Shown: piece by piece, positions 1 to 64,000 of the stretch
Layout of the letters: the number at the start of each line of letters is the position of its first letter
How positions within the stretch are numbered: position 1 is the stretch's first letter
Source of the DNA: an uncultured Clostridium sp.
GTDB taxonomy: Bacteria > Bacteroidota > Bacteroidia > Bacteroidales > Paludibacteraceae
DNA length: 64,000 nt
Assembly: GCA_963651555.1 (NCBI GenBank)
Contig: CAVJQD010000001.1
Span: 965 to 64,964, forward strand
Reading direction: 5' to 3'
The notes under the pieces: generated by a model
The model's input: the letters and a program-made list of their open reading frames with translations, nothing else
Told to the model about the DNA's origin: nothing
Databases searched by the model: none
Position numbers and translations under genes: made by a program

Positions 1-2
1 AG

Positions 3-254
3 ACAGGCACACTGTTCTCAACAAAGGCTAAAGGTGCTCGCTACCTGCAACTGACCGAAGGCTACATCACCAAACAGTTCCTCGACGAGGACAACGAGAT
101 TTGTGGCTACGAGTATGTTCACATGGGCAAGTTCATGGATGCTATCAAGAAAGGCGTACCTGCAGATGAGGCTCTGAAACAAGTAACCGGCACCTATGGT
201 CGTACGACTAAGGAGCAAGGCGCAGTTAAATCTATTGACCCAAGAAAGGAGTAA
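3..254 (+). CDS. 3' end of a CDS whose start lies outside the window; product not recognised
   Basis: Frame 3 is open from the window edge to TAA 252-254 (...GYEYVHMGKFMDAIKKGVPADEALKQ...). The stop lies 4 nt before the next ATG. Confidence 0.5.
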   Translation, partial: TGTLFSTKAKGARYLQLTEGYITKQFLDEDNEICGYEYVHMGKFMDAIKKGVPADEALKQVTGTYGRTTKEQGAVKSIDPRKE

Positions 255-258
255 TACT

Positions 259-1269
259 ATGATACGTCCAGTTCAATTTGAATCACAAGACCGCCGCGAG
301 AAACAAATCCTCGCTGCACTCAACGCTAATGGTATCGCTTCTATTGAAGAGGCTAATCAAATATGCGAGCAATATGGTCTCGACCCATATCAGACATGTG
401 AAGACACGCAGCGTATCTGCTTCGAGAACGCTAAGTGGGCTTATGTAGTAGGTAGCGCTATCGCCCTGAAGAAAGGTTGCAAGAATGCTGCTGATGCTGC
501 CGAGGCTATCGGTATCGGACTGCAGTCGTTCTGCATTCCAGGTTCTGTAGCAGACGACCGTAAGGTAGGTTTGGGACACGGTAACTTGGCTGCTCGTCTA
601 CTCCGTGAGGAGACCGAGTGTTTTGCTTTCTTGGCAGGTCACGAGTCCTTCGCTGCTGCTGAAGGTGCTATCAAGATTGCCGAGATGGCTAACAAGGTAC
701 GTCAGAAACCACTGCGTATCATCCTTAATGGTCTCGGTAAAGACGCTGCTATGATTATCAGCCGTATCAATGGCTTCACCTATGTACAGACTCAGTTCGA
801 CTACTACACCGGTGAGTTGAAGATTGTTAAGACCAAAGCCTACAGCAATGGTCCTCGTGCAAAAGTCAACTGCTACGGTGCTGACGATGTTCGTGAGGGC
901 GTGGCTATCATGTGGCACGAGAATGTAGATGTATCGATCACAGGTAACTCTACTAACCCTACTCGTTTCCAACACCCAGTGGCTGGTACCTATAAGAAAG
1001 AGCGTATCTTAGCCGGTAAACCTTACTTCTCTGTAGCATCCGGTGGTGGTACAGGTCGTACGCTGCACCCAGATAACATGGCAGCAGGTCCTGCTTCGTA
1101 TGGTATGACCGACACCATGGGTCGTATGCACAGCGATGCACAGTTTGCAGGTTCGTCTTCTGTTCCTGCACACGTTGAGATGATGGGCTTCCTCGGTATC
1201 GGTAACAACCCAATGGTTGGCTGCACCGTGGCTTGCGCTGTCAATGTAGCGTTGGCACTGAATAAGTAA
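259..1269 (+). CDS. GGGtGRT-signature protein (conserved, function unknown)
   Basis: The literal signature SGGGTGRTLHPDN sits near the C-terminus. I take the ATG at 259, in frame with track ORF 196-1269 and just after the upstream stop. Confidence 0.8.
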   Translation: MIRPVQFESQDRREKQILAALNANGIASIEEANQICEQYGLDPYQTCEDTQRICFENAKWAYVVGSAIALKKGCKNAADAAEAIGIGLQSFCIPGSVADDRKVGLGHGNLAARLLREETECFAFLAGHESFAAAEGAIKIAEMANKVRQKPLRIILNGLGKDAAMIISRINGFTYVQTQFDYYTGELKIVKTKAYSNGPRAKVNCYGADDVREGVAIMWHENVDVSITGNSTNPTRFQHPVAGTYKKERILAGKPYFSVASGGGTGRTLHPDNMAAGPASYGMTDTMGRMHSDAQFAGSSSVPAHVEMMGFLGIGNNPMVGCTVACAVNVALALNK

Positions 1270-1287
1270 GAGATTACAACATTACCA

Positions 1288-1327
1288 AGTAGCCTCTCTG
1301 TTCCACACAGAGGGGCTACTTCGTTTT
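1288..1327 (+). terminator. Rho-independent terminator
   Basis: 13-bp stem AGTAGCCTCTCTG / CAGAGGGGCTACT (one G-U pair) followed by TCGTTTT. Confidence 0.6.
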
Positions 1328-1395
1328 AATAGCAAGAGAGCGCTTTTGGCACAGAATTTGCACCATTCCGGTGTATAAATATCAAACTATACAAA

Positions 1396-2391
1396 ATGGA
1401 TAACACTGTAGATATTCGAGAATTGCAAGAACGCATCGAGCGTGAGAGTTCTTTCGTTGATGCTCTTACCATGGGCATGAATCAAGTCATCGTAGGACAG
1501 AAACACTTAGTAGAGAGCCTATTGATTGGTCTTCTCAGCGATGGACATATTCTTCTTGAAGGCGTTCCTGGTCTGGCTAAGACATTAGCCATTAAGACAC
1601 TGGCGGACCTTATTAAAGCCGACTTCTCTCGTATCCAATTCACCCCAGACCTATTGCCTGCCGATGTATTGGGTACTCAGATATACTCCCAGAAAAACGA
1701 AGAGTTCCGCATAAAGAAAGGACCTATCTTCGCTAACTTCGTACTTGCCGATGAGATAAACCGTGCTCCGGCAAAGGTGCAGTCCGCCCTACTCGAGGCT
1801 ATGCAAGAGCGACAGATAACTATTGGAGAAGAGACCTTCAAACTCGATGACCCGTTCCTCGTATTGGCTACACAGAACCCTATCGAACAAGAAGGCACCT
1901 ACCCTCTGCCTGAAGCACAAACCGACCGTTTCATGCTAAAGGTGGTTATTGGCTACCCCAAGAAAGAGGAAGAGCAACAGATCATACGACAGAATATAAG
2001 CGGTACGCAGAAGCAGATACTGCCTATCCTGTCCACTGAAGATATACGCAAAGCACGACAGATAGTAAGAGAAGTATACCTTGACGAGAAAATCGAGAAG
2101 TATATTGTTGACATCGTCTTTGCTACGCGTTACCCAGAGACCTACGAGTTAGATTCTCTCAAGGGTATGATACAGTTCGGTGGTAGTCCTCGTGCAAGTA
2201 TCAACCTTGCCTTGGCTGCACGCGCTTATGCCTTTATTCACCGCCGTGGATATGTCGTACCAGAAGATGTTCGTGCCGTATGCTACGATGTACTCCGTCA
2301 CCGTATCGGACTTACTTATGAAGCCGAAGCACAGAACATGACCACCGAAGATGTCATCACCGAGATACTGAACAAAGTACAAGTACCTTAA
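1396..2391 (+). CDS. MoxR-family AAA+ ATPase, first gene of the Bat operon
   Basis: Walker A LEGVPGLAKT and Walker B VLADEINRA. The ILLEGVPG...QFTPDLLPADVLG block is typical of MoxR. Confidence 0.9.
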   Translation: MDNTVDIRELQERIERESSFVDALTMGMNQVIVGQKHLVESLLIGLLSDGHILLEGVPGLAKTLAIKTLADLIKADFSRIQFTPDLLPADVLGTQIYSQKNEEFRIKKGPIFANFVLADEINRAPAKVQSALLEAMQERQITIGEETFKLDDPFLVLATQNPIEQEGTYPLPEAQTDRFMLKVVIGYPKKEEEQQIIRQNISGTQKQILPILSTEDIRKARQIVREVYLDEKIEKYIVDIVFATRYPETYELDSLKGMIQFGGSPRASINLALAARAYAFIHRRGYVVPEDVRAVCYDVLRHRIGLTYEAEAQNMTTEDVITEILNKVQVP

Positions 2392-2412
2392 GTTCGCTAA
2401 GCAACAGAGTAC

Positions 2413-3297
2413 ATGACAAACGAAGAGTTATTACAGAAGGTCCGACGCATAGAGATAAAGACTCGTGGACTATCACGAAACATCTTTGCAGGCGAATACC
2501 ATAGTCAGTTCAAAGGGCGTGGTATGACTTTCGCAGAGGTACGAGAGTACCAACCTGGCGATGATGTACGCTCTATCGATTGGAATGTAACAGCACGACT
2601 CAATAAGCCTTATATCAAGGTCTTTGAAGAGGAGCGAGAGATGACCGTCATGCTCCTTGTTGATGTATCCGGTAGCCGCAACTTCGGTTCTATCTCACAG
2701 ACCAAAAGAGACATGATGGCAGAGGTTGCTGCAACGCTTGCATTCTCTACCATCGAGAACAACGATAAGATAGGCGTCATTTTCTTCTCCGATAAGATAG
2801 AGAAATACATCCCACCTAAGAAAGGACGTAAGCATGTGCTGCATATCATTCGTGAACTCATCGACTTTGAGCCAACCTCCTCTGGTACCGATATAGCCAA
2901 CTGTTTGCAGTACTTCACCAATGCACAGAAGCGTCGCTGCACGGCTTTCCTCATATCCGACCTCGATGTACCCGTTGAAGGTACACAAGGTATTGCAGCC
3001 GCAGAGAAGCCTCTCATCATTGCCTCGCAAAAGCATGACCTATCTGCTATACAGATATACGACCAACGAGATGCCTCTATTCCTAATGTAGGACTACTCA
3101 AACTTAAAGATGCAGAGAGCGGCAAACGTATATGGGTCGACACCTCTTCGAAAGCCGTACGAGATGATTATGCTCAGCAATGGGATATGCAACAGAAAGC
3201 ATGGGATAGTATATTCACCAAGTTAGGTACACGCAATGTGAGTATACGCACCGAAGAGGATTATGTAAAAGGATTGATTCGATTATTTAGGATATAA
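2413..3297 (+). CDS. DUF58 (VWA-like) protein, MoxR partner
   Basis: GEYHSQFKGRGMTFAEVREYQPGDDVRSIDWN motif, then the VWA-like LLVDVSGS. The position after moxR is canonical. Confidence 0.85.
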   Translation: MTNEELLQKVRRIEIKTRGLSRNIFAGEYHSQFKGRGMTFAEVREYQPGDDVRSIDWNVTARLNKPYIKVFEEEREMTVMLLVDVSGSRNFGSISQTKRDMMAEVAATLAFSTIENNDKIGVIFFSDKIEKYIPPKKGRKHVLHIIRELIDFEPTSSGTDIANCLQYFTNAQKRRCTAFLISDLDVPVEGTQGIAAAEKPLIIASQKHDLSAIQIYDQRDASIPNVGLLKLKDAESGKRIWVDTSSKAVRDDYAQQWDMQQKAWDSIFTKLGTRNVSIRTEEDYVKGLIRLFRI

Positions 3298-3298
3298 C

Positions 3299-4243
3299 AT
3301 GGGTCTATCGTTATTGATATTAAGCATAGTAGTCAGCGCAAGCATCGACTCCACAGAGTTATGGATTGGTGACCAGACGCAACTACATCTCTCTGCTACT
3401 ACATCTGCCAACGAGCAAGTGCAGTTCCCGCAATATGGCACTACCCTTATCGATGGCTTAGACATAGTGGAACAAGCACCCCGTGATACCGTCAAGCAAG
3501 ATAATGGCTCACTAACCATCACGCAAGACATCACCCTCACTGCTTTTAAGGACTCGCTATTCCTTGTACCCCCTATCCCATTCGTCTGCGGCACAGATAC
3601 ACTTTATACCGACCCACTGTCTATAAACATCGTACAGCCTTTCGTTATCGATACTGCCGACAATGCTATCACCGACATCAAGCCTATCTATAAAGCACCT
3701 ATCTGGTGGTGGGGCATTATCCGTTGGATACTCTTAGGTATCGGCATAATAGGCTTAGGTATTGGTATCTACTTCCTTGTTCGTTACTTCAAGAAGCGTG
3801 CGGCTAAGCAGACCGAACAACCGATAGCAGAAGAGGATATACGTCCTGCAGAAGAGGTGGCTATTGAACGGCTTGATAAGATAAAAGAGCAGAAGATATG
3901 GCAACAGGGTCGCGCAAAAGAGTACCATACCGAACTGACCGATGTACTGCGTTACTATATGGCACGGCGCTTCAATATTACTACCCAAGAGAATACCTCC
4001 ATGGAGATACTCTCACAGATGAAGCAACTGATCGATAAGGACCTCTTCAGTGCACTCAAGCAGACGCTCTCGCTTGCTGACTTAGTAAAGTTCGCTAAGT
4101 GGATGCCACTGCCCGAAGAGAACGAACAAGCACTACGCTTTGCTTATCGCTTTGTGGAACAGACTACCCCCACTAAGCAGGAGGAGACACAAGGACAAAA
4201 GTCCGAGAGTGCTACTAACAAAGACACGAACACACAATCATGA
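3299..4243 (+). CDS. Membrane protein of the Bat operon (unnamed third gene)
   Basis: N-terminal hydrophobic segment, central TM IWWWGIIRWILLGIGIIGLGIGIYFLV and a charged C-terminal tail. ATGA overlap with batA. Confidence 0.6.
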   Translation: MGLSLLILSIVVSASIDSTELWIGDQTQLHLSATTSANEQVQFPQYGTTLIDGLDIVEQAPRDTVKQDNGSLTITQDITLTAFKDSLFLVPPIPFVCGTDTLYTDPLSINIVQPFVIDTADNAITDIKPIYKAPIWWWGIIRWILLGIGIIGLGIGIYFLVRYFKKRAAKQTEQPIAEEDIRPAEEVAIERLDKIKEQKIWQQGRAKEYHTELTDVLRYYMARRFNITTQENTSMEILSQMKQLIDKDLFSALKQTLSLADLVKFAKWMPLPEENEQALRFAYRFVEQTTPTKQEETQGQKSESATNKDTNTQS

Positions 4244-5223
4244 CCTTTCAAAACCCATATTATCTATTCTTGTTGCTGGTGCTGTTACCTATCATCTTCT
4301 GGTATATCTGGGAGATGCGAAAGAACGATGCCAGTCTTCAAGTGTCCTCTACTTATGCCTTGCAGCGCAAGCGCACATGGCGGCTCTATCTACTGCATGT
4401 TCCTTTCGTACTATTGATAGCGGCTATCACGCTACTTATCATTGCCCTTGCACGACCCCAACTGACTAATAAACTACACCAAGAGTCTACCGAGGGCATC
4501 GATATCATGATGGTGATGGACATCTCCGGTACTATGCAAGCCGAGGACCTTCGTCCTAACCGTATCGATGCAGCCAAGGCTGTAGCGTGCGACTTTATCA
4601 ATAACCGACCCGACGATAACATCGGATTGGTAGTCTTTGCCGGCGAGAGTTTCACACAGTGCCCTATGACTACCGACCATAATGTACTGGTTAACCTCTT
4701 TAGTGCCGTACAGTTCGGTATGATTGACGATGGTACTGCTATCGGACTCGGTATTGCTAATGCAGTCAATCGTATGAAAGACTCGCAAACAAAGTCAAAG
4801 GTGATTATCCTTCTGACTGATGGTTCGAATAACCGAGGCGACATTGACCCTCTTACTGCAGCAGAGATTGCTAAGACTTATGGTATTCGTATCTACGCCA
4901 TTGGTGTAGGTAGTTATGGTACAGCACGAGTACCCGTGCAAACTCCTATTGGCAAGCAGTATGTAGAGATACAAAACGAGTTCGACGAGAATACTCTACG
5001 CCAGATAGCACAGACCACCGATGGTGCCTACTTCCGTGCTACGGATAACCAGAAACTGCAGGCTATCTACCAAGAGATAGACCAAATGGAAAAGACGAAG
5101 ATGCAAGTACGAGAGTACTCCAAGCGTACCGACTTCTTTCCTGCATTCCTTTGGGCGGCTCTCGGGTGCTTACTCGTTAGTATCCTACTCCGTTATTTTG
5201 TCCTACGAACAATAAGCAACTGA
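4240..5223 (+). CDS. batA: VWA-domain aerotolerance protein BatA
   Basis: N-terminal TMs, VWA MIDAS motif MVMDISGTM, a C-terminal TM, and its position in the operon. Confidence 0.85.
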   Translation: MTFQNPYYLFLLLVLLPIIFWYIWEMRKNDASLQVSSTYALQRKRTWRLYLLHVPFVLLIAAITLLIIALARPQLTNKLHQESTEGIDIMMVMDISGTMQAEDLRPNRIDAAKAVACDFINNRPDDNIGLVVFAGESFTQCPMTTDHNVLVNLFSAVQFGMIDDGTAIGLGIANAVNRMKDSQTKSKVIILLTDGSNNRGDIDPLTAAEIAKTYGIRIYAIGVGSYGTARVPVQTPIGKQYVEIQNEFDENTLRQIAQTTDGAYFRATDNQKLQAIYQEIDQMEKTKMQVREYSKRTDFFPAFLWAALGCLLVSILLRYFVLRTISN

Positions 5224-5228
5224 CCATC

Positions 5229-6275
5229 ATGTTCCGTTTTGCAAACATACAAGCACTCTGGTTACTACTCCTGATACCCCTATTAGCAGTAGCCTTTATC
5301 CTCATCACACGCTATAAGCACCGCCAACTGCAGGCTTTTGGTGATGAACAACTACTGAAGGACCTTATGCCGAACGCCTCTCGGGTACGCCCCGTGATTA
5401 AGTTCTGCCTCAATATGTTGGCATTGACTTGCCTTATCTTTGCCCTTGCTCGACCTCAATATGGCGAGAAAGAGGAGATACAGAAGCGTAACGGCATCAA
5501 AGTGATGTTCGCTCTCGATGTCAGCAATTCTATGTTGGCAGAGGATGTAGCGCCTAACCGTCTTGAGCGGGCTAAGCAAATATTCTCTAAACTGATTGAT
5601 AACATGCAGGACGATAAGGTCGGACTTGTAGTCTTTGCAGGGGAAGCCTTTACACAACTGCCTATCACCTGCGACTATGTATCGGCAAAGATGTTCCTTC
5701 AGTCAATCTCACCTGATATGATAAAGACGCAAGGTACGGTCATAGGACGAGCCTTGCAAACCTCTATGCAGGCGTTTGGAGAGAAAGATGAGGCTTCTCG
5801 GGTTATCATCCTTATTACGGATGGTGAAGACCATGACGATGATGCTGAATCTATTGCTCAACAGATCAAAGAGCAAGGTGCTGAGATTATTGTAGTAGGT
5901 ATCGGTAAACCCGAAGGGTCTCCTATACCCGTACCAGGTACTAATGGTTTCCGTAAAGACAGGCAAGGTAATGTAGTCGTATCTCGCCTCAATGAAGAGA
6001 TGTGCCAGAAAATAGCCCAAGCCGGAGGAGGTATCTATGTCCGTTGCGACAACTCCAATACAGCAAAGAGAGTGATAGAGAACCGGTTAGACGACCTATC
6101 GAAGGCAGAATTGGAAGCCAAAGTGACTACGAGTTACAACGAACAATACCAGACCTTTGTGGCACTTGCTTTGCTCATACTCATTATCGACTTCTTTATC
6201 TTCAACCGTAAGAATAAGCGTCTCAGTCAGATGAATATCTTTGGCGAGAAACACACAAAAACTAAGACTCGATGA
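5229..6275 (+). CDS. batB: VWA-domain aerotolerance protein BatB
   Basis: Second VWA paralog (FALDVSNSM MIDAS) with the same TM-VWA-TM layout. Confidence 0.85.
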   Translation: MFRFANIQALWLLLLIPLLAVAFILITRYKHRQLQAFGDEQLLKDLMPNASRVRPVIKFCLNMLALTCLIFALARPQYGEKEEIQKRNGIKVMFALDVSNSMLAEDVAPNRLERAKQIFSKLIDNMQDDKVGLVVFAGEAFTQLPITCDYVSAKMFLQSISPDMIKTQGTVIGRALQTSMQAFGEKDEASRVIILITDGEDHDDDAESIAQQIKEQGAEIIVVGIGKPEGSPIPVPGTNGFRKDRQGNVVVSRLNEEMCQKIAQAGGGIYVRCDNSNTAKRVIENRLDDLSKAELEAKVTTSYNEQYQTFVALALLILIIDFFIFNRKNKRLSQMNIFGEKHTKTKTR

Positions 6276-6955
6276 ACAGTAAACAAATAATACTATATAT
6301 TGCACTACTTCTCATACCTACTCTATCGTACGCACAGAAAGAGAGTTCGGATGTAAGGCGTGGTAACAAAGCCTATAACAAAGAAAACTATGTAGAAGCA
6401 GAAGTAGACTACCGCAAAGGTCTTGATAAGAACAAAGAGGCTTTTGAGGCACACTTCAATTTGGGCAATGCACTCTTCAAACAAGAGAAGTATGCCGATG
6501 CTATTGAGGAATACAAGGCTGCCAGTCACTATACCGATGGGGACAAGAAACGCCAAGCAGCCATCGACCATAATATTGGCAATGCTCACTTTGCGCAGCA
6601 GCAATACTCCGAGGCTATTGAAGCCTATAAGCAAGCACTCAAGAATAATCCTAAAGACAACGATACTCGATATAATCTTGTAAAAGCCATGCAGTTTCTG
6701 CAACAACAAGAGCAACAGCAGCAGCAGAATCAAGATAAGAACAAGGACCAGAATCAACAGCAGCAACAACAACAGCAGCAACAAGACCAACAAGATCAGG
6801 AGCAGCAACAACAGCAGCAGCAAGAGCAATCGAACATCGATAAAAAGACCGCCGAGCAACTATTGCAGGCACTTGAACAAGACGAGCAAGAGACACAAGA
6901 GAAGGTAAAGCGTCAAGAGGCACAAGGCGGTAAGCGATTAGAAAAAGACTGGTAA
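6272..6955 (+). CDS. batC: TPR-repeat protein BatC with a Gln-rich tail
   Basis: Signal peptide, TPR-like repeats (AEVDYRKGL, AIEEYKAA, AIEAYKQAL) and a long poly-Q/D/E tract. ATGA overlap with batB. Confidence 0.75.
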   Translation: MNSKQIILYIALLLIPTLSYAQKESSDVRRGNKAYNKENYVEAEVDYRKGLDKNKEAFEAHFNLGNALFKQEKYADAIEEYKAASHYTDGDKKRQAAIDHNIGNAHFAQQQYSEAIEAYKQALKNNPKDNDTRYNLVKAMQFLQQQEQQQQQNQDKNKDQNQQQQQQQQQQDQQDQEQQQQQQQEQSNIDKKTAEQLLQALEQDEQETQEKVKRQEAQGGKRLEKDW

Positions 6956-6972
6956 TACATAACAACAAGAGC

Positions 6973-8811
6973 ATGAAACGACTACTAAATATAGTTCTAT
7001 CTCTCACGCTGATAGCCGTTACGGCATTCGCAGAGGACATTGAGTTTCGAGCCTCAGCCCCTGCTCAAGTGATAGTGGGACAACCCTTTCAAGTATCTTA
7101 CTCCGTCAACCACGATGGTAAGGACCTGCGTATTCCTGAGTTCGAGTCATTCGACATATTGGCAGGCCCCTACACGAGTGTAAGCAATAGTACCCAATGG
7201 ATAAACGGCAAGCGTACTTCTACCTATAGTAAGACGTTCACTTATACACTGAATGCCAAGAAAGAGGGGACATACTCTATTCGCCCTGCTACTATTCGTA
7301 TCGACAAGGAGACCTATACCTCCAACGGACTCAAGATAACCGTTCTTCCACCCGACCAGACTCCTTCTAACGACAACACACAGAGCAATAATCAACAACA
7401 GAAGCAGTCGGCTTCGGCATCGTCAAGTAGTTCACAAGGGAACGATATATTCATCCGAACTATTGCTACCAAGACCAAAGTACACGAGCAAGAGTGTATA
7501 TTGCTTTCGTATAAACTATACTTTGCCGGAGTTGATGTAGCGCAGTTCACTAACAACACTACCATACCCGACTTCAAAGGGTTTATGAAGCAAGAGATTG
7601 ACTTAGGCGAGATACAGACCGAGTTGGAGCATTACAACGGGAAGAACTATCAGACGGCAGTACTCTATCAGACCCTACTCTATCCCCAGCATAGTGGTAC
7701 GATAAAGATTGAGCCTGCCTCGTTTGAAGCCGTCATTCGTGTACGCAACAGAGTGCAGACACATAGTATCTTCAACAGTTTCTTTGACACTTACTCTAAT
7801 GTGACCCGTGCCTTGAAAGCGCCTGGGGTAACGATACACGTAGATGCTCTGCCCGCAGGTAAACCGAAGTCGTTCCTTGGAGGTGTAGGACAGTTCCAGA
7901 TATCCTCTTCTATTACTACCGACCAACTGCATACCAATGAAGCCGTTACCTTGCGTCTTGAGATAAAGGGCAATGGTAACCTCAAGTTACTCAAGACGCC
8001 AGCGGTAGAATGGCCCGAAGGGTTTGAGGTATACGACCCTAAGGTGACGAATAACTTCAAGACCACAACCAATGGTACAACAGGCACTAAAGTCATTGAG
8101 TATCTCGCTATTCCTCGTGCTGCAGGTGAGTTTACTGTACCCGCAATTGAGTTTGCTTACTTCAATACGCAAACCGATTCCTACGAGACTCTCACTACTC
8201 CCGAATATACACTGCATGTGCAGCGTGGTACGGAGGATAACAATGGGGCTGTGGTAGTAGGCGACCATATAGAGAAAGAGGATATCAAGCAACTGAACTC
8301 GGATATACGATACCTCTATGTAGGTGCGCTGCCGGCAGCAAGAAAGACGGTGTTCCACTTCGGAGACTTGGTATTTTGGTTGTGCTATCTTATCCCATTG
8401 CTCTTAGCCACTATTGTGTTTGTCATCTTCCGCCGTCAGATACGGGAGAATGCAGACCTTGTGAAGGTTCGTTATAAGAAAGCCAACAAGACGGCACAGC
8501 GTCGTCTTCGTAAGGCAAAGGCATTGATGGGGCAAGGTAACAAAGAACAGTTCTATGAAGAGATAGAGCGTGCAGCATGGAGTTACCTAAGTGACCGTTT
8601 GTCTATTCCTACGGCAGACCTTAACAAGGAGAATATATCACAGATACTGAGTCATAAGGGAGTGGCAGATGATGTAGTGAAAGAGGTATTAGACCTTCTC
8701 TCTACGGCAGAGTTTGCGCGTTATGCCCCTGCCGCAGTAGGACATGAGATGCAAGACATCTATCAAGATACGATACAACTCATTGATAGGTTAGAGACAT
8801 GCAAGCTATGA
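6973..8811 (+). CDS. batD: BatD (oxygen tolerance) protein
   Basis: Signal peptide, repeated Ig-like segments and a C-terminal TM plus cytoplasmic tail. Size and operon position fit BatD. Confidence 0.8.
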   Translation: MKRLLNIVLSLTLIAVTAFAEDIEFRASAPAQVIVGQPFQVSYSVNHDGKDLRIPEFESFDILAGPYTSVSNSTQWINGKRTSTYSKTFTYTLNAKKEGTYSIRPATIRIDKETYTSNGLKITVLPPDQTPSNDNTQSNNQQQKQSASASSSSSQGNDIFIRTIATKTKVHEQECILLSYKLYFAGVDVAQFTNNTTIPDFKGFMKQEIDLGEIQTELEHYNGKNYQTAVLYQTLLYPQHSGTIKIEPASFEAVIRVRNRVQTHSIFNSFFDTYSNVTRALKAPGVTIHVDALPAGKPKSFLGGVGQFQISSSITTDQLHTNEAVTLRLEIKGNGNLKLLKTPAVEWPEGFEVYDPKVTNNFKTTTNGTTGTKVIEYLAIPRAAGEFTVPAIEFAYFNTQTDSYETLTTPEYTLHVQRGTEDNNGAVVVGDHIEKEDIKQLNSDIRYLYVGALPAARKTVFHFGDLVFWLCYLIPLLLATIVFVIFRRQIRENADLVKVRYKKANKTAQRRLRKAKALMGQGNKEQFYEEIERAAWSYLSDRLSIPTADLNKENISQILSHKGVADDVVKEVLDLLSTAEFARYAPAAVGHEMQDIYQDTIQLIDRLETCKL

Positions 8812-9557
8812 GTATGAAAAAGAGACTATATACAATCATCAATATATTGTGCTTGACGGTGTTGTGCTACGGCCAAGACCCCCTATCGCAGGCACGAAAG
8901 TACTACGACGCAGGCGATTATGCGGCTGCAGTCAGTGTATACGATTCGTTATTGACAGTGCAACCCTCGGCAGAGGTAGAGTATAACTTAGGGAATACCT
9001 ACTTCAAGTCAGGCGAGTTGGGAAGTAGTATCTTACACTACGAGAGAGCGTTGCGTCTTCGTCCTAATTATGCAGATGCGAAGTATAACCTTCATATCGC
9101 AGAGGGTCGTATCATAGATGACCTTAAGAACGAGAACGAGACGTTATTGTCGGTTTGGACTATGCATCTTATTCGTTCTTTGTCGGAACAAGGTTGGATT
9201 ATCTTTAGTCTAACGGCTTTTCTTCTATTCTTAGTGGGGATGATAGTGTTCTCGTTTGTTCGCACGGTAGGAGTACGAAAAACGGGCTTTTATGTAGCAT
9301 GCGTTGCTATCATCTTCAGTATTATCTCTTTTACCTTTGCGGGTGTAGAGCATAAGCAGGACACGGAGCGTCGTGATGCGATTGTGATGCAGAGCATAGT
9401 GAGCGTAAAGAGCAGTCCTGATAAGTCGGGCACGGATATCTTTGTGCTTCATGAAGGGACGAAGGTACATATCCGCACCACGCTATCTGATTGGGCAGAG
9501 ATACAAGTAGCAGATAATGTAGGTTGGATACGGTTGTCGTGCATCGAGCGTATATAA
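8808..9557 (+). CDS. batE: BatE-like TPR/SH3 protein
   Basis: TPR repeats, then TM segments, then an SH3-like end (WAEIQVADNVGWIRLSCIE). I take the ATG at 8808 for its ATGA overlap with the batD stop; 8799 is also possible. Confidence 0.7.
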   Translation: MSMKKRLYTIINILCLTVLCYGQDPLSQARKYYDAGDYAAAVSVYDSLLTVQPSAEVEYNLGNTYFKSGELGSSILHYERALRLRPNYADAKYNLHIAEGRIIDDLKNENETLLSVWTMHLIRSLSEQGWIIFSLTAFLLFLVGMIVFSFVRTVGVRKTGFYVACVAIIFSIISFTFAGVEHKQDTERRDAIVMQSIVSVKSSPDKSGTDIFVLHEGTKVHIRTTLSDWAEIQVADNVGWIRLSCIERI

Positions 9558-10237
9558 TGCTGACAACAGGTTCAATCTTGGTTCTCTTATCCTCTGTATG
9601 GAGCAGTCTTATCCATGCAGATGAGCAGTTGCTATTGGCAATCAATGGGGCTCACACGCCTTTTCTTGACAACTTCCTTTGGAACATATCGGTGCCGGCT
9701 ACATGGATACCCCTCTATGTAGTGCTTTTGCTATGTATTGTTCGTCGTTATGGGAAGCAGAGTCTTTGGATAATGCTTGCTTTTGCCGTGTGTGTAGGGC
9801 TATCAGACTATATCTCATCGGGTATCATTAAGAACATTGTGGGTCGTCCTCGCCCGACACATAGTGAGGGAATAGAAGGCTTATTGCATATAGTGAATAA
9901 CTACCACGGTGGGTTATACGGCTTTGTTTCCTCGCATGCAGCCAATACAATCTGCTGCACTCTTCTTTTTTCTTTGGTATGGCGGGATAAGATTTCTTCG
10001 ATTAGTCTGGGTGTGTGGACGGTGCTTGTATGCTGGTCGCGTATGTACTTAGGCGCCCACTATCCTGCAGATATAATAGGAGGACTGCTCATTGGAACAG
10101 CCCTCGCATTGCTTGGTTATTTTTGTCTCTCTAAGAAAAAAGGAATATTCGTTGAGAGAGGTTCTTACTCTCGTGTCTACGACTGGTTACCTTGTATGAC
10201 CTTGGTTATAACCTGCGTGGTGTGTTGCTTGGCATAG
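9557..10237 (+). CDS. PAP2-family phosphatase (membrane lipid phosphatase)
   Basis: PAP2 motifs KNIVGRPRP, SSH and SRMYLGAHYPADI. The ATG overlaps the batE stop (TAATG). Confidence 0.8.
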   Translation: MLTTGSILVLLSSVWSSLIHADEQLLLAINGAHTPFLDNFLWNISVPATWIPLYVVLLLCIVRRYGKQSLWIMLAFAVCVGLSDYISSGIIKNIVGRPRPTHSEGIEGLLHIVNNYHGGLYGFVSSHAANTICCTLLFSLVWRDKISSISLGVWTVLVCWSRMYLGAHYPADIIGGLLIGTALALLGYFCLSKKKGIFVERGSYSRVYDWLPCMTLVITCVVCCLA

Positions 10238-10607
10238 CACCGGAGTCGTTAGGGTGCCGGAAGATAGGAGCACAACGCTTGTTATTGCCGTCCTCAAGTT
10301 GACAATTCATATACTGGTTATACTGCTCCTTGGTCAGTACACCTTTGAACTCTTGCATCTTTTGGTTGATTCGCTCAATCATCTCGGCTCTTGTATTGGA
10401 GACACGGCGTGCCTTGGCATACTTGAGGTTGATCTGATAGATAGTATCCCTCTGCTCTTGTGTGAGTTTTAGTTCATACTGCATCATGACGGTCTGTTTC
10501 TCGGCTTCTTCCTCCGCAGTACATCCACTGAAAGGCGGTCTTGGCGGCTGTGCCTTAACGCATAGGGCTAAGCAGATGAAAGACAAGAATAGTATTGTTC
10601 TCTTCAT
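10206..10607 (-). CDS. Small secreted LTXXQ-motif protein (Spy/CpxP-like)
   Basis: Signal peptide MKRTILFLSFICLALCVKA and two LTXXQ motifs (LTQEQ, LTKEQ). Confidence 0.55.
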   Translation of the reverse strand: MKRTILFLSFICLALCVKAQPPRPPFSGCTAEEEAEKQTVMMQYELKLTQEQRDTIYQINLKYAKARRVSNTRAEMIERINQKMQEFKGVLTKEQYNQYMNCQLEDGNNKRCAPIFRHPNDSGAMPSNTPRRL

Positions 10608-10617
10608 TGTGTTGTTC

Positions 10618-10812
10618 GGGATGTTCTAAAAATTCCACGTTTCGTTATTTTACTAATTGGGTGTTCCTCCACTTTTTGAGCGCTTTGTGGTTTTTATTTG
10701 TATCTGCTTGACTTTCACTCAGTCACAATGCTTGCATTGCTCCTTCGTTGCGCCAACCATCTACTAAATAAAATTCCACAAATCATCTCAAAAGCAATTT
10801 TTAGAACATCCC
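10618..10812. mobile_element. MITE-like non-autonomous element (195 bp)
   Basis: Perfect 17-bp terminal inverted repeats GGGATGTTCTAAAAATT / AATTTTTAGAACATCCC. Flanking direct repeats ATTGTGTTGTTC (10606-10617) and ATTCGTTGTTC (10813-10823). No ORF. Confidence 0.55.
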
Positions 10813-10859
10813 ATTCGTTGTTCCTAAACATGCCTCAATGAATACAAACTCCATACCAA

Positions 10860-11399
10860 TCAACAAGCCTTTCCGGAATTATACGCTTTTTGTATGGCCG
10901 GATGGCCTTCTATATCGCCTTGGTTTTGTACTCCGCCTGCGAATACATGTCCTGCGAGACGGACATCGTCGTAGCAAGCAATCCATCCTTGCAGTCCATG
11001 CTCTGCACCTTCGGGGGTAGTGGGTTCGTTCTCGGCAGCAGCGGTCAAGAGATAGATATCCTGCGGTTTATGTGGTGCATAGTACTTCGAGACGGTACGG
11101 TCGAGTAAGGCTTTGAGTTGCCCAGCCATCTCATAGTAGTAGATAGGGGTAGCAAAAGCGATGACATCGGCGTTGTTGATCTGTTCGACGATAGCAGGGG
11201 CATCGTCTTTGACGGCACATTGGAAGGTTTGTTCGCAGGCATAACAGCCTCGGCAGAAGTGGATATCTTTTCCGCGGAGGGAGATGTATTCTACTTGGTG
11301 TCCGGTTTCTTCGGCACCTTGAGCAAACGCACGAGCCAGTACTTCGGAGTTGCTGTGCGGGCGTAGACTCGTGGAGATTACTAATACTTTCTTCATCAT
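10860..11399 (-). CDS. Iron-sulfur flavoprotein / NADPH-dependent FMN reductase family
   Basis: Flavodoxin-like N-terminus KKVLVISTSLRPHSNS and a compact CX2CX2CX5C motif (CRGCYACEQTFQC). Confidence 0.8.
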   Translation of the reverse strand: MMKKVLVISTSLRPHSNSEVLARAFAQGAEETGHQVEYISLRGKDIHFCRGCYACEQTFQCAVKDDAPAIVEQINNADVIAFATPIYYYEMAGQLKALLDRTVSKYYAPHKPQDIYLLTAAAENEPTTPEGAEHGLQGWIACYDDVRLAGHVFAGGVQNQGDIEGHPAIQKAYNSGKAC

Positions 11400-11422
11400 T
11401 TCTTGGGTTTTGTTTTACTCTG

Positions 11423-11430
11423 CAAAGATA
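11423..11430 (-). promoter_or_regulatory. Bacteroidota -7 promoter box (TATCTTTG)
   Basis: Matches TAnnTTTG on the minus strand, about 23 nt upstream of the flavoprotein ATG. Confidence 0.5.
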
Positions 11431-11500
11431 GGGGGAATGGGTGGAATTTGCAAGGGAGGTTGGAGGGAATTTGGAGGGGGTTTGGAGGGGGGTTGGAGGG
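11431..11500 (+). repeat. G-rich tract with four TTGGAGGG-core repeats
   Basis: GGTTGGAGGG AATTTGGAGGGGG TTTGGAGGGGGG TTGGAGGG, read directly from the sequence. Confidence 0.8.
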
Positions 11501-11603
11501 AATTCCTCGTGGTTTGGGACATTTTTACGGATTGTTACGGGGCAGGTTCGTCTTTTGGAGGGGTAAACAGTGTCTGAAGCCGCTCTGAAAGCCCTATGAG
11601 AGT

Positions 11604-11699
11604 GGCTTAAAAGTAGGGAGAAAGTAGCATAAGGTAAGCTGTATCTACCGTGTATCTACCGTGTATGTACCGTGTTTGTTTCGTCATAGGCCGCAGACA
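11604..11699 (+). repeat. Dispersed repeat core, copy A (96 bp)
   Basis: Identical to 22145-22240 except for 2 mismatches. Contains three tandem 11-mers, TATCTACCGTG, at 11642-11674. Confidence 0.85.
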
Positions 11700-11749
11700 A
11701 GTAGGGGGCAGATTGGGGATAGGTAGGGGATAGGTAGGGGGTTGGGTGC

Positions 11750-11777
11750 AATTAACAATTAACAATTAACGATTAAC
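11750..11777. repeat. AATTAAC heptamer array (4 units)
   Basis: AATTAAC AATTAAC AATTAAC GATTAAC. Confidence 0.85.
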
Positions 11778-11826
11778 ATCTTAGTTGTTATCGGCGAGTG
11801 TTGCGGATTGGAGGGGAGAAGTGGGC

Positions 11827-11861
11827 AAGTAACAATTAACAATTAACGATTAACAATCGAC
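11827..11861. repeat. AATTAAC heptamer array (second copy, about 80 bp downstream)
   Basis: AGTAAC AATTAAC AATTAAC GATTAAC AATCGAC. Nearly identical to the array at 11750-11777. Confidence 0.8.
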
Positions 11862-11956
11862 AAGGACGGGGAGAGGATGTTACATTTTTTGCTGCGGGGC
11901 GTAAGGTTTAAGGGAAGTTTATGGGAAAAAGTTTTGTGGAAGAAGGTTTTTTGTTT

Positions 11957-11964
11957 TACCTTTG
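11957..11964 (+). promoter_or_regulatory. -7 promoter box TACCTTTG
   Basis: TAnnTTTG match 38 nt upstream of the ATG at 12003. Confidence 0.55.
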
Positions 11965-12002
11965 TACGCAAAATTGTGCGAGATAGAAGTAAGGAAAGAG
12001 GC

Positions 12003-14969
12003 ATGATGAAACAACGGATTTGGGTGATAGTATTGATGTGTCTATTAGTTCATTACGAAACGATGGCGGTAGACATATTGGCACTGGCGGACAGCGTTGG
12101 TCGCTATGTCGCACCTTATGCGTCGGTGGGTAAGATGAAGGTCAATAAGATTCGCGTAAAGAATCAGACGGCCGTAGTAGACTTCACGCAGAATCTTAGT
12201 TGGGTGCCTATGCGTCCTGGCATGGTAGATACGATACATGCTATTGCTCGGCACTATGTTTTTGGGGGGCAAAAAGGCAAGGTGCTGGTGATGAGTAACG
12301 GATTCGAGGTATCGGAGTTGGTGCTCAATAGGTATCTTCCGGCATCACAACAGCGGACGCCTTATACACTGCATCGAACGATTCCTTTGGTACATAACAC
12401 ATCTCTACTGAACAGTCCCGAGGAGGGTTTGGCGGGGATACATCTTGCGGTGTGGGGGAGTCACGGATTGTACTTTAATCAGCCGCGTGAACTATGGATA
12501 TATCAGCGGCCGAAGTTGTTCACGACCGTGGAGGACCTCTTTACTTCGTCGTTTACGATGCCGTTCTTAGTGCCTATGTTGGAGAATGCGGGTGCGGTGG
12601 TGCTTCAGCCGAGAGAGCGTGATATACGGCGGGAGGAGGTAGTGATTGACGAGAGCGATGGGGCGCAGGTGCGCTATGGGACCGCGTGGACCTTGGCGAA
12701 GGACAGTGGTTGGGGTCGTAAGCCTGAGGGCAAGCCTTTGATTGAGGGGGATAATCCTTTCCGGATGGGTGGTTATGCGCAGGCAAAGACTACGAAGGAT
12801 GCAGGGAATGCGGAGGTGTTTACCTACTTAGTGGATGCACCAAAGGCGGGCGAGTATGCGGTGTATGTTTCTTATAAGTCGTTTCCAAATAGCACAGAGA
12901 AGGCGCATTATACCGTTTACCATTGCGGAGTGGCCACTTCTTTTGAGGTGAACCAACGCATGGGCGGAGGGACTTGGATCTATCTGGGCAGTTTTGCGTT
13001 TGGGAAAGAGCGCGAGGAGAATAAGATAGAAGTCAGTACACTGGGCGATGGGGCATCGGTGGTGAGTACGGATGCCGTGAAGATTGGTGGGGGAATGGGT
13101 AGTGTGGCTCGTTATAAGAGTGAGTATCTAACAGGTAAAGACTTCGATGATAAGCAGAAGAAGCGTCTCAAGAAGATGCCTGCTTATCAGTTGCCGATCG
13201 ATACGACGCTGCTTTACACAAGCGGGATGCCTCGATATATGGAGGGTGCGAGATACTGGTTGCAGTACGCAGGGATGCCTGATTCGGTGTATAACATTCG
13301 GCATAGTACCTTTGATTATGCGGACGACTGCGGAGGTCGTGGGCGTTGGGTTAACTACTTGTCGGGCGGTTCGGAGGTTAATCCTCGGCAGGAGGGTTTA
13401 TGTATTCCTATTCATCTTTCTTTGGGGTTCCATACCGATGCCGGCGTTCGCAAGGGAGACAGTGTTATTGGGTCGCTTATTATCCGCACGGGTTCTAATA
13501 ATGAAGGGCAAAAGGTATATCCGACGGGCGTTAATAGGTTGGCTGCACTTGACTTGGGAGATTGGGTTCAGTCGCAAGTAGTAGAGGATGTGCATCGTTG
13601 TTTTGCGCCTGAGTGGAGCCGGAGGGCTTTGCGAGAAGCGAATTATGCAGAGACAAGGATACCCGAGGTACCGGCTATCATATTAGAGTTGCTGTCGCAT
13701 CAGAACTTTGCGGATATGCGTTACGGTTTAGACCCTCGTTTCCGTTTTGTTGCAAGTCGGGCGGTTTATAAGGGGATTGTTCGGTATATCCATGCTCAAT
13801 ATGGTACTCCATACTGCATACAGCCATTGCCTGTGCAGGATTTTGGTATGCAGTATGTTCGGCAGGGTTCGGACAGTATCTGCTTACGTTGGGCAGAACG
13901 GGTGGATAGCCTTGAGGCAACGGCTCGGCCGGAGTATTATATCCTATATACAAGGACGAATGATGGGGATTGGGACAATGGGGTTGTGACTTATAACACA
14001 TCTTATACAATGCCGTTGGAGCGTGGTGTGCGTTACGATTTCCGTATTGTGGCAGCCAATAAAGGGGGTGTGTCGCTTCCGTCGGAGACTTTGTCGGCTT
14101 ATCTTGCCCATGAGGAGCGGGGGCGTGTATTGATTGTCAATGGTTTTACGCGTGTAGGTGCACCTAACAGTTTCGAGTTGGACTCGACTTATGCCGGTTT
14201 CCATGGGGGATATGGTGTGCCTTGGGGAACGGATATTGCCTACATCGGCGAACAGTGGGAGTTTGACCGTGATAAGATTTATAAGGATGACAACAATGCC
14301 GGTTTTGGTTCCAGTTATGCTGATAAGCAGGACCAGTTGTTTATCGGTAACACTTTTGCCTACCCCACTATGCATGGCAAGGTGCTTCAATCGCTTGGTT
14401 ATAGTTATCTCTCGTGTGCAGCGTCGGCAGTGGATAGTATATCGGGGGAGTTTGACTTAGTGGATGTCATCATGGGTTTGCAGAAAGAGACCGTGTTTGG
14501 TACAGAGAAGCAGATGGTTATGTTTAAGCCGTTTGAGGCAGGGCTGAGAAAGGCTATTTGTGGTTATACGTCACAGGGCGGGCGTCTACTTGTCAGCGGT
14601 TCGCATATCAGTGAGGAGTTGCAGCATGGGCTTAGTGCTACGAGTGAGGATAGGCAGTTCTTGCTTAAGGTGTTGCATTGTGAACATAGGATGAAGCATG
14701 GGTCACGGTCGGGGGTCGTACAGTTTGGCGGTAAGCAATACCACTTGCAGATGGAGCCTTCGGAGAGCATCTTATATTGTGAAGAGATGGAAGGGCTAAC
14801 GGATAAGGGAAAGGGTGCTGCTGTTGCGGCACGGTATGTGGATAGTGGTGTATGCGCTGGCGTATCGTATAAGGGGAATAATAGGACATTGATGTTTGGG
14901 TTTCCATTGGAGAGCGTGCAGGAGTTTGAGAGTATATACTCTGAGTGTATTCAATATTTATTCCATTAA
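12003..14969 (+). CDS. Large secreted multidomain protein (golvesin-C-like, amidase_3-like and FN3 domains)
   Basis: Signal peptide after the MMKQRIW start. GEYAVYVSY...GGGTWIYLGSF block, ILELLSHQNFAD resembling the MurNAc-LAA end motif, and an FN3-like YDFRIVAANKGGVS. The track ORF start at 11877 lies upstream of the promoter box. Confidence 0.6.
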   Translation: MMKQRIWVIVLMCLLVHYETMAVDILALADSVGRYVAPYASVGKMKVNKIRVKNQTAVVDFTQNLSWVPMRPGMVDTIHAIARHYVFGGQKGKVLVMSNGFEVSELVLNRYLPASQQRTPYTLHRTIPLVHNTSLLNSPEEGLAGIHLAVWGSHGLYFNQPRELWIYQRPKLFTTVEDLFTSSFTMPFLVPMLENAGAVVLQPRERDIRREEVVIDESDGAQVRYGTAWTLAKDSGWGRKPEGKPLIEGDNPFRMGGYAQAKTTKDAGNAEVFTYLVDAPKAGEYAVYVSYKSFPNSTEKAHYTVYHCGVATSFEVNQRMGGGTWIYLGSFAFGKEREENKIEVSTLGDGASVVSTDAVKIGGGMGSVARYKSEYLTGKDFDDKQKKRLKKMPAYQLPIDTTLLYTSGMPRYMEGARYWLQYAGMPDSVYNIRHSTFDYADDCGGRGRWVNYLSGGSEVNPRQEGLCIPIHLSLGFHTDAGVRKGDSVIGSLIIRTGSNNEGQKVYPTGVNRLAALDLGDWVQSQVVEDVHRCFAPEWSRRALREANYAETRIPEVPAIILELLSHQNFADMRYGLDPRFRFVASRAVYKGIVRYIHAQYGTPYCIQPLPVQDFGMQYVRQGSDSICLRWAERVDSLEATARPEYYILYTRTNDGDWDNGVVTYNTSYTMPLERGVRYDFRIVAANKGGVSLPSETLSAYLAHEERGRVLIVNGFTRVGAPNSFELDSTYAGFHGGYGVPWGTDIAYIGEQWEFDRDKIYKDDNNAGFGSSYADKQDQLFIGNTFAYPTMHGKVLQSLGYSYLSCAASAVDSISGEFDLVDVIMGLQKETVFGTEKQMVMFKPFEAGLRKAICGYTSQGGRLLVSGSHISEELQHGLSATSEDRQFLLKVLHCEHRMKHGSRSGVVQFGGKQYHLQMEPSESILYCEEMEGLTDKGKGAAVAARYVDSGVCAGVSYKGNNRTLMFGFPLESVQEFESIYSECIQYLFH

Positions 14970-14976
14970 AGAGATT

Positions 14977-16401
14977 ATGACGAAGAAGAAAAAGGAGTTG
15001 CCGCTGTACGAGTCGGTAGAGATAACGGATGTGGCAGCAGAGGGTAAGGCGATGGCACGGATAGACGACTGTGTGGTGTTTGTTCCGTATTGTGTACCAG
15101 GGGATGTAGTTGATATACAGATAACGAAGAAGAAGCATAACTACATGGAAGGGCGTGTGGAGCGTTATGTTCGTTATTCGGAAGAGCGTTGTGAGGCAGT
15201 ATGTAAGCATTATGGCGAGTGTGGCGGTTGCAAGTGGCAGATATTGCCTTACGAAGCCCAGTTGCGCTATAAGCAGAAGCAGATAGTAGATAACCTGACT
15301 CGTATTGGTAAGATACAGTTGCCTACCATATCGCCTATCTTAGGGTCGAAGCACATCTATGGTTACCGTAACAAACTGGAGTTCACCTTCTCGGATAAAC
15401 GATGGGTTAGTTGGGAAAAGATACACGAAGCGGGAGGTATCGAGAATGTAGTGAAGGACAATGGTGTAGGGTTTCATATCCCTAACTGCTTCGATAAGGT
15501 GCTGGATATCACAGAGTGCCACTTGATGGACGACACCAACAACAGGATACGCAATACGATACGAGATTATGCCAATGAACATAGCCTATCGTTCTTTGAC
15601 CTTAAACTACAGTCAGGGTTGTTGCGCAATCTTGTTATCCGCAACAATCACAAGGGTGAGTACATGGTTATTGTGGTGTTCGGTGAGGATAGGAAGGCGG
15701 AGCGAGAGGGTTTGATGAGCATGCTACATGATACCTTTCCGGAGATTGTGTCGCTGCTGTATGTGATTAACACAAAGTGCAATGACGTAATCAATGACTT
15801 GGATGTGGTGACTTATTATGGTAAGGATTATATCCTTGAGGAGATGGAGGGGTTGCAGTTTAAGGTAGGTCCGAAGTCGTTCTACCAGACGAATACGGAG
15901 CAAGCGCATATACTATACCAAGTGGTTCGTCAGTTTGCTCAGTTGCGAGGGGAAGAGTTAGTGTTCGACTTGTATACGGGAACGGGTACTATTGCTAACT
16001 TTGTGGCTGGTATGGCGAAGTATGTGGTTGGCATAGAGTATGTACCTGAGGCGATAGAGGATGCGAAGGTCAATTCGCAACTGAATAAGATAGACAACAC
16101 AGAGTTCTATGCAGGCGACATGAAGGATATCTTAACGGAAGAGTTCTTGCAGCGTCATGGTCGTCCTGATGTTATCATAACCGACCCACCACGGGCTGGT
16201 ATGCATGAGGATGTGATTCGTACGATACTGCTGGCTGCTCCTCGCAGGATAGTGTATGTCAGTTGCAATCCAGCGACACAGGCAAGGGACTTGGCTTTAT
16301 TGGATGCAGACTACCAAGTGACACGGGTTCAGCCGGTTGATATGTTCCCTCATACTCAGCATGTGGAGAATGTGGTATTGCTGGAGCATCGAGGGAGTTA
16401 G
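14977..16401 (+). CDS. rlmD: 23S rRNA (uracil-5)-methyltransferase RlmD/RumA
   Basis: TRAM-like N-terminus, Fe-S cysteines CKHYGECGGCKWQ, the SAM fold DLYTGTGT and DPPRAG. Confidence 0.85.
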   Translation: MTKKKKELPLYESVEITDVAAEGKAMARIDDCVVFVPYCVPGDVVDIQITKKKHNYMEGRVERYVRYSEERCEAVCKHYGECGGCKWQILPYEAQLRYKQKQIVDNLTRIGKIQLPTISPILGSKHIYGYRNKLEFTFSDKRWVSWEKIHEAGGIENVVKDNGVGFHIPNCFDKVLDITECHLMDDTNNRIRNTIRDYANEHSLSFFDLKLQSGLLRNLVIRNNHKGEYMVIVVFGEDRKAEREGLMSMLHDTFPEIVSLLYVINTKCNDVINDLDVVTYYGKDYILEEMEGLQFKVGPKSFYQTNTEQAHILYQVVRQFAQLRGEELVFDLYTGTGTIANFVAGMAKYVVGIEYVPEAIEDAKVNSQLNKIDNTEFYAGDMKDILTEEFLQRHGRPDVIITDPPRAGMHEDVIRTILLAAPRRIVYVSCNPATQARDLALLDADYQVTRVQPVDMFPHTQHVENVVLLEHRGS

Positions 16402-16481
16402 ATGTTTAGGAGTTTAGAAGTTTATAGGTATATACATATTGCCACTAATCAACATTATTCAATAATTTAATTCTTATCATT

Positions 16482-17072
16482 ATGAAGAAGATTATTTATG
16501 CCTTTATGGCGGTGGTTGCATTGAGTATGATATCGTGCAACAAGACAGGAAAGAACGAGCCTAATGCTCCGAAACAGGATTCCACCTTGGTATCTCAGGC
16601 TTTGAAGTATCAAGTAGAATGCAACGAGGCTCTGTTCCAGTATGTAGATGTTAAGTTAGAGTACATTGAGTATCCGGACTCTAACAGTATCAAGAGTATA
16701 AACCTGACGGGTGCATGGGAGAGCGAAGCTTATGAAGCAACGAAAGGTGTATTCGGTATTCGTCTAACGATGGAGCCTAAGGCAGGGGTTACGTTACCTG
16801 ATGACTTGGCTGATTCTGTGTTCGATGAGACGAACGGTGCCTATATGTATGTCAAATATGGTTTCCGTGATGTCTACAAAGAAGGGTATAACACAGAGTA
16901 CACTTATCGAGAGTTTGGGTATATCGACCTTCGTGGGAAGGGAGCTTATAAGAGCCAACTCACTGCAGATGTCATTCGTGATTTCTCCACGGAGAATGCA
17001 TACAACTATGAGTATGATGGAACATACATTTCTCAGAGCAGTATAAAGGGTTTCTGGGATAGAAGGAAATAG
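16482..17072 (+). CDS. Lipoprotein, function unknown
   Basis: Lipobox ALSMISC after a signal peptide. No recognisable domain. Confidence 0.6.
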   Translation: MKKIIYAFMAVVALSMISCNKTGKNEPNAPKQDSTLVSQALKYQVECNEALFQYVDVKLEYIEYPDSNSIKSINLTGAWESEAYEATKGVFGIRLTMEPKAGVTLPDDLADSVFDETNGAYMYVKYGFRDVYKEGYNTEYTYREFGYIDLRGKGAYKSQLTADVIRDFSTENAYNYEYDGTYISQSSIKGFWDRRK

Positions 17073-17093
17073 TTGAGTATTTGATACTTAAAG

Positions 17094-17133
17094 GCAATAG
17101 CCTACGGCATACGTCGTAGGCTATTGCTTTTTT
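17094..17133 (+). terminator. Rho-independent terminator
   Basis: Perfect 13-bp stem GCAATAGCCTACG / CGTAGGCTATTGC, 8-nt loop, T6 tail. Confidence 0.75.
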
Positions 17134-17247
17134 ATTGTATGCTTAAACGAAAAAAAACGGTTCGATATGCGAACTATTATTCAAGAAAAAGTCGTACCTT
17201 CGCAGGCGCAAAAGGTTGGGTAGTTATACAGACTACCTTTAGTCATC

Positions 17248-17682
17248 ATGAAAGAAGAAGAAATGCCTGAATTGGGCAGCACAGTAGGTAAGTTGCGGGA
17301 TGTTATCACACAGAACTTGCGACGCCGTTTTGCTCAATATGAAGGCGTACATTTGACGGTAGAGGAGTATATCTTACTGTACCGAATACAGAAGGAGAAA
17401 GAAAGCACAATCTTACAAGACTTAGTCGATTTGACTGGCAAGAGCAAATCGACTGTGTTGCATATTGTAGACTCGATAGAGCAGAAAGGTTTACTACATC
17501 GAGCCGTTAATCCCAAAGACCATAGAGAGAATCATCTTATCATCACCCCAGAGGGTGAGGAAGTGTTTGCTGCGCACTATGAGATGGAGAAGGCATTAAC
17601 TCGTCAATTGTTACGTGGAATATCGTCACGACAGATTGAGTCGTTTCTCAAGACTATTGAGAAGATCAAATGTAACAATTAA
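17248..17682 (+). CDS. MarR-family transcriptional regulator
   Basis: Winged-helix core LTVEEYILLYRI...DLVDLTGKSKSTVLHIVDSIEQKGLLHR...DHRENHLIITPEG. Confidence 0.85.
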   Translation: MKEEEMPELGSTVGKLRDVITQNLRRRFAQYEGVHLTVEEYILLYRIQKEKESTILQDLVDLTGKSKSTVLHIVDSIEQKGLLHRAVNPKDHRENHLIITPEGEEVFAAHYEMEKALTRQLLRGISSRQIESFLKTIEKIKCNN

Positions 17683-17690
17683 CAGTTAAC
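17672..17690. repeat. AATTAAC-type heptamer array
   Basis: GTAAC AATTAAC AGTTAAC. The marR-like stop codon (17680-17682) is the TAA of the first full unit. Confidence 0.75.
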
Positions 17691-17710
17691 CCATACGGGT
17701 CTTGCGAGCC

Positions 17711-17737
17711 GAACGACACGAGTGCGTGTCGTCTCCA
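17711..17737 (+). repeat. REP-like hairpin, copy 1
   Basis: GAACGACACG AGTG CGTGTCGTCTCCA. 24 of 27 nt are identical to 21871-21897. Confidence 0.75.
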
Positions 17738-17755
17738 TATTGTTACTTCCCCAAT

Positions 17756-17815
17756 AAATAGTTCGTATTTCTAACTAATTGTATCCATTGTAAATAGTTC
17801 GTATTTCTAACTAAT
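17756..17815 (+). promoter_or_regulatory. Two direct 24-bp repeats upstream of tolC; candidate MarR operators
   Basis: AAATAGTTCGTATTTCTAACTAAT at 17756-17779 and 17792-17815 (36-bp period). Each contains TAGTT-N9-AACTA. A related inverted copy lies at 17161-17178. Confidence 0.4.
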
Positions 17816-17821
17816 AAAGGT

Positions 17822-19126
17822 ATGTATAGAAGGTATTTTAGTTTGTTAATAGTCTGTTGCTGTATAAGTTATGCAGTAGCAGAGGTTCGTGTATTGGGCA
17901 TAGAAGAGATGTTCGAGATAGCGGACCAGAATAGTGTTGCTATTCGTGCAAGTCGGACAGCAGCCCAAGAAGCCGAGCAAGCAGTGAAGGTGAGTAAGAA
18001 CGGTTATATGCCGGACATTCACTTCTCGGCATCGGCGAGTTACATTGGTAATGTGTGGGTGGCAGACCGAGACTTCAAGAACGGTCAGACCTACGAAAGT
18101 CCACACTTAGGTAATCAGTTTGCGATCGATGTAGAGCAAGTGCTGTATGCTGGTGGGGCGGTAATGAACAGTGTTAAGATCAGTGAGTTGCGGGCAGAGT
18201 TGGCTAAGTTGAACATTGAGAAACAGACACAAGAAGTGCGTAACTTGCTTGTGGGGCACTATCTTGATTTATACAAGTGCCGTAATGTATTGAAGGTGTA
18301 TGACAACAACATCGAGTTGATGCAGCAAGTGATAGATGACATGCGGGCAAAGGCGGAGGCAGGTATTGCGTTGGACAATGATATTGTTCGTTATGAGTTG
18401 CAGAAGCAGAACCTTATCTACCTTCGTACTCAGTTACAGGGGACGATTGCGATATTGAATAATCAGTTGGTCGTGACTCTTGGATTGCCGACAGGGACAG
18501 AGATTATGCCGGATGAAGGATTGCTTGCTCAAGAACAGGCGGTGAGTGATGAGAGCAGTTGGCAAGAGAAGGCAGATGTTAACTCGAACGTTATAAAGAG
18601 TGCGGCTAAGGGTGTGGAGATCAGTGAGCGAGCCGAGAAATTGAGTAAATCGGGGTGGATACCCAAGATCGGTTTGGTTGCATCGAACCATTTGGATGGG
18701 CCTTTCACCTATGATATGCCTGCGATAGATAAGAACGTGAATGTATGGTATGTGGGTATAGGTCTTAGTTACGACATTGGCAGTTGGTATAAGACTACTC
18801 GCGAGGTGAAGCATAGCGAGGTTGCTTTGCAAAGCGCTAAGGATCAACAGGCGGTAGTGGAAGAGCAGGTTGACTTGGCTGTTCAGGCAGCGTATACTCG
18901 CTATATCGAGTCGTTTGAGCAGTTGCGTACTCAGCAGAAGAGTGTGGAACTGGCAACGGATAACTACAATGTGATAGCCGATCGATACGACAATGGATTG
19001 GTGGTGATAACGGACTTGATAGATGCAAGTAATGCAAAGTTATCGGCAGAGGTAGGTCTGACTAATGCGCAGATAGATATTGTCTGCAACTACTATACGC
19101 TGCGGTATGTGTCGAACACGCTGTAA
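17822..19126 (+). CDS. TolC-family outer membrane efflux protein
   Basis: Signal peptide and the two-repeat OEP architecture (LYAGGAV, NYNVIADRYDNGL...DLIDA). Confidence 0.85.
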   Translation: MYRRYFSLLIVCCCISYAVAEVRVLGIEEMFEIADQNSVAIRASRTAAQEAEQAVKVSKNGYMPDIHFSASASYIGNVWVADRDFKNGQTYESPHLGNQFAIDVEQVLYAGGAVMNSVKISELRAELAKLNIEKQTQEVRNLLVGHYLDLYKCRNVLKVYDNNIELMQQVIDDMRAKAEAGIALDNDIVRYELQKQNLIYLRTQLQGTIAILNNQLVVTLGLPTGTEIMPDEGLLAQEQAVSDESSWQEKADVNSNVIKSAAKGVEISERAEKLSKSGWIPKIGLVASNHLDGPFTYDMPAIDKNVNVWYVGIGLSYDIGSWYKTTREVKHSEVALQSAKDQQAVVEEQVDLAVQAAYTRYIESFEQLRTQQKSVELATDNYNVIADRYDNGLVVITDLIDASNAKLSAEVGLTNAQIDIVCNYYTLRYVSNTL

Positions 19127-19183
19127 GGGTCTATGTTTAATTTTTAATGTTTAATTTTTAATCCTTTGAAAATTCAAGTTATT

Positions 19184-20215
19184 ATGAAACGTCATACAAA
19201 GAAGATTATCTACAATTGTGTTATTATCATCTGTTTGGTAGGTGGTATAGTATGGACCGTGTGCCATTTTGTACATTTTGGCAAGGTAGAATATACGGAC
19301 AATGCCCAGATTAGGCAGGATATTGCTCCTGTTAATGCTCGTGTACAAGGCTTTATTGAAGAGGTACGGTTTGATGATTATCAGCATGTGAAAAAGGGGG
19401 ACACTTTGGTTATCATAGAGAGTGCTCCTTACCGGCTACAGGTAGCGCAGGCTGAGGCTAACTATCAGAATGCGTTAGCAGGTAAGGTAGTTACGAGTGC
19501 GTCTATCTCGACAACCGCTAACAACTTGGCAGTGTCGGATGCTACGATAGAAGAGGCACAGATACGACTAAAGCAAGCCGAGAAGGACTATCAACGATAC
19601 CAAACCTTGTGTGAGAAACGGGCTGTTACTCAGCAACAGTTGGACAACGCTAAGGCAGACTACGAGGCAGCGAAGGCAAGGTATGACATGTTGAGTAGAC
19701 AAAAGACGAGTACCTCTTTGGCAAAGGACGAGCAGACGGTTCGGTTGGACCAGAATGTGGCAACGATAGCCATGGCAGAGGCAGCAGTAGACTTGGCTCG
19801 TCTTAACTTGTCGTATACGGTAGTGCTGGCGCCTTGTGATGGGGTGACGGACAAAAAGAAAATACAAGTAGGGCAGTTGGTTCAGCCTGGTATGCTGCTC
19901 CTTAATGTGGTCGATACCAAGAATGCATGGGTTACCGCCAACTATCGTGAGCGTCAGTTGCGCCATATAGAAGAGGGCGCAGAGGTACGGGTGAAGGTAG
20001 ATGCCCTACCCGATGTTCGTTTGACTGGGCATGTGGAACGGTTGAGTCAGGCTACGGGTGCGAGTATGGTACTCAATCCGAGTGATAATGCGACGGGTAA
20101 CTTCATCAAAGTGGAGCAAAGGGTACCTGTTCGTATCAGTCTGGCAGAAAACGATTCGAGTGTATTGAGTCGTTTGCGTAGCGGATTGAATGTAGAGTGT
20201 GAGGTGCTTTATTAA
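19184..20215 (+). CDS. HlyD/EmrA-family periplasmic adaptor
   Basis: N-terminal TM, biotinyl-like lobes (YTDNAQI, V.FDDYQHVKKGDTLV, VLAPCDGVT) and a central coiled coil. ATG at 19184; the track start at 19166 is TTG. Confidence 0.85.
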   Translation: MKRHTKKIIYNCVIIICLVGGIVWTVCHFVHFGKVEYTDNAQIRQDIAPVNARVQGFIEEVRFDDYQHVKKGDTLVIIESAPYRLQVAQAEANYQNALAGKVVTSASISTTANNLAVSDATIEEAQIRLKQAEKDYQRYQTLCEKRAVTQQQLDNAKADYEAAKARYDMLSRQKTSTSLAKDEQTVRLDQNVATIAMAEAAVDLARLNLSYTVVLAPCDGVTDKKKIQVGQLVQPGMLLLNVVDTKNAWVTANYRERQLRHIEEGAEVRVKVDALPDVRLTGHVERLSQATGASMVLNPSDNATGNFIKVEQRVPVRISLAENDSSVLSRLRSGLNVECEVLY

Positions 20216-20224
20216 CTGTTGCGT

Positions 20225-21817
20225 ATGGAAGGACCACAGGTGTCTCAGCCTTTTAGCATCCCAGCGATGCGGGAGTTTGTTCCTCGCAAGATACAGCCGT
20301 GGATATATATATTGATGGCTTGTACCTTTCAGTTATCGTCGGGACTGTATATGGGCGGGATGAGCACGATGGTTGGTGAGCATTCGCTGCTGCGTGAGGA
20401 CCTCACTATGTGCTTATATTGTAACTTAGCGGGAATGGCATTGTATTTCCCTATGCTGTTCCGCATGAAGTTTCGTTTCACGAATAAGACGCTGCTTATG
20501 GGTGCAGCGTTGGGTGTTATTGTGTGTGATATAGCGACCATGTATGTCGAGTTCTTGCCACTACTATGGTTGATATGTTTTATCGAGGGATGTTGCAAGA
20601 TACAAGGTACTTTTGAGTGCATGAGTACGATACAGTTGTGGATGACACCTAAACGGGATTTCACTATCTTCTTTCCGATATTGCACATCATTGTGCTGAA
20701 CAGCATTCAAGTGAGCGATTACTTTGCGACATGCTTCACGGAATATCTGCATTGGAGTTGCTCGCACTGGTTGATGATTGGTCTGATGCTCTGCAACCTG
20801 TTGTTTCTTGCTACCTGCACGAGGCATGTGCACATCGGTAAGGCGATGCCGTTGTATGGGATAGACTGGTTGGGCGCCTTGATGTGGGCAGCGTTTTTCT
20901 TACAGGTGACTTATCTGTTCAACTATGGCGACCACTATAACTGGTTGGATTGGGATGCACTACCTTGGTTAGCAACGAGTTCGGTGTTAACCTTTGGGGC
21001 GTGCATCTGGCGTATGCGGGTTATTCGACACCCATACTACGCTCGGGAGATGTGGCGCTTTCACCCACGTTATTTTCACTTGCTGATATTGGCTTGCATC
21101 ATAGAAGTGATACTGGGGTGTGAGTCGGTGCTGGAGGAGATATTCTTTGAGAGCGGCATGCACTACGAGGAGATGTCGACGGCTCGATTGGACTGGTTGG
21201 CAGTGGGCGGTATCACTTGTGGGTGCTTGTTCTGTTGGCTATGGATGCACCGTTGGCAACAGTCGTATTTCCGTTTGATAACGATAGGTGTGGCGGGTAT
21301 TGTGGCTTATCTGCTACTTTTTTACACGACTATATCGACCGATATCAACATTGAACGGATGTACCTGCCGGTGTTCTGCAGGGGCTTTGCATCGGCTGTG
21401 ACGGGTGTAACGATGATGGTTGCACTACATGATATGATGAACTTTATGCTCTTCTTTCAGGCGTTGTCGGTGTTTCAAGCGATACACTTGTATGTAGGCG
21501 GTGTGTTGGGTTCGGCACTGTATTCGACTTGGGTTCGGTATACGGTTAATGACAACATCAGTCGTTACGGTGAGTTGCTGGATACGGCATCGGCAGAGAG
21601 TCGTACGGCGGCGGAGTTTGGGGAGTTTGTGGGTCATTATATGGAGCAGATGCAGGTGATATCGGTGAAAGAGATACTGGGTTGGCTGGTGATAGTGAGT
21701 CTGTTCTTCTTCCTGCTGCTGCTGTTCCATGATATGCCCGCTCGGCGTGAGTTGAAGCCGTTCCCGACATGGGAGAAGGTGAAGAAAATGGTGGCAAGTA
21801 TGGTGTGGATGAATTAA
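20225..21817 (+). CDS. Polytopic inner-membrane permease (divergent, MFS/DHA2-like by position)
   Basis: About 12-14 hydrophobic segments. It occupies the pump position after tolC-hlyD, but I cannot see the classical MFS GxxxDRxGRR motif. Confidence 0.5.
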   Translation: MEGPQVSQPFSIPAMREFVPRKIQPWIYILMACTFQLSSGLYMGGMSTMVGEHSLLREDLTMCLYCNLAGMALYFPMLFRMKFRFTNKTLLMGAALGVIVCDIATMYVEFLPLLWLICFIEGCCKIQGTFECMSTIQLWMTPKRDFTIFFPILHIIVLNSIQVSDYFATCFTEYLHWSCSHWLMIGLMLCNLLFLATCTRHVHIGKAMPLYGIDWLGALMWAAFFLQVTYLFNYGDHYNWLDWDALPWLATSSVLTFGACIWRMRVIRHPYYAREMWRFHPRYFHLLILACIIEVILGCESVLEEIFFESGMHYEEMSTARLDWLAVGGITCGCLFCWLWMHRWQQSYFRLITIGVAGIVAYLLLFYTTISTDINIERMYLPVFCRGFASAVTGVTMMVALHDMMNFMLFFQALSVFQAIHLYVGGVLGSALYSTWVRYTVNDNISRYGELLDTASAESRTAAEFGEFVGHYMEQMQVISVKEILGWLVIVSLFFFLLLLFHDMPARRELKPFPTWEKVKKMVASMVWMN

Positions 21818-21839
21818 CAATTAACAGTTAACAATTAAC
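21812..21839. repeat. AATTAAC heptamer array (4 units)
   Basis: AATTAAC AATTAAC AGTTAAC AATTAAC. The permease stop (21815-21817) is the first TAA. Confidence 0.85.
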
Positions 21840-21870
21840 AACACGGTTGATACAAACGAGCCTGAGGGCT

Positions 21871-21897
21871 CGGACGACACGGGGGCGTGTCGTCTCC
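21871..21897 (+). repeat. REP-like hairpin, copy 2
   Basis: GGACGACACG GGGG CGTGTCGTCTCCA, with a 9-bp perfect stem. Confidence 0.75.
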
Positions 21898-21911
21898 ACA
21901 ATCGTAGCTGC

Positions 21912-21985
21912 TTTCCCGCGGGCGAGGCGCCCGCGTCCCCAGCATTGTTGTTTTCGTTTCCGCGGGCGAGGCGCCCACGTCCCCA
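21912..21985 (+). repeat. Two direct copies of a GC-rich hairpin unit
   Basis: TTTCCCGCGGGCGAGGCGCCCGCGTCCCCA (21912-21941) and TTTCCGCGGGCGAGGCGCCCACGTCCCCA (21957-21985). Stem CGCGGGCG-AGG-CGCCCGCG. Confidence 0.8.
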
Positions 21986-22144
21986 AAAGGACGGTCTGGG
22001 GTCGTTGGAATTTGGGTGGAAATTGGGGTTTGGAATGGGTTTGTTTTGAGGTCGTTTTGGGGTCGTTTTTAGGTCGAAAAGACGATAATTTGGGGGTTCT
22101 TCGTGAAAAGCAGGTAAAAATCGGCGTAAAGGCAGTCTGGAAGC

Positions 22145-22240
22145 GGCTTAAGAGTAGGGAGAAAGTAGCATAAGGTAAGCTGTATCTACCGTGTATCTAC
22201 CGTGTATGTACCGTGTTTGTTTCGTCATAAGCCGCAGACA
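22145..22240 (+). repeat. Dispersed repeat core, copy B (96 bp)
   Basis: 94 of 96 nt are identical to 11604-11699, in the same orientation. Confidence 0.85.
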
Positions 22241-22264
22241 TGCTCGGGGCAAGTTGGGGGAAAT

Positions 22265-22440
22265 ATGCCTACCCACTGCCCTCTCCCTGAAGGACGGGAG
22301 GATAGAAGATGCCTACCCACTGCCCTCTCCCTGAAGGACGGGAGGATAGAAGATGTATATCCTCTGCACGTACCTGAGGGGAAGGGAGGTGGGGAGATGC
22401 CTACCCCCTGCGCGGGTCTAAAGGGCGGGGAGGTTGTTGG
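22265..22440 (+). repeat. 44-bp minisatellite, 4 units (2 identical, 2 diverged)
   Basis: ATGCCTACCCACTGCCCTCTCCCTGAAGGACGGGAGGATAGAAG at 22265 and 22309. Diverged units at 22353 and 22397; the last again starts ATGCCTACCC. Confidence 0.85.
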
Positions 22441-22515
22441 TGGGAGATTGTTTTGGAAAGGCTGGCTGATTGATAGAATAAGTGCAGGATATTTGCAGGG
22501 AATAAATCTTTTGTG

Positions 22516-22523
22516 TACCTTTG
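22516..22523 (+). promoter_or_regulatory. -7 promoter box TACCTTTG
   Basis: TAnnTTTG match about 93 nt upstream of the ATG at 22617. Confidence 0.5.
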
Positions 22524-22616
22524 CGAGTTGCGGAGGAGTCGGATAATCGACGGGGCGAGGTGCGGGGAGTCCTCCTATATAAACAACACTAAATCAGCGT
22601 AAAGCGACGAAAAGAT

Positions 22617-24581
22617 ATGGGCAAGAGTAAGACCTCAGGTGCATCTTATTACCAAGGTATTTCCCGAATATTCACATCAGCGTACATGCCTCGCTGGGGC
22701 GTGTTGCTATTAGACCTCTTCTTATGCGCGGTGGCGTACATAGTTAGTTACGCCATTGGGCAGAACTTGTTCCACTACGGTTTCGAGTCGTCTTGGCCAT
22801 TGTGGCAGCAGATGTGCCTATTGATGGGCTTTCAGTTGCTGTTTTTCATCGTGTTTAGAACCTATTCGGGCATACTTCGTTACTCGACATTCGTGGACAC
22901 GATCCATGTATTGCTCTCGGTGGTCTTGGCGGGTGTAAGTAACCTCATCGTGAACGGCGTGATAGCGCACGCAACAGGGCAGACAGTACTGCTGAACACG
23001 TTGCCTATTATGTACATCTTTGTGGCGTTTTTGCTGCTATTTTGCCTGCGTGTGGGCGTGAAGACACTGTACGAGACGGTCAGCAAGAACAACAACACGA
23101 AGGTACTGATATACGGTACGCAGTCGGCAGGGATAGCGATAGCCAAGATGCTTCGCAGTTCGATGGACGCACATTATCGGCCTGTGGGATTCATCGAGGA
23201 CGACAAGAAGCGGGATTTGCATACGCTGTTGGGCATGAGTGTGTATCACATGGACGACAAGTTGATACGTAAGATGGATGCGAAGGGTGTGAAGGACGTG
23301 ATAGTGTCTCCGCTTAAGATGAAGAGCATTGTGCCAAGTAGGGACTTGGCAATCTTCTTGAACAACAATATCCATGTGCTGACGGCTCCGAATGTGAGCG
23401 AATGGCACGAGGGTGACGATGCGAAGGAGCAGAGTAAACGGTTGCTTGCTATTAACTCGATACAGATAGAGGACCTGCTGGAGCGTCCGGAGATACACAT
23501 CAATACGGAGAATGTGCGTAACACACTGAAAGGAAAGACGGTGCTGGTGACTGGTGCAGCGGGTAGTATCGGCAGCGAGTTAGTTAGGCAAGTGCTTTCT
23601 TTTGAGCCGTATTCGGTTGTGTTATTGGAGCAGGCAGAGTCGCCTTTGCACGACTTGACCTTGGAGTTGAGGCATCAGTTTCCTAACCAGCACTTGGTAG
23701 CGACTATCGCTGATGTGCGCGACAGGGAGCGTGTGGAGGAGGTGATACGTAACTATCGTCCGGATGTTATCTATCATGCGGCTGCGTATAAGCATGTGCC
23801 ATTGATGGAGGACCATCCGAACGAGGCCATACGCGCCAATGTGAGCGGTACGAAGAATGTGGCGGATATGGCGGTGAAGTATGGCGTGGAGCGTTTTGTA
23901 ATGATCTCCACAGACAAGGCGGTGAACCCAACAAACATCATGGGTGCAAGCAAGCGTATTGCGGAGATATACGTTCAGTCGTTGTTCAAGAAGTTAGTTA
24001 AGGAGAATCCGAATTGCACGAAGTTTATCACTACTCGCTTTGGGAATGTGTTGGGGAGCAATGGAAGTGTCATTCCGTACTTCAAGAAGCAGATAGCAGC
24101 GGGCGGTCCGGTAACAGTGACTCACCCTGACATCATCCGTTATTTTATGACGATAGCCGAGGCGTGTTGCTTAGTGCTTGAGGCAGGTACGCTTGGGAAT
24201 GGGGGTGAGATATTTGTGTTCGACATGGGCCATCCGGTGAAGATTCTCGACTTGGCCAAGAACATGATCCGGTTGGCAGGTTTCGTTCCGGAACAGGATA
24301 TACAGATCGTATTCACGGGGTTGCGTCCTGGCGAGAAGTTGTATGAGGAGTTGCTCAACAAGAAAGAGACGACCTTGCCGACGGCTAACCCCAAGATCAT
24401 GATAGCGAAAGTGAGAGAGTTTCCTTTCGATGAGGTAGAGAAAGAGGTGGATGAGTTGATCCGTCTGAGTCATGAGGAGAAGCCTTTCTTGACGGTAACG
24501 CACATGAAGCAGATTGTACCGGAATATATCAGTCAAAACAGTATCTACGAACAGTTAGACGGTTCACACGCAAACGGCTAA
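22617..24581 (+). CDS. Membrane-anchored CapD/WbpM/PglF-type nucleotide-sugar 4,6-dehydratase
   Basis: N-terminal TM region, then the SDR core VLVTGAAGSIGSEL, YKHVPLME and STDKAVNPTNIMGASKR. Confidence 0.85.
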   Translation: MGKSKTSGASYYQGISRIFTSAYMPRWGVLLLDLFLCAVAYIVSYAIGQNLFHYGFESSWPLWQQMCLLMGFQLLFFIVFRTYSGILRYSTFVDTIHVLLSVVLAGVSNLIVNGVIAHATGQTVLLNTLPIMYIFVAFLLLFCLRVGVKTLYETVSKNNNTKVLIYGTQSAGIAIAKMLRSSMDAHYRPVGFIEDDKKRDLHTLLGMSVYHMDDKLIRKMDAKGVKDVIVSPLKMKSIVPSRDLAIFLNNNIHVLTAPNVSEWHEGDDAKEQSKRLLAINSIQIEDLLERPEIHINTENVRNTLKGKTVLVTGAAGSIGSELVRQVLSFEPYSVVLLEQAESPLHDLTLELRHQFPNQHLVATIADVRDRERVEEVIRNYRPDVIYHAAAYKHVPLMEDHPNEAIRANVSGTKNVADMAVKYGVERFVMISTDKAVNPTNIMGASKRIAEIYVQSLFKKLVKENPNCTKFITTRFGNVLGSNGSVIPYFKKQIAAGGPVTVTHPDIIRYFMTIAEACCLVLEAGTLGNGGEIFVFDMGHPVKILDLAKNMIRLAGFVPEQDIQIVFTGLRPGEKLYEELLNKKETTLPTANPKIMIAKVREFPFDEVEKEVDELIRLSHEEKPFLTVTHMKQIVPEYISQNSIYEQLDGSHANG

Positions 24582-24589
24582 GACAGACT

Positions 24590-25678
24590 ATGCTAATCGA
24601 TCTATTCACTCAGTATCCACAGACGCTTATTGCAATCAGTTTCTTGGTTGGTTTGTGCTGTATGCCTGTGGTGCGCGAGATTGCCAAGAAGAAACAGTTT
24701 GTGGTAAAGCCCAATAAGCGAACGAGTCACACAGGGGAGATACCAAGTATTGGGGGACTGGATATATGTTTCAGTTTCCTTACAGCCTACCTATTGTTTG
24801 AGGTGGACACGACGCTTGTTAGGCAGTCGCAGTTTATCATGATTGGTGTACTGACGATTACTATGATTGGGTTCACGGATGATATCTTGGACCTCAGTCC
24901 GTTGAGCAAGTTATTAGGCGAGATGTTGGCAGGTATTGCGCTGATTGTGTTTGCGGATATACGACTGACCCACCTGCATGGGTTCTTTGGTATCGGAGAG
25001 ATCAACATTGTGTGGAGTTACCTACTGTCGTTCTTTGTGTTGGCGGCTATTGTGAATGCACTGAACTTGATTGACGGTATCGACGGGTTGGCTTCAGGCT
25101 TGGGCATACTATACTGCGCCTGTTTCGGAATCTATTTCCACCTGTGCGGCAACCTACATTGGGCTGCGCTGGCGTATAGCATGATTGGTAGTCTAGCGGT
25201 GTTCTTCCTATACAATGTGTTTGGGCGTAAGAAGCGTAAGATATTCATGGGGGATTGTGGTTCGTTGCTGCTGGGATATATCTTGACGGCGTTTGTATTC
25301 CACTTCTGTGAGATGAATGCGTATCACGAGGTGCCGGACGAGATGTTGTGCAAGGCAGCACCGTCAGTGGCTATATGCATACTGACTATTCCTTTGTTCG
25401 ACACCGTACGAGTGATGTTCACTCGTATCAAGCATAAGCATTCGCCTTTCTTGCCCGACAAGAACCATGTACATCACTTGTTGTTGCGTATTGGTTTGAA
25501 CCACCTACAGACGACATGCGTGTTGCTTAGCGTATCGTTAGTGTTTGTGGGGCTTTCGTTTATTGGGCGCAATTGGAATGTCTGGCTGCTGTTTGGGGTC
25601 GACTTTGCCTTATGCATGCTGCTGACATGGATACTCTGGCGAGTGGTGGACAAGAAAACTGCACAAGAGCATGATTAG
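24590..25678 (+). CDS. WecA/WbpL-type polyprenyl-phosphate HexNAc-1-phosphate transferase (MraY family)
   Basis: Polytopic protein with NALNLIDGIDGLA and DCGS motifs. Confidence 0.8.
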   Translation: MLIDLFTQYPQTLIAISFLVGLCCMPVVREIAKKKQFVVKPNKRTSHTGEIPSIGGLDICFSFLTAYLLFEVDTTLVRQSQFIMIGVLTITMIGFTDDILDLSPLSKLLGEMLAGIALIVFADIRLTHLHGFFGIGEINIVWSYLLSFFVLAAIVNALNLIDGIDGLASGLGILYCACFGIYFHLCGNLHWAALAYSMIGSLAVFFLYNVFGRKKRKIFMGDCGSLLLGYILTAFVFHFCEMNAYHEVPDEMLCKAAPSVAICILTIPLFDTVRVMFTRIKHKHSPFLPDKNHVHHLLLRIGLNHLQTTCVLLSVSLVFVGLSFIGRNWNVWLLFGVDFALCMLLTWILWRVVDKKTAQEHD

Positions 25679-27581
25679 CGTTGAGCACGTCAGTTTAGAG
25701 TTCTACTCTAAGTCAATCTTAGAGGATATCTCTTTCCTCGTCAACAGGAAGGACAAGATTGCTATTGTCGGTAAGAACGGTGCGGGGAAGACCACGTTGC
25801 TTAGGTTAATCAAAGGGGAGTATGAGCCTACGGCTGGTAGTATCTCTTATGATAAGAACATCAGTATTGGCTATCTGCCTCAGCAGATGCAGCATGCCGA
25901 AGGAACGACGGTAAAGGAGGAAGTGCGAAAGGCTTTTCAGCATGTGCTGGACGTTAAGAAGACGATAGCCCAACAGACGGAGGAGTTAGGCAAGAGGGAT
26001 GATTATGAGTCGGAGGACTATCAGAGGCTGATTGACCAACTGACCTACAACAATGAGTTACTGCAGTTGTTGGGTGAACAGAACTTTGATGGAGAGATGG
26101 AGAAGACTCTTATGGGCTTAGGGTTTGAGCGCAAAGACTTTGACCGGCCCTGTTCAGAGTTCTCCGGTGGGTGGCGCATGCGCATCGAGTTGGCTAAGAT
26201 ACTATTGCAGCATCCCGACTTGTTACTACTGGATGAGCCAACCAACCACCTCGATATAGAGTCGATACAGTGGTTGGAGGATTTCTTGAAGGCATCGCAG
26301 AGCGCAGTACTGTTGGTTAGTCACGATAAGAAGTTCATTGACAATGTGACCAATCGCACTATCGAGATTACTCTAGGGCGTATATATGACTATAATGTGA
26401 ACTATTCGCATTTCCTCGAACTGCGTAAAGAAAGGCATGAGCAACAGGTGCGTGCCTATCTCAATCAGCAAAAGATGATCCAAGAGACGGAAGAGTTCAT
26501 CGAACGCTTCCGGTATAAAGCCACTAAGTCGGTGCAAGTGCAGTCACGCATCAAGCAGTTGGAGAAGTTAGAGCGATTGGAGGTTGACACAGAGGACACC
26601 TCTCGGCTGAACCTGCGTTTTCCACCCGCACCACGAAGCGGGGACTTCCCTCTCATTGTGGAGGACCTGCGCAAGGACTTCGGCGACCACACCGTCTTCT
26701 CAGGTGTCACTTTTACGATCCGCCGAGGAGAGAAAGTGGCGTTTGTAGGAAAGAACGGCGAGGGTAAGTCGACGCTGGTCAAATGTATCATGGGACAGTT
26801 GGACTACATGGGTTCACTCAAGGTGGGACATAATGTGAAGATAGGTTATTTCGCACAGAACCAAGCGTCGTTGCTTGACGGAGAGGCGACTGTCTTCGAC
26901 ACCATCGACCGTGTAGCCGTGGGCGACATACGCACGAAGATACGCGATATCCTCGGTGCGTTTATGTTTGGCGGAGAGGCAAGTGAGAAAAAGGTGAAGG
27001 TACTCTCAGGCGGAGAGCGCAGTCGACTGGCGATGATTCGTCTGCTACTCGAGCCTTGCAATCTACTTATCCTCGATGAGCCTACTAACCACCTCGATAT
27101 ACCCTCCAAGGACGTACTGAAAGCCGCATTGCAAGACTTCAACGGGACAGTCATCTGCGTCAGTCACGACCGTGACTTCCTTGACGGCTTGGTCAGCAAA
27201 GTGTATGAGTTCGGTGGCGGCAAGGTGAAGGAACACCTCGGTGGCATATACGACTTCCTGCAGGCGAAGAAGATTGACTCTTTGCAGGAGTTAGAGAAGA
27301 AAAGCGCTGTCCCTTCGCAGCAGAAACAGGTTACCGTCACTACCGGTGCGCAGGACTATGCCACTCAGAAAGCGGAAGCAGCGGCACGGCGTAAGCGCGA
27401 GAAACAGATTGCTGAGACGGAGGCGGCTATTGCCAAGTTAGAGGCTGAGCAGAAGCAATTAGAGGACTTGATGGCTTCTCCAGACCAACAGACACAAGAG
27501 AACTTTAAACGTTATGAGAAGATCAAACACGAGATAGAACAACGTATGTATGAGTGGGAGATCCTTAGCGAAGAGGTATAA
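25671..27581 (+). CDS. ABC-F family ATPase (two ABC domains, no TM)
   Basis: Two Walker A motifs (GKNGAGKTT, GKNGEGKST), two signatures (FSGGWRMR, LSGGERSR) and a C-terminal coiled coil. Confidence 0.9.
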   Translation: MISVEHVSLEFYSKSILEDISFLVNRKDKIAIVGKNGAGKTTLLRLIKGEYEPTAGSISYDKNISIGYLPQQMQHAEGTTVKEEVRKAFQHVLDVKKTIAQQTEELGKRDDYESEDYQRLIDQLTYNNELLQLLGEQNFDGEMEKTLMGLGFERKDFDRPCSEFSGGWRMRIELAKILLQHPDLLLLDEPTNHLDIESIQWLEDFLKASQSAVLLVSHDKKFIDNVTNRTIEITLGRIYDYNVNYSHFLELRKERHEQQVRAYLNQQKMIQETEEFIERFRYKATKSVQVQSRIKQLEKLERLEVDTEDTSRLNLRFPPAPRSGDFPLIVEDLRKDFGDHTVFSGVTFTIRRGEKVAFVGKNGEGKSTLVKCIMGQLDYMGSLKVGHNVKIGYFAQNQASLLDGEATVFDTIDRVAVGDIRTKIRDILGAFMFGGEASEKKVKVLSGGERSRLAMIRLLLEPCNLLILDEPTNHLDIPSKDVLKAALQDFNGTVICVSHDRDFLDGLVSKVYEFGGGKVKEHLGGIYDFLQAKKIDSLQELEKKSAVPSQQKQVTVTTGAQDYATQKAEAAARRKREKQIAETEAAIAKLEAEQKQLEDLMASPDQQTQENFKRYEKIKHEIEQRMYEWEILSEEV

Positions 27582-27644
27582 AGGGATTGGCTCACCCTTA
27601 GAACAGTTTATTTAGGCAACAACGACATCCATTCCAACAATAGT

Positions 27645-28832
27645 ATGAACGATATCATCGACTACATCTTGTCTTTCTTACTCTATGGCGACACCGAAGC
27701 CGCCAAGCGTGTCGGTTATACCGATGACGCTACGCTCTTTGAGCAGTATGAAGTGGTTATTGTGCCTAATCATCACCTAGGCAAAGACCTTGTCTATCCC
27801 GATTTCGATAGTCCCGTGGTGGAACAAGTAGGCAAGACGCATGTCATCCATACCGACATCGTATACAACACCTTCTTTTTCATCTCGCGTGCCGAAGAAC
27901 TGATCAATCCTGAGCGTGACGAACATGGTCGTTTCTCTGCTAAGAACTCTATCCTTGGGCATAACAACCGACTGCTTATTCCGCTCGTTGACGAGTACGC
28001 ACATCTGCTGATGAAGTTGCTCAACCTACCCTCGCCTGCGCCTTGTTATAGCCATATCTATCTCACGCATGACATTGACTCTATTGCATGCTATCGACAC
28101 CTGCGTGGCGTACTTGGCGGCATCAAACGAGGAAAGATAAAGCAGGTTATCCAGTCCTTGCACGATATATACCAAGACCCTATCTACACCTTCCCTTGGC
28201 TGATGGAGCAAGATAACCAACTGCCAAACGCAACGCAGGTTTACTTTGTGAAACGCACACACGGACGGGGCTATGACTATCCGCAATACTGTCTTAGAGG
28301 GCATGACTACCAACAACTAAAGTCAGTCCTACAAAGCAATAATGCTATTCTCGGGCTTCACTCGAGTTACTACGGCGGTCTGCCATCGATGGATAAGTTT
28401 ACGGATATCCCTAACTGGCAATACCATCGCAGTCACTATCTGCGTTGCTCTATCGACCAGATGCAGCGCCTTGCCGAAGCCGGTGTCTCCGATGACTTTA
28501 CCATGGGCTTCCCCGACCGAATAGGTTTCCGTCTGCAGACCTCACGCGCAGTGCGTTGGATCAATCCCAAGACGATGATGCTGACTAACCTCACGCTTCA
28601 CCCACTGACCATCATGGATTGCACACTGAGTAACGCTAACTACATGAACCTCAACGAAGACGAAGCCTATTTCTCGTCCGAGGAACTCCTCGACCGAGTG
28701 CGTCGCTATGCCGGAGATGTCGTGTTGCTTTGGCATAATAGTACCTTTGCTAACGTGCCGTATCAGCAGTCGTTGTATGTAAAGTTACTCAAGGGTCTGC
28801 GTCACTACTCTCACCACGAAGAACAGGAATAG
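27645..28832 (+). CDS. Polysaccharide deacetylase-like protein (NodB-like motifs); function uncertain
   Basis: LTHDIDS resembles NodB motif 1, and GLHSS is a His motif. My assignment of the N-terminal region to a conserved DUF is from memory only. Confidence 0.4.
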   Translation: MNDIIDYILSFLLYGDTEAAKRVGYTDDATLFEQYEVVIVPNHHLGKDLVYPDFDSPVVEQVGKTHVIHTDIVYNTFFFISRAEELINPERDEHGRFSAKNSILGHNNRLLIPLVDEYAHLLMKLLNLPSPAPCYSHIYLTHDIDSIACYRHLRGVLGGIKRGKIKQVIQSLHDIYQDPIYTFPWLMEQDNQLPNATQVYFVKRTHGRGYDYPQYCLRGHDYQQLKSVLQSNNAILGLHSSYYGGLPSMDKFTDIPNWQYHRSHYLRCSIDQMQRLAEAGVSDDFTMGFPDRIGFRLQTSRAVRWINPKTMMLTNLTLHPLTIMDCTLSNANYMNLNEDEAYFSSEELLDRVRRYAGDVVLLWHNSTFANVPYQQSLYVKLLKGLRHYSHHEEQE

Positions 28833-28834
28833 AC

Positions 28835-29932
28835 ATGCATAGCCGCCAGTTCAAAATACTCACTATCGTAGGTGCACGACCTCAGTTCATCAAAGCCGCT
28901 ATGTTCAGCAGAGCGGTGCAGCAGTATGCTGAGAGGCACACTGAGATAAACCTTGAGGAAAAGATAATCCATACCGGACAGCACTACGATTATCTCATGA
29001 GCGAGACCTTCTTCAACGAACTGCATATCCCTGCACCTGCATACAATCTTGGATGCACTCTACCACCACAACAGATGGCAGAACACATCGTTCCTATATT
29101 AGAACAAGAGAGACCTGACTATGTCGTCGTTTTCGGAGACACCAACTCAACTCTTGCTGGAGCACTCGCAGCACACCAATGCTCTATTCCCATTGCGCAC
29201 ATAGAAGCTGGATTGCGTAGCCATAACCTCGGTATGCCCGAAGAGAACAACCGTATTGCGACAGACCAACTATCTTCCCTGCTATTCTGTCCCACACACC
29301 AAGCTGTACACAACCTACAAGAAGAAAGCATCATAGACGGCGTTCATTATGTGGGAGATATTATGCATGATGCCGCCATGGTCTTTGGAGAGATAGCAGA
29401 GTCTAAATCGACCATACTCTCACAGCTCAGCCTCACTCCCAAGCAATATATCCTCTGCACCATTCACCGTGCCGAGAACACTAACGATCTTACACGGTTA
29501 CACAACATACTCACGGCTCTTGCGCAGATAGACGAGGACATCATCTTACCCACCCACCCACGCACGGCACATATTCTCCAAGAGCATACGGAACTGCAAG
29601 ACATCATATCACAAGCACCACATATCCACTGTATTGGCCCTGTTGGATATCTTGATATGATAATGTTAGAGCGCAATGCCACACATATACTTACCGACTC
29701 CGGCGGAGTACAGAAAGAGGCATACTTCCACCGTGTGCCATGTATTACCTTACGTGACGAGACAGAATGGACAGAGACTGTGCAAGCAGGATGGAACATC
29801 ATTGCTGGCACTGACCCATTACATATCATAGCTGCCTATCATAAATCTATGCCACAAGTTCCAATTACCGAATATGGCAATGGACACACCGCACAAGCAA
29901 TTGTTGATATACTATGCCAAAAAAACTACTAA
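28835..29932 (+). CDS. wecB: UDP-N-acetylglucosamine 2-epimerase (non-hydrolysing)
   Basis: VGARPQFIK, HIEAGLRS, TDSGGVQKEA. Confidence 0.9.
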   Translation: MHSRQFKILTIVGARPQFIKAAMFSRAVQQYAERHTEINLEEKIIHTGQHYDYLMSETFFNELHIPAPAYNLGCTLPPQQMAEHIVPILEQERPDYVVVFGDTNSTLAGALAAHQCSIPIAHIEAGLRSHNLGMPEENNRIATDQLSSLLFCPTHQAVHNLQEESIIDGVHYVGDIMHDAAMVFGEIAESKSTILSQLSLTPKQYILCTIHRAENTNDLTRLHNILTALAQIDEDIILPTHPRTAHILQEHTELQDIISQAPHIHCIGPVGYLDMIMLERNATHILTDSGGVQKEAYFHRVPCITLRDETEWTETVQAGWNIIAGTDPLHIIAAYHKSMPQVPITEYGNGHTAQAIVDILCQKNY

Positions 29933-31137
29933 TCATATCCGATGGCTTCAATCGTCCGTTGTATGGACCTCGAATGACCCAACTATGCAAGTTCCTTAAT
30001 GCCAAGGGATGGGATATCACACTCATAACGGAACAAATCAATGGAGAAAACTATGCTGTACCCAATTGTCGGTTTATGACTATGCCATACTACTCTAAGA
30101 ACCATTTTATCAAGTATATACAGTGGTTGTTAGATAAGTTATTCGGATTTAAAGATTACCGTCTTTATTCCTTTGCCAAGAAAAAACTCTCAAAAGACAA
30201 TTTCTCATTGATACTATGCAGTTCATTTAACCTATTTCCACTGCCAACGGCTTATCGCATAGCAATAGAGGAACAAGTCCCGTTTATTGTGGACTTGCGG
30301 GACATAACAGAACAATGGAATTCGGATAGTTATATTGCTTCTAAAATACACCTATCTCGTCGGTTAAAGAGTCAATTGGTACATCTCTATGAAAACAAGT
30401 GCATAAGAACACGCAATACCATTCTGCAACATGCCGATTGTGTGACTACTATCTCGCCTTGGCATCAGCAGTTTTTGCGCAACCTCAACCCCAATACCCT
30501 TCTTATATATAATGGGTTTGATCCTGACCTTTATTATCCGACAAGTATTCCGACACAACAGTGTATTATTAGTTACATTGGCAGACTTTATGACTTTAAG
30601 TCACGCAATCCGCAACTATTCTTAGAGGCTATACGAGACCTAGATACAGTACAACTTATATCACCAACTTCGCTACATATTGAGTTCCATATTGAGCCTT
30701 ATATGGTTGTCACATTACAAGAATGGGTAAAGCAATTAGGTATAGCTAAATACTTTCACATTAGCGGCTACATTCCGCGAACTGAAGCATTCTCTCTTCT
30801 ACAGAAGTCATCTATTAGTTTACTCTTTGTTGCAGCACCTTCCTCGACATCACCTCATGGTGTCATGACCACTAAGTTCTTTGAAGCACTCGGTTGCGAG
30901 AAGCCTGTACTATGTACTCCCTCCGACGAAGAGTGCCTTGCGCAGGCTATCAAGGACACTCACGCAGGACTTGCCTCGTCCGACCTAAACGAGATCAAGG
31001 CATTCATCTTAGACAAGTACCACGAGTGGCAAGCCAAGGGCTACACCCATCAGCCCGTCGTCAACAAAGATCAGTTCTCGCGTCAACACCAAGCCGAACA
31101 GTTTGAGAAGTTGTTTCTATCCCTTATCAATAAGTAA
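29914..31137 (+). CDS. Glycosyltransferase (GT-B fold, GT4-like)
   Basis: GT-B layout with the C-terminal E-x7-E-like region KFFEALGCEKPVL. Visibly A/T-rich relative to its neighbours. Confidence 0.65.
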   Translation: MPKKLLIISDGFNRPLYGPRMTQLCKFLNAKGWDITLITEQINGENYAVPNCRFMTMPYYSKNHFIKYIQWLLDKLFGFKDYRLYSFAKKKLSKDNFSLILCSSFNLFPLPTAYRIAIEEQVPFIVDLRDITEQWNSDSYIASKIHLSRRLKSQLVHLYENKCIRTRNTILQHADCVTTISPWHQQFLRNLNPNTLLIYNGFDPDLYYPTSIPTQQCIISYIGRLYDFKSRNPQLFLEAIRDLDTVQLISPTSLHIEFHIEPYMVVTLQEWVKQLGIAKYFHISGYIPRTEAFSLLQKSSISLLFVAAPSSTSPHGVMTTKFFEALGCEKPVLCTPSDEECLAQAIKDTHAGLASSDLNEIKAFILDKYHEWQAKGYTHQPVVNKDQFSRQHQAEQFEKLFLSLINK

Positions 31138-31139
31138 TC

Positions 31140-31868
31140 ATGCCCGTAGTCAGTGTCATAGTACCCATTTTCAATGCCGAACCTTACTTGGCACGATGCC
31201 TTGAGTCTATACTCTGCCAGACGCATCGAGACCTGCAGATTATCCTTGTGAACGACGGTTCTACCGACAACAGTCTCGCTATCTCAGAGCATTATGCCCA
31301 GACCGATACGCGCATCGAGGTGTATTCACAGCCCAACGCAGGGCAGTCGGCGGCACGCAACAACGGTATGCGTCACGCTTCGGGAGAGTACCTATCATTT
31401 ATCGATGCCGATGACTACATCGACCCTGACTTCTATGAGACCCTACTCCACGCCTATCAACCCGATACGGATGTGGTGCAGATAGGCTACCGCAGAGTAC
31501 AAGCAGAACAAGTCATCTCAGAGCAAGTGCCCAACACATTCTATCAATACACATCGCCTTGTATGCGCCTATACCGACGGGACTTCCTCACACGCCATAA
31601 CCTCACCTTTCCCGAGGGCATGATATATGAGGATGTGCTCTTTTCGTTAGACCTTTGGTATGCTCGTCCAATCTACAAGATGCTGCACTATACCGGTTAT
31701 AACTACCGACTCAATCCCCACTCTACCACCTCTACACGCAATCGTAACGCCGAGCAGACACTCTATGCTGCCATTCGACAACGGTATGCTACTACCCACG
31801 ATTGGCGATTGCGACTATTAACTATCTATACATATATCCGACTCAAATCACACTTTTATAAGTCATGA
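31140..31868 (+). CDS. Family 2 glycosyltransferase
   Basis: VSVIVPIFNAEPYL, VNDGSTD and FIDADD (DxD). Confidence 0.85.
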   Translation: MPVVSVIVPIFNAEPYLARCLESILCQTHRDLQIILVNDGSTDNSLAISEHYAQTDTRIEVYSQPNAGQSAARNNGMRHASGEYLSFIDADDYIDPDFYETLLHAYQPDTDVVQIGYRRVQAEQVISEQVPNTFYQYTSPCMRLYRRDFLTRHNLTFPEGMIYEDVLFSLDLWYARPIYKMLHYTGYNYRLNPHSTTSTRNRNAEQTLYAAIRQRYATTHDWRLRLLTIYTYIRLKSHFYKS

Positions 31869-34243
31869 AACATACACTATCCACACTATTCATTCTGCTT
31901 ATCACTACCGTTACCGCTAGCGCCACCACCTATTACGCTTCGCCTACGGGTTCGGGCAACGGCACTTCGTATTCCAAACCTTGTTCGCTGAGCAACGGCA
32001 TCAATAAACTATCCCAAGCAGGCGACTCCCTTTATCTCTTGGGTGGGCAATACGACTTGGACAATACCAAGATAAGCAACAAAGTAGGCAGCAAGACTGC
32101 TTATATCGTTATCTCAGCCTACCCTGGCGAGAAAGCGATACTCGACTTCCGCACAACGGCTTATGGCACACGCGGACTGCAGATAAACAGCGGTTGTTCC
32201 TATCTGCACATCAAAGACCTCACCCTCAGATACTCGGGCAAGAACAACCTATACAACGAAGGTAGTTATTGCTTATTCGAAAACCTCGATATCTATGGCA
32301 GTGCCGACACGGGTTGTCAGATGAAGGTAGGTGGAAACAACACGATTAAGAACGTCGACTCACACGATAACTTCGACTATGAGTTGGACAAGTCAGGTAA
32401 CTTGACACAGTGTGACTTCGGCGGTAATGCCGATGGCTTTGCCGATAAACAACACGACGGAGCACCGAACCACTACATTGGTTGCCGCAGTTGGAACAAC
32501 TCGGACGACGGTTGGGACTTCTTCCAACGTATCACGACAGGCGAAACAATCATCGAGCAATGTATATGCTACAAGAATGGACCGACCACTTATGATATGC
32601 GCAATCACCCTCGCTACAACACCGACAAGGCTTGGTTCGACCAATTCACGAACGGCAAGACCGTGACCGATGCCGATGGCAACAGCGTCTATGTGACATT
32701 GGACAACTATCCTAACATGGGCAACGGCAATGGCTTTAAGTTAGGCGGAAACAGCACTGTACATAATGTACTCGTACACCACTGTCTCTCTGTGGCTAAT
32801 ACCGTCAAAGGGTACGATCAGAACAGTGATGCGGGAGCGGTTCGGCTCTACAATAACACGGCATACCTAAACAATTCGGACTACAGTTTCTACAACTCCA
32901 ATGGCTGTACGCTCGACATTGAGAACTGCATTAGTTTCAAGTCGAAGAGCAATAACACCTTCAATAAAGATATTGTCAAGACCAATAAGAACAACACTTG
33001 GTCCAATGGCTTCACGGTATCAGCCTCCGACTTTCAGTCGTTGGACACGACCCAGATCTTGGCTGCACGGCAGTCGGACGGCAGTCTAAGCGAGGGCACT
33101 CTTTTTCGCTTAGCCTCTGGTTCGTCGCTCATAGATGCTGGCGTAGATGTAGGATTGTCCTACATGGGCACAGCGCCCGACCTTGGGTGCTACGAGAGCG
33201 ACGGTCTGCTCCACCCTACTATCGCTTGCACATCAAACAACGAGGAGCAATGGGTGCAACAGAACAGCGCTATCTCCAACATCATATTCCAATGGGGAGG
33301 TTCGGCTACATCGCTTACTTGCAGCACCTTACCTGCAGGCATCACCTCTGCAATCAACGCCACTGCTCGAACTCTCACGCTGTCGGGATCGCCCACAGCC
33401 GCTGGCACACACACTATAAGCATCAGCACAGTAAGTGAGACCGAGGAAGTGAACACCCTCACAGCCACTATCTATGTGAAAAGCAGCAGTGCCCATCGCA
33501 TTGGCTATGTCACTACACTCTCGTGCGAGGAAGATAAGGCACTCCTTCAATGGCTGCAGGGCAGCGACTCGATTGTGATAACCGAACTGGACGCCACCAG
33601 TACCTCGAACGATTATTCGCCGTACGAAGTCCTTGTGTTAGGTCCTAAGCCAAGCAGCGGTGCTGCCGCCTTCTCGAGTCTGAAAGGATACGATAAACCT
33701 ATGTTGGTGCTTAAACCCTTCCTCTTTAAGAACTCGGGATGGAATTGGGGCACGGCCGTTAATACACAGGACCTGAGTATCTCTATCTCCGACACTACCC
33801 ACACCCTCTTTCGTGGTATCACCTGTGGTGAGGAACAGACTATTCAATTGTTCTCCTCATGCACCACGAATGCCGTTACAGCCATCAACGGATGGACCAA
33901 TGCCGAGGTAGCGACCCTCGCCTCTCCCGTATCGCAGAGCGGTTATACCACTATCGCCGACATACCGGCAGGCACTGCTCTCAACGGCACTACACTCACG
34001 CAGCGTCTTGTGATGATAGGGCTTTCCGAATATAGTCTGGCTCATCTCACCGACGATGGTATGCGCCTTGTAGAAAACGCCATCTACTATCTTCTGGGCA
34101 TGACTACACCCGACCGGAACACTGCTGTAAGCACCGTGAAAGCCGAGAGAATCGAAGCAGAGAAAGTCCTCACACCCAACGGTATCCTTATCCATATAGG
34201 CGAGAACTATTATACTATCATGGGTCAACTCGTCCATCAATAG
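31865..34243 (+). CDS. Secreted right-handed beta-helix protein, pectate-lyase-like (PL9-like)
   Basis: Signal peptide, YYASPTGSGNGTS start, GGNADGFADK and RSWNNSDDGWDF motifs. A C-terminal tail may be a T9SS sorting domain (weak). ATGA overlap with the GT2 gene. Confidence 0.6.
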   Translation: MKHTLSTLFILLITTVTASATTYYASPTGSGNGTSYSKPCSLSNGINKLSQAGDSLYLLGGQYDLDNTKISNKVGSKTAYIVISAYPGEKAILDFRTTAYGTRGLQINSGCSYLHIKDLTLRYSGKNNLYNEGSYCLFENLDIYGSADTGCQMKVGGNNTIKNVDSHDNFDYELDKSGNLTQCDFGGNADGFADKQHDGAPNHYIGCRSWNNSDDGWDFFQRITTGETIIEQCICYKNGPTTYDMRNHPRYNTDKAWFDQFTNGKTVTDADGNSVYVTLDNYPNMGNGNGFKLGGNSTVHNVLVHHCLSVANTVKGYDQNSDAGAVRLYNNTAYLNNSDYSFYNSNGCTLDIENCISFKSKSNNTFNKDIVKTNKNNTWSNGFTVSASDFQSLDTTQILAARQSDGSLSEGTLFRLASGSSLIDAGVDVGLSYMGTAPDLGCYESDGLLHPTIACTSNNEEQWVQQNSAISNIIFQWGGSATSLTCSTLPAGITSAINATARTLTLSGSPTAAGTHTISISTVSETEEVNTLTATIYVKSSSAHRIGYVTTLSCEEDKALLQWLQGSDSIVITELDATSTSNDYSPYEVLVLGPKPSSGAAAFSSLKGYDKPMLVLKPFLFKNSGWNWGTAVNTQDLSISISDTTHTLFRGITCGEEQTIQLFSSCTTNAVTAINGWTNAEVATLASPVSQSGYTTIADIPAGTALNGTTLTQRLVMIGLSEYSLAHLTDDGMRLVENAIYYLLGMTTPDRNTAVSTVKAERIEAEKVLTPNGILIHIGENYYTIMGQLVHQ

Positions 34244-34251
34244 AGTATCGT

Positions 34252-35523
34252 ATGTTTCTCTCGTTACTTAAACAAGAAGTCGTACCGGCCATTGGTTGCA
34301 CCGAACCGATTGCAGTTGCACTCTGCACCGCCAAAGCACGGGAGCAGTTGGGTGCGATGCCCGTGGATATAAAGGTTCAACTAAGTAAGAATATCTATAA
34401 GAATGCGCTATCGGTAGGTATCCCCAACACAGGCATGACGGGTCTGTCTATAGCCATCGCCCTTGGGGCTACGATTGGGCATAGCAGCAATCAGTTAGAA
34501 GTGTTGTGCGACGTTTGTCCCGAAGCCGTAACGGAAGCGAAGGCGTTCCTAAAGAGAGTGCCTATCGATATATCGATCGACCCGAACGCACCCGATATTC
34601 TCTATATCCATGTTGAAGTCAAAGCCGAAGACGGACATACGGCGCAAGCCACGATAGAAGGTAGTCATACGCATTTTGTTCCTACCGACGAGGACACTGC
34701 CAATGGCGTGGGGAGACGCGTAGAGGCAAGTACAACGGAGACTGATAATTCGTTCTGCCTACGCGATGTGTACGACTATGCAACCACCGTCCCTCTCGCT
34801 GATGTCCACTGGTTATTGAACGGCGTACGCATGAATATACAGGCAGCCGAGACCTCTTTCACAGGTCATTACGGTCATGGGTTGGGTAAGCTTCTTCATG
34901 ATGCTGACCATCGAATCACTAATATATTTGGTAACACACTCTATACTAAGATTCTCGCCTATACGAGCGGGGCGTGTGATGCGCGTATGTCAGGAGCCAT
35001 GGTACCGGTGATGTCGAACTCCGGATCAGGGAACCAAGGGATATCATGCTCCGTGCCCGTCTATCTCTATGCGCAAGAGAACCACTGCACAGAAGAGCAG
35101 ACGCTGCGAGCACTCACACTGAGTAACCTCACGGTGATCTATATCAAGCAGTCGCTGGGTCGGCTCTCTGCCCTATGTGGGTGCGTAGTAGCGGCAACGG
35201 GTTCGGCTGCGGGCATCACCTATCTTATGGGCGGACAGTATGCAGAGATCACTTATGCTATCAAGAACATGATAGCCAACATCTCCGGAATGATATGCGA
35301 CGGCGCTAAGCCAGGCTGCGCACTTAAAGTGACGAGCGGTGTGAGCACCGCTATTCTCTCAGCGACACTCGCTATGCAGCACTCTTATGCCGACAGCACA
35401 GAGGGTATAGTGGAAGAGGACATCGATTGCACCATACATAACCTCACTCGCCTTGGTCGAGAGGGCATGACTCAGACCGACGACCTTATTCTTGATATCA
35501 TGCTACATAAGAACAACGACTAA
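34252..35523 (+). CDS. UPF0597 / serine dehydratase alpha-like (L-cysteine desulfidase family)
   Basis: N-terminus EVVPAIGCTEPIAVAL and a C-terminal CDGAKPGCALK motif. Confidence 0.8.
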   Translation: MFLSLLKQEVVPAIGCTEPIAVALCTAKAREQLGAMPVDIKVQLSKNIYKNALSVGIPNTGMTGLSIAIALGATIGHSSNQLEVLCDVCPEAVTEAKAFLKRVPIDISIDPNAPDILYIHVEVKAEDGHTAQATIEGSHTHFVPTDEDTANGVGRRVEASTTETDNSFCLRDVYDYATTVPLADVHWLLNGVRMNIQAAETSFTGHYGHGLGKLLHDADHRITNIFGNTLYTKILAYTSGACDARMSGAMVPVMSNSGSGNQGISCSVPVYLYAQENHCTEEQTLRALTLSNLTVIYIKQSLGRLSALCGCVVAATGSAAGITYLMGGQYAEITYAIKNMIANISGMICDGAKPGCALKVTSGVSTAILSATLAMQHSYADSTEGIVEEDIDCTIHNLTRLGREGMTQTDDLILDIMLHKNND

Positions 35524-35538
35524 CTAAACATCATCTAT

Positions 35539-37308
35539 ATGAAACGCTTATCTATCTCTCTTATCCTTCTTGCTTGCACCGTTTTTACTTTTGCGGAGAA
35601 GGTTGTTTACCAAGATGTCAATTACACGATCGATGTTGACCACTTCACCGCTGAAGTGACCGACAACCATCTTGCCTCGGGCGAACTCCTTATTCCCGAG
35701 ACTATAACCATTGAGCAAGCCACCTACACCGTGACAACAATCTGCGAGAAAGCCTTTAAGGGTTGCAAAGGACTCACCGGTATTGTTCTACCGCACACAC
35801 TTAAGCAGATCTACCGAAATGCGTTTGAGGGGACAGGTATCTACATCAATAAAGACAACTGGCAAGATGGGTTGCTTATCATAGACAGTTGCCTTATTGC
35901 TGCCGACAAGACCGTCAAAGCACGCTTCGTCATTCCCGAGAATGTGCGTCTTATTGCGGCAGGGGCTTTTCAGGGCAACAAGACCCTAACGGCAGTGGAA
36001 ATAACGCCTCAAATAACTGCTATTGACCACGAGACATTCCGTGACTGCAAGAATCTTACACGCGTTATTATCCCTAACACAGTCACTTCGATAGGCGAAG
36101 ATGCGTTCACCAATACAGGTATCTGGAACAATGAGAAGAAGTGGAAAAAAGGTGCGTTATACATTAACGAGTGCCTTATAGCCGTAAACGAGACGGCCCC
36201 TGCGAAGTTCGTTTTCAAGGCGAAGTTCCCAGTGCGCCTTATCGCAGCCGGTGCGTTTGCGGAAAACAAGCGCGTGACACAAGTGGTTATTCCCTCTACT
36301 ATCACCACTATCCCTGCAGCGGCCTTCTATAACTGCGAGAACCTTGTTTCGGTTACTATTCCTTCAAGCGTCAAGAGTGTTGGTAACTTCGCCTTTTATG
36401 GGTGTAAGTTACTCAAGACGGCGAAACTCCCAACGAACTTGCAATCTCTTGGCATGGGTGCTTTCTACGGGTGCGGTAATCTGCAGGAACAGGTACTATC
36501 GAACAACCTAACCGTCATACCGCAGGCTGCATTCTATCTCTGTCACGCATTCAAGCATATTACTTTCCCTGACCATCTTGAGAAGATCGACAATGGAGCG
36601 TTCACCGGATGCGGTAACTTGGAGGAACTGAAGTTCCCCGCTACTCTTAAGTATATAGGTGATTTAGCCTTCGCAGGCTGTGATAAGTTGCTTGAAGTAG
36701 TGATACCCGAGAAAGTGGTGAGCCTCAACAAAGGTACTTTTCAGGCATGCACGCATTTAGAGAAAGTGACGCTACCCGAAGGGACGTACGCCATAGGCGA
36801 TGAGGCATTCATGAACTGCATCTCGCTTGAGCGTATCAATGTGCCTAAGTCGACTTTCCGTATCGGTAAGCGTGCGTTTTTCAACTGTCAGTCGATGCGT
36901 GGCATACTCCTAATGGACCGTATCCATGTTATAGAGGAGGGCGCTTTTCAGCAATGCAAACTTCTTGAGGACATCGTTTTACCGGAGCAGTTACGCGTAT
37001 TGAGCAAGGGAGTGTTCTCGCAGTGCACTGGTCTAAGAGAGATCAAGTTCAATAAGAAACTTCATACGATAGAGGATGGGGCGTTCTTTGAATGCCGTCA
37101 TTTGCGCGAACTACAGTTCAGCGATAGTCTGCAGACGATAGGTGCAGAGGCGTTCATGAATTGTAATAATCTGCGTAAGATATCCTTCCCAGCCAAGTTG
37201 AAGAAGATAGGCGCATCGGCTTTCAAAGACTGCGAAAGCCTTCCTGCACCTATGCTTCCTTCTGAGATCGAAGTAGGAAAGAACGCCTTCAAAGGCTGCA
37301 AAGAGTAA
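35539..37308 (+). CDS. BspA-type leucine-rich repeat surface protein
   Basis: Signal peptide, then more than 15 repeats of the I-P-x-V-x-I-G-x-x-A-F-x-x-C pattern. Confidence 0.85.
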   Translation: MKRLSISLILLACTVFTFAEKVVYQDVNYTIDVDHFTAEVTDNHLASGELLIPETITIEQATYTVTTICEKAFKGCKGLTGIVLPHTLKQIYRNAFEGTGIYINKDNWQDGLLIIDSCLIAADKTVKARFVIPENVRLIAAGAFQGNKTLTAVEITPQITAIDHETFRDCKNLTRVIIPNTVTSIGEDAFTNTGIWNNEKKWKKGALYINECLIAVNETAPAKFVFKAKFPVRLIAAGAFAENKRVTQVVIPSTITTIPAAAFYNCENLVSVTIPSSVKSVGNFAFYGCKLLKTAKLPTNLQSLGMGAFYGCGNLQEQVLSNNLTVIPQAAFYLCHAFKHITFPDHLEKIDNGAFTGCGNLEELKFPATLKYIGDLAFAGCDKLLEVVIPEKVVSLNKGTFQACTHLEKVTLPEGTYAIGDEAFMNCISLERINVPKSTFRIGKRAFFNCQSMRGILLMDRIHVIEEGAFQQCKLLEDIVLPEQLRVLSKGVFSQCTGLREIKFNKKLHTIEDGAFFECRHLRELQFSDSLQTIGAEAFMNCNNLRKISFPAKLKKIGASAFKDCESLPAPMLPSEIEVGKNAFKGCKE

Positions 37309-37329
37309 CTTTTCATTGTCGGTACTGCT

Positions 37330-38157
37330 ATGTTGCTTTGTCCTAATGCCAAGGTCAATCTTGGGTTAAACATTGTGTCCCGTCGCGCAGACGGTTATCA
37401 CAATCTTGAGACGATCTTCTATCCTATTCCATTGTGCGACGCGTTGGAGGTCGAAAAAGACTCGACGGTGGAGGGTATTGCCTTCACCGCCGATGGCGAC
37501 TTTCGTCTCGACTGCGAGGATGCCGACAACCTTGTGTGTCGAGTCTATCGGCAGATGGCATCGAAGTACCCACTGAGTGGCGTGCGGGTTCGGTTGACGA
37601 AGCATATACCCTTCGGTGCAGGTCTTGGGGGAGGCAGTAGCGATGCCGCTTATATAGCCGTGGCACTCGATCGGTTGTTCGACCTACATCTGAGCACGGA
37701 GCAACTGCAACAAGAGGTACGAACGATGGGGGCTGACTGTGCGTTTTTCGTAGCGAATAGTCCCGCTTTTGCAACGGGTATCGGCGATGTGTTACACCCT
37801 ATCCCACTCTTGCTCAGTGGGTATGAGTTCGTCTTAGTCAAGCCAAACGATATTGCGGTGAACACGCGTACAGCGTATCAAGGGATAGTGCCGAAAGCGC
37901 CAGCCGTGTCGCTGCAAGAGGCTATCATGCAGCCTATCGAGCAGTGGCGAGATACCGTGGTGAACGATTTTGAGAGTTCAGTCTTTGCTGCCTATCCGAC
38001 TATAGGCGAGGTCAAAGAGACATTGTATGCCTTAGGAGCCCTCTACGCATCCATGTCGGGCAGCGGTGCAAGCGTGTTCGGACTGTTCAAGAATGGCACT
38101 CTACCTACCGACCTTCCTTTCAGCAATTGCTTTGTTTTCCGCACCGTTTTAGCGTAG
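37330..38157 (+). CDS. ispE: 4-diphosphocytidyl-2-C-methyl-D-erythritol kinase
   Basis: AKVNLGLNIV and the GHMP motif PFGAGLGGGSSDAA. Confidence 0.9.
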   Translation: MLLCPNAKVNLGLNIVSRRADGYHNLETIFYPIPLCDALEVEKDSTVEGIAFTADGDFRLDCEDADNLVCRVYRQMASKYPLSGVRVRLTKHIPFGAGLGGGSSDAAYIAVALDRLFDLHLSTEQLQQEVRTMGADCAFFVANSPAFATGIGDVLHPIPLLLSGYEFVLVKPNDIAVNTRTAYQGIVPKAPAVSLQEAIMQPIEQWRDTVVNDFESSVFAAYPTIGEVKETLYALGALYASMSGSGASVFGLFKNGTLPTDLPFSNCFVFRTVLA

Positions 38158-38203
38158 GATTTCTTAATAATCTTTTAAGGATTTTCTATTGAGATCCTTC
38201 GGA

Positions 38204-38236
38204 GGTGATTCGAAGGTGGTTCGAAGGTGGTTCGAA
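38204..38236 (+). repeat. 11-mer tandem repeat, 3 units
   Basis: GGTGATTCGAA GGTGGTTCGAA GGTGGTTCGAA, in a convergent intergenic region. Confidence 0.85.
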
Positions 38237-38437
38237 AATGCTCTTAACCTATTCTTAAATTAATTTTAAATAGTCAGTTAGTTCTAACCCGATTCCAACC
38301 CGACTCCTACCTGACACTTACCCAGAACTACCTGAGATGTTCAAGAGATGTATAGAAACCATCATTGAGAAGAGAGTGAGTGTGACGCTAACTATAATGA
38401 TGGGAAATGGGTGCAATTGAGAATAAGAATAACAAGT

Positions 38438-39607
38438 CTATAGCACAATCCGGAAAACCGTTCCTTCACCTTGGACGGACTGTTTGACAAAGATCTTCCC
38501 ACGGTGATACTGTTCGATGATACGCTTTGCCAACGACAGTCCTAAGCCCCAACCACGTTTCTTCGTTGTATAGCCTGGTTTGAACACATCCTGTATGCGT
38601 TTGCGTTCGATGCCTTTGCCCGTGTCCGTCACATCCATTATCAGCTTTCCTCCTGTGGCTTGCACAGAGATAGTGATAGTGCCTTTGTTCTCCATGGCAT
38701 CGACAGCGTTCTTGCAGAGGTTCTCTACCACCCACTCCATCAAGGTCTCGTTCATCTCGACCTGCACATCGGGCAAGGGTTCACCTGCCTGCAACACTTT
38801 CCCTTCGCATTGCACCACATAGTGCACCTGTTCGGAAGTGCGGGTTCGCATATAATCGACCGTACGCATCAGCACCTCCATGAGATTGCCCGACTTGAGT
38901 ACAGGGGCAGAACCTATCTTCGAGAAGCGATCGGCAATAGCCTGCAAACGATGGATGTCCTTATCCATCTCCAAGACAAGCGCATCCTCTGGGTGATTGA
39001 TCTTGAACAACTCACTACACGCATTAAGCGACGAGATAGGCGTTCCCAATTGGTGCGCAGTCTCCTTACTCAATCCTGCCCATACCATGTTCTGTTCGCT
39101 GCGCTGCGACATGAGCAGGGTGTAGATAACGATGATTACGAAAATGAATATCACCGCAAACTGAATATACGGGAAATAGTACAACTGCGTGAGCAGTTTC
39201 GAGTCCTCGTAGTAGATATACTGCACATCGTTGTCCGTAATGCGTACCTCGATAGGCGTCTTGTTCTCGCGCAAGTAACGAATCTTGTCCGCATAGAACT
39301 GCTCCACATTATGCTTGGGCTCGTCCACATTACGCGAAGAGAGCAGATGTCCCTCGGCATCCACCATATAGACAGGAATGGTGGTGTTTTGTTCGATGAT
39401 GTCAGTGAAGAAATCGATATTCGTATTCTCGTCCGCTAAGATAAGTTGCCGAGTAGCCTCCGCCCATGTCTCCACACGGTTGTGCTCCTCTTGCGCCAAC
39501 GAATGGGCAATATGATTGGTAAAAAGCATCGAGACCACCACAATGAAGGTAGCCACCAACAAAAACACTATCTGCCAAGGCTTTGAGAGATTCATCTGCA
39601 TATTCAT
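38438..39607 (-). CDS. Sensor histidine kinase with no adjacent response regulator
   Basis: Two TMs flank a periplasmic domain. H-box ETAHQLGTPISSL, N box NLCKNAVDAM, G boxes DTGKGI and GWGLGLS. I take the ATG at 39607 because the track start overlaps the promoter box. Confidence 0.85.
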   Translation of the reverse strand: MNMQMNLSKPWQIVFLLVATFIVVVSMLFTNHIAHSLAQEEHNRVETWAEATRQLILADENTNIDFFTDIIEQNTTIPVYMVDAEGHLLSSRNVDEPKHNVEQFYADKIRYLRENKTPIEVRITDNDVQYIYYEDSKLLTQLYYFPYIQFAVIFIFVIIVIYTLLMSQRSEQNMVWAGLSKETAHQLGTPISSLNACSELFKINHPEDALVLEMDKDIHRLQAIADRFSKIGSAPVLKSGNLMEVLMRTVDYMRTRTSEQVHYVVQCEGKVLQAGEPLPDVQVEMNETLMEWVVENLCKNAVDAMENKGTITISVQATGGKLIMDVTDTGKGIERKRIQDVFKPGYTTKKRGWGLGLSLAKRIIEQYHRGKIFVKQSVQGEGTVFRIVL

Positions 39608-39628
39608 ACACTTTTTGCTTTGCACCGA

Positions 39629-39636
39629 CAAAGGTA
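39629..39636 (-). promoter_or_regulatory. -7 promoter box TACCTTTG
   Basis: Minus-strand TAnnTTTG match 21 nt upstream of the ATG at 39607. Confidence 0.55.
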
Positions 39637-40113
39637 CGAGAAATTATCTGTACAACAAACGAAACCGACGACCTTCTTACGACTTCCTTACTACTTCCTT
39701 ACTATTTCCAACCATAAAACGCATAAAAAACGCATCATCAAGATACCTACTTTGGCACTATTCCGAAATATAAAAGCCGCTTCCTCATATCTTAACAGAA
39801 TATAGTACAAAACAGTGTCGAGACGATGAGCAAGTTTTATCGAAGGGATATCGAAGGGATAACGAAGAGATAGACTCATTTTGAGGACACCCGAAAATGC
39901 CCTCAAGACTCCAAAAATGCACTTGTTTTACACTATTCTATTAACAATTTGCAAGAAAAACATTAACGCCCATCTTTTCATGCCATCGTCTCTACCTATT
40001 CGTTTCGTTCCTTTTTCGAGTTCCCAGCACAAGAGAATCACAGCCAAAACGACAATTTGAAGAGGTTCAAAGAAATTTTTCCGTATTTGTTTTGCCACTT
40101 CAGAAAATAGCCG

Positions 40114-40121
40114 TAACTTTG
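40114..40121 (+). promoter_or_regulatory. -7 promoter box TAACTTTG
   Basis: TAnnTTTG match about 110 nt upstream of mce. Confidence 0.45.
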
Positions 40122-40231
40122 TGCCAAATTGGGTTTACGGATTTAGACTGCAAATTTAGGCAATGGAAAGCCGCCTAAAGACGACCCTTTTGAATATAAA
40201 TAACTAACCCTTATTAAAAACCTAATCAACA

Positions 40232-40645
40232 ATGAAACCAACTCATATTGAGCACCTTGGTATCGCTGTAACAAGTTTAGAAGAGGCAATGCCTTTCTTC
40301 GAGTTTCTCACTGGTGAAAAATGCTACTCTATTGAGGAAGTAGCCGATCAAAAAGTACGTACCGCCTTCTTCAAGGTAGGTCAAACAAAGATTGAACTGT
40401 TGGAAGCAACAAGTCCCGATTCTTCTATCGCAAAGTTTATTGAGAAGAACAACGGACGTGGTGGTGTACACCATGTAGCCTTCAACGTGGAGAGCGTAGA
40501 AGAGGCCCTCAAAGAAGCAGAGGCTGCAGGTATCCAACTCATCGACAAAGCACCTCGCAAAGGCGCTGAAAATCTCATGATTGCATTCCTTCACCCAAAG
40601 AGCACGAAAGGCGTACTCACCGAACTCTGCCAACAACCGAAATAA
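40232..40645 (+). CDS. mce: Methylmalonyl-CoA epimerase (VOC family)
   Basis: HLGIAV, KIELLE and GGVHHVAF motifs, and the position ahead of the mmd genes. Confidence 0.85.
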   Translation: MKPTHIEHLGIAVTSLEEAMPFFEFLTGEKCYSIEEVADQKVRTAFFKVGQTKIELLEATSPDSSIAKFIEKNNGRGGVHHVAFNVESVEEALKEAEAAGIQLIDKAPRKGAENLMIAFLHPKSTKGVLTELCQQPK

Positions 40646-40651
40646 TTGGTG

Positions 40652-40721
40652 CTACGCACGTTAGTGGTTGCACGTTGGTGGTTGCACGTTGGTGGTTGCA
40701 CGTTGGTGGTTGCACGTTGAT
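40652..40721 (+). repeat. 14-mer tandem array, 5 units (GGTTGCACGTTGGT)
   Basis: Three perfect units at 40666-40707 with degenerate units on each side. Confidence 0.85.
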
Positions 40722-40729
40722 AATAGATT

Positions 40730-41116
40730 ATGACTATATACAACTTTGAAGACTTGGTTATCTGGCAAATGTCGAGAAAACTCATTAAGGACATCTATTC
40801 CACTATGAGTTCTACTCACGATTGGGGTTTTCGAGACCAAATACAACGAGCTGCAGTTTCGATAATGAACAATATTGCAGAGGGGTTTCAAAAACACCGT
40901 TTCACCAAAGACAACAAGACTTTCATTAGTTACCTATCAATCTCGTATGGCTCGTGCGGCGAGGTAAAGAGTATGCTTTATTTAGCAGAGGACTTAGGTT
41001 ATCTAACAGCTAACGACGCTCTACGTTTTCGACAAGACTGCGTAAATATCGAGTTTAAGATAGAGAACCTTATCAAGTCACTCAAACCACAACAGCCTAC
41101 GAACGTAAAATCATAA
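40730..41116 (+). CDS. Four-helix-bundle protein (23S rRNA intervening-sequence protein family)
   Basis: FEDLVIWQMSRKL, QIQRAAVSIMNNIAEGF and SYGSCGEVKSMLYLA match the TIGR02436/PF05635 pattern. Confidence 0.85.
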   Translation: MTIYNFEDLVIWQMSRKLIKDIYSTMSSTHDWGFRDQIQRAAVSIMNNIAEGFQKHRFTKDNKTFISYLSISYGSCGEVKSMLYLAEDLGYLTANDALRFRQDCVNIEFKIENLIKSLKPQQPTNVKS

Positions 41117-41219
41117 ACATGAAATCATGAACATGAAATCATAAACATGAACTAACGAACGTGAAACCATAAACATGAAATCATAAACATGAAATCATGA
41201 ACATGAAATCATAAACCAA
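41108..41219 (+). repeat. 14-mer tandem array, 8 units (AAATCATRAACATG)
   Basis: Units read in register from 41108. The ORF stop (41114-41116) lies inside unit 1. The array ends in a poly-A just before the mmdA ATG. Confidence 0.85.
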
Positions 41220-41227
41220 AAAAAAAG

Positions 41228-42784
41228 ATGGACAACAATAAATTGCAAAAGCTGATAGATAACCGCGCTAAAGCACAAGCAGGCGGCGGCGAAGCAGCAG
41301 TAGAAAAACATCACGCTAAAGGCAGTTACACTGCTCGTGAGCGTATTAATATGCTCCTCGATGAAGGTTCGTTCGAGGAAGTAAACATGTTCCTCACCCA
41401 CCGTTGCCACGACTTCGGTATGGAGAAGAAAGTATTCCTCGGTGACGGTGTTGCCGTAGGTTCAGGTACTATCGATGGCCGACTCGTATTCGTCTTCGCA
41501 CAAGATGCTACCGTCATTGGTGGTTCACTGAGCGAGACTATGGCGCAGAAGATATGCAACGTCATGGACCAAGCCATGAAACTGGGTGCACCTATCATTG
41601 GTCTCAACGACTCAGGTGGAGCACGTATCCAGGAAGGTGCATGCGCACTGGCAGGTTATGCAGAGATATTCGAGCGTAACATCCTTGCCAGCGGTGTCGT
41701 GCCACAGATCAGCGTCATCTTTGGTCCTTGCGCAGGCGGTGCTGTATATAGCCCTGCACTAACCGACTTCATCATGATGACCGAGCAGAACTCCTACATG
41801 TTCATCACCGGACCAAAGGTAGTGAAATCAGTAACCGGTGAGGACGTGAGCGTAGAAGACCTTGGCGGCGCTAAGGTACACGCTACCAAGTCAGGTGTTA
41901 CCCACTTCGTAGCAGCCACCGAAGAGGAGGCTCTGCAGGAGGTTCGCCGACTCATCAGTTTCATTCCACAGAACAATATGGAAGAGGCTCCTCTCGTACA
42001 GTGCACCGACGATCCAATGCGTGTAGAAGAGGCACTGAACGAAATCGTTCCGGACGATCCTAACAAGCCATACAACATGAAGGACATCATCAACCTTATC
42101 GTGGATAATGGCGACTTCATGGAGGTGCAGAAAGACTATGCAAAGAACATCATCTGCGGATTCGCTCGTTTCAACGGCCGTTCGACCGGTATCATCGCTA
42201 ACCAACCAAGTTGGCTGGCAGGTGTTCTCGACTGCGATGCAAGCCGTAAGGCAGCCCGTTTCGTACGCTTCTGCGATGCTTTCAACATCCAGATACTGAC
42301 CCTCGTTGATGTTCCCGGTTTCCTCTGCGGTACAGGACAAGAGTACGCCGGTATCATCGACCACGGAGCAAAACTGATGTTCGCTTACGGCGAGGCTACT
42401 GTGCCTAAGGTAACCGTAACAATCCGTAAGTCGTATGGTGGCAGCCATATCGTGATGAGTTGCAAGCAACTACGCGGTGACGCATGCTACGCATGGCCCA
42501 ATGCAGAGATAGCCGTAATGGGTGCAAGCGGTGCTGTAGGCGTTCTACAAGCCAAAGCACTCAAAGCCATTGAAGACCCAGAGGAGAAGAAGAAGTTCAT
42601 TGCCGAGAAAGAGGCAGAGTACAAAGACCTCTTCGCAAGTCCTTATCAGGCTGCTAACCGCGGATATATCGACGATATCATCGAGCCGCGTAACACTCGT
42701 AAACGTATCATCCATGCTTTTGAGAACCTGCAGACCAAGCGCCTGACCAACCCTCTCAAGAAGCACTCTAATATTCCATTGTAA
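41228..42784 (+). CDS. mmdA: Methylmalonyl-CoA decarboxylase alpha subunit (carboxyltransferase)
   Basis: Acyl-CoA carboxyltransferase fold. GGSLSE, NDSGGARIQEG and ITRKSYGG-like (TIRKSYGGSHIVM). Confidence 0.9.
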   Translation: MDNNKLQKLIDNRAKAQAGGGEAAVEKHHAKGSYTARERINMLLDEGSFEEVNMFLTHRCHDFGMEKKVFLGDGVAVGSGTIDGRLVFVFAQDATVIGGSLSETMAQKICNVMDQAMKLGAPIIGLNDSGGARIQEGACALAGYAEIFERNILASGVVPQISVIFGPCAGGAVYSPALTDFIMMTEQNSYMFITGPKVVKSVTGEDVSVEDLGGAKVHATKSGVTHFVAATEEEALQEVRRLISFIPQNNMEEAPLVQCTDDPMRVEEALNEIVPDDPNKPYNMKDIINLIVDNGDFMEVQKDYAKNIICGFARFNGRSTGIIANQPSWLAGVLDCDASRKAARFVRFCDAFNIQILTLVDVPGFLCGTGQEYAGIIDHGAKLMFAYGEATVPKVTVTIRKSYGGSHIVMSCKQLRGDACYAWPNAEIAVMGASGAVGVLQAKALKAIEDPEEKKKFIAEKEAEYKDLFASPYQAANRGYIDDIIEPRNTRKRIIHAFENLQTKRLTNPLKKHSNIPL

Positions 42785-42786
42785 TT

Positions 42787-43161
42787 ATGATACTATTAGC
42801 AGCAACAGAAGTAACGGGCGTCAACTCGTTTATCTGGATGGTGACAGGTGTCGGTTTCTTGTTAGTGATTATCCTACTATTCGTCTTCGTGTATATCATG
42901 AAGTTGATGGGTTGGATCATGCAACCACGCGTGAAAGCAAAGAAACAAGAGAACGACACGCATGCCGAGAGCGTTGCACACACACAGAAGGAAGAGAAAG
43001 AGCATATCACATTGACAGCCGACTGTACGGCTGCCATTGCCTTGGCTCTGCATCTCTACTACAATGGCGTGCACGACGAAGAAAATACCAAAACAAATGT
43101 TCAACCTCACCGTACACAATGGAACAATAAGTTGTACGGCATGAATAATCTGCATAGATAA
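42787..43161 (+). CDS. mmdD: OadG-family small membrane subunit (delta)
   Basis: Single N-terminal TM, a charged linker and AAIALALHLY. Position between the alpha and biotin-carrier genes. Confidence 0.7.
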   Translation: MILLAATEVTGVNSFIWMVTGVGFLLVIILLFVFVYIMKLMGWIMQPRVKAKKQENDTHAESVAHTQKEEKEHITLTADCTAAIALALHLYYNGVHDEENTKTNVQPHRTQWNNKLYGMNNLHR

Positions 43162-43164
43162 AAG

Positions 43165-43893
43165 ATGAAATCATTTCAGTTCACAATCGACGGTCGTAAG
43201 TATGAGACGACTGTCAATGAGATAGAAGATAGCGTAGCAGAGGTAACCGTGAACGGTACGACCTTCCATGTTACCATCGACCAGACCAAGAAGGCTACCT
43301 CTATTCGTCCTGCCGCTGGGCGTAGCGCTGCAGCAGCACCTCGTGCCGCACAACCAGCAGGCACTGTGTTAGTAAAGAGCCCACTGCCAGGCAGCATCGT
43401 AAAAGTAGTAGCCGCAGCCGGTCAAGCCGTTAAGAAAGGTGACTTGTTGCTCACTATGGAGTCCATGAAGATGGAGAACCAGATAACGAGTGAGTACGAT
43501 GGTACCATTAAGAATGTGCTTGTACAAGCCGGACAAAATGTGATGCAAGACGATAAACTCGTTGAGATAGAGACAGTAGCCGTGGCTGCTACTCCTGCAC
43601 CAGAACCAGCACCTGCAGCACCTAAGGCTGCACCTGCTGCACCTAAGGCAGAGGCTCCTAAAGCAGAAGCACCCGTTGGCGGTAAGAAGATCGTATCGCC
43701 ACTGCCAGGTAGCGTCATCAAAGTGCTCGTGAGCGAGGGTCAAGCCGTTAAGAGAGGCGACACACTGGTTACACTCGAATCGATGAAGATGGAGAATGCT
43801 ATCCAAGCCGACTGCGACGGTACCGTATCGAAAGTGTGCGTCGCTGCAGGACAGAATGTAATGCAGGACGACCTGCTTGTTGTACTCGGATAA
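43165..43893 (+). CDS. mmdC: Biotin carboxyl carrier subunit with two biotinyl domains
   Basis: Two ESMKMEN attachment motifs (Lys codons 43468-43470 and 43786-43788) separated by an Ala/Pro linker. Confidence 0.85.
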   Translation: MKSFQFTIDGRKYETTVNEIEDSVAEVTVNGTTFHVTIDQTKKATSIRPAAGRSAAAAPRAAQPAGTVLVKSPLPGSIVKVVAAAGQAVKKGDLLLTMESMKMENQITSEYDGTIKNVLVQAGQNVMQDDKLVEIETVAVAATPAPEPAPAAPKAAPAAPKAEAPKAEAPVGGKKIVSPLPGSVIKVLVSEGQAVKRGDTLVTLESMKMENAIQADCDGTVSKVCVAAGQNVMQDDLLVVLG

Positions 43894-43903
43894 TTGCAGG
43901 ACT

Positions 43904-45205
43904 ATGTGGTATGATGATATAATAAGTTTCTTCGGGACAATGGGATTTATGAACGCAGATTGGCGTCAGATAGTGATGCTGTTTGTGTCGTTCTTCCTGT
44001 TGTACTTGGCGATAAAGAAACAATACGAGCCACTATTGCTCTTGCCTATTGCCTTTGGTATGTTGCTTACCAACCTGCCAAATGCGCACATGTTCAACCA
44101 AGAGTTGTGGGATCTCTTCCTTGCAGAAGAACTATTCTATGACCCGAACACAGTCGACATCAACAGTATCTCGAGTATCCTCGAAGCCTATCGTAACGGA
44201 CTGTTAGTCGATGCCGCACATAGTGTGGATGGGATGACGGCTATTGTCAATCCATCGTATCATAGTTACGGTGCGGTGATGAAAGAGGCTGGTTTGCTTG
44301 ATGTACTCTATATCGGTGTGAAAGCAGGATTGTATCCTTGCCTTATCTTCATCGGTGTAGGTGCGATGACCGACTTCGGACCACTGATTGCCAATCCTAA
44401 GTCTCTGGTGTTGGGTGCCGCAGCACAGTTAGGTATCTTCATTACCTTCCTTTGTGCCAACGCATTAGGTTTTACTCCCGCAGAGGCAGGTTCTATCGGT
44501 ATCATCGGTGGTGCAGACGGACCTACATCCATCTTCTTGACTACCCGATTGGCACCGCAACTCTTAGGACCTATTGCTATTGCAGCATATTCCTATATGG
44601 CATTGGTACCGGTTATCCAGCCACCTATCATGCGACTGCTCACGACCGAGAAGGAACGCAAGATCAAGATGAAACAGCTGCGTTCGGTAAGCAAGACCGA
44701 GAAGATTGTCTTCCCAATCATTATCACAGCCATTGTGTCTCTCATCTTGCCGGATGCAGCACCGCTTATCGGATGCTTGATGTTGGGTAACTTGATGAAA
44801 GAGTGCGGCGTAGTAGACCGTCTGAGCAAGACTGCACAAAACGAGTTGATGAACATCGTTGTCATCTTCCTTGGTTTGTCGGTGGGTGCAACAGCCACTG
44901 GTGCTACCTTCCTCAATGTCAAGACATTGCTTATCCTTGCTATGGGTATCGTAGCATTTAGTATTGCCACAGCCGGTGGTGTACTCTTTGCTAAGTTAAT
45001 GAACCTCTTCTCGAAGGACAAGATCAACCCGCTTATTGGTTCAGCCGGCGTATCGGCAGTGCCTATGGCAGCCCGCGTGAGCCAGATAGAGGGGCAGAAA
45101 GCCGACCCAAGCAACTTCCTTCTCATGCACGCCATGGGACCAAATGTGGCAGGTGTTATCGGCTCTGCAGTAGCAGCTGGTATCCTCCTAAGTATGCTCG
45201 GTTAA
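43904..45205 (+). CDS. mmdB: Na+-translocating decarboxylase beta subunit
   Basis: OadB-like polytopic protein (YEPLLLLPIAFGMLLTNLP, GGADGPT, GSAGVSAVPMAAR). The ATG at 43904 fits the OadB N-terminus alignment. Confidence 0.9.
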   Translation: MWYDDIISFFGTMGFMNADWRQIVMLFVSFFLLYLAIKKQYEPLLLLPIAFGMLLTNLPNAHMFNQELWDLFLAEELFYDPNTVDINSISSILEAYRNGLLVDAAHSVDGMTAIVNPSYHSYGAVMKEAGLLDVLYIGVKAGLYPCLIFIGVGAMTDFGPLIANPKSLVLGAAAQLGIFITFLCANALGFTPAEAGSIGIIGGADGPTSIFLTTRLAPQLLGPIAIAAYSYMALVPVIQPPIMRLLTTEKERKIKMKQLRSVSKTEKIVFPIIITAIVSLILPDAAPLIGCLMLGNLMKECGVVDRLSKTAQNELMNIVVIFLGLSVGATATGATFLNVKTLLILAMGIVAFSIATAGGVLFAKLMNLFSKDKINPLIGSAGVSAVPMAARVSQIEGQKADPSNFLLMHAMGPNVAGVIGSAVAAGILLSMLG

Positions 45206-45218
45206 GACATAACCTTTC

Positions 45219-45259
45219 CAATAGAGCGTTGCCCACAATAGGCGACGCTCTATTGTTAT
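45219..45259 (+). terminator. Hairpin terminator after mmdB
   Basis: 11-bp perfect stem CAATAGAGCGT / ACGCTCTATTG with a 15-nt loop and a weak TTAT tail. Confidence 0.5.
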
Positions 45260-45313
45260 GGGATGTTCTAAAAATTGCTTTTGAGATGATTTGTGGAATT
45301 TTTAGAACGTCCC
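45260..45313. mobile_element. Mini copy (54 bp) of the MITE-like element
   Basis: GGGATGTTCTAAAAATT + 20 nt + AATTTTTAGAACGTCCC. Its reverse complement matches the two ends of the 10618-10812 element. Confidence 0.6.
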
Positions 45314-45337
45314 TTATAAAAGACAACCAACTCGCAC

Positions 45338-45778
45338 ATGGAAACGAAAGATATTATTAGTCGATTAGAGAACAAGTCGGTGAAGCCGACCGTCAATCGC
45401 ATCTTAGTCTATAACGCATTGGCTCAGATGGGTAAACCTGTGAGCCTGCGAGACATGGAGGAAGAGATGCTTGAACTGGACAAGTCGAGTATCTTTCGTG
45501 TACTGACGCTCTTTGCGGAGCACGATGTAGTGCATGCTTTCGAGGACGGCCGGGGCATACTGCATTACGAGTTGTGTCACCATCATGAAGGCGAATGCCA
45601 CCATACCGATGGGCATCTGCATTTCTATTGCGAGACCTGTCAACAGTCGTTTTGTCTCGAAGATACACCTATTCCTACCATTCACCTACCCGAAGGCTTT
45701 ACGCCTCATTCCATTTCTTTTGTCGTCAAAGGCGAATGCCCAACCTGCGCCGCCAAGCACAAGACTACGGGAGAATAG
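45338..45778 (+). CDS. Fur-family metalloregulator
   Basis: N-terminal winged helix, a His/Cys patch HHHEGECHHTDGH, and two CxxC pairs (CETC, CPTC). Confidence 0.85.
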   Translation: METKDIISRLENKSVKPTVNRILVYNALAQMGKPVSLRDMEEEMLELDKSSIFRVLTLFAEHDVVHAFEDGRGILHYELCHHHEGECHHTDGHLHFYCETCQQSFCLEDTPIPTIHLPEGFTPHSISFVVKGECPTCAAKHKTTGE

Positions 45779-45781
45779 GAT

Positions 45782-45816
45782 GATTAACAGTTAATTATTA
45801 ACAATTAACAGTTAAG
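45782..45816. repeat. AATTAAC-type heptamer array (5 units) containing a 7-1-7 palindrome
   Basis: GATTAAC AGTTAAT TATTAAC AATTAAC AGTTAAG. GTTAAT-T-ATTAAC is a perfect palindrome. Confidence 0.8.
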
Positions 45817-45887
45817 CATAGTCAACAGCATCTAATCATCGAGCGATAGTAGTCACACAATGCAACCGAGTTGCAACACACAGTCCA

Positions 45888-45895
45888 TACCTTTG
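45888..45895 (+). promoter_or_regulatory. -7 promoter box TACCTTTG
   Basis: TAnnTTTG match 31 nt upstream of the ATG at 45927. Confidence 0.55.
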
Positions 45896-45926
45896 CAGCA
45901 AAAAGGAAAAGGATACTGCACAGAAT

Positions 45927-47816
45927 ATGGAAAAAGAGACTCGCAACACGCTAATCAAGATTATCGCAGCCACTATCCTCTTAGTGGCATGCATCGTGAT
46001 AGAACATACCCTTGCACTGCCCACTTGGCAACTGCTACTCATCTACCTCGTTCCGTATCTCATTGTTGGCTTTGACACACTCCGAGAAGCCGTCGAGAAC
46101 ATCGTACACGGAGAAGTGTTTGACGAGGACTTCTTAATGTCGATAGCCACTATCGGTGCGCTCTGTATCGGCTTCTTTCCTGGAGTAGATAACCAGTTTC
46201 CCGAGGCGGTATTCGTGATGCTCTTCTTCCAAGTAGGCGAGTTGTTTGAGACGATAGCCGAAGGCAAGAGCCGCCAATCGATAGCCTCACTAATGAATAT
46301 CCGTCCCGACACGGCACACGTAGAGCGAGACGGAGCAGTCCTTACTATCAGCCCCGACGAGGTACAGATAGGCGAAGTGCTAATCGTCAAGCCAGGAGAG
46401 CGTATCCCTATCGATGGCGAAGTGATAGAAGGCGACTCAGCACTCGACACCGTTGCCCTCACGGGCGAGAGTGTACCACGCAGCGTGCATGTAGGCGACA
46501 GTGTCATCTCGGGTTGCGTCAACCTATCGGGCGTGTTGCGCGTACGCACCACACGTTTAGCAGGCGAGTCGACTGCCGCCAAGGTGCTCGAACTCGTGGA
46601 GAACGCCAGCGAGAACAAGTCGCGCAGCGAGACCTTTGTCACTCGATTCGCACGAGTATACACCCCTATCGTAGTCGTAATGGCAATGCTACTATCGTTC
46701 ATACCACCACTCTTCACCGCCGAAGCCTACCTCACAGCACTACCTACTTGGCTCTATCGAGGACTGATGTTCTTGGTAGTCTCCTGCCCATGTGCGTTAG
46801 TCATATCCGTACCCCTCTCGTTCTTTGGCGGCATTGGAGGCGCATCGAGGCACGGTATCTTGGTGAAAGGATCGAATTACTTAGAGGCACTAAGCCGCTT
46901 AGACACGGTAGTGTTCGACAAGACGGGCACGCTCACACGCGGTGTATTCTGTGTCACATTGGTTCACCCACACGACATCTCGGAGAACGAGTTACTGCAT
47001 CTGGCGGCGCATGTGGAACGGTACAGCAACCATCCTATCGCCATCTCGCTGCGTCAAGCCTACCCCAACGAAGCCGACGACTGTCGTGTGGAGCAAGTAG
47101 AAGAGATAGCAGGGCAAGGCGTGAAAGCCATGGTCAACGGCAAGCAGGTATGCGTGGGCAATGGCAAACTGATGACGGCGATAGGTGCCGATTGGCACGA
47201 GTGTTCAGATCAGGCACGAGGTACGGTCATCCATGTGGCAATAGACGGTGTCTATGTGGGACATATCGTGATAAGTGACCTACTCAAGCCCGATGCGGCC
47301 CGTGCTATTACCGACCTCAAAGCGGCTGGCGTCCGACAGAGTGTGATGCTCACAGGCGACCACCAAGCCGTGGCTCAGTATGTAGCAGAGCAGGTACATG
47401 TAGACGCTTTCCATGCCGACCTGCTGCCGCAAGACAAGGTGACGCAAGTAGAACAGTTGTTGCAAGCCAAACCTACGAACCGCACACTGGCTTTTGTAGG
47501 TGATGGTATCAACGATGCACCCGTGTTGGCTCGGGCCGATATAGGCATCGCTATGGGAGCACTCGGTTCGGAAGCCGCTATCGAAGCCGCCGATGTAGTG
47601 CTAATGGACGACCAACCGAGCAAGATTGCACTGTCCGTACGCATCGCCCGAAAGACCATGCGCATTGCCAACGAGAACGTCTATTTCTCTATTACCGTCA
47701 AGATATTGGTGCTGTTACTCGCTGCCCTCGGCATAGCGAATATGTGGATGGCGGTGCTCGCAGATGTAGGCGTGACCGTCATAGCCGTGCTCAACGCCAT
47801 GCGGACGCTGCACTAA
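45927..47816 (+). CDS. Heavy-metal P1B-type ATPase without an N-terminal metal-binding domain
   Basis: CPC motif (VSCPCALV), DKTGTLT, HP motif SNHPIA and GDGINDAP. The protein starts directly in TM helices. Confidence 0.9.
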   Translation: MEKETRNTLIKIIAATILLVACIVIEHTLALPTWQLLLIYLVPYLIVGFDTLREAVENIVHGEVFDEDFLMSIATIGALCIGFFPGVDNQFPEAVFVMLFFQVGELFETIAEGKSRQSIASLMNIRPDTAHVERDGAVLTISPDEVQIGEVLIVKPGERIPIDGEVIEGDSALDTVALTGESVPRSVHVGDSVISGCVNLSGVLRVRTTRLAGESTAAKVLELVENASENKSRSETFVTRFARVYTPIVVVMAMLLSFIPPLFTAEAYLTALPTWLYRGLMFLVVSCPCALVISVPLSFFGGIGGASRHGILVKGSNYLEALSRLDTVVFDKTGTLTRGVFCVTLVHPHDISENELLHLAAHVERYSNHPIAISLRQAYPNEADDCRVEQVEEIAGQGVKAMVNGKQVCVGNGKLMTAIGADWHECSDQARGTVIHVAIDGVYVGHIVISDLLKPDAARAITDLKAAGVRQSVMLTGDHQAVAQYVAEQVHVDAFHADLLPQDKVTQVEQLLQAKPTNRTLAFVGDGINDAPVLARADIGIAMGALGSEAAIEAADVVLMDDQPSKIALSVRIARKTMRIANENVYFSITVKILVLLLAALGIANMWMAVLADVGVTVIAVLNAMRTLH

Positions 47817-47821
47817 TAGCC

Positions 47822-48928
47822 TCAGCGGACAGGTGCATCCTGCAAACCCCAACCGGTGATGGTAGCAATGTATGGGATAACTGAGTAGGCTATCTTCTGA
47901 TGACCGATGTAGTTTGGGTGCCAAGACGCCCCAAGGTCGGAGTCGCTATTGTGCATAGCAGGACATAGCCCAAGGTAATAGACATTGTTCATGCCGCAGG
48001 TATTGACCATCTCACGCACATACGTGAAGAGATACTCGTGCGCCTTCGAGGTGATGCACAGCACAGGATGGTCCTCCCCGTAGTTCGCCTTTATCTCACG
48101 CAGGAGTTTGTAGTATTGGTCACGGAACGTCTCGTACTTTGGCTGCATAGACACAGAGAAGTCGTTACCGCCCAAGTAGATAACCGTCATAGCCGGACGA
48201 AAATCGGACTTCGAAGCATCCCAACGCGTAGCCTGAGTGGAGTCCATATCGAAGGTCTGCATATACCGTTCGGGCATGCACCAACCGCTGTACTTCGAGT
48301 TGTAGTTGCGCGCAATACCCATGCCCGAATGCGCCACTGCCACATAGTCCGCACCGAAGTAACGAGCCACAATAGCCGGAAAAGTCTTGTTGCAGTTCTC
48401 TGTCTCAGGCGTGAAAGGATCGTTTCTATCACTACTCTCCGTGCCATACCCACAGGTATAACTATCGCCAATGAACTCGATCTGCCGCTCGGCAAGAGGC
48501 GACGCTGGGTAGAACCTATCGGCCGTGAACTCGAGGATGGTAGTAGTCCCTTGCTCTCCTTCCGTACGCTTTTGCAGAATCACTTCGTGCCGCCCTCGGC
48601 GAGTCTTGTTGACCGCATCGTCGGCTGCCACGAGCGTGATGAGAGAGTCGTGCCCAAAAGTAGCAATCACGCGGCTAGGCTCATCGCTCGTAGGAGCATC
48701 AATCCACATGTTATAGTAGTTCTTATGCGTGTCCGACACGCGCATCGTGAGCGTCTTACCCGAATAGACAATGCGCACCGTAGTGGAGGTCCAGTCGAAT
48801 GACACCGCACCGCCATCGACAGCCGTTCGACCGATATAGACAACACGCCCGTCGTTAGCAGGAATCGTCTCCGCCGACAAACCAAAGGCAAACAAAAGCA
48901 ACAAGGACAATAGTTCGAATCGTTTCAT
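47822..48928 (-). CDS. SGNH/GDSL hydrolase (CE2-like carbohydrate esterase)
   Basis: Signal peptide, N-terminal beta-sandwich-like region, FIGDSYT (GDS), GGNDF, and a HPNYIGH end block. Confidence 0.75.
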   Translation of the reverse strand: MKRFELLSLLLLFAFGLSAETIPANDGRVVYIGRTAVDGGAVSFDWTSTTVRIVYSGKTLTMRVSDTHKNYYNMWIDAPTSDEPSRVIATFGHDSLITLVAADDAVNKTRRGRHEVILQKRTEGEQGTTTILEFTADRFYPASPLAERQIEFIGDSYTCGYGTESSDRNDPFTPETENCNKTFPAIVARYFGADYVAVAHSGMGIARNYNSKYSGWCMPERYMQTFDMDSTQATRWDASKSDFRPAMTVIYLGGNDFSVSMQPKYETFRDQYYKLLREIKANYGEDHPVLCITSKAHEYLFTYVREMVNTCGMNNVYYLGLCPAMHNSDSDLGASWHPNYIGHQKIAYSVIPYIATITGWGLQDAPVR

Positions 48929-48950
48929 AGAAGATATAAAAGGTTAGTAA

Positions 48951-49835
48951 TTACTTTGTTGAATCCTCATCCCACGCCTCAGCGCAGTCGGTCTTAATCT
49001 GCTGCCGCAAAGCCTCGAGCGATGAGAAACACTGCTCGCCACGAAGAAAATGCAAGAAACGCACCGTGAGCCATTGGCCATAGAGGTCCCCCGAGAAATC
49101 GTGGATATAAACCTCCAGACTCTGCGCCTGCCCACCGACCGTCGGATTGGTCCCTATGTTGAGAATCCCCTTATACGACCGACCCTCCACCGTCACCTCC
49201 ACGGCATAAACCCCTGCAGGCGGTACAAGTTTAGCGATATTATGCAGTTGCAAGTTCGCAGTCGGGAAGCCGATACTTCGTCCTATCTGCCTACCATGCA
49301 CCACCTCTCCCGTCAGGCTATACGGTGCCGCCAGAAGGGCATTAGCCTGCTCAACCTCGTGCGCAAGCAGCAGAGACCGTATCTTGGTCGAACTGACAAA
49401 GACCTTCCCCTCGGCGTACGGCTTGGCTTGCAGCAAGCGAATATGCTCCTCTGCCGCAACCTGCTGATAGTCAGCAAAGTCGGCTATGCCGTCCGAACCG
49501 AAACGATGGTTATACCCCATGAGAAGCACCTCGACCTCAAGTTCGTCACGCAGGAAGACCAAGAACTGTCTTCGTGTCCACGTCTGCACGGCGGCAAAGT
49601 CCATCATTGCCACCTCTTCTATGCCTTGCGCGTGGATAGCAGCCAAACGCTCCTCGGGCGTCATCAAGAGTTCTGGGATATAGTCGGAATGTAGCACCGA
49701 CCGGGGGTGCTGACGGAAGGTAACAACCACCGGCGTGAGTGCTTCCTGCTGGGCTATCGAACGCAACTCCTGCAGGAGATAACGGTGCCCAAGATGCATC
49801 CCATCGAAGAAACCTATCGTAGCAACCTTTGCCAT
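48951..49835 (-). CDS. ribF: Bifunctional riboflavin kinase / FAD synthetase
   Basis: GFFDGMHLGHRYLL, the FAD synthetase fold, and a C-terminal riboflavin kinase GFPTANL...GILNIGTNPT. Confidence 0.9.
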   Translation of the reverse strand: MAKVATIGFFDGMHLGHRYLLQELRSIAQQEALTPVVVTFRQHPRSVLHSDYIPELLMTPEERLAAIHAQGIEEVAMMDFAAVQTWTRRQFLVFLRDELEVEVLLMGYNHRFGSDGIADFADYQQVAAEEHIRLLQAKPYAEGKVFVSSTKIRSLLLAHEVEQANALLAAPYSLTGEVVHGRQIGRSIGFPTANLQLHNIAKLVPPAGVYAVEVTVEGRSYKGILNIGTNPTVGGQAQSLEVYIHDFSGDLYGQWLTVRFLHFLRGEQCFSSLEALRQQIKTDCAEAWDEDSTK

Positions 49836-49986
49836 ATCACAACTCTATATCGATCTTTTTCCTAATACAACGGGCACGCCTCCGCCCACATCACCGACAC
49901 CGGTCAGATACCTGCAACAGTCAATCCACGCAACACATCCAACGATTTTCGTCGTCATCGGCTTCCTGCGCCCCGTTTTCTCCGCG

Positions 49987-49994
49987 CAAAGGTA
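49987..49994 (-). promoter_or_regulatory. -7 promoter box TACCTTTG
   Basis: Minus-strand TAnnTTTG match about 150 nt upstream of the ribF ATG. Confidence 0.45.
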
Positions 49995-50158
49995 CAACAT
50001 TTTTGCGATAGAACAATGTCCCCTCCGCAATTCCCACCGACAAACCCAAGACTCCTACCCGACAATCCACCGACATCCGCCCAATAATCCGCCGACGCCA
50101 ACACGACTCCACAAGCCCCACGCATGCCGCACTTCTCGGGCGTATAACCCTACCATAT

Positions 50159-50204
50159 CCCTAGCACTACCCTAGCACTACCCTAGCACTACCCTAGCAC
50201 TCCT
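50159..50204 (+). repeat. 12-mer tandem repeat, about 4 units (CCCTAGCACTAC)
   Basis: Read directly from the sequence; the last unit is truncated. Confidence 0.85.
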
Positions 50205-50293
50205 TTATCTTACCGAACTTTCATAAGGGGCTTCAACGCATTGCAAAACAACATAGCAAACATCAATCCCTTAATTTCTCGCACAGCGATCAG

Positions 50294-50320
50294 AAAAAAA
50301 GCAGGGTCATTCCACCCTGC
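50294..50320 (-). terminator. Rho-independent terminator after ribD
   Basis: Minus strand GCAGGGT GGAATG ACCCTGC followed by T7, about 55 nt after the ribD stop. Confidence 0.75.
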
Positions 50321-50374
50321 AATTGTAAAATTGGCAATTGTCCAATTGAAATTTGTTAATTTAATTGTCAATTC

Positions 50375-51373
50375 TCACTTTCTCCACACATACAACCTAT
50401 GCCCCTCAATCACTTGGCACGCTTCATCCGGCAGCACTACCGAAGGTGCCTTCACGCCCTCGTGTGCCAACACAGGCGACACCTCCACATGCACCTCATC
50501 GTACACACCCGAGTCGAGGATTGCCTGCAACAGCGTCCTACCACCTTCCACCATGACACTATGTATCTGCCGTTGAGCAAGGTCCTTCAAAACAAACTCC
50601 CAATCGGTATTATCTTGATACACAATCGTCTGCGACTCGTCCGACAGCACCTGCGAGTCCTTAGGCAAACGATGATGGCGGTCCAGAACCACCCGTATAG
50701 GGTTGCGACCGGTCCAATGCGTAGTCAGCAAACGAGGATTGTCTTGCAATGCCGTGTTTGTCCCGACCATGATAGCCATGTTCTCCGCGCGCATCTTATG
50801 CACAATCTGCTTGGTCGTAGAAGTCGAAATCCGCAGCCGCTGACCCCGTGCCGTCACCTGTTCCGGCGTATAACCGATATACCCATCAGCCGTCTGAGCC
50901 CATTTGAGTATCACATACGGACGGTGCTTCTCATGAAGACATAGAAAACGCTTATTCAGTTCCCGACACTCAGCCTGCAATACACCCACTTCCACCTCTA
51001 CGCCCGCTTCACGAAGTATCGCCACGCCCTTACCTGCCACCAACGGATTAGGGTCCAGACAACCCACTACCACACGCCTCACGCCCTCTTTGAGGATGAG
51101 ATTCACACACGGTGGCGTCTTGCCATAATGGCTACAAGGCTCCAAAGACACATACAGAGTGGCATCAGCACACGACGGATACTTCGCTCTATCCACGCTC
51201 CGAAAAGTCTCCACCTCTGCATGAGGTTCACCAAAGCGATGATGCCAACCCTCACCTATAATACGATCATTCAACACCAACACAGCCCCAACCATCGGAT
51301 TGGGCGCCACTTCATATTCGCCAAGCCGTGCCAACTCTAGGCATCGGCGCATGTACATTTCATCGTTTGACAT
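50375..51373 (-). CDS. ribD: Bifunctional pyrimidine deaminase / uracil reductase
   Basis: HAEVETF...PCSHYGKTPPC deaminase zinc motifs and a reductase C-terminal half. I take the start MSNDEMYMRRCLELA at 51373. Confidence 0.9.
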   Translation of the reverse strand: MSNDEMYMRRCLELARLGEYEVAPNPMVGAVLVLNDRIIGEGWHHRFGEPHAEVETFRSVDRAKYPSCADATLYVSLEPCSHYGKTPPCVNLILKEGVRRVVVGCLDPNPLVAGKGVAILREAGVEVEVGVLQAECRELNKRFLCLHEKHRPYVILKWAQTADGYIGYTPEQVTARGQRLRISTSTTKQIVHKMRAENMAIMVGTNTALQDNPRLLTTHWTGRNPIRVVLDRHHRLPKDSQVLSDESQTIVYQDNTDWEFVLKDLAQRQIHSVMVEGGRTLLQAILDSGVYDEVHVEVSPVLAHEGVKAPSVVLPDEACQVIEGHRLYVWRK

Positions 51374-51381
51374 TTTCTTAC

Positions 51382-51389
51382 TACCTTTG
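51382..51389 (+). promoter_or_regulatory. -7 promoter box TACCTTTG in the 25-bp ribD/prmC gap
   Basis: TAnnTTTG match that ends 9 nt before the prmC ATG. Confidence 0.45.
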
Positions 51390-51398
51390 TCGTCGTTT

Positions 51399-52205
51399 AT
51401 GAACAACATTATCGAAAACATAGAGAAACAACTGCAAGGCTTCATCCCGCCCGAGGAGCAACGCTCCATGGCGCTTTGGATACTTGAAGAGACGACCGGT
51501 CTCAGCCGCACGGATATTCTCTGCGGCAAAGGTACGAAGATTATTCCAGAAACAGAAACCGCTATCGCACGCCTCAAGCGACACGAACCCATTCAATATA
51601 TCTTCGGACATACCGACTGGCGCGGGATGCAGTTAGAGGTCAACCCTGCCGTACTCATACCTCGACCCGAGACCTCCGAACTGGTAGATTGGGTCTTAGA
51701 GGACAATCCCAACGAATACCGTTCCCTCCTCGATGCCGGCACCGGCAGCGGATGCATCGCTATCGCTATCAAGAAAGCACGACCAAAATGGCATGTAACA
51801 GCCCTCGACATCTCACAAGAGGCCTTAGCCCTTGCACAACGCAATGGAAAGAGACAAGAGGTTGACATTATATGGCAAGAAGCCGACATGCTTCATCTAC
51901 CCAATACCCTACACGCCGACATCCTTGTATCAAACCCACCCTACATTCTAAAGAGCGAACAAGTCACCATGGACGACAATGTCCTTTGTCATGAGCCACA
52001 TCAAGCACTCTTTGTCGAAGACAACGACCCACTCCGCTTTTACCGTGCCTTAGCGCAACAGCATCTTGCCCCCATGCTCTACTTTGAGATAAACCCTCTA
52101 ATGGCTACCCCCATGCAAGAGATGCTCCACGAGGAAGGGTACACTGCCCTAACAGTACGCCATGATATGGAAGGAAAAGAACGATTTATACGAGCCACAA
52201 GATGA
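51399..52205 (+). CDS. prmC: Release-factor glutamine N5-methyltransferase
   Basis: LDAGTGSGCIAI SAM motif and the NPPY catalytic motif. ATG at 51399. Confidence 0.85.
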   Translation: MNNIIENIEKQLQGFIPPEEQRSMALWILEETTGLSRTDILCGKGTKIIPETETAIARLKRHEPIQYIFGHTDWRGMQLEVNPAVLIPRPETSELVDWVLEDNPNEYRSLLDAGTGSGCIAIAIKKARPKWHVTALDISQEALALAQRNGKRQEVDIIWQEADMLHLPNTLHADILVSNPPYILKSEQVTMDDNVLCHEPHQALFVEDNDPLRFYRALAQQHLAPMLYFEINPLMATPMQEMLHEEGYTALTVRHDMEGKERFIRATR

Positions 52206-52672
52206 ACGAACAGTACATGATTTTGCAGCAGAAAGCCAGTGCCTACTGCAGTCTCTCGGAGCATTGCGAAAGCGAGGTGCGAGAGAAACTCACGACATGG
52301 GGGTGCGACGATGCAGGCATAGCCCAGCAAGTGATTGACTACCTCGTAGAGAACTCTTTCCTTTCCGACAGCCGTTACTGCACAGCCTACACACACGATA
52401 AGTTGCTTTATCAAGGATGGGGAAAACGAAAGATTGAGATGATGCTACGGCAAAAGAAACTACCCCAAGCCGCCATCCGAGAGGCCTTAGACAGTATCGA
52501 CGATGAACAGTACACGACCATCTTGCAATCGCTATTGCAAAAGAAAGCCCGCTCTCTAAAACGAGAAACGGGCGATATGCTGCAGATGAAACTCCTACGA
52601 TTTGCTGCCTCACGGGGCTTTGACTATGAAAGCAGCATCCGCATCATAAAAGAACTACTTCCCAAGGGCTAA
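52202..52672 (+). CDS. recX: RecX-family regulatory protein
   Basis: Size and the repeated helical pattern (A..YC...E.C..EV..KL, ..D.RY...Y...K) are typical of RecX. ATGA overlap with prmC. Confidence 0.65.
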   Translation: MNEQYMILQQKASAYCSLSEHCESEVREKLTTWGCDDAGIAQQVIDYLVENSFLSDSRYCTAYTHDKLLYQGWGKRKIEMMLRQKKLPQAAIREALDSIDDEQYTTILQSLLQKKARSLKRETGDMLQMKLLRFAASRGFDYESSIRIIKELLPKG

Positions 52673-54061
52673 GTCCAGCAACATCAATGGTACTTCGGTA
52701 TTATCATGCCAACCGGTAAAACGCTCTGCACCTGCACCAATAGCGAATACCGGTACCGCTGTGGCTGAGTGCGAACGAGTGGTCCAACCCACCTTAGCCT
52801 TCTTATTTAGCAGACTAACTGCGGCATCCGACAGTTTGGAAAGACTCTGATAAAGCGTCTTCACATCGTCTTGTTTGTTCTTCTTACTTGCCGCAAAGAG
52901 TTGCTGAAGCATAGCATCCTCCTCATCGGTTATCTCTACATCCTTATAGAAACCCAACTGCTCCTGAAGCAAAGTCTTTACTTGACCCCACTTCAACTTC
53001 TTTCCATAGTTCTTCTGAAGCGCTTTGAGCATGTTCGATAACTCTCCAACACTGCAGTGCTGCTGTTTGAGGAGTTTGAGATTAAGCGTATAATCGGAGT
53101 TTCCTAATATCAACCCACCCGTCTCGTGGTCTGCCGTAACGACGATTAAGGTCTCGTCTGGGTGTTCCATATAGAAAGCAAAGGCTTCTTTGATGGCAGC
53201 ATCAAACTCTTCTACCTCTCCTATTACCGTGGCTGCATCATTGTCGTGGCAAGCCCAATCAATCTCACCACCCTCTACCATCAAGAAGAAACGGTCTTTC
53301 ATAGTGAGTTGACCTATTGCAGCACGCGTGATCTGTGGGAGAGTAAGGTCCTTCGGTTGCTTATCTATTGCAAAGGGTAAACGACCCAAACCATGATAGT
53401 CCTCACTCGTTCCCTCGTTCTCAGGGATAAGGATAACACGCTTAGCATTGTGGATAAGTTTATCCGCCTCTACCATACCGTGCGCAATAGCAATATCGGC
53501 ACGCTGTGCCTCCTGATAGAGAGACGGTGCAAAGGGGTCTTCCTTACCTATGGACTGCAAGAAAGTAGAACCACCAAAGAACTCGTACTGCGACTCAATA
53601 AGTTGCATACCTATCGTGTGATAGTCACTGCGATTCTTTACGTGTGCATAGAATGCCCCGGGCGTAGCATGGTCGATACTAACCGAGGTGGTTATACCAA
53701 CGCCCCAACCGGAATGATGCAGTATCTCTGCCACCGACCTAAGAGGTTCGCCCTCAGGGTCTACACCCAACATACCATTCTTAGTCTTCGTTCCTGTAGC
53801 AAGAGCCGTACCCGCAGCCGACGAATCGGTTATACCGTTGCTACGCGAGAAAGTAGTCAACTGACCCGTGAAAGGAAACTGAGTCATACACAGAGGAATA
53901 CGACCTATATGTCCTTCCAACTCGGCACGATACATCTCCGTAAGGAGAACCTCATTAGGACCCATGCCATCACCAATAAAATAAAAGATGTAACGAGGCT
54001 GCGCCCAAGCAGGAAGCAGCACAAATAGTACGAGAATAATGGACAATGTTACTTTTTTCAT
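52655..54061 (-). CDS. Alkaline phosphatase (PhoA family)
   Basis: Signal peptide, FIGDGMG, ITDSSAAGTA, ADHETGG and HSATAVPVFA. Confidence 0.9.
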   Translation of the reverse strand: MKKVTLSIILVLFVLLPAWAQPRYIFYFIGDGMGPNEVLLTEMYRAELEGHIGRIPLCMTQFPFTGQLTTFSRSNGITDSSAAGTALATGTKTKNGMLGVDPEGEPLRSVAEILHHSGWGVGITTSVSIDHATPGAFYAHVKNRSDYHTIGMQLIESQYEFFGGSTFLQSIGKEDPFAPSLYQEAQRADIAIAHGMVEADKLIHNAKRVILIPENEGTSEDYHGLGRLPFAIDKQPKDLTLPQITRAAIGQLTMKDRFFLMVEGGEIDWACHDNDAATVIGEVEEFDAAIKEAFAFYMEHPDETLIVVTADHETGGLILGNSDYTLNLKLLKQQHCSVGELSNMLKALQKNYGKKLKWGQVKTLLQEQLGFYKDVEITDEEDAMLQQLFAASKKNKQDDVKTLYQSLSKLSDAAVSLLNKKAKVGWTTRSHSATAVPVFAIGAGAERFTGWHDNTEVPLMLLDLALGK

Positions 54062-54194
54062 TGTTGTATGTATTTTTGTTAGTTAATCCTTGTTATGAGG
54101 TTGGTTTTAGCGACTTGTAAGCCACCTATCGGCAAGTTATATGCACTTTATAGGTAAGTTGCCTGCTCTCTATCGGCATGTCAACTCAATCCCA

Positions 54195-54260
54195 CAGTCA
54201 TGCCAACCCAACCTCGCAGTCATGCCAACCCAACCCCGCAGTCATGCCAACCCAACCTCG
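54195..54260 (+). repeat. 22-mer tandem repeat, 3 units
   Basis: CAGTCATGCCAACCCAACCYCG three times. Confidence 0.85.
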
Positions 54261-54263
54261 CTG

Positions 54264-54271
54264 CAAAGATA
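54264..54271 (-). promoter_or_regulatory. -7 promoter box TATCTTTG facing the alkaline phosphatase gene
   Basis: Minus-strand TAnnTTTG match directly abutting the 22-mer array. It implies a leader of about 200 nt, so the call is tentative. Confidence 0.35.
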
Positions 54272-54314
54272 GGGCATATTTTCCGTCTAAACAATACCAC
54301 CCAACCAACACCCC

Positions 54315-54446
54315 ATTCGTCCCGAAAAGTGTAAGAATCACCTCAACATTCGTCCCGAAAAGTGTAAGAATAGAGTCAATGTTCGTCCGAAAAAGTGTAA
54401 GAATCACATCAACATTCGTCCGAAAAAGTGTAATATCCATTGTGTA
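54315..54446 (+). repeat. 33-mer tandem repeat, 4 units
   Basis: ATTCGTCCSGAAAAGTGTAAGAATCACMTCAAC-like units at 54315, 54348, 54381 and 54414. Confidence 0.85.
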
Positions 54447-54462
54447 ATCGATTTATATATAG

Positions 54463-54470
54463 TACCTTTG
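54463..54470 (+). promoter_or_regulatory. -7 promoter box TACCTTTG
   Basis: TAnnTTTG match 17 nt after the 33-mer array and 48 nt before the ATG at 54519. Confidence 0.5.
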
Positions 54471-54518
54471 CAGCGTCTTAAGGAAACAGAAGTTTTTACA
54501 CATCAAAAACAAGGGTTT

Positions 54519-55811
54519 ATGGAACGATTAGTATACAAGCAATTAGTTGCATGGAAACAGAGTAAGCAACGCAAACCGCTCATTTTAGAAGGTGCTCGGC
54601 AAGTGGGCAAGACCTGGCTCATGCAGGAGTTAGGCAAACGAGAATACAAGAACTATATCTACATCAACTTCGACCGAGACGCATGGGCACAGTCTTTGTT
54701 CGACCATGACTACGACATCAGTCGCATACTCTTACAACTCCAAGCACAGACTGGAAAGCGCATCATTGCAGGTGAAACTTTGATTATCTTCGACGAGTTA
54801 CAAGAAGCACCACGTGGTTTAGGCGCATTGAAGTATTTCTGCGAGGAAGCACCCGACCAACATGTTATTGTGGCAGGCTCCCTTTTAGGTATCACGCTAC
54901 ACCAAGGCCAGTCCTTCCCTGTCGGTAAGGTAGACATCATTCGGGTCTACCCGCTCACCTTCCTCGAGTTCCTACAGGCTGCAGGAGAAGAAGTAAAAGC
55001 CGAATGTATTGCCAATCACCAGTGGGACATACTCTCTTCCTTAGCATATCAATATGAAGAGTTACTTAGATATTACTATTTTGTAGGCGGAATGCCAGAA
55101 GCCGTTGCCTCCTTCTTTACAAACAAAGACTTAGAAGAGGTCCGACAAATACAACGAAACATACTTGTCGGTTATCGGAACGACATCAGTAAGCACGCCC
55201 CTGCTCAAGAGGTACAACGGATATTGATGGTGCTCGATAGCATGCCCCACCAACTAAGCAAAGAGAACAAGAAGTTCATCTATGGTGTATTGAAGCAAGG
55301 CGGTCGTGCCAAGGAATTCGAGTTAGGCATACAATGGCTTATTGACGCCGGAGTTGTATACCGCATCCCAAGAGTAACAGAACCACGGATGCCACTGAGT
55401 GGATACGAGGACATGACTTCGTTTAAGTTGTTCATGCTCGACTGCGGATTGTTAGGCTGCTTAGGCAAAGTGCCCGCCAAACAAATGATCATAGGCGATA
55501 ATATCTTTGTCGAATGGAAAGGCGCATTCACCGAACAGTATGTACTACAGCAGTTCATGATGACCTATCCCGTCTACTATTGGAGCAGCAAGAACAGTGA
55601 TTGCGAGATCGATTTCCTTATCCAAACCGACGAACGCATCATCCCTCTGGAGGTAAAAGCAGAAGATAATGTCCATGCTAAGTCGTTTAAGCGATTCATA
55701 CAAGGACAGTACCCCGAACTCAAAGGGATTCGGTTGAGCATGAAACCTTTCATCGACCAAGGGTGGATGGTGAACATCCCTCTCTATGCAGCAGGAGCAT
55801 TACCGGTATAA
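54519..55811 (+). CDS. AAA-family ATPase with a DUF4143-type C-terminal domain
   Basis: Walker A GARQVGKTW, Walker B LIIFDELQ, and a C-terminal nuclease-fold-like region (EIDFLI...IPLEVK). Confidence 0.75.
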   Translation: MERLVYKQLVAWKQSKQRKPLILEGARQVGKTWLMQELGKREYKNYIYINFDRDAWAQSLFDHDYDISRILLQLQAQTGKRIIAGETLIIFDELQEAPRGLGALKYFCEEAPDQHVIVAGSLLGITLHQGQSFPVGKVDIIRVYPLTFLEFLQAAGEEVKAECIANHQWDILSSLAYQYEELLRYYYFVGGMPEAVASFFTNKDLEEVRQIQRNILVGYRNDISKHAPAQEVQRILMVLDSMPHQLSKENKKFIYGVLKQGGRAKEFELGIQWLIDAGVVYRIPRVTEPRMPLSGYEDMTSFKLFMLDCGLLGCLGKVPAKQMIIGDNIFVEWKGAFTEQYVLQQFMMTYPVYYWSSKNSDCEIDFLIQTDERIIPLEVKAEDNVHAKSFKRFIQGQYPELKGIRLSMKPFIDQGWMVNIPLYAAGALPV

Positions 55812-55987
55812 CCCACACCCTCATATCTTCCTTCAGAGACGATAAAAGGAAAAACAGCACGAAGAAGCAATACACCCAAACCGTCATAAACCCCGTTTTT
55901 CTTCGATCTAACAAACAAACACCATTTCCGGCAATTTACCGTACTATTTTTGAACCCGCAATCCTTGCGAGATACAAGAGAAATGAG

Positions 55988-55995
55988 TACTTTTG
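55988..55995 (+). promoter_or_regulatory. -7 promoter box TACTTTTG
   Basis: TAnnTTTG match 47 nt upstream of the gyrB ATG. Confidence 0.5.
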
Positions 55996-56003
55996 CAGGG
56001 TGA

Positions 56004-58079
<2,076 letters not shown>

Positions 58080-58092
58080 AGAAGACCACGCT

Positions 58093-58635
58093 ATGAACAT
58101 TGCCGTATACTGCAGCGCTAAAGACCAGATACCCGAGGAGTACAAACTCTTGGGTACCCGCTTAGGCGAGTGGATAGCCGAAGCAAACCACACGCTCGTC
58201 TTTGGCGGTGCCACAGGGGGACTGATGAGTTGCGTATCGGAGGCTGCTTTTTGCAACAAGGGCAAAGTCATTGGCATAGTGCCTAAACGCATCATACAAG
58301 CCGGACGAACATCCAATGCCTGCACCGAACTCATAGAGGTAGACACTATGAGCAAACGCAAACAGCAGATGAGAGACTTGGCTGACCTCTTCGTATGCCT
58401 ACCAGGTAGTTATGGCACCCTCGACGAGATGTTCGATGTCATAGCAGCAGGCACCGTGATGGAGCACCATAAGCCGCTCTATATAGTGAACTATAACGGG
58501 TTCTACTCTCCCCTAAAGGTACAGGTGGAGCACATGAAAGAACTGCAGTTTATTCCCAAAGATGAAGTATACCAACCTCAATGGGTAGACAGTATAGAAG
58601 AGTTGATTGCGATATTGGAAAAGAAAGATAACTAA
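58093..58635 (+). CDS. LOG-family (TIGR00730) nucleotide phosphoribohydrolase
   Basis: GGATGGLM and PGSYGTLDE motifs. ATG at 58093, after the gyrB stop. Confidence 0.8.
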   Translation: MNIAVYCSAKDQIPEEYKLLGTRLGEWIAEANHTLVFGGATGGLMSCVSEAAFCNKGKVIGIVPKRIIQAGRTSNACTELIEVDTMSKRKQQMRDLADLFVCLPGSYGTLDEMFDVIAAGTVMEHHKPLYIVNYNGFYSPLKVQVEHMKELQFIPKDEVYQPQWVDSIEELIAILEKKDN

Positions 58636-58652
58636 TTAAATAACACACCTTT

Positions 58653-59972
58653 ATGAACCTTTTCTTCAAAAAACTAACAGGAAAACTTCTAAGCACAGAG
58701 AAGTTAGAAGCCATCATTCAACAAAACAAAGATGATGTTGTTCGTTACCGCCAAATAGAGGCATCGGACACACTCAAAGAGTACAACGAACTAAAAGAGA
58801 TCATAGAGGCTCCCGAGTTCCAAGAGAAGAAACGCAAGTTGACCACCACTAAGTATAACGACACCGAGGTTCATCATACCCTCAAGCACCTCCGCAGCCT
58901 CGACAAGAACAAAGAACTGCAACTCTTCCTCTATGTGAGCAAGAGCGAACTGCTCGACGAGTACCTCAAGTTCCGTCAGTCCGAGGACTATGTGAAGTTG
59001 TCCGACAAAGAGTCGGTGGCACAATCGCCCGACCTCAAGCGTATGCAGAAGTTCGAGAAGTCGAAGGCTTACCTCACATGGAAAAAGATAAGCGAGACCG
59101 AACTGCCTAAGGAATACCAAGACCTGCAGGAGAAAACATCTACCGAAGAGTTCAAGCAAGAGAAACTATTCTGGAAGAACCCCCGTCGCTGGTTGACTAC
59201 TCCTGAATACAAACAAGAATGCCGTTTTGCCGAGTTAGCAGCCTCCAAGGATATCCGCTTCTTCCTCTCGCAGAAGAAAGAGAAGATCGAAAAGATAGAG
59301 TCCTACCAGACCTGCTTCTCCGACGACTTCGATTGGAAGAAGATGAGCGACTCCTTGTGGCAACCTGGCTTTGCCTACAAGAGCGATGCTCTCAAGCAAC
59401 AGCACTCCTTCATAAACGAGCACCAAGCCTACAACGGTGGCCATAACACCGGTACTGTGAACGGTTATCTTACTATCCTTACACACAAAGAGGAAGTCAC
59501 CGCTCCCGCTTGGGATGAGAAGAAAGGATTCGTTAATCACGACTTCGAATATACATCCGATGTCATACAAACAGCCAAGGCATTCGCACAAGAACAAGGC
59601 GTATTCATGGCAAAGATCCGCTGCGAAGGAAAAGTACACCACACCGTATCCTTAGGCTGCAACGAGAAACTGCCTTTAGTACATCTCTATAACTTCGACG
59701 GAAAGAAGATGCACATCGGCTATGCCGACAAAGATGGATTCAAAGGTGAGATAGTAACAGGTTTATCATGGAGCAAGTATTATATCATCACCCTACATTG
59801 GACAAAAGACGAGATGATATGGTACGTGAATAACATCGAAGTATTCCGCATCAATAAGCACCTACCTGCTCAAGCACTCCACTTCACCATCGCTTCGTTC
59901 CTTCCTAAAGCCGAGAAGCCTGCCGAAGGACATATCGACGTGGACTGGATACGCGTCTATAAGAAAGCATGA
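58653..59972 (+). CDS. Hypothetical protein with a helical repeat N-half and a ConA-like/GH16-fold C-half; no signal peptide
   Basis: C-terminal pattern ...LHWTKDEMIWYVNN...HIDVDWIRVYKK is typical of the jelly-roll glucanase/lectin fold. No ExDxxE motif seen. Confidence 0.5.
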   Translation: MNLFFKKLTGKLLSTEKLEAIIQQNKDDVVRYRQIEASDTLKEYNELKEIIEAPEFQEKKRKLTTTKYNDTEVHHTLKHLRSLDKNKELQLFLYVSKSELLDEYLKFRQSEDYVKLSDKESVAQSPDLKRMQKFEKSKAYLTWKKISETELPKEYQDLQEKTSTEEFKQEKLFWKNPRRWLTTPEYKQECRFAELAASKDIRFFLSQKKEKIEKIESYQTCFSDDFDWKKMSDSLWQPGFAYKSDALKQQHSFINEHQAYNGGHNTGTVNGYLTILTHKEEVTAPAWDEKKGFVNHDFEYTSDVIQTAKAFAQEQGVFMAKIRCEGKVHHTVSLGCNEKLPLVHLYNFDGKKMHIGYADKDGFKGEIVTGLSWSKYYIITLHWTKDEMIWYVNNIEVFRINKHLPAQALHFTIASFLPKAEKPAEGHIDVDWIRVYKKA

Positions 59973-61048
59973 AGATAGTCTTTACCATCAAGTCCATCAA
60001 CTTAGGTGGAGGATCAGAACGGTCCACTATCTCGCTCGCCAATGCCTTGGTGGAACGAGGAGACGAGGTGGTAATAATAAGTTATACGGGAAGCGATACG
60101 AAACCATTCTTTCGTATTGACTCCCGTATTTCATTGATATATCTTGCACCGCAACACGACCCATACCCCGTATTGGTGCGAGAAGCAAGGCGTATTAAGC
60201 AACTCAAACGAGTCTATCGACAACTGCAACCCGATGTGATTGTCGTCATTGGCACCACCCGTGCCTTCGTCAATATCCCAGCAACACGTGGGTTTAAGAC
60301 CGTCCACAAGGAGTACTTCACGGTGACTCACCGCGCACAACTCACCTCGAACCTATCACGACGCTTGACCGCACGCAACTCCGACGCTGTCGTTGTCCTG
60401 TCCGACTACGACGCACAAGTCTATAGCCAACAGTGGCACAATGCCTGTGTTCGCAAGATACCCAACCTACTTACCTTCAACCATCCTGCTCCCTCCGCCC
60501 TACGAAACAAAACAGTGATAGCCATCGGACGACAGACACGAGTGAAAGGATTCGACCTCCTACTCGATGCTTGGCGACAAGTAAAGCACACCGATTGGCA
60601 ACTGCACATCGTCGGTAGCGGCAGCGAACATAAACGCTTGCTCGCTCTGAAAGAACAGTATCGCCTTGATAATGTGGTCTTCACACCTGCCACACCCAAT
60701 GTCTTGCCCTACTATCAAGACGCCTCACTCTTTGTCTTACCCTCCCGTTCCGAAGCCTTTGGGAATGTGTTGACCGAGGCAATGTCCGTAGGACTACCAG
60801 CCGTATGCTTCGATTGCGGTGCAGGTATAAGAGAGATACTCAAAGACGGGGAAACAGGACTCCTCATCCCTGCGGAAGACACCCAAGCCATGGCAGCAGC
60901 ACTCGACCAACTGATGGATAACGATGCCCTACGCCACACCATGTCCACCAATGCCCTGAAACAAGTGAAACGCTTCGAGACAGAGACAATCGTGCAAGAA
61001 TGGCACGACCTTTTCAATAGCATCAGTCAAACCGCCAAACACCAATAG
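59969..61048 (+). CDS. Family 4 glycosyltransferase
   Basis: GGSERS N-terminus and the EAFGNVLTEAMSVGLP (E-x7-E) motif. ATGA overlap with the upstream gene. Confidence 0.85.
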   Translation: MKIVFTIKSINLGGGSERSTISLANALVERGDEVVIISYTGSDTKPFFRIDSRISLIYLAPQHDPYPVLVREARRIKQLKRVYRQLQPDVIVVIGTTRAFVNIPATRGFKTVHKEYFTVTHRAQLTSNLSRRLTARNSDAVVVLSDYDAQVYSQQWHNACVRKIPNLLTFNHPAPSALRNKTVIAIGRQTRVKGFDLLLDAWRQVKHTDWQLHIVGSGSEHKRLLALKEQYRLDNVVFTPATPNVLPYYQDASLFVLPSRSEAFGNVLTEAMSVGLPAVCFDCGAGIREILKDGETGLLIPAEDTQAMAAALDQLMDNDALRHTMSTNALKQVKRFETETIVQEWHDLFNSISQTAKHQ

Positions 61049-61051
61049 ACC

Positions 61052-61930
61052 ATGGATGCCGTCATCACCTATGTCAATGGAAACGACCCAGTGTGGCAAC
61101 ACGCGTATGCTGCCACCACCTCACAGACAGCTCTAAAGAAGCGATACCGTGACTGGGGATTCCTTCCTTTCTTGCTTCGAGGAATAGAACAGAACATGCC
61201 GTTCATCGAACAGGTGTTCCTCGTCGTAAGCAGCGAGAGCCAAGTGCCCGCGTGGGTGAACCGAAGCACCGTGCAAGTCATACTGCACCAAGACATCATC
61301 CCTGCCCAATACCTACCTACCTTCAATAGCACCACCATCGAACTATTCCTACATCGCATACCTAACCTCAGCGAGCAGTTCGTCTATTTCAACGACGACT
61401 TCTTCCCTATCCAACCCTTGCAGCCAACCGACCTTTTCCGAGACGGTAAGATAGTGACCCGCTTCAGTAAGCATCTCCTTGCCTCCAACCTATACAAGAA
61501 ACAGACACGACAATCCGACCGCATGGCTCGACTGGCGGCAGGCAAAAAGAACAGCATCCTTTTCATTCGCCCACAGCATACCATTGCTCCTATGTTGCGC
61601 AGCGTTAGTGCGAATATTTACAATATATTAGAGAAACAACTCTCTTCGCATATAACACCTCTGCGTAGACAAGACAATTGTAACCAGTACCTCTATACCG
61701 ACTATCTCTATCATACAGGGAAAGTCATCGCACAGCCTATCCCAACCAAACACTGCTCAATGGCTGTCTATAGCGCAGAGGCAATTGGCAATGCCATACT
61801 GCATTGCCAACGCAATATCATCTGCATCAACGATGTAGACATGTCCTTAGAGAAAGAAAAAGTAATGCAAGAGACTCTTATTCAAGCCTTTGAGCAGCAG
61901 TTTCCTCTGCCATCGCACTTCGAGAAGTAA
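61052..61930 (+). CDS. Stealth-family hexose-1-phosphate transferase
   Basis: CR1 DAVITYVNGNDPVW, CR2 LPTFNSTTIELFLHRIPNLSEQFVYFNDDFF, CR3-like RPQHTIAP and CR4-like ICINDVD. Confidence 0.8.
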   Translation: MDAVITYVNGNDPVWQHAYAATTSQTALKKRYRDWGFLPFLLRGIEQNMPFIEQVFLVVSSESQVPAWVNRSTVQVILHQDIIPAQYLPTFNSTTIELFLHRIPNLSEQFVYFNDDFFPIQPLQPTDLFRDGKIVTRFSKHLLASNLYKKQTRQSDRMARLAAGKKNSILFIRPQHTIAPMLRSVSANIYNILEKQLSSHITPLRRQDNCNQYLYTDYLYHTGKVIAQPIPTKHCSMAVYSAEAIGNAILHCQRNIICINDVDMSLEKEKVMQETLIQAFEQQFPLPSHFEK

Positions 61931-63125
61931 GGAGCAAGATACAGATTCCGTAGAGCAAAGGCGAGAAGAAAGAGTCGAAGCACGACTGCAATCCAAAGCA
62001 GGCTATCACCAATAGGCAGTAAGGTCGATTCCTACGCGGTAACATCTGCAACGGATATAAGAATATGACCACCAACATAGCCAGTCCTAATATACCGAAC
62101 TCCATCCACGCTTCTAAGAAAGCATTGTGCGGCTGCACAATCTGATAGTTACCTTTCTTCTCATTCTCAATACGGTTAACATAGAACGCACTCAACTCCG
62201 CATCAGTCTTAGCATCATGAATCAACATCTCTTTGGCATCGCATACGCCATTACCCAAGATAGGCGACTCAGAGATGACACGCCAATCGGCTTTCCATAT
62301 CAACCAACGAGGCTCATGCTCCAAATGCTCTGCCGTAAGACGATGATTATTCATCATCACCAAACCCGCAAAGCACACATACAGTGCTAAGACCGGTGTC
62401 AACACTTTCCAACCAAAACGGAAAGCGAATATCGCAACGAACAGCGCCATCAACAGAAGGCTTGTGCCTAAGCCAACACGCCCTTCCGAGATGCAGAGCA
62501 GATAGAAAACCCACAACGAGGCGATCACCACCACTATTTTCTCCCAATGCTGCAGTTTCTTCTGCATCAAGAGCCAGAAGGCAAACACAAGCGTGAGGTT
62601 CAAGTAGAGATTGAAATGCATGTGAGGTGCCACAAAAGCCTTACGAGCCTCCGTAAAGGTCACGGACTGCTCCGTCAAAGGCAACAGAAAATAAGAGAAA
62701 CCTATTCCACGAAGAATTGCGTACCACGATACCAGCACACAACTGCCAAGCATCACATATACAACAGGCTTCAGGCGAACCTCCCGACTCAATCCCATCA
62801 AGCCAATCACTCCACATAGGATAAATGGCGCACGCTCTTGCAACACAAACGAGAACCGAGGCGTCAGCGTATCGTCCATCAGATGCCACAATGGGATAAA
62901 GAGATAATAGAGAATCATGATCACCCATAGTCCTTTATTGATACCCCACTTCCAGTCCTGCCAACGCTTATTGATGGCATAATCGAGCAAGAAGAACACC
63001 CCTGCTACAACCATGATGACACGCTGAAACGGGCAAATATAGAAAATCAAAGAAGCTACCAATAACCAAAATGTGAACACCTGCAGATAGGCAATCAGTT
63101 GTGGGAAACGGACAGGACGCATCAT
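61878..63125 (-). CDS. O-antigen ligase/polymerase-family membrane protein
   Basis: About 10-12 TMs with a large loop containing HNAFLEAWMEFG (Wzy_C-like). Its 3' end overlaps the convergent Stealth gene by 53 nt. Confidence 0.7.
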   Translation of the reverse strand: MMRPVRFPQLIAYLQVFTFWLLVASLIFYICPFQRVIMVVAGVFFLLDYAINKRWQDWKWGINKGLWVIMILYYLFIPLWHLMDDTLTPRFSFVLQERAPFILCGVIGLMGLSREVRLKPVVYVMLGSCVLVSWYAILRGIGFSYFLLPLTEQSVTFTEARKAFVAPHMHFNLYLNLTLVFAFWLLMQKKLQHWEKIVVVIASLWVFYLLCISEGRVGLGTSLLLMALFVAIFAFRFGWKVLTPVLALYVCFAGLVMMNNHRLTAEHLEHEPRWLIWKADWRVISESPILGNGVCDAKEMLIHDAKTDAELSAFYVNRIENEKKGNYQIVQPHNAFLEAWMEFGILGLAMLVVIFLYPLQMLPRRNRPYCLLVIACFGLQSCFDSFFSPLLYGICILLLTSRSAMAEETAAQRLE

Positions 63126-63159
63126 AACAGTAGGTACAAGATATTGTCAAAAGTGGGCA

Positions 63160-63167
63160 CAAAGGTA
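63160..63167 (-). promoter_or_regulatory. -7 promoter box TACCTTTG
   Basis: Minus-strand TAnnTTTG match 34 nt upstream of the ATG at 63125. Confidence 0.5.
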
Positions 63168-63200
63168 CGGCTTATTCTTGGTTATACCAAAAATTGTCCT

Positions 63201-63208
63201 TACTTTTG
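63201..63208 (+). promoter_or_regulatory. -7 promoter box TACTTTTG
   Basis: TAnnTTTG match that ends 6 nt before the ATG at 63215. Confidence 0.45.
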
Positions 63209-63214
63209 CGGTGT

Positions 63215-64000
63215 ATGTCAAACAACTCATCCATATTCCGTTTACGCCTTGCCCATGCCGTAGCAAGAGGCATCCTCTACCCCGTGCTCTATTATGTTGT
63301 GCGATATCGAAAACGCGTGGTACGCAATAACTTACAGATAGCCTTTCCTAACGAAAGCAAACACCAACGTCTTCTATGGGAGAAAGAGTTCTACCGTGCG
63401 TTTGCCGACATGATAATGGAGATGTTAGCCGGTCGACACATAAAAGAAAAAGACATGCAACGCTTCGTCCACTTCGACCATCTGCAAGAAGTAGCCGAAC
63501 GCTGCAAGCACTATGGCGGTGGTTTCTTCATGCTCGGGCACTTCCTTAACTGGGAGTGGGCTGTTGACTATGCCAACCAATTCGCACCCTACGGACTGGA
63601 ATGCGCCAGCATCTACAAGCAGTTGAGCAACCATTACTTCAACGACCTCATACTCCGTATCCGACAACAACGAGGCGGAACACTCATTGAGATGGACCGA
63701 CTGCTGCGAGCAATGATAACCAACCGACGAAACAATGCCACCGTGGCCTATGCCATGCTGGCTGACCAACGCCCCAGAGTGAAGTCTGTCAAGTACCCTG
63801 TCACCTTCATGGGGCAATCGGTCGACATGCTTTTCGGCACCGAACAGTTAGCCAAACGCTTCGTCTACCCCGTCTACTATGTATCCATACTCTCCTCCGA
63901 GCGTGGGCACTACGAACTTGACTTCCATCTTATCTATGACCCAGAGACAGAACCCGACATAGCCGAAGGCGTCATCACACAACGCTTCACCTCTCATCTC
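63215..64000 (+). CDS. Lipid A late acyltransferase (LpxL/HtrB family), 3' end outside the window
   Basis: Frame open from the ATG at 63215 to the window edge (262 codons). RKRVVRNNLQIAFP and GHFLNWEW (HX4E-type) motifs. Confidence 0.75.
   Translation, partial: MSNNSSIFRLRLAHAVARGILYPVLYYVVRYRKRVVRNNLQIAFPNESKHQRLLWEKEFYRAFADMIMEMLAGRHIKEKDMQRFVHFDHLQEVAERCKHYGGGFFMLGHFLNWEWAVDYANQFAPYGLECASIYKQLSNHYFNDLILRIRQQRGGTLIEMDRLLRAMITNRRNNATVAYAMLADQRPRVKSVKYPVTFMGQSVDMLFGTEQLAKRFVYPVYYVSILSSERGHYELDFHLIYDPETEPDIAEGVITQRFTSHL

Follow-up and report, generated by a model that had tools for sequence, protein, structure and literature searches.

A putative IVS-type gene cassette within the methylmalonyl-CoA decarboxylase operon of an uncultured Bacteroidales bacterium

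The purpose of rRNA intervening sequences (IVSs) and of their S23p ORFs has been a question since the early 1990s. In the helix 45 IVS of Coxiella burnetii, the S23p ORF lies within a stem-loop that is cut by RNase III at sites mapped in mid-stem, and the ATG is preceded by tandem GACAGAT heptamers, variable in number (two to three); the ORF itself is reported to be decaying and is probably untranslated (PMC4990558). Small-ORF insertions also occur in the rRNA genes of CPR bacteria, where they encode LAGLIDADG, GIY-YIG or 23S_rRNA_IVP proteins, and many of them are introns or carry homing endonucleases whose mechanism of mobility is known (PMC11270868). The IVS cases studied previously are hard to work with, their ORFs being decaying or untranslated and lying inside essential rRNA.

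The segment described here separates the mce and mmdA genes in a 64,000-nt stretch of DNA (the window) from an uncultured member of the Paludibacteraceae. We consider it probable (at roughly 0.6) that these 582 bp are an IVS-type gene cassette residing in an mRNA operon rather than in an rRNA gene. Our analysis of related loci suggests that operons harbour a type of selfish insert that is widespread and, it seems, has not been described before. In the literature that we searched, which comprised papers accessible without subscription, we found no account of IVS-like cassettes other than those in rRNA.

The segment between mce and mmdA

All features given below lie on the forward strand. The mce gene, encoding methylmalonyl-CoA epimerase (40232-40645; TIGR03081, E 5.8e-43, above cut-off), is followed after 582 bp by mmdA (41228-42784; Carboxyl_trans, E 4e-192), and the sole long ORF between them encodes 128 amino acids, as the sequence and the ORF list had first indicated. 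Further downstream are the genes for the gamma subunit (42787-43161; OAD_gamma), the biotin carrier (43165-43893; two Biotin_lipoyl domains) and the beta subunit (starting at 43877 or 43904 and ending at 45205; OAD_beta). Sigma-70 promoter and intrinsic-terminator scans being uninformative for a Bacteroidetes genome, the TTTG/TAnnTTTG pattern was used instead. In the window this pattern occurs five times (1.07 occurrences expected), in each case shortly 5' of a gene. The match upstream of mce (TTTG-N19-TAACTTTG, 40091-40121), a putative promoter of the Bacteroidetes type, has no counterpart elsewhere in 39660-63159 and is therefore presumably the one from which the cassette and mmdA are transcribed; the pattern has no match inside the segment itself (40646-41227).

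The ORF (40730-41116) had been assigned to the four-helix-bundle (4HB) family of the 23S IVSs, and profile, structure-model and Foldseek matches all agree. Its product matches PF05635 (23S_rRNA_IVP) at E 1.2e-27 (96.7 bits, curated cut-off 33.8) and TIGR02436 at E 4e-27 (94.5 bits, curated cut-off 24). The monomer model obtained with AF2 has four helices (pLDDT 90) and predicts an up-down bundle like that of XCC0516 and BT_0352; in Foldseek it resembles 2GSC and 2RLD (TM 0.76-0.85, rmsd 1.5-2.0), each deposited with five chains, and a profile search of the PDB matched 2GSC at E 6e-24. The family's conserved motif, GxxRxxxSxxxNxxE (PMC3936711), is present, with R40, S44, N48 and E51 invariant in both alignments that we made and Q37 replacing the initial G in this subfamily. 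The protein is mildly basic (pI 8.5) and has no recognised nuclease motif. A link to helical nucleases of the HEPN type was considered and dropped: the literature search found none, and the conserved Rx4-6H motif is absent from the alignment. PADLOC and PHROGs returned zero matches for the protein, which leaves a defence-system or phage reading unsupported, and a scan of viral contigs found no relatives of the ORF. Close homologues number 3166 for the ORF's subfamily alone. The ORF is under strong purifying selection, with a dN/dS of 0.037 relative to a conspecific strain (L188) and, relative to its closest orthologues, a dN of 0.126 with dS saturated.

Two arrays of tandem 14-nt units bracket this ORF, and both were recovered by TRF and by repeat search where the earlier note had placed them. 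The 5' array (40652-40721) begins 6 nt past the mce stop and has five units of consensus GGTTGCACGTTGGT, each with an internal 7-nt sub-period: three exact copies flanked on each side by one degenerate unit (TRF: 40656-40719, period 14, 4.6 copies, 98% matches). It ends 8 nt before the ATG, and the stretch predicted to pair is 40646-40724. Eight AAATCATRAACATG units are present at 41108-41219, the first of which contains the TAA stop of the ORF (41114-41116); an extra degenerate unit 5' of 41108 makes the 3' arm effectively start at 41099 (41099-41219, about 8.6 units), and the last six or so codons of the ORF, together with the stop, are encoded by this array. TRF detects 7.8 copies of period 14 at 41108-41216, and there is a 56-nt higher-order repeat (1.9 copies, 92%). 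The units are of two sorts, ACGAACGTRAAAYC, which is closely complementary to the 5' unit, and ATRAACATGAAATC, which is drifted and A-rich. Pairing is predicted for 41069-41170, leaving 41171-41227 single-stranded. The array terminates in CCAAAAAAAAAG just ahead of the mmdA ATG, which the poly-A tract AAAAAAAG (41220-41227) abuts; this tract and the unpaired last units make up an A-rich leader of mmdA, and L095 and L081 have comparable A-rich tails. One candidate role of the 3' units (ACATGAAATCATAA, ATG AAA TCA TAA), as a relay of mini-ORFs bringing ribosomes to mmdA, was rejected, the units of other elements having neither ATG nor stop. Tandem arrays are frequent in the intergenic regions of the window.

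Pairing of the arms, here and at related loci

The proposal that 5' and 3' units can pair at 9 Watson-Crick and 2 G·U positions out of 14 is correct; such a score is reached at P ~0.02 (unit shuffling, all 14 phases). A variant 3' unit that the earlier note had missed, ACGAACGTGAAACC (41155-41168), is complementary to the 5' unit at 12 of 14 positions by Watson-Crick pairs (P ~0.0004). The suggestion of a stem of about 70 nt with the ORF in its loop stands in part. The minimum free energy fold of 40640-41235 joins both arrays (z -3.0, 0/100 shuffles), and the duplex-only energy of the arms is -54.1 kcal/mol over 60 pairs (z -3.5, 0/100). Cofolding of the two arrays yields a gain of -21.2 kcal/mol against -14.8 +/- 3.8 for shuffled arms (z -1.7, 4/100). 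Among 79 candidate partners for the 5' arm, its own 3' arm ranks 12th. With the 3' arm of the L008 orthologue the 5' arm of the window reaches -47 kcal/mol, compared with -21 kcal/mol for its own 3' arm; this far better pairing implies that the resident 3' arm has drifted and that the stem in the window is a weakened version. The arms of L009 and L012 are also weakly paired (z about -1.2 to -1.5). Rfam detects no rRNA or other family in the window at gathering thresholds, and nothing relevant in 40200-41600 in permissive mode. By itself, the window offers marginal to moderate evidence for a stem; only the related loci make the case convincing.

At those loci the enclosure of the ORF by inverted arrays, described at first for a single locus, proves to be a general and non-random property of the 4HB family. 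We compared 86 non-redundant 4HB elements with 113 ordinary genes from the same loci. The flanks of the elements pair with a median z of -3.8 (78% below -2), those of the ordinary genes with a median z of -0.10 (7% below -2; Mann-Whitney p 1e-24). Tandem arrays occur in the flanks of 83% of the elements versus 32% of the controls, and the difference in pairing holds when only flanks with tandem arrays are considered (p 1e-12). For 21 elements the cognate 3' flank is the best of 79 candidates, where one such case is expected. The distance from the end of the 5' arm to the ATG has a median of 3 nt, the 3' arm begins a median of 19 nt inside the end of the ORF, and the median stem comprises 51 pairs. 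The ORFs are co-oriented with their upstream neighbour in 70 of 72 cases and with their downstream neighbour in 67 of 75. All relatives sampled are located between housekeeping genes; besides the mce|mmdA junction, cassettes occupy nqr, pyrH-frr, nadE-dsbD and cobW-gltD operons, and copies at different junctions share 50-65% protein identity. One nqr operon (L095) holds two cassettes, with GAATACAGA-type and CGTTAAA-type units, respectively; because the arms are AT-rich, own and foreign partners are not cleanly separable by energy in this pair.

The arms co-vary between orthologues, and the changes are compensatory. Two positions in each unit distinguish the L081 type (C-G, G-C) from the L083 type (U-A, A-U), and the arms of the window represent a half-changed intermediate between the two. 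Arms are still recognisable between orthologues in spite of dS values above 1. Copy number is variable: arrays in L087-L090 have 3, 5, 11 and 14 units, and the 5' array has five units in the window versus six in the conspecific L188, with point differences between units. Hairpins of the same construction that have no ORF exist in L006 and L095; in the latter, two copies with the same loop stand one on each side of a single gene.

Comparison of the junction in relatives, which had been put forward as a way of recognizing an insertion, supports that the segment was inserted: among the 79 related genomes that have both genes, mce and mmdA lie 5-200 bp apart in 74. Homologous ORFs sit at this junction in L008, L009, L010 and L012 (56-79% identity), and further ones in L081-86, L117, L121 and L187; the junction in L059 holds a different small ORF, of the GIY-YIG type, with inverted repeats of its own. 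The distribution is patchy: in most relatives the operon lacks the cassette, and some of these are no more distant than carriers. Filled and empty junctions are separated by dS values above 1, a divergence too great to define insertion boundaries or a target-site duplication. In a neighbour-joining tree, built without bootstrap support, the 4HB proteins group mostly by junction. Its topology suggests that the cassette has long resided at the mce|mmdA junction, inherited vertically and repeatedly lost, rather than having moved recently: of the earlier idea of a mobile cassette, the insertion is supported and recent mobility is not. We also considered that the divergent ORFs found at one junction might stem from independent insertions, but given the grouping by junction and the saturated dS, an old insertion with later divergence is no less probable. 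Just one cassette is present in the 64 kb of this genome. Many cassette-carrying contigs are shorter than 2 kb, and that of L188 stops within the array.

A model for the cassette and its alternatives

In the model that we favor, a promoterless PF05635 gene enclosed by inverted tandem arrays, inserted in the orientation of the host genes, would be expressed by read-through transcription starting at the putative operon promoter (40091-40121). Pairing of the arms in this transcript would loop out the ORF, so that the mce stop comes to lie next to the mmdA leader. By analogy with the ORF-bearing 23S rRNA IVSs of Coxiella and Leptospira, RNase III might cut the long duplex, which would yield separate RNAs for mce, the ORF and mmdADCB. 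A cut at this place in the operon could carry a cost. The insert would be tolerated because the surplus 3' units, A-rich and unpaired, provide with the poly-A tract an unstructured translation leader for mmdA, a role in keeping with general knowledge of initiation in Bacteroidetes. The element would be a selfish passenger of conserved, highly expressed operons, inherited in a largely vertical manner and sometimes lost or transferred, in which replication slippage would turn over the arrays while the arms stay matched.

The strongest alternative, possible though on balance rather unlikely, is that the symmetry serves DNA. The arrays would be terminal inverted repeats adopting a cruciform or a single-strand hairpin for insertion, precise excision or recombinational spread, and the RNA stem a by-product. 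A comparison of G·U effects on the two strands bears on this point. The sense strand is the more stable in 35 of the 86 elements, with a mean difference of +2.2 kcal/mol; the sense strand not being favored, there is no G·U signature of selection at the RNA level, and an origin of the symmetry at the DNA level is equally compatible. The ORF-less hairpins, of which the same-loop pair around one L095 gene is MITE-like, the patchy presence among equally close relatives, the variation in copy number, as expected for slippage at hairpins, and the GIY-YIG ORF with its own inverted repeats at the same junction in L059 likewise agree with a DNA-level function. However, elements differ in their unit sequences, in L095 even inside a single operon, which makes a single sequence-specific transposase unlikely, and no transposase or nuclease gene is associated with the cassette. 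Clustering of the proteins mostly by junction and the saturated dS of orthologues imply that movement is rare. A DNA-level function has no need for strict co-orientation with host transcription either, although co-orientation could be explained by expression of the ORF.

A bolder conjecture, which we think unlikely, is that the 4HB protein and the inverted tandem-repeat arms jointly form a previously unrecognised class of autonomous element. Here a pentameric protein would recognise its own hairpin, in RNA or single-stranded DNA form, by the heptad-spaced units, and might promote the upkeep of the element or its spread into the hairpin loops of conserved, highly transcribed loci (rRNA helices as well as operon junctions), with no known transposase, recombinase or homing nuclease. 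If this were true, rRNA IVSs would be the first-noticed special case of a larger family living mainly in mRNAs.

We find it improbable that the cassette is a domesticated regulatory module, in which the stem and the 4HB protein would tune the ratio of mce to mmdADCB or modulate how stable the mRNA is downstream, for instance by binding of a pentamer to the units. Such a role would suit the retention of the cassette at its junction across lineages with saturated synonymous sites, the purifying selection on the ORF and the persistence of recognisable arms at dS above 1. It would also suit the 7/14-nt period of the units in a family that forms pentamers (five chains in 2GSC and 2RLD), and Avd, which has the same fold, is part of an RNA-protein complex (8UB7). 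But the cassette is missing from this operon in the majority of relatives, even in some that are as close as carriers; its occurrence in unrelated operons fits a passenger better than an operon-specific regulator, and the protein is just mildly basic.

It is very improbable that an ordinary small gene happens to lie between tandem repeats of a kind common in the lineage, their complementarity being due to chance. Intergenic arrays do abound in the window, tandem repeats are scored in 16-23% of the flanks of ordinary genes at related loci, and the unit-level P and cofold z of the window are modest. Chance accounts poorly, however, for a complementarity specific to the flanks of 4HB ORFs in the comparison with 113 controls, for the variant unit, for compensatory changes between orthologues and for the strong pairing of the window's 5' arm with an orthologue's 3' arm. 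Finally, the notion that the ORF is the Avd gene of a diversity-generating retroelement (DGR) remnant is effectively refuted: although PF05635 also matches Avd-like DGR proteins (PMC10053308) and the fold resembles Avd (TM 0.66-0.83 to 4DWL and 8UB7), the eight neighbouring genes (by Pfam, ispE, histidine kinase, mce and mmdADCB among them) contain no RVT domain, no template/variable repeat lies within +/- 8 kb, the Avd chains of the PDB give no sequence-level match (8-11% identity), viral contigs hold no relatives, and the relatives sampled all lie between housekeeping genes. The earlier note had likewise seen neither a reverse transcriptase nor such repeats nearby; direct repeats of at least 35 nt in 33000-49000 are confined to the 3' array and the duplicated biotinyl domain.

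Comparison with known systems

The reading of the segment as an IVS-type cassette has consequences beyond this operon. Our data indicate that the IVS layout is the normal habitat of a very large 4HB family, and that most copies reside in mRNA operons of central metabolism, where the ORF is under strong purifying selection. The purpose of IVSs and S23p proteins thereby becomes testable in culturable gut Bacteroidales. On the practical side, cassettes split core operons (nqr, mmd, pyrH-frr), their hypervariable arrays break metagenome assemblies, and their ORFs could be misread as DGR Avd genes.

Short elements with inverted ends that lie between co-transcribed genes and fold in the mRNA are familiar from the Correia/NEMIS sequences of Neisseria and from ERIC and REP/BIME. 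Correia elements reportedly are cut by RNase III and alter the stability of the flanking mRNA. Elements of this type are non-coding and multi-copy, nearly identical within a genome, and have defined termini and target sites. The ORF-less hairpins of L006 and L095 are reminiscent of them, whereas the cassettes differ in having a conserved protein gene in the loop and arms made of tandem arrays with element-specific units. With the Avd proteins of DGRs the cassette protein shares the four-helix bundle (at the TM-scores given above), membership of a pentamer-forming family and the match to PF05635; unlike Avd genes, the cassettes have no adjacent reverse transcriptase or template/variable repeat pair and reside in housekeeping operons rather than in DGR loci. 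As in the rRNA insertions of CPR bacteria, GIY-YIG and 23S_rRNA_IVP ORFs ride conserved, highly transcribed loci, and both are found at the mce|mmdA junction, the former in L059; in contrast to many of those insertions, the 4HB protein has no recognised nuclease motif.

The closest resemblance is to the ORF-bearing 23S IVSs of Coxiella and Leptospira. In IVS and cassette alike, a PF05635 'S23p' ORF has the sense orientation of a host unit that is strongly transcribed, complementary bordering sequences form a stem whose loop contains the ORF, and short, strain-variable tandem repeats lie immediately 5' of the ATG; both are sporadically distributed and have ORF-less versions. The likeness to rRNA IVSs that was first drawn from a single locus thus extends to the anatomy of the Coxiella IVS, including the tandem repeats of variable copy number before the ORF (PMC4990558). 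RNase III excision, without religation, has been shown for the Coxiella IVS (PMC4990558) and, by analogy, would apply to the cassette. The host of the cassette, however, is the junction of a protein-coding operon and not an rRNA helix, and a cut would sever a polycistronic mRNA, whereas the pieces of a cleaved rRNA stay together in the ribosome. Moreover, both arms of the cassette are long tandem arrays of up to about 14 units and, unlike the decaying ORF of the Coxiella IVS, the cassette ORF is under strong purifying selection.

A four-helix-bundle cassette in the methylmalonyl-CoA decarboxylase operon

In the window, mce (40232-40645; TIGR03081, E 6e-43) and mmdA (41228-42784; the gamma, biotin-carrier and beta subunit genes of the methylmalonyl-CoA decarboxylase operon come next) are separated by 582 bp whose sole ORF (40730-41116) encodes a 128-aa protein. 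This protein matches PF05635 (23S_rRNA_IVP, E 1.2e-27) and TIGR02436 ("four helix bundle protein", E 4e-27). Its AlphaFold model (pLDDT 90) is a four-helix bundle (4HB) that superposes on 2GSC and 2RLD with TM 0.76-0.85, and the subfamily profile finds 2GSC, the pentameric XCC0516 structure, at E 6e-24. Of the five units in the 5' array (40652-40721), three are exact copies of GGTTGCACGTTGGT and two are degenerate. The 3' array (41099-41219) comprises about 8.6 units, which form a 56-nt higher-order repeat; it encodes the last codons and the stop of the ORF and is terminated by a poly-A tract at the mmdA ATG. An ORF with flanking inverted arrays between mce and mmdA, as an earlier note had described, is confirmed.

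A pattern scan of the window places a Bacteroidetes-type promoter consensus upstream of mce (40091-40121) and finds none inside the mce-mmdA insert. The pattern used, TTTG-N17-23-TAnnTTTG, has five matches in the window against 1.07 expected, each just upstream of a gene start (the one at mce, 11933-11964, 22492-22523 and, on the minus strand, 39629-39659 and 63160-63191), and is a useful marker of transcription units there. Further down the operon, the biotin-carrier gene (43165-43893) contains an internal duplication giving two biotinyl/lipoyl domains; it appears as a 59-nt repeat (43420-43478 and 43738-43796, 78% identity) and as two Biotin_lipoyl stretches in Pfam.

The proposed complementarity between the 5' and 3' units, 9 Watson-Crick and 2 G·U pairs per 14 positions, was counted correctly; with any phase permitted, shuffled units attain it with P ~0.02. 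The variant 3' unit ACGAACGTGAAACC pairs with the 5' unit at 12/14 positions by Watson-Crick rules (P ~0.0004). The arrays pair with each other in the MFE fold of the whole segment (z -3.0), and a duplex-only model of the arms gives -54.1 kcal/mol over 60 pairs (z -3.5), leaving about 57 nt of the 3' array plus the poly-A tract unpaired before mmdA. The cofold gain is -21.2 kcal/mol, versus -14.8 +/- 3.8 in shuffles (z -1.7). Judged from the window alone, the inverted relation of the arrays is suggestive, not compelling.

Covarying arms across junctions and genomes

A scan with Mce, limited to one genome per species, yielded 80 loci, most of them labelled as Bacteroidales from gut or rumen ("Paludibacteraceae" and others). 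Of the 79 that have both genes, 74 show an mce-mmdA gap of 200 bp or less. In four close relatives (L008, L009, L010, L012) this junction holds a homologous 4HB ORF (56-79% identity), and protein look-ups and a metagenome scan added further occupied junctions (L081-86, L117, L121, L187, L188). The sites of L004-L007 and L038 are empty of the ORF, though Mce and MmdA identity puts these loci just as near to the window. Every occupied junction has its own repetitive flanks, the 3' flank being the inverted counterpart of the 5' flank. The arms covary: when the four closest orthologues are aligned, a compensatory pattern recurs in every repeat unit, with 5' ACGTT/GGTT facing 3' AACGT/AACC in L081-type arms and 5' ATGTT/GATT facing 3' AACAT/AATC in L083-type arms. 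The window combines an L081-type 5' arm with an L083-type 3' arm, leaving each unit with one C·A mismatch and one G·U pair. By cofold, its 5' arm reaches -47 kcal/mol with the L008 3' flank but only -21 kcal/mol with its own 3' flank, so the 3' arm of the window lineage has drifted to A-rich units.

The "empty" junctions of L001, L004, L007 and L018 are also made of tandem 7-9-mers. The junction of a Bacteroidaceae MAG (L059:4408-4885) holds a different small-ORF cassette, a 100-aa GIY-YIG ORF (PF01541, E 5e-16) flanked by the inverted repeats GTCATTCAGAGCGAAGCGAAGAATCTCG ... CGAGATTCTTCC..GTCTGAATGAC; GIY-YIG and 23S_rRNA_IVP are ORF families also reported from rRNA insertions of CPR bacteria (PMC11270868).

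A database search found 3166 homologues of the 4HB subfamily (E < 1e-10). All contexts retrieved for its more distant members (54-64% identity) lie between co-directional housekeeping genes: nadE|dsbD, cobW|gltD-like, nqrD|nqrE, nqrE|nqrF and pyrH|frr. One nqr operon holds two cassettes (L095:8898-9269 and L095:10001-10384, at nqrD|nqrE and nqrE|nqrF), each with its own inverted arrays of differing unit sequence. The neighbours share the orientation of the 4HB ORF in 70/72 cases upstream and 67/75 downstream, across median gaps of about 72 and 77 nt.

With 80 more loci from the metagenome scan, drawn from many habitats, flank pairing was compared with dinucleotide shuffles in 86 non-redundant elements, the 3' flank being counted from 60 nt inside the ORF end. 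The median z is -3.8 (78% below -2, 63% below -3), and the strongest duplexes reach -124 kcal/mol; flanks of 113 ordinary genes in the same loci give a median of -0.10, with 7% below -2 (Mann-Whitney p 1e-24). The difference persists among array-bearing flanks only (-4.1 versus -0.37, p 1e-12); this flank anatomy is specific to the 4HB ORF family. Two of the strongest control outliers, the L095 gltD-like gene and L006 mmdA, have ORF-less hairpins of cassette-like construction in a flank. Tandem arrays accompany 83% of elements versus 32% of controls, and those of elements have periods clustering at 7/8/9 and 14/16 nt. Median positions place the end of the 5' arm 3 nt ahead of the ATG and the start of the 3' arm 19 nt before the ORF end, with a median stem of 51 pairs. 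An element's own 3' flank was the best partner among 79 candidates for 21 elements and in the top three for 40. Also within the control set, a small ORF upstream of mce (L003:3459-3852), encoding a signal-peptide protein with repeated VKxKIVDxFED motifs, has strongly pairing flanks (z -6.0).

Inverted tandem-array arms are a family-wide feature, and the cassette is best classed as an IVS-type element (IVS, intervening sequence of rRNA) residing in operon mRNA. The interpretation first proposed is supported in part: the IVS-like layout and cassette nature hold, whereas the local stem is weakened in the window.

Proposed transcript processing, repeat turnover and inheritance

On the more probable reading, read-through from the operon promoter would transcribe the cassette, the arms would pair in the transcript and, by analogy with rRNA IVSs, RNase III would cleave the stem, the unpaired A-rich 3' surplus serving as the mmdA leader. 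The main alternative is that the symmetry arises and acts at the DNA level, with no maintenance for an RNA stem. We consider this less likely, but keep it in view because a test of G·U strand asymmetry in the stems was neutral between the two levels. No associated nuclease or transposase was found with the cassettes, and a scan of viral contigs found no relatives of the 4HB protein.

The arrays turn over, with copy numbers that vary among near-identical loci: a 16-nt unit is present in 3, 5, 11 and 14 copies in L087-L090, and copies number 3 versus 2 in L091 and L092, and 2 versus 3 in L101 and L102. L188, a conspecific of the window whose contig stops within the 3' array, has 6 units versus 5. 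The 4HB ORF is conserved: between these two it differs at 11 nt and at one amino acid, the latter in the tail encoded by the repeats (dN/dS 0.037). Comparison with the nearest other orthologues gives an ORF dN of 0.126, with dS saturated for the ORF and likewise for mce and mmdA. In a neighbour-joining tree of 4HB proteins, built without bootstrap, grouping is mostly by junction: all mce|mmdA cassettes form one clade with a nadE|dsbD cassette nested within, and cobW|gltD cassettes form another that includes two other junction types. This fits old insertions, vertical inheritance, frequent loss and occasional relocation; rapid transposition fits neither the grouping by junction nor the saturated dS.

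ORF-less hairpins with arms of inverted tandem heptamers occur at the mce|mmdA junction of L006 (4412-4535; (ACGATTT)3 ... (AAATCGT)n) and in L095, where two copies with (AAGTTGA)n / (TMAACTA)n arms and a common loop flank the gltD-like gene (3816-3935 and, on the minus strand, 881-1010). They resemble cassette remnants or MITE-like elements related to the cassettes, and show that the ORF is dispensable for the persistence, or the spread, of arms.

Short tandem arrays with 2-5 copies of units of 7-44 nt are unusually frequent in the intergenic DNA of the window genome (for example at 11443-11949, 21812-22411, 38198-38311, 39668-39872, 50147-50201 and 54177-54433); 16-23% of ordinary gene flanks in related loci score as tandem. 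The 17-mer GGGATGTTCTAAAAATT, with four copies in the window (10618-10812, 45260-45313) versus 0 expected, forms two inverted pairs, one spaced by ~160 nt and one making a tight hairpin beyond the end of the mmd operon, and is a separate MITE-like inverted-repeat family. Two intergenic regions, both long and dense in repeats and separated by 10.5 kb, share a 131-nt direct repeat with (TGTATCTACCG)x3 inside it (11588-11718 and 22129-22259, 89% identical). Each copy is followed, after a few hundred nt, by a Bacteroidetes-type promoter match (at 11933 and 22492); the repeat is a candidate regulatory leader common to two gene clusters.

Relation to known systems

Avd-like proteins of diversity-generating retroelements (DGRs) also match PF05635 (PMC10053308). 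A profile search of the PDB found no sequence-level similarity of the 4HB protein to Avd, and the Avd structures 4DWL and 8UB7 are more distant superpositions (identity 8-11%). As had been noted, the cassette has neither a reverse transcriptase among its eight neighbouring genes nor a template/variable repeat pair around it (33000-49000). A cas-locus study recorded, and left unexplained, 23S_rRNA_IVP genes between cmr3 and cmr2 (PMC3936711), and a Flavobacterium genome paper mentions one between gmk and nadD. Both fit the operon-junction pattern found here. The literature searched, largely from outside subscription journals, contains no description of IVS-type cassettes outside rRNA; a prior mention may exist elsewhere.

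The closest parallel is the 23S rRNA IVS of Coxiella, whose published description matches the present cassette point for point. There, an S23p ORF of the 4HB family, in sense orientation, occupies the loop of a stem made by bordering complementary sequences, RNase III cuts have been mapped mid-stem, and two to three tandem heptamers, variable among strains, precede the ATG (PMC4990558). Two differences stand out. The Coxiella ORF is reported to be decaying and probably untranslated (PMC4990558), whereas the present 4HB ORF is under strong purifying selection; and, unlike the Coxiella IVS, the present cassette has an mRNA operon as its host.
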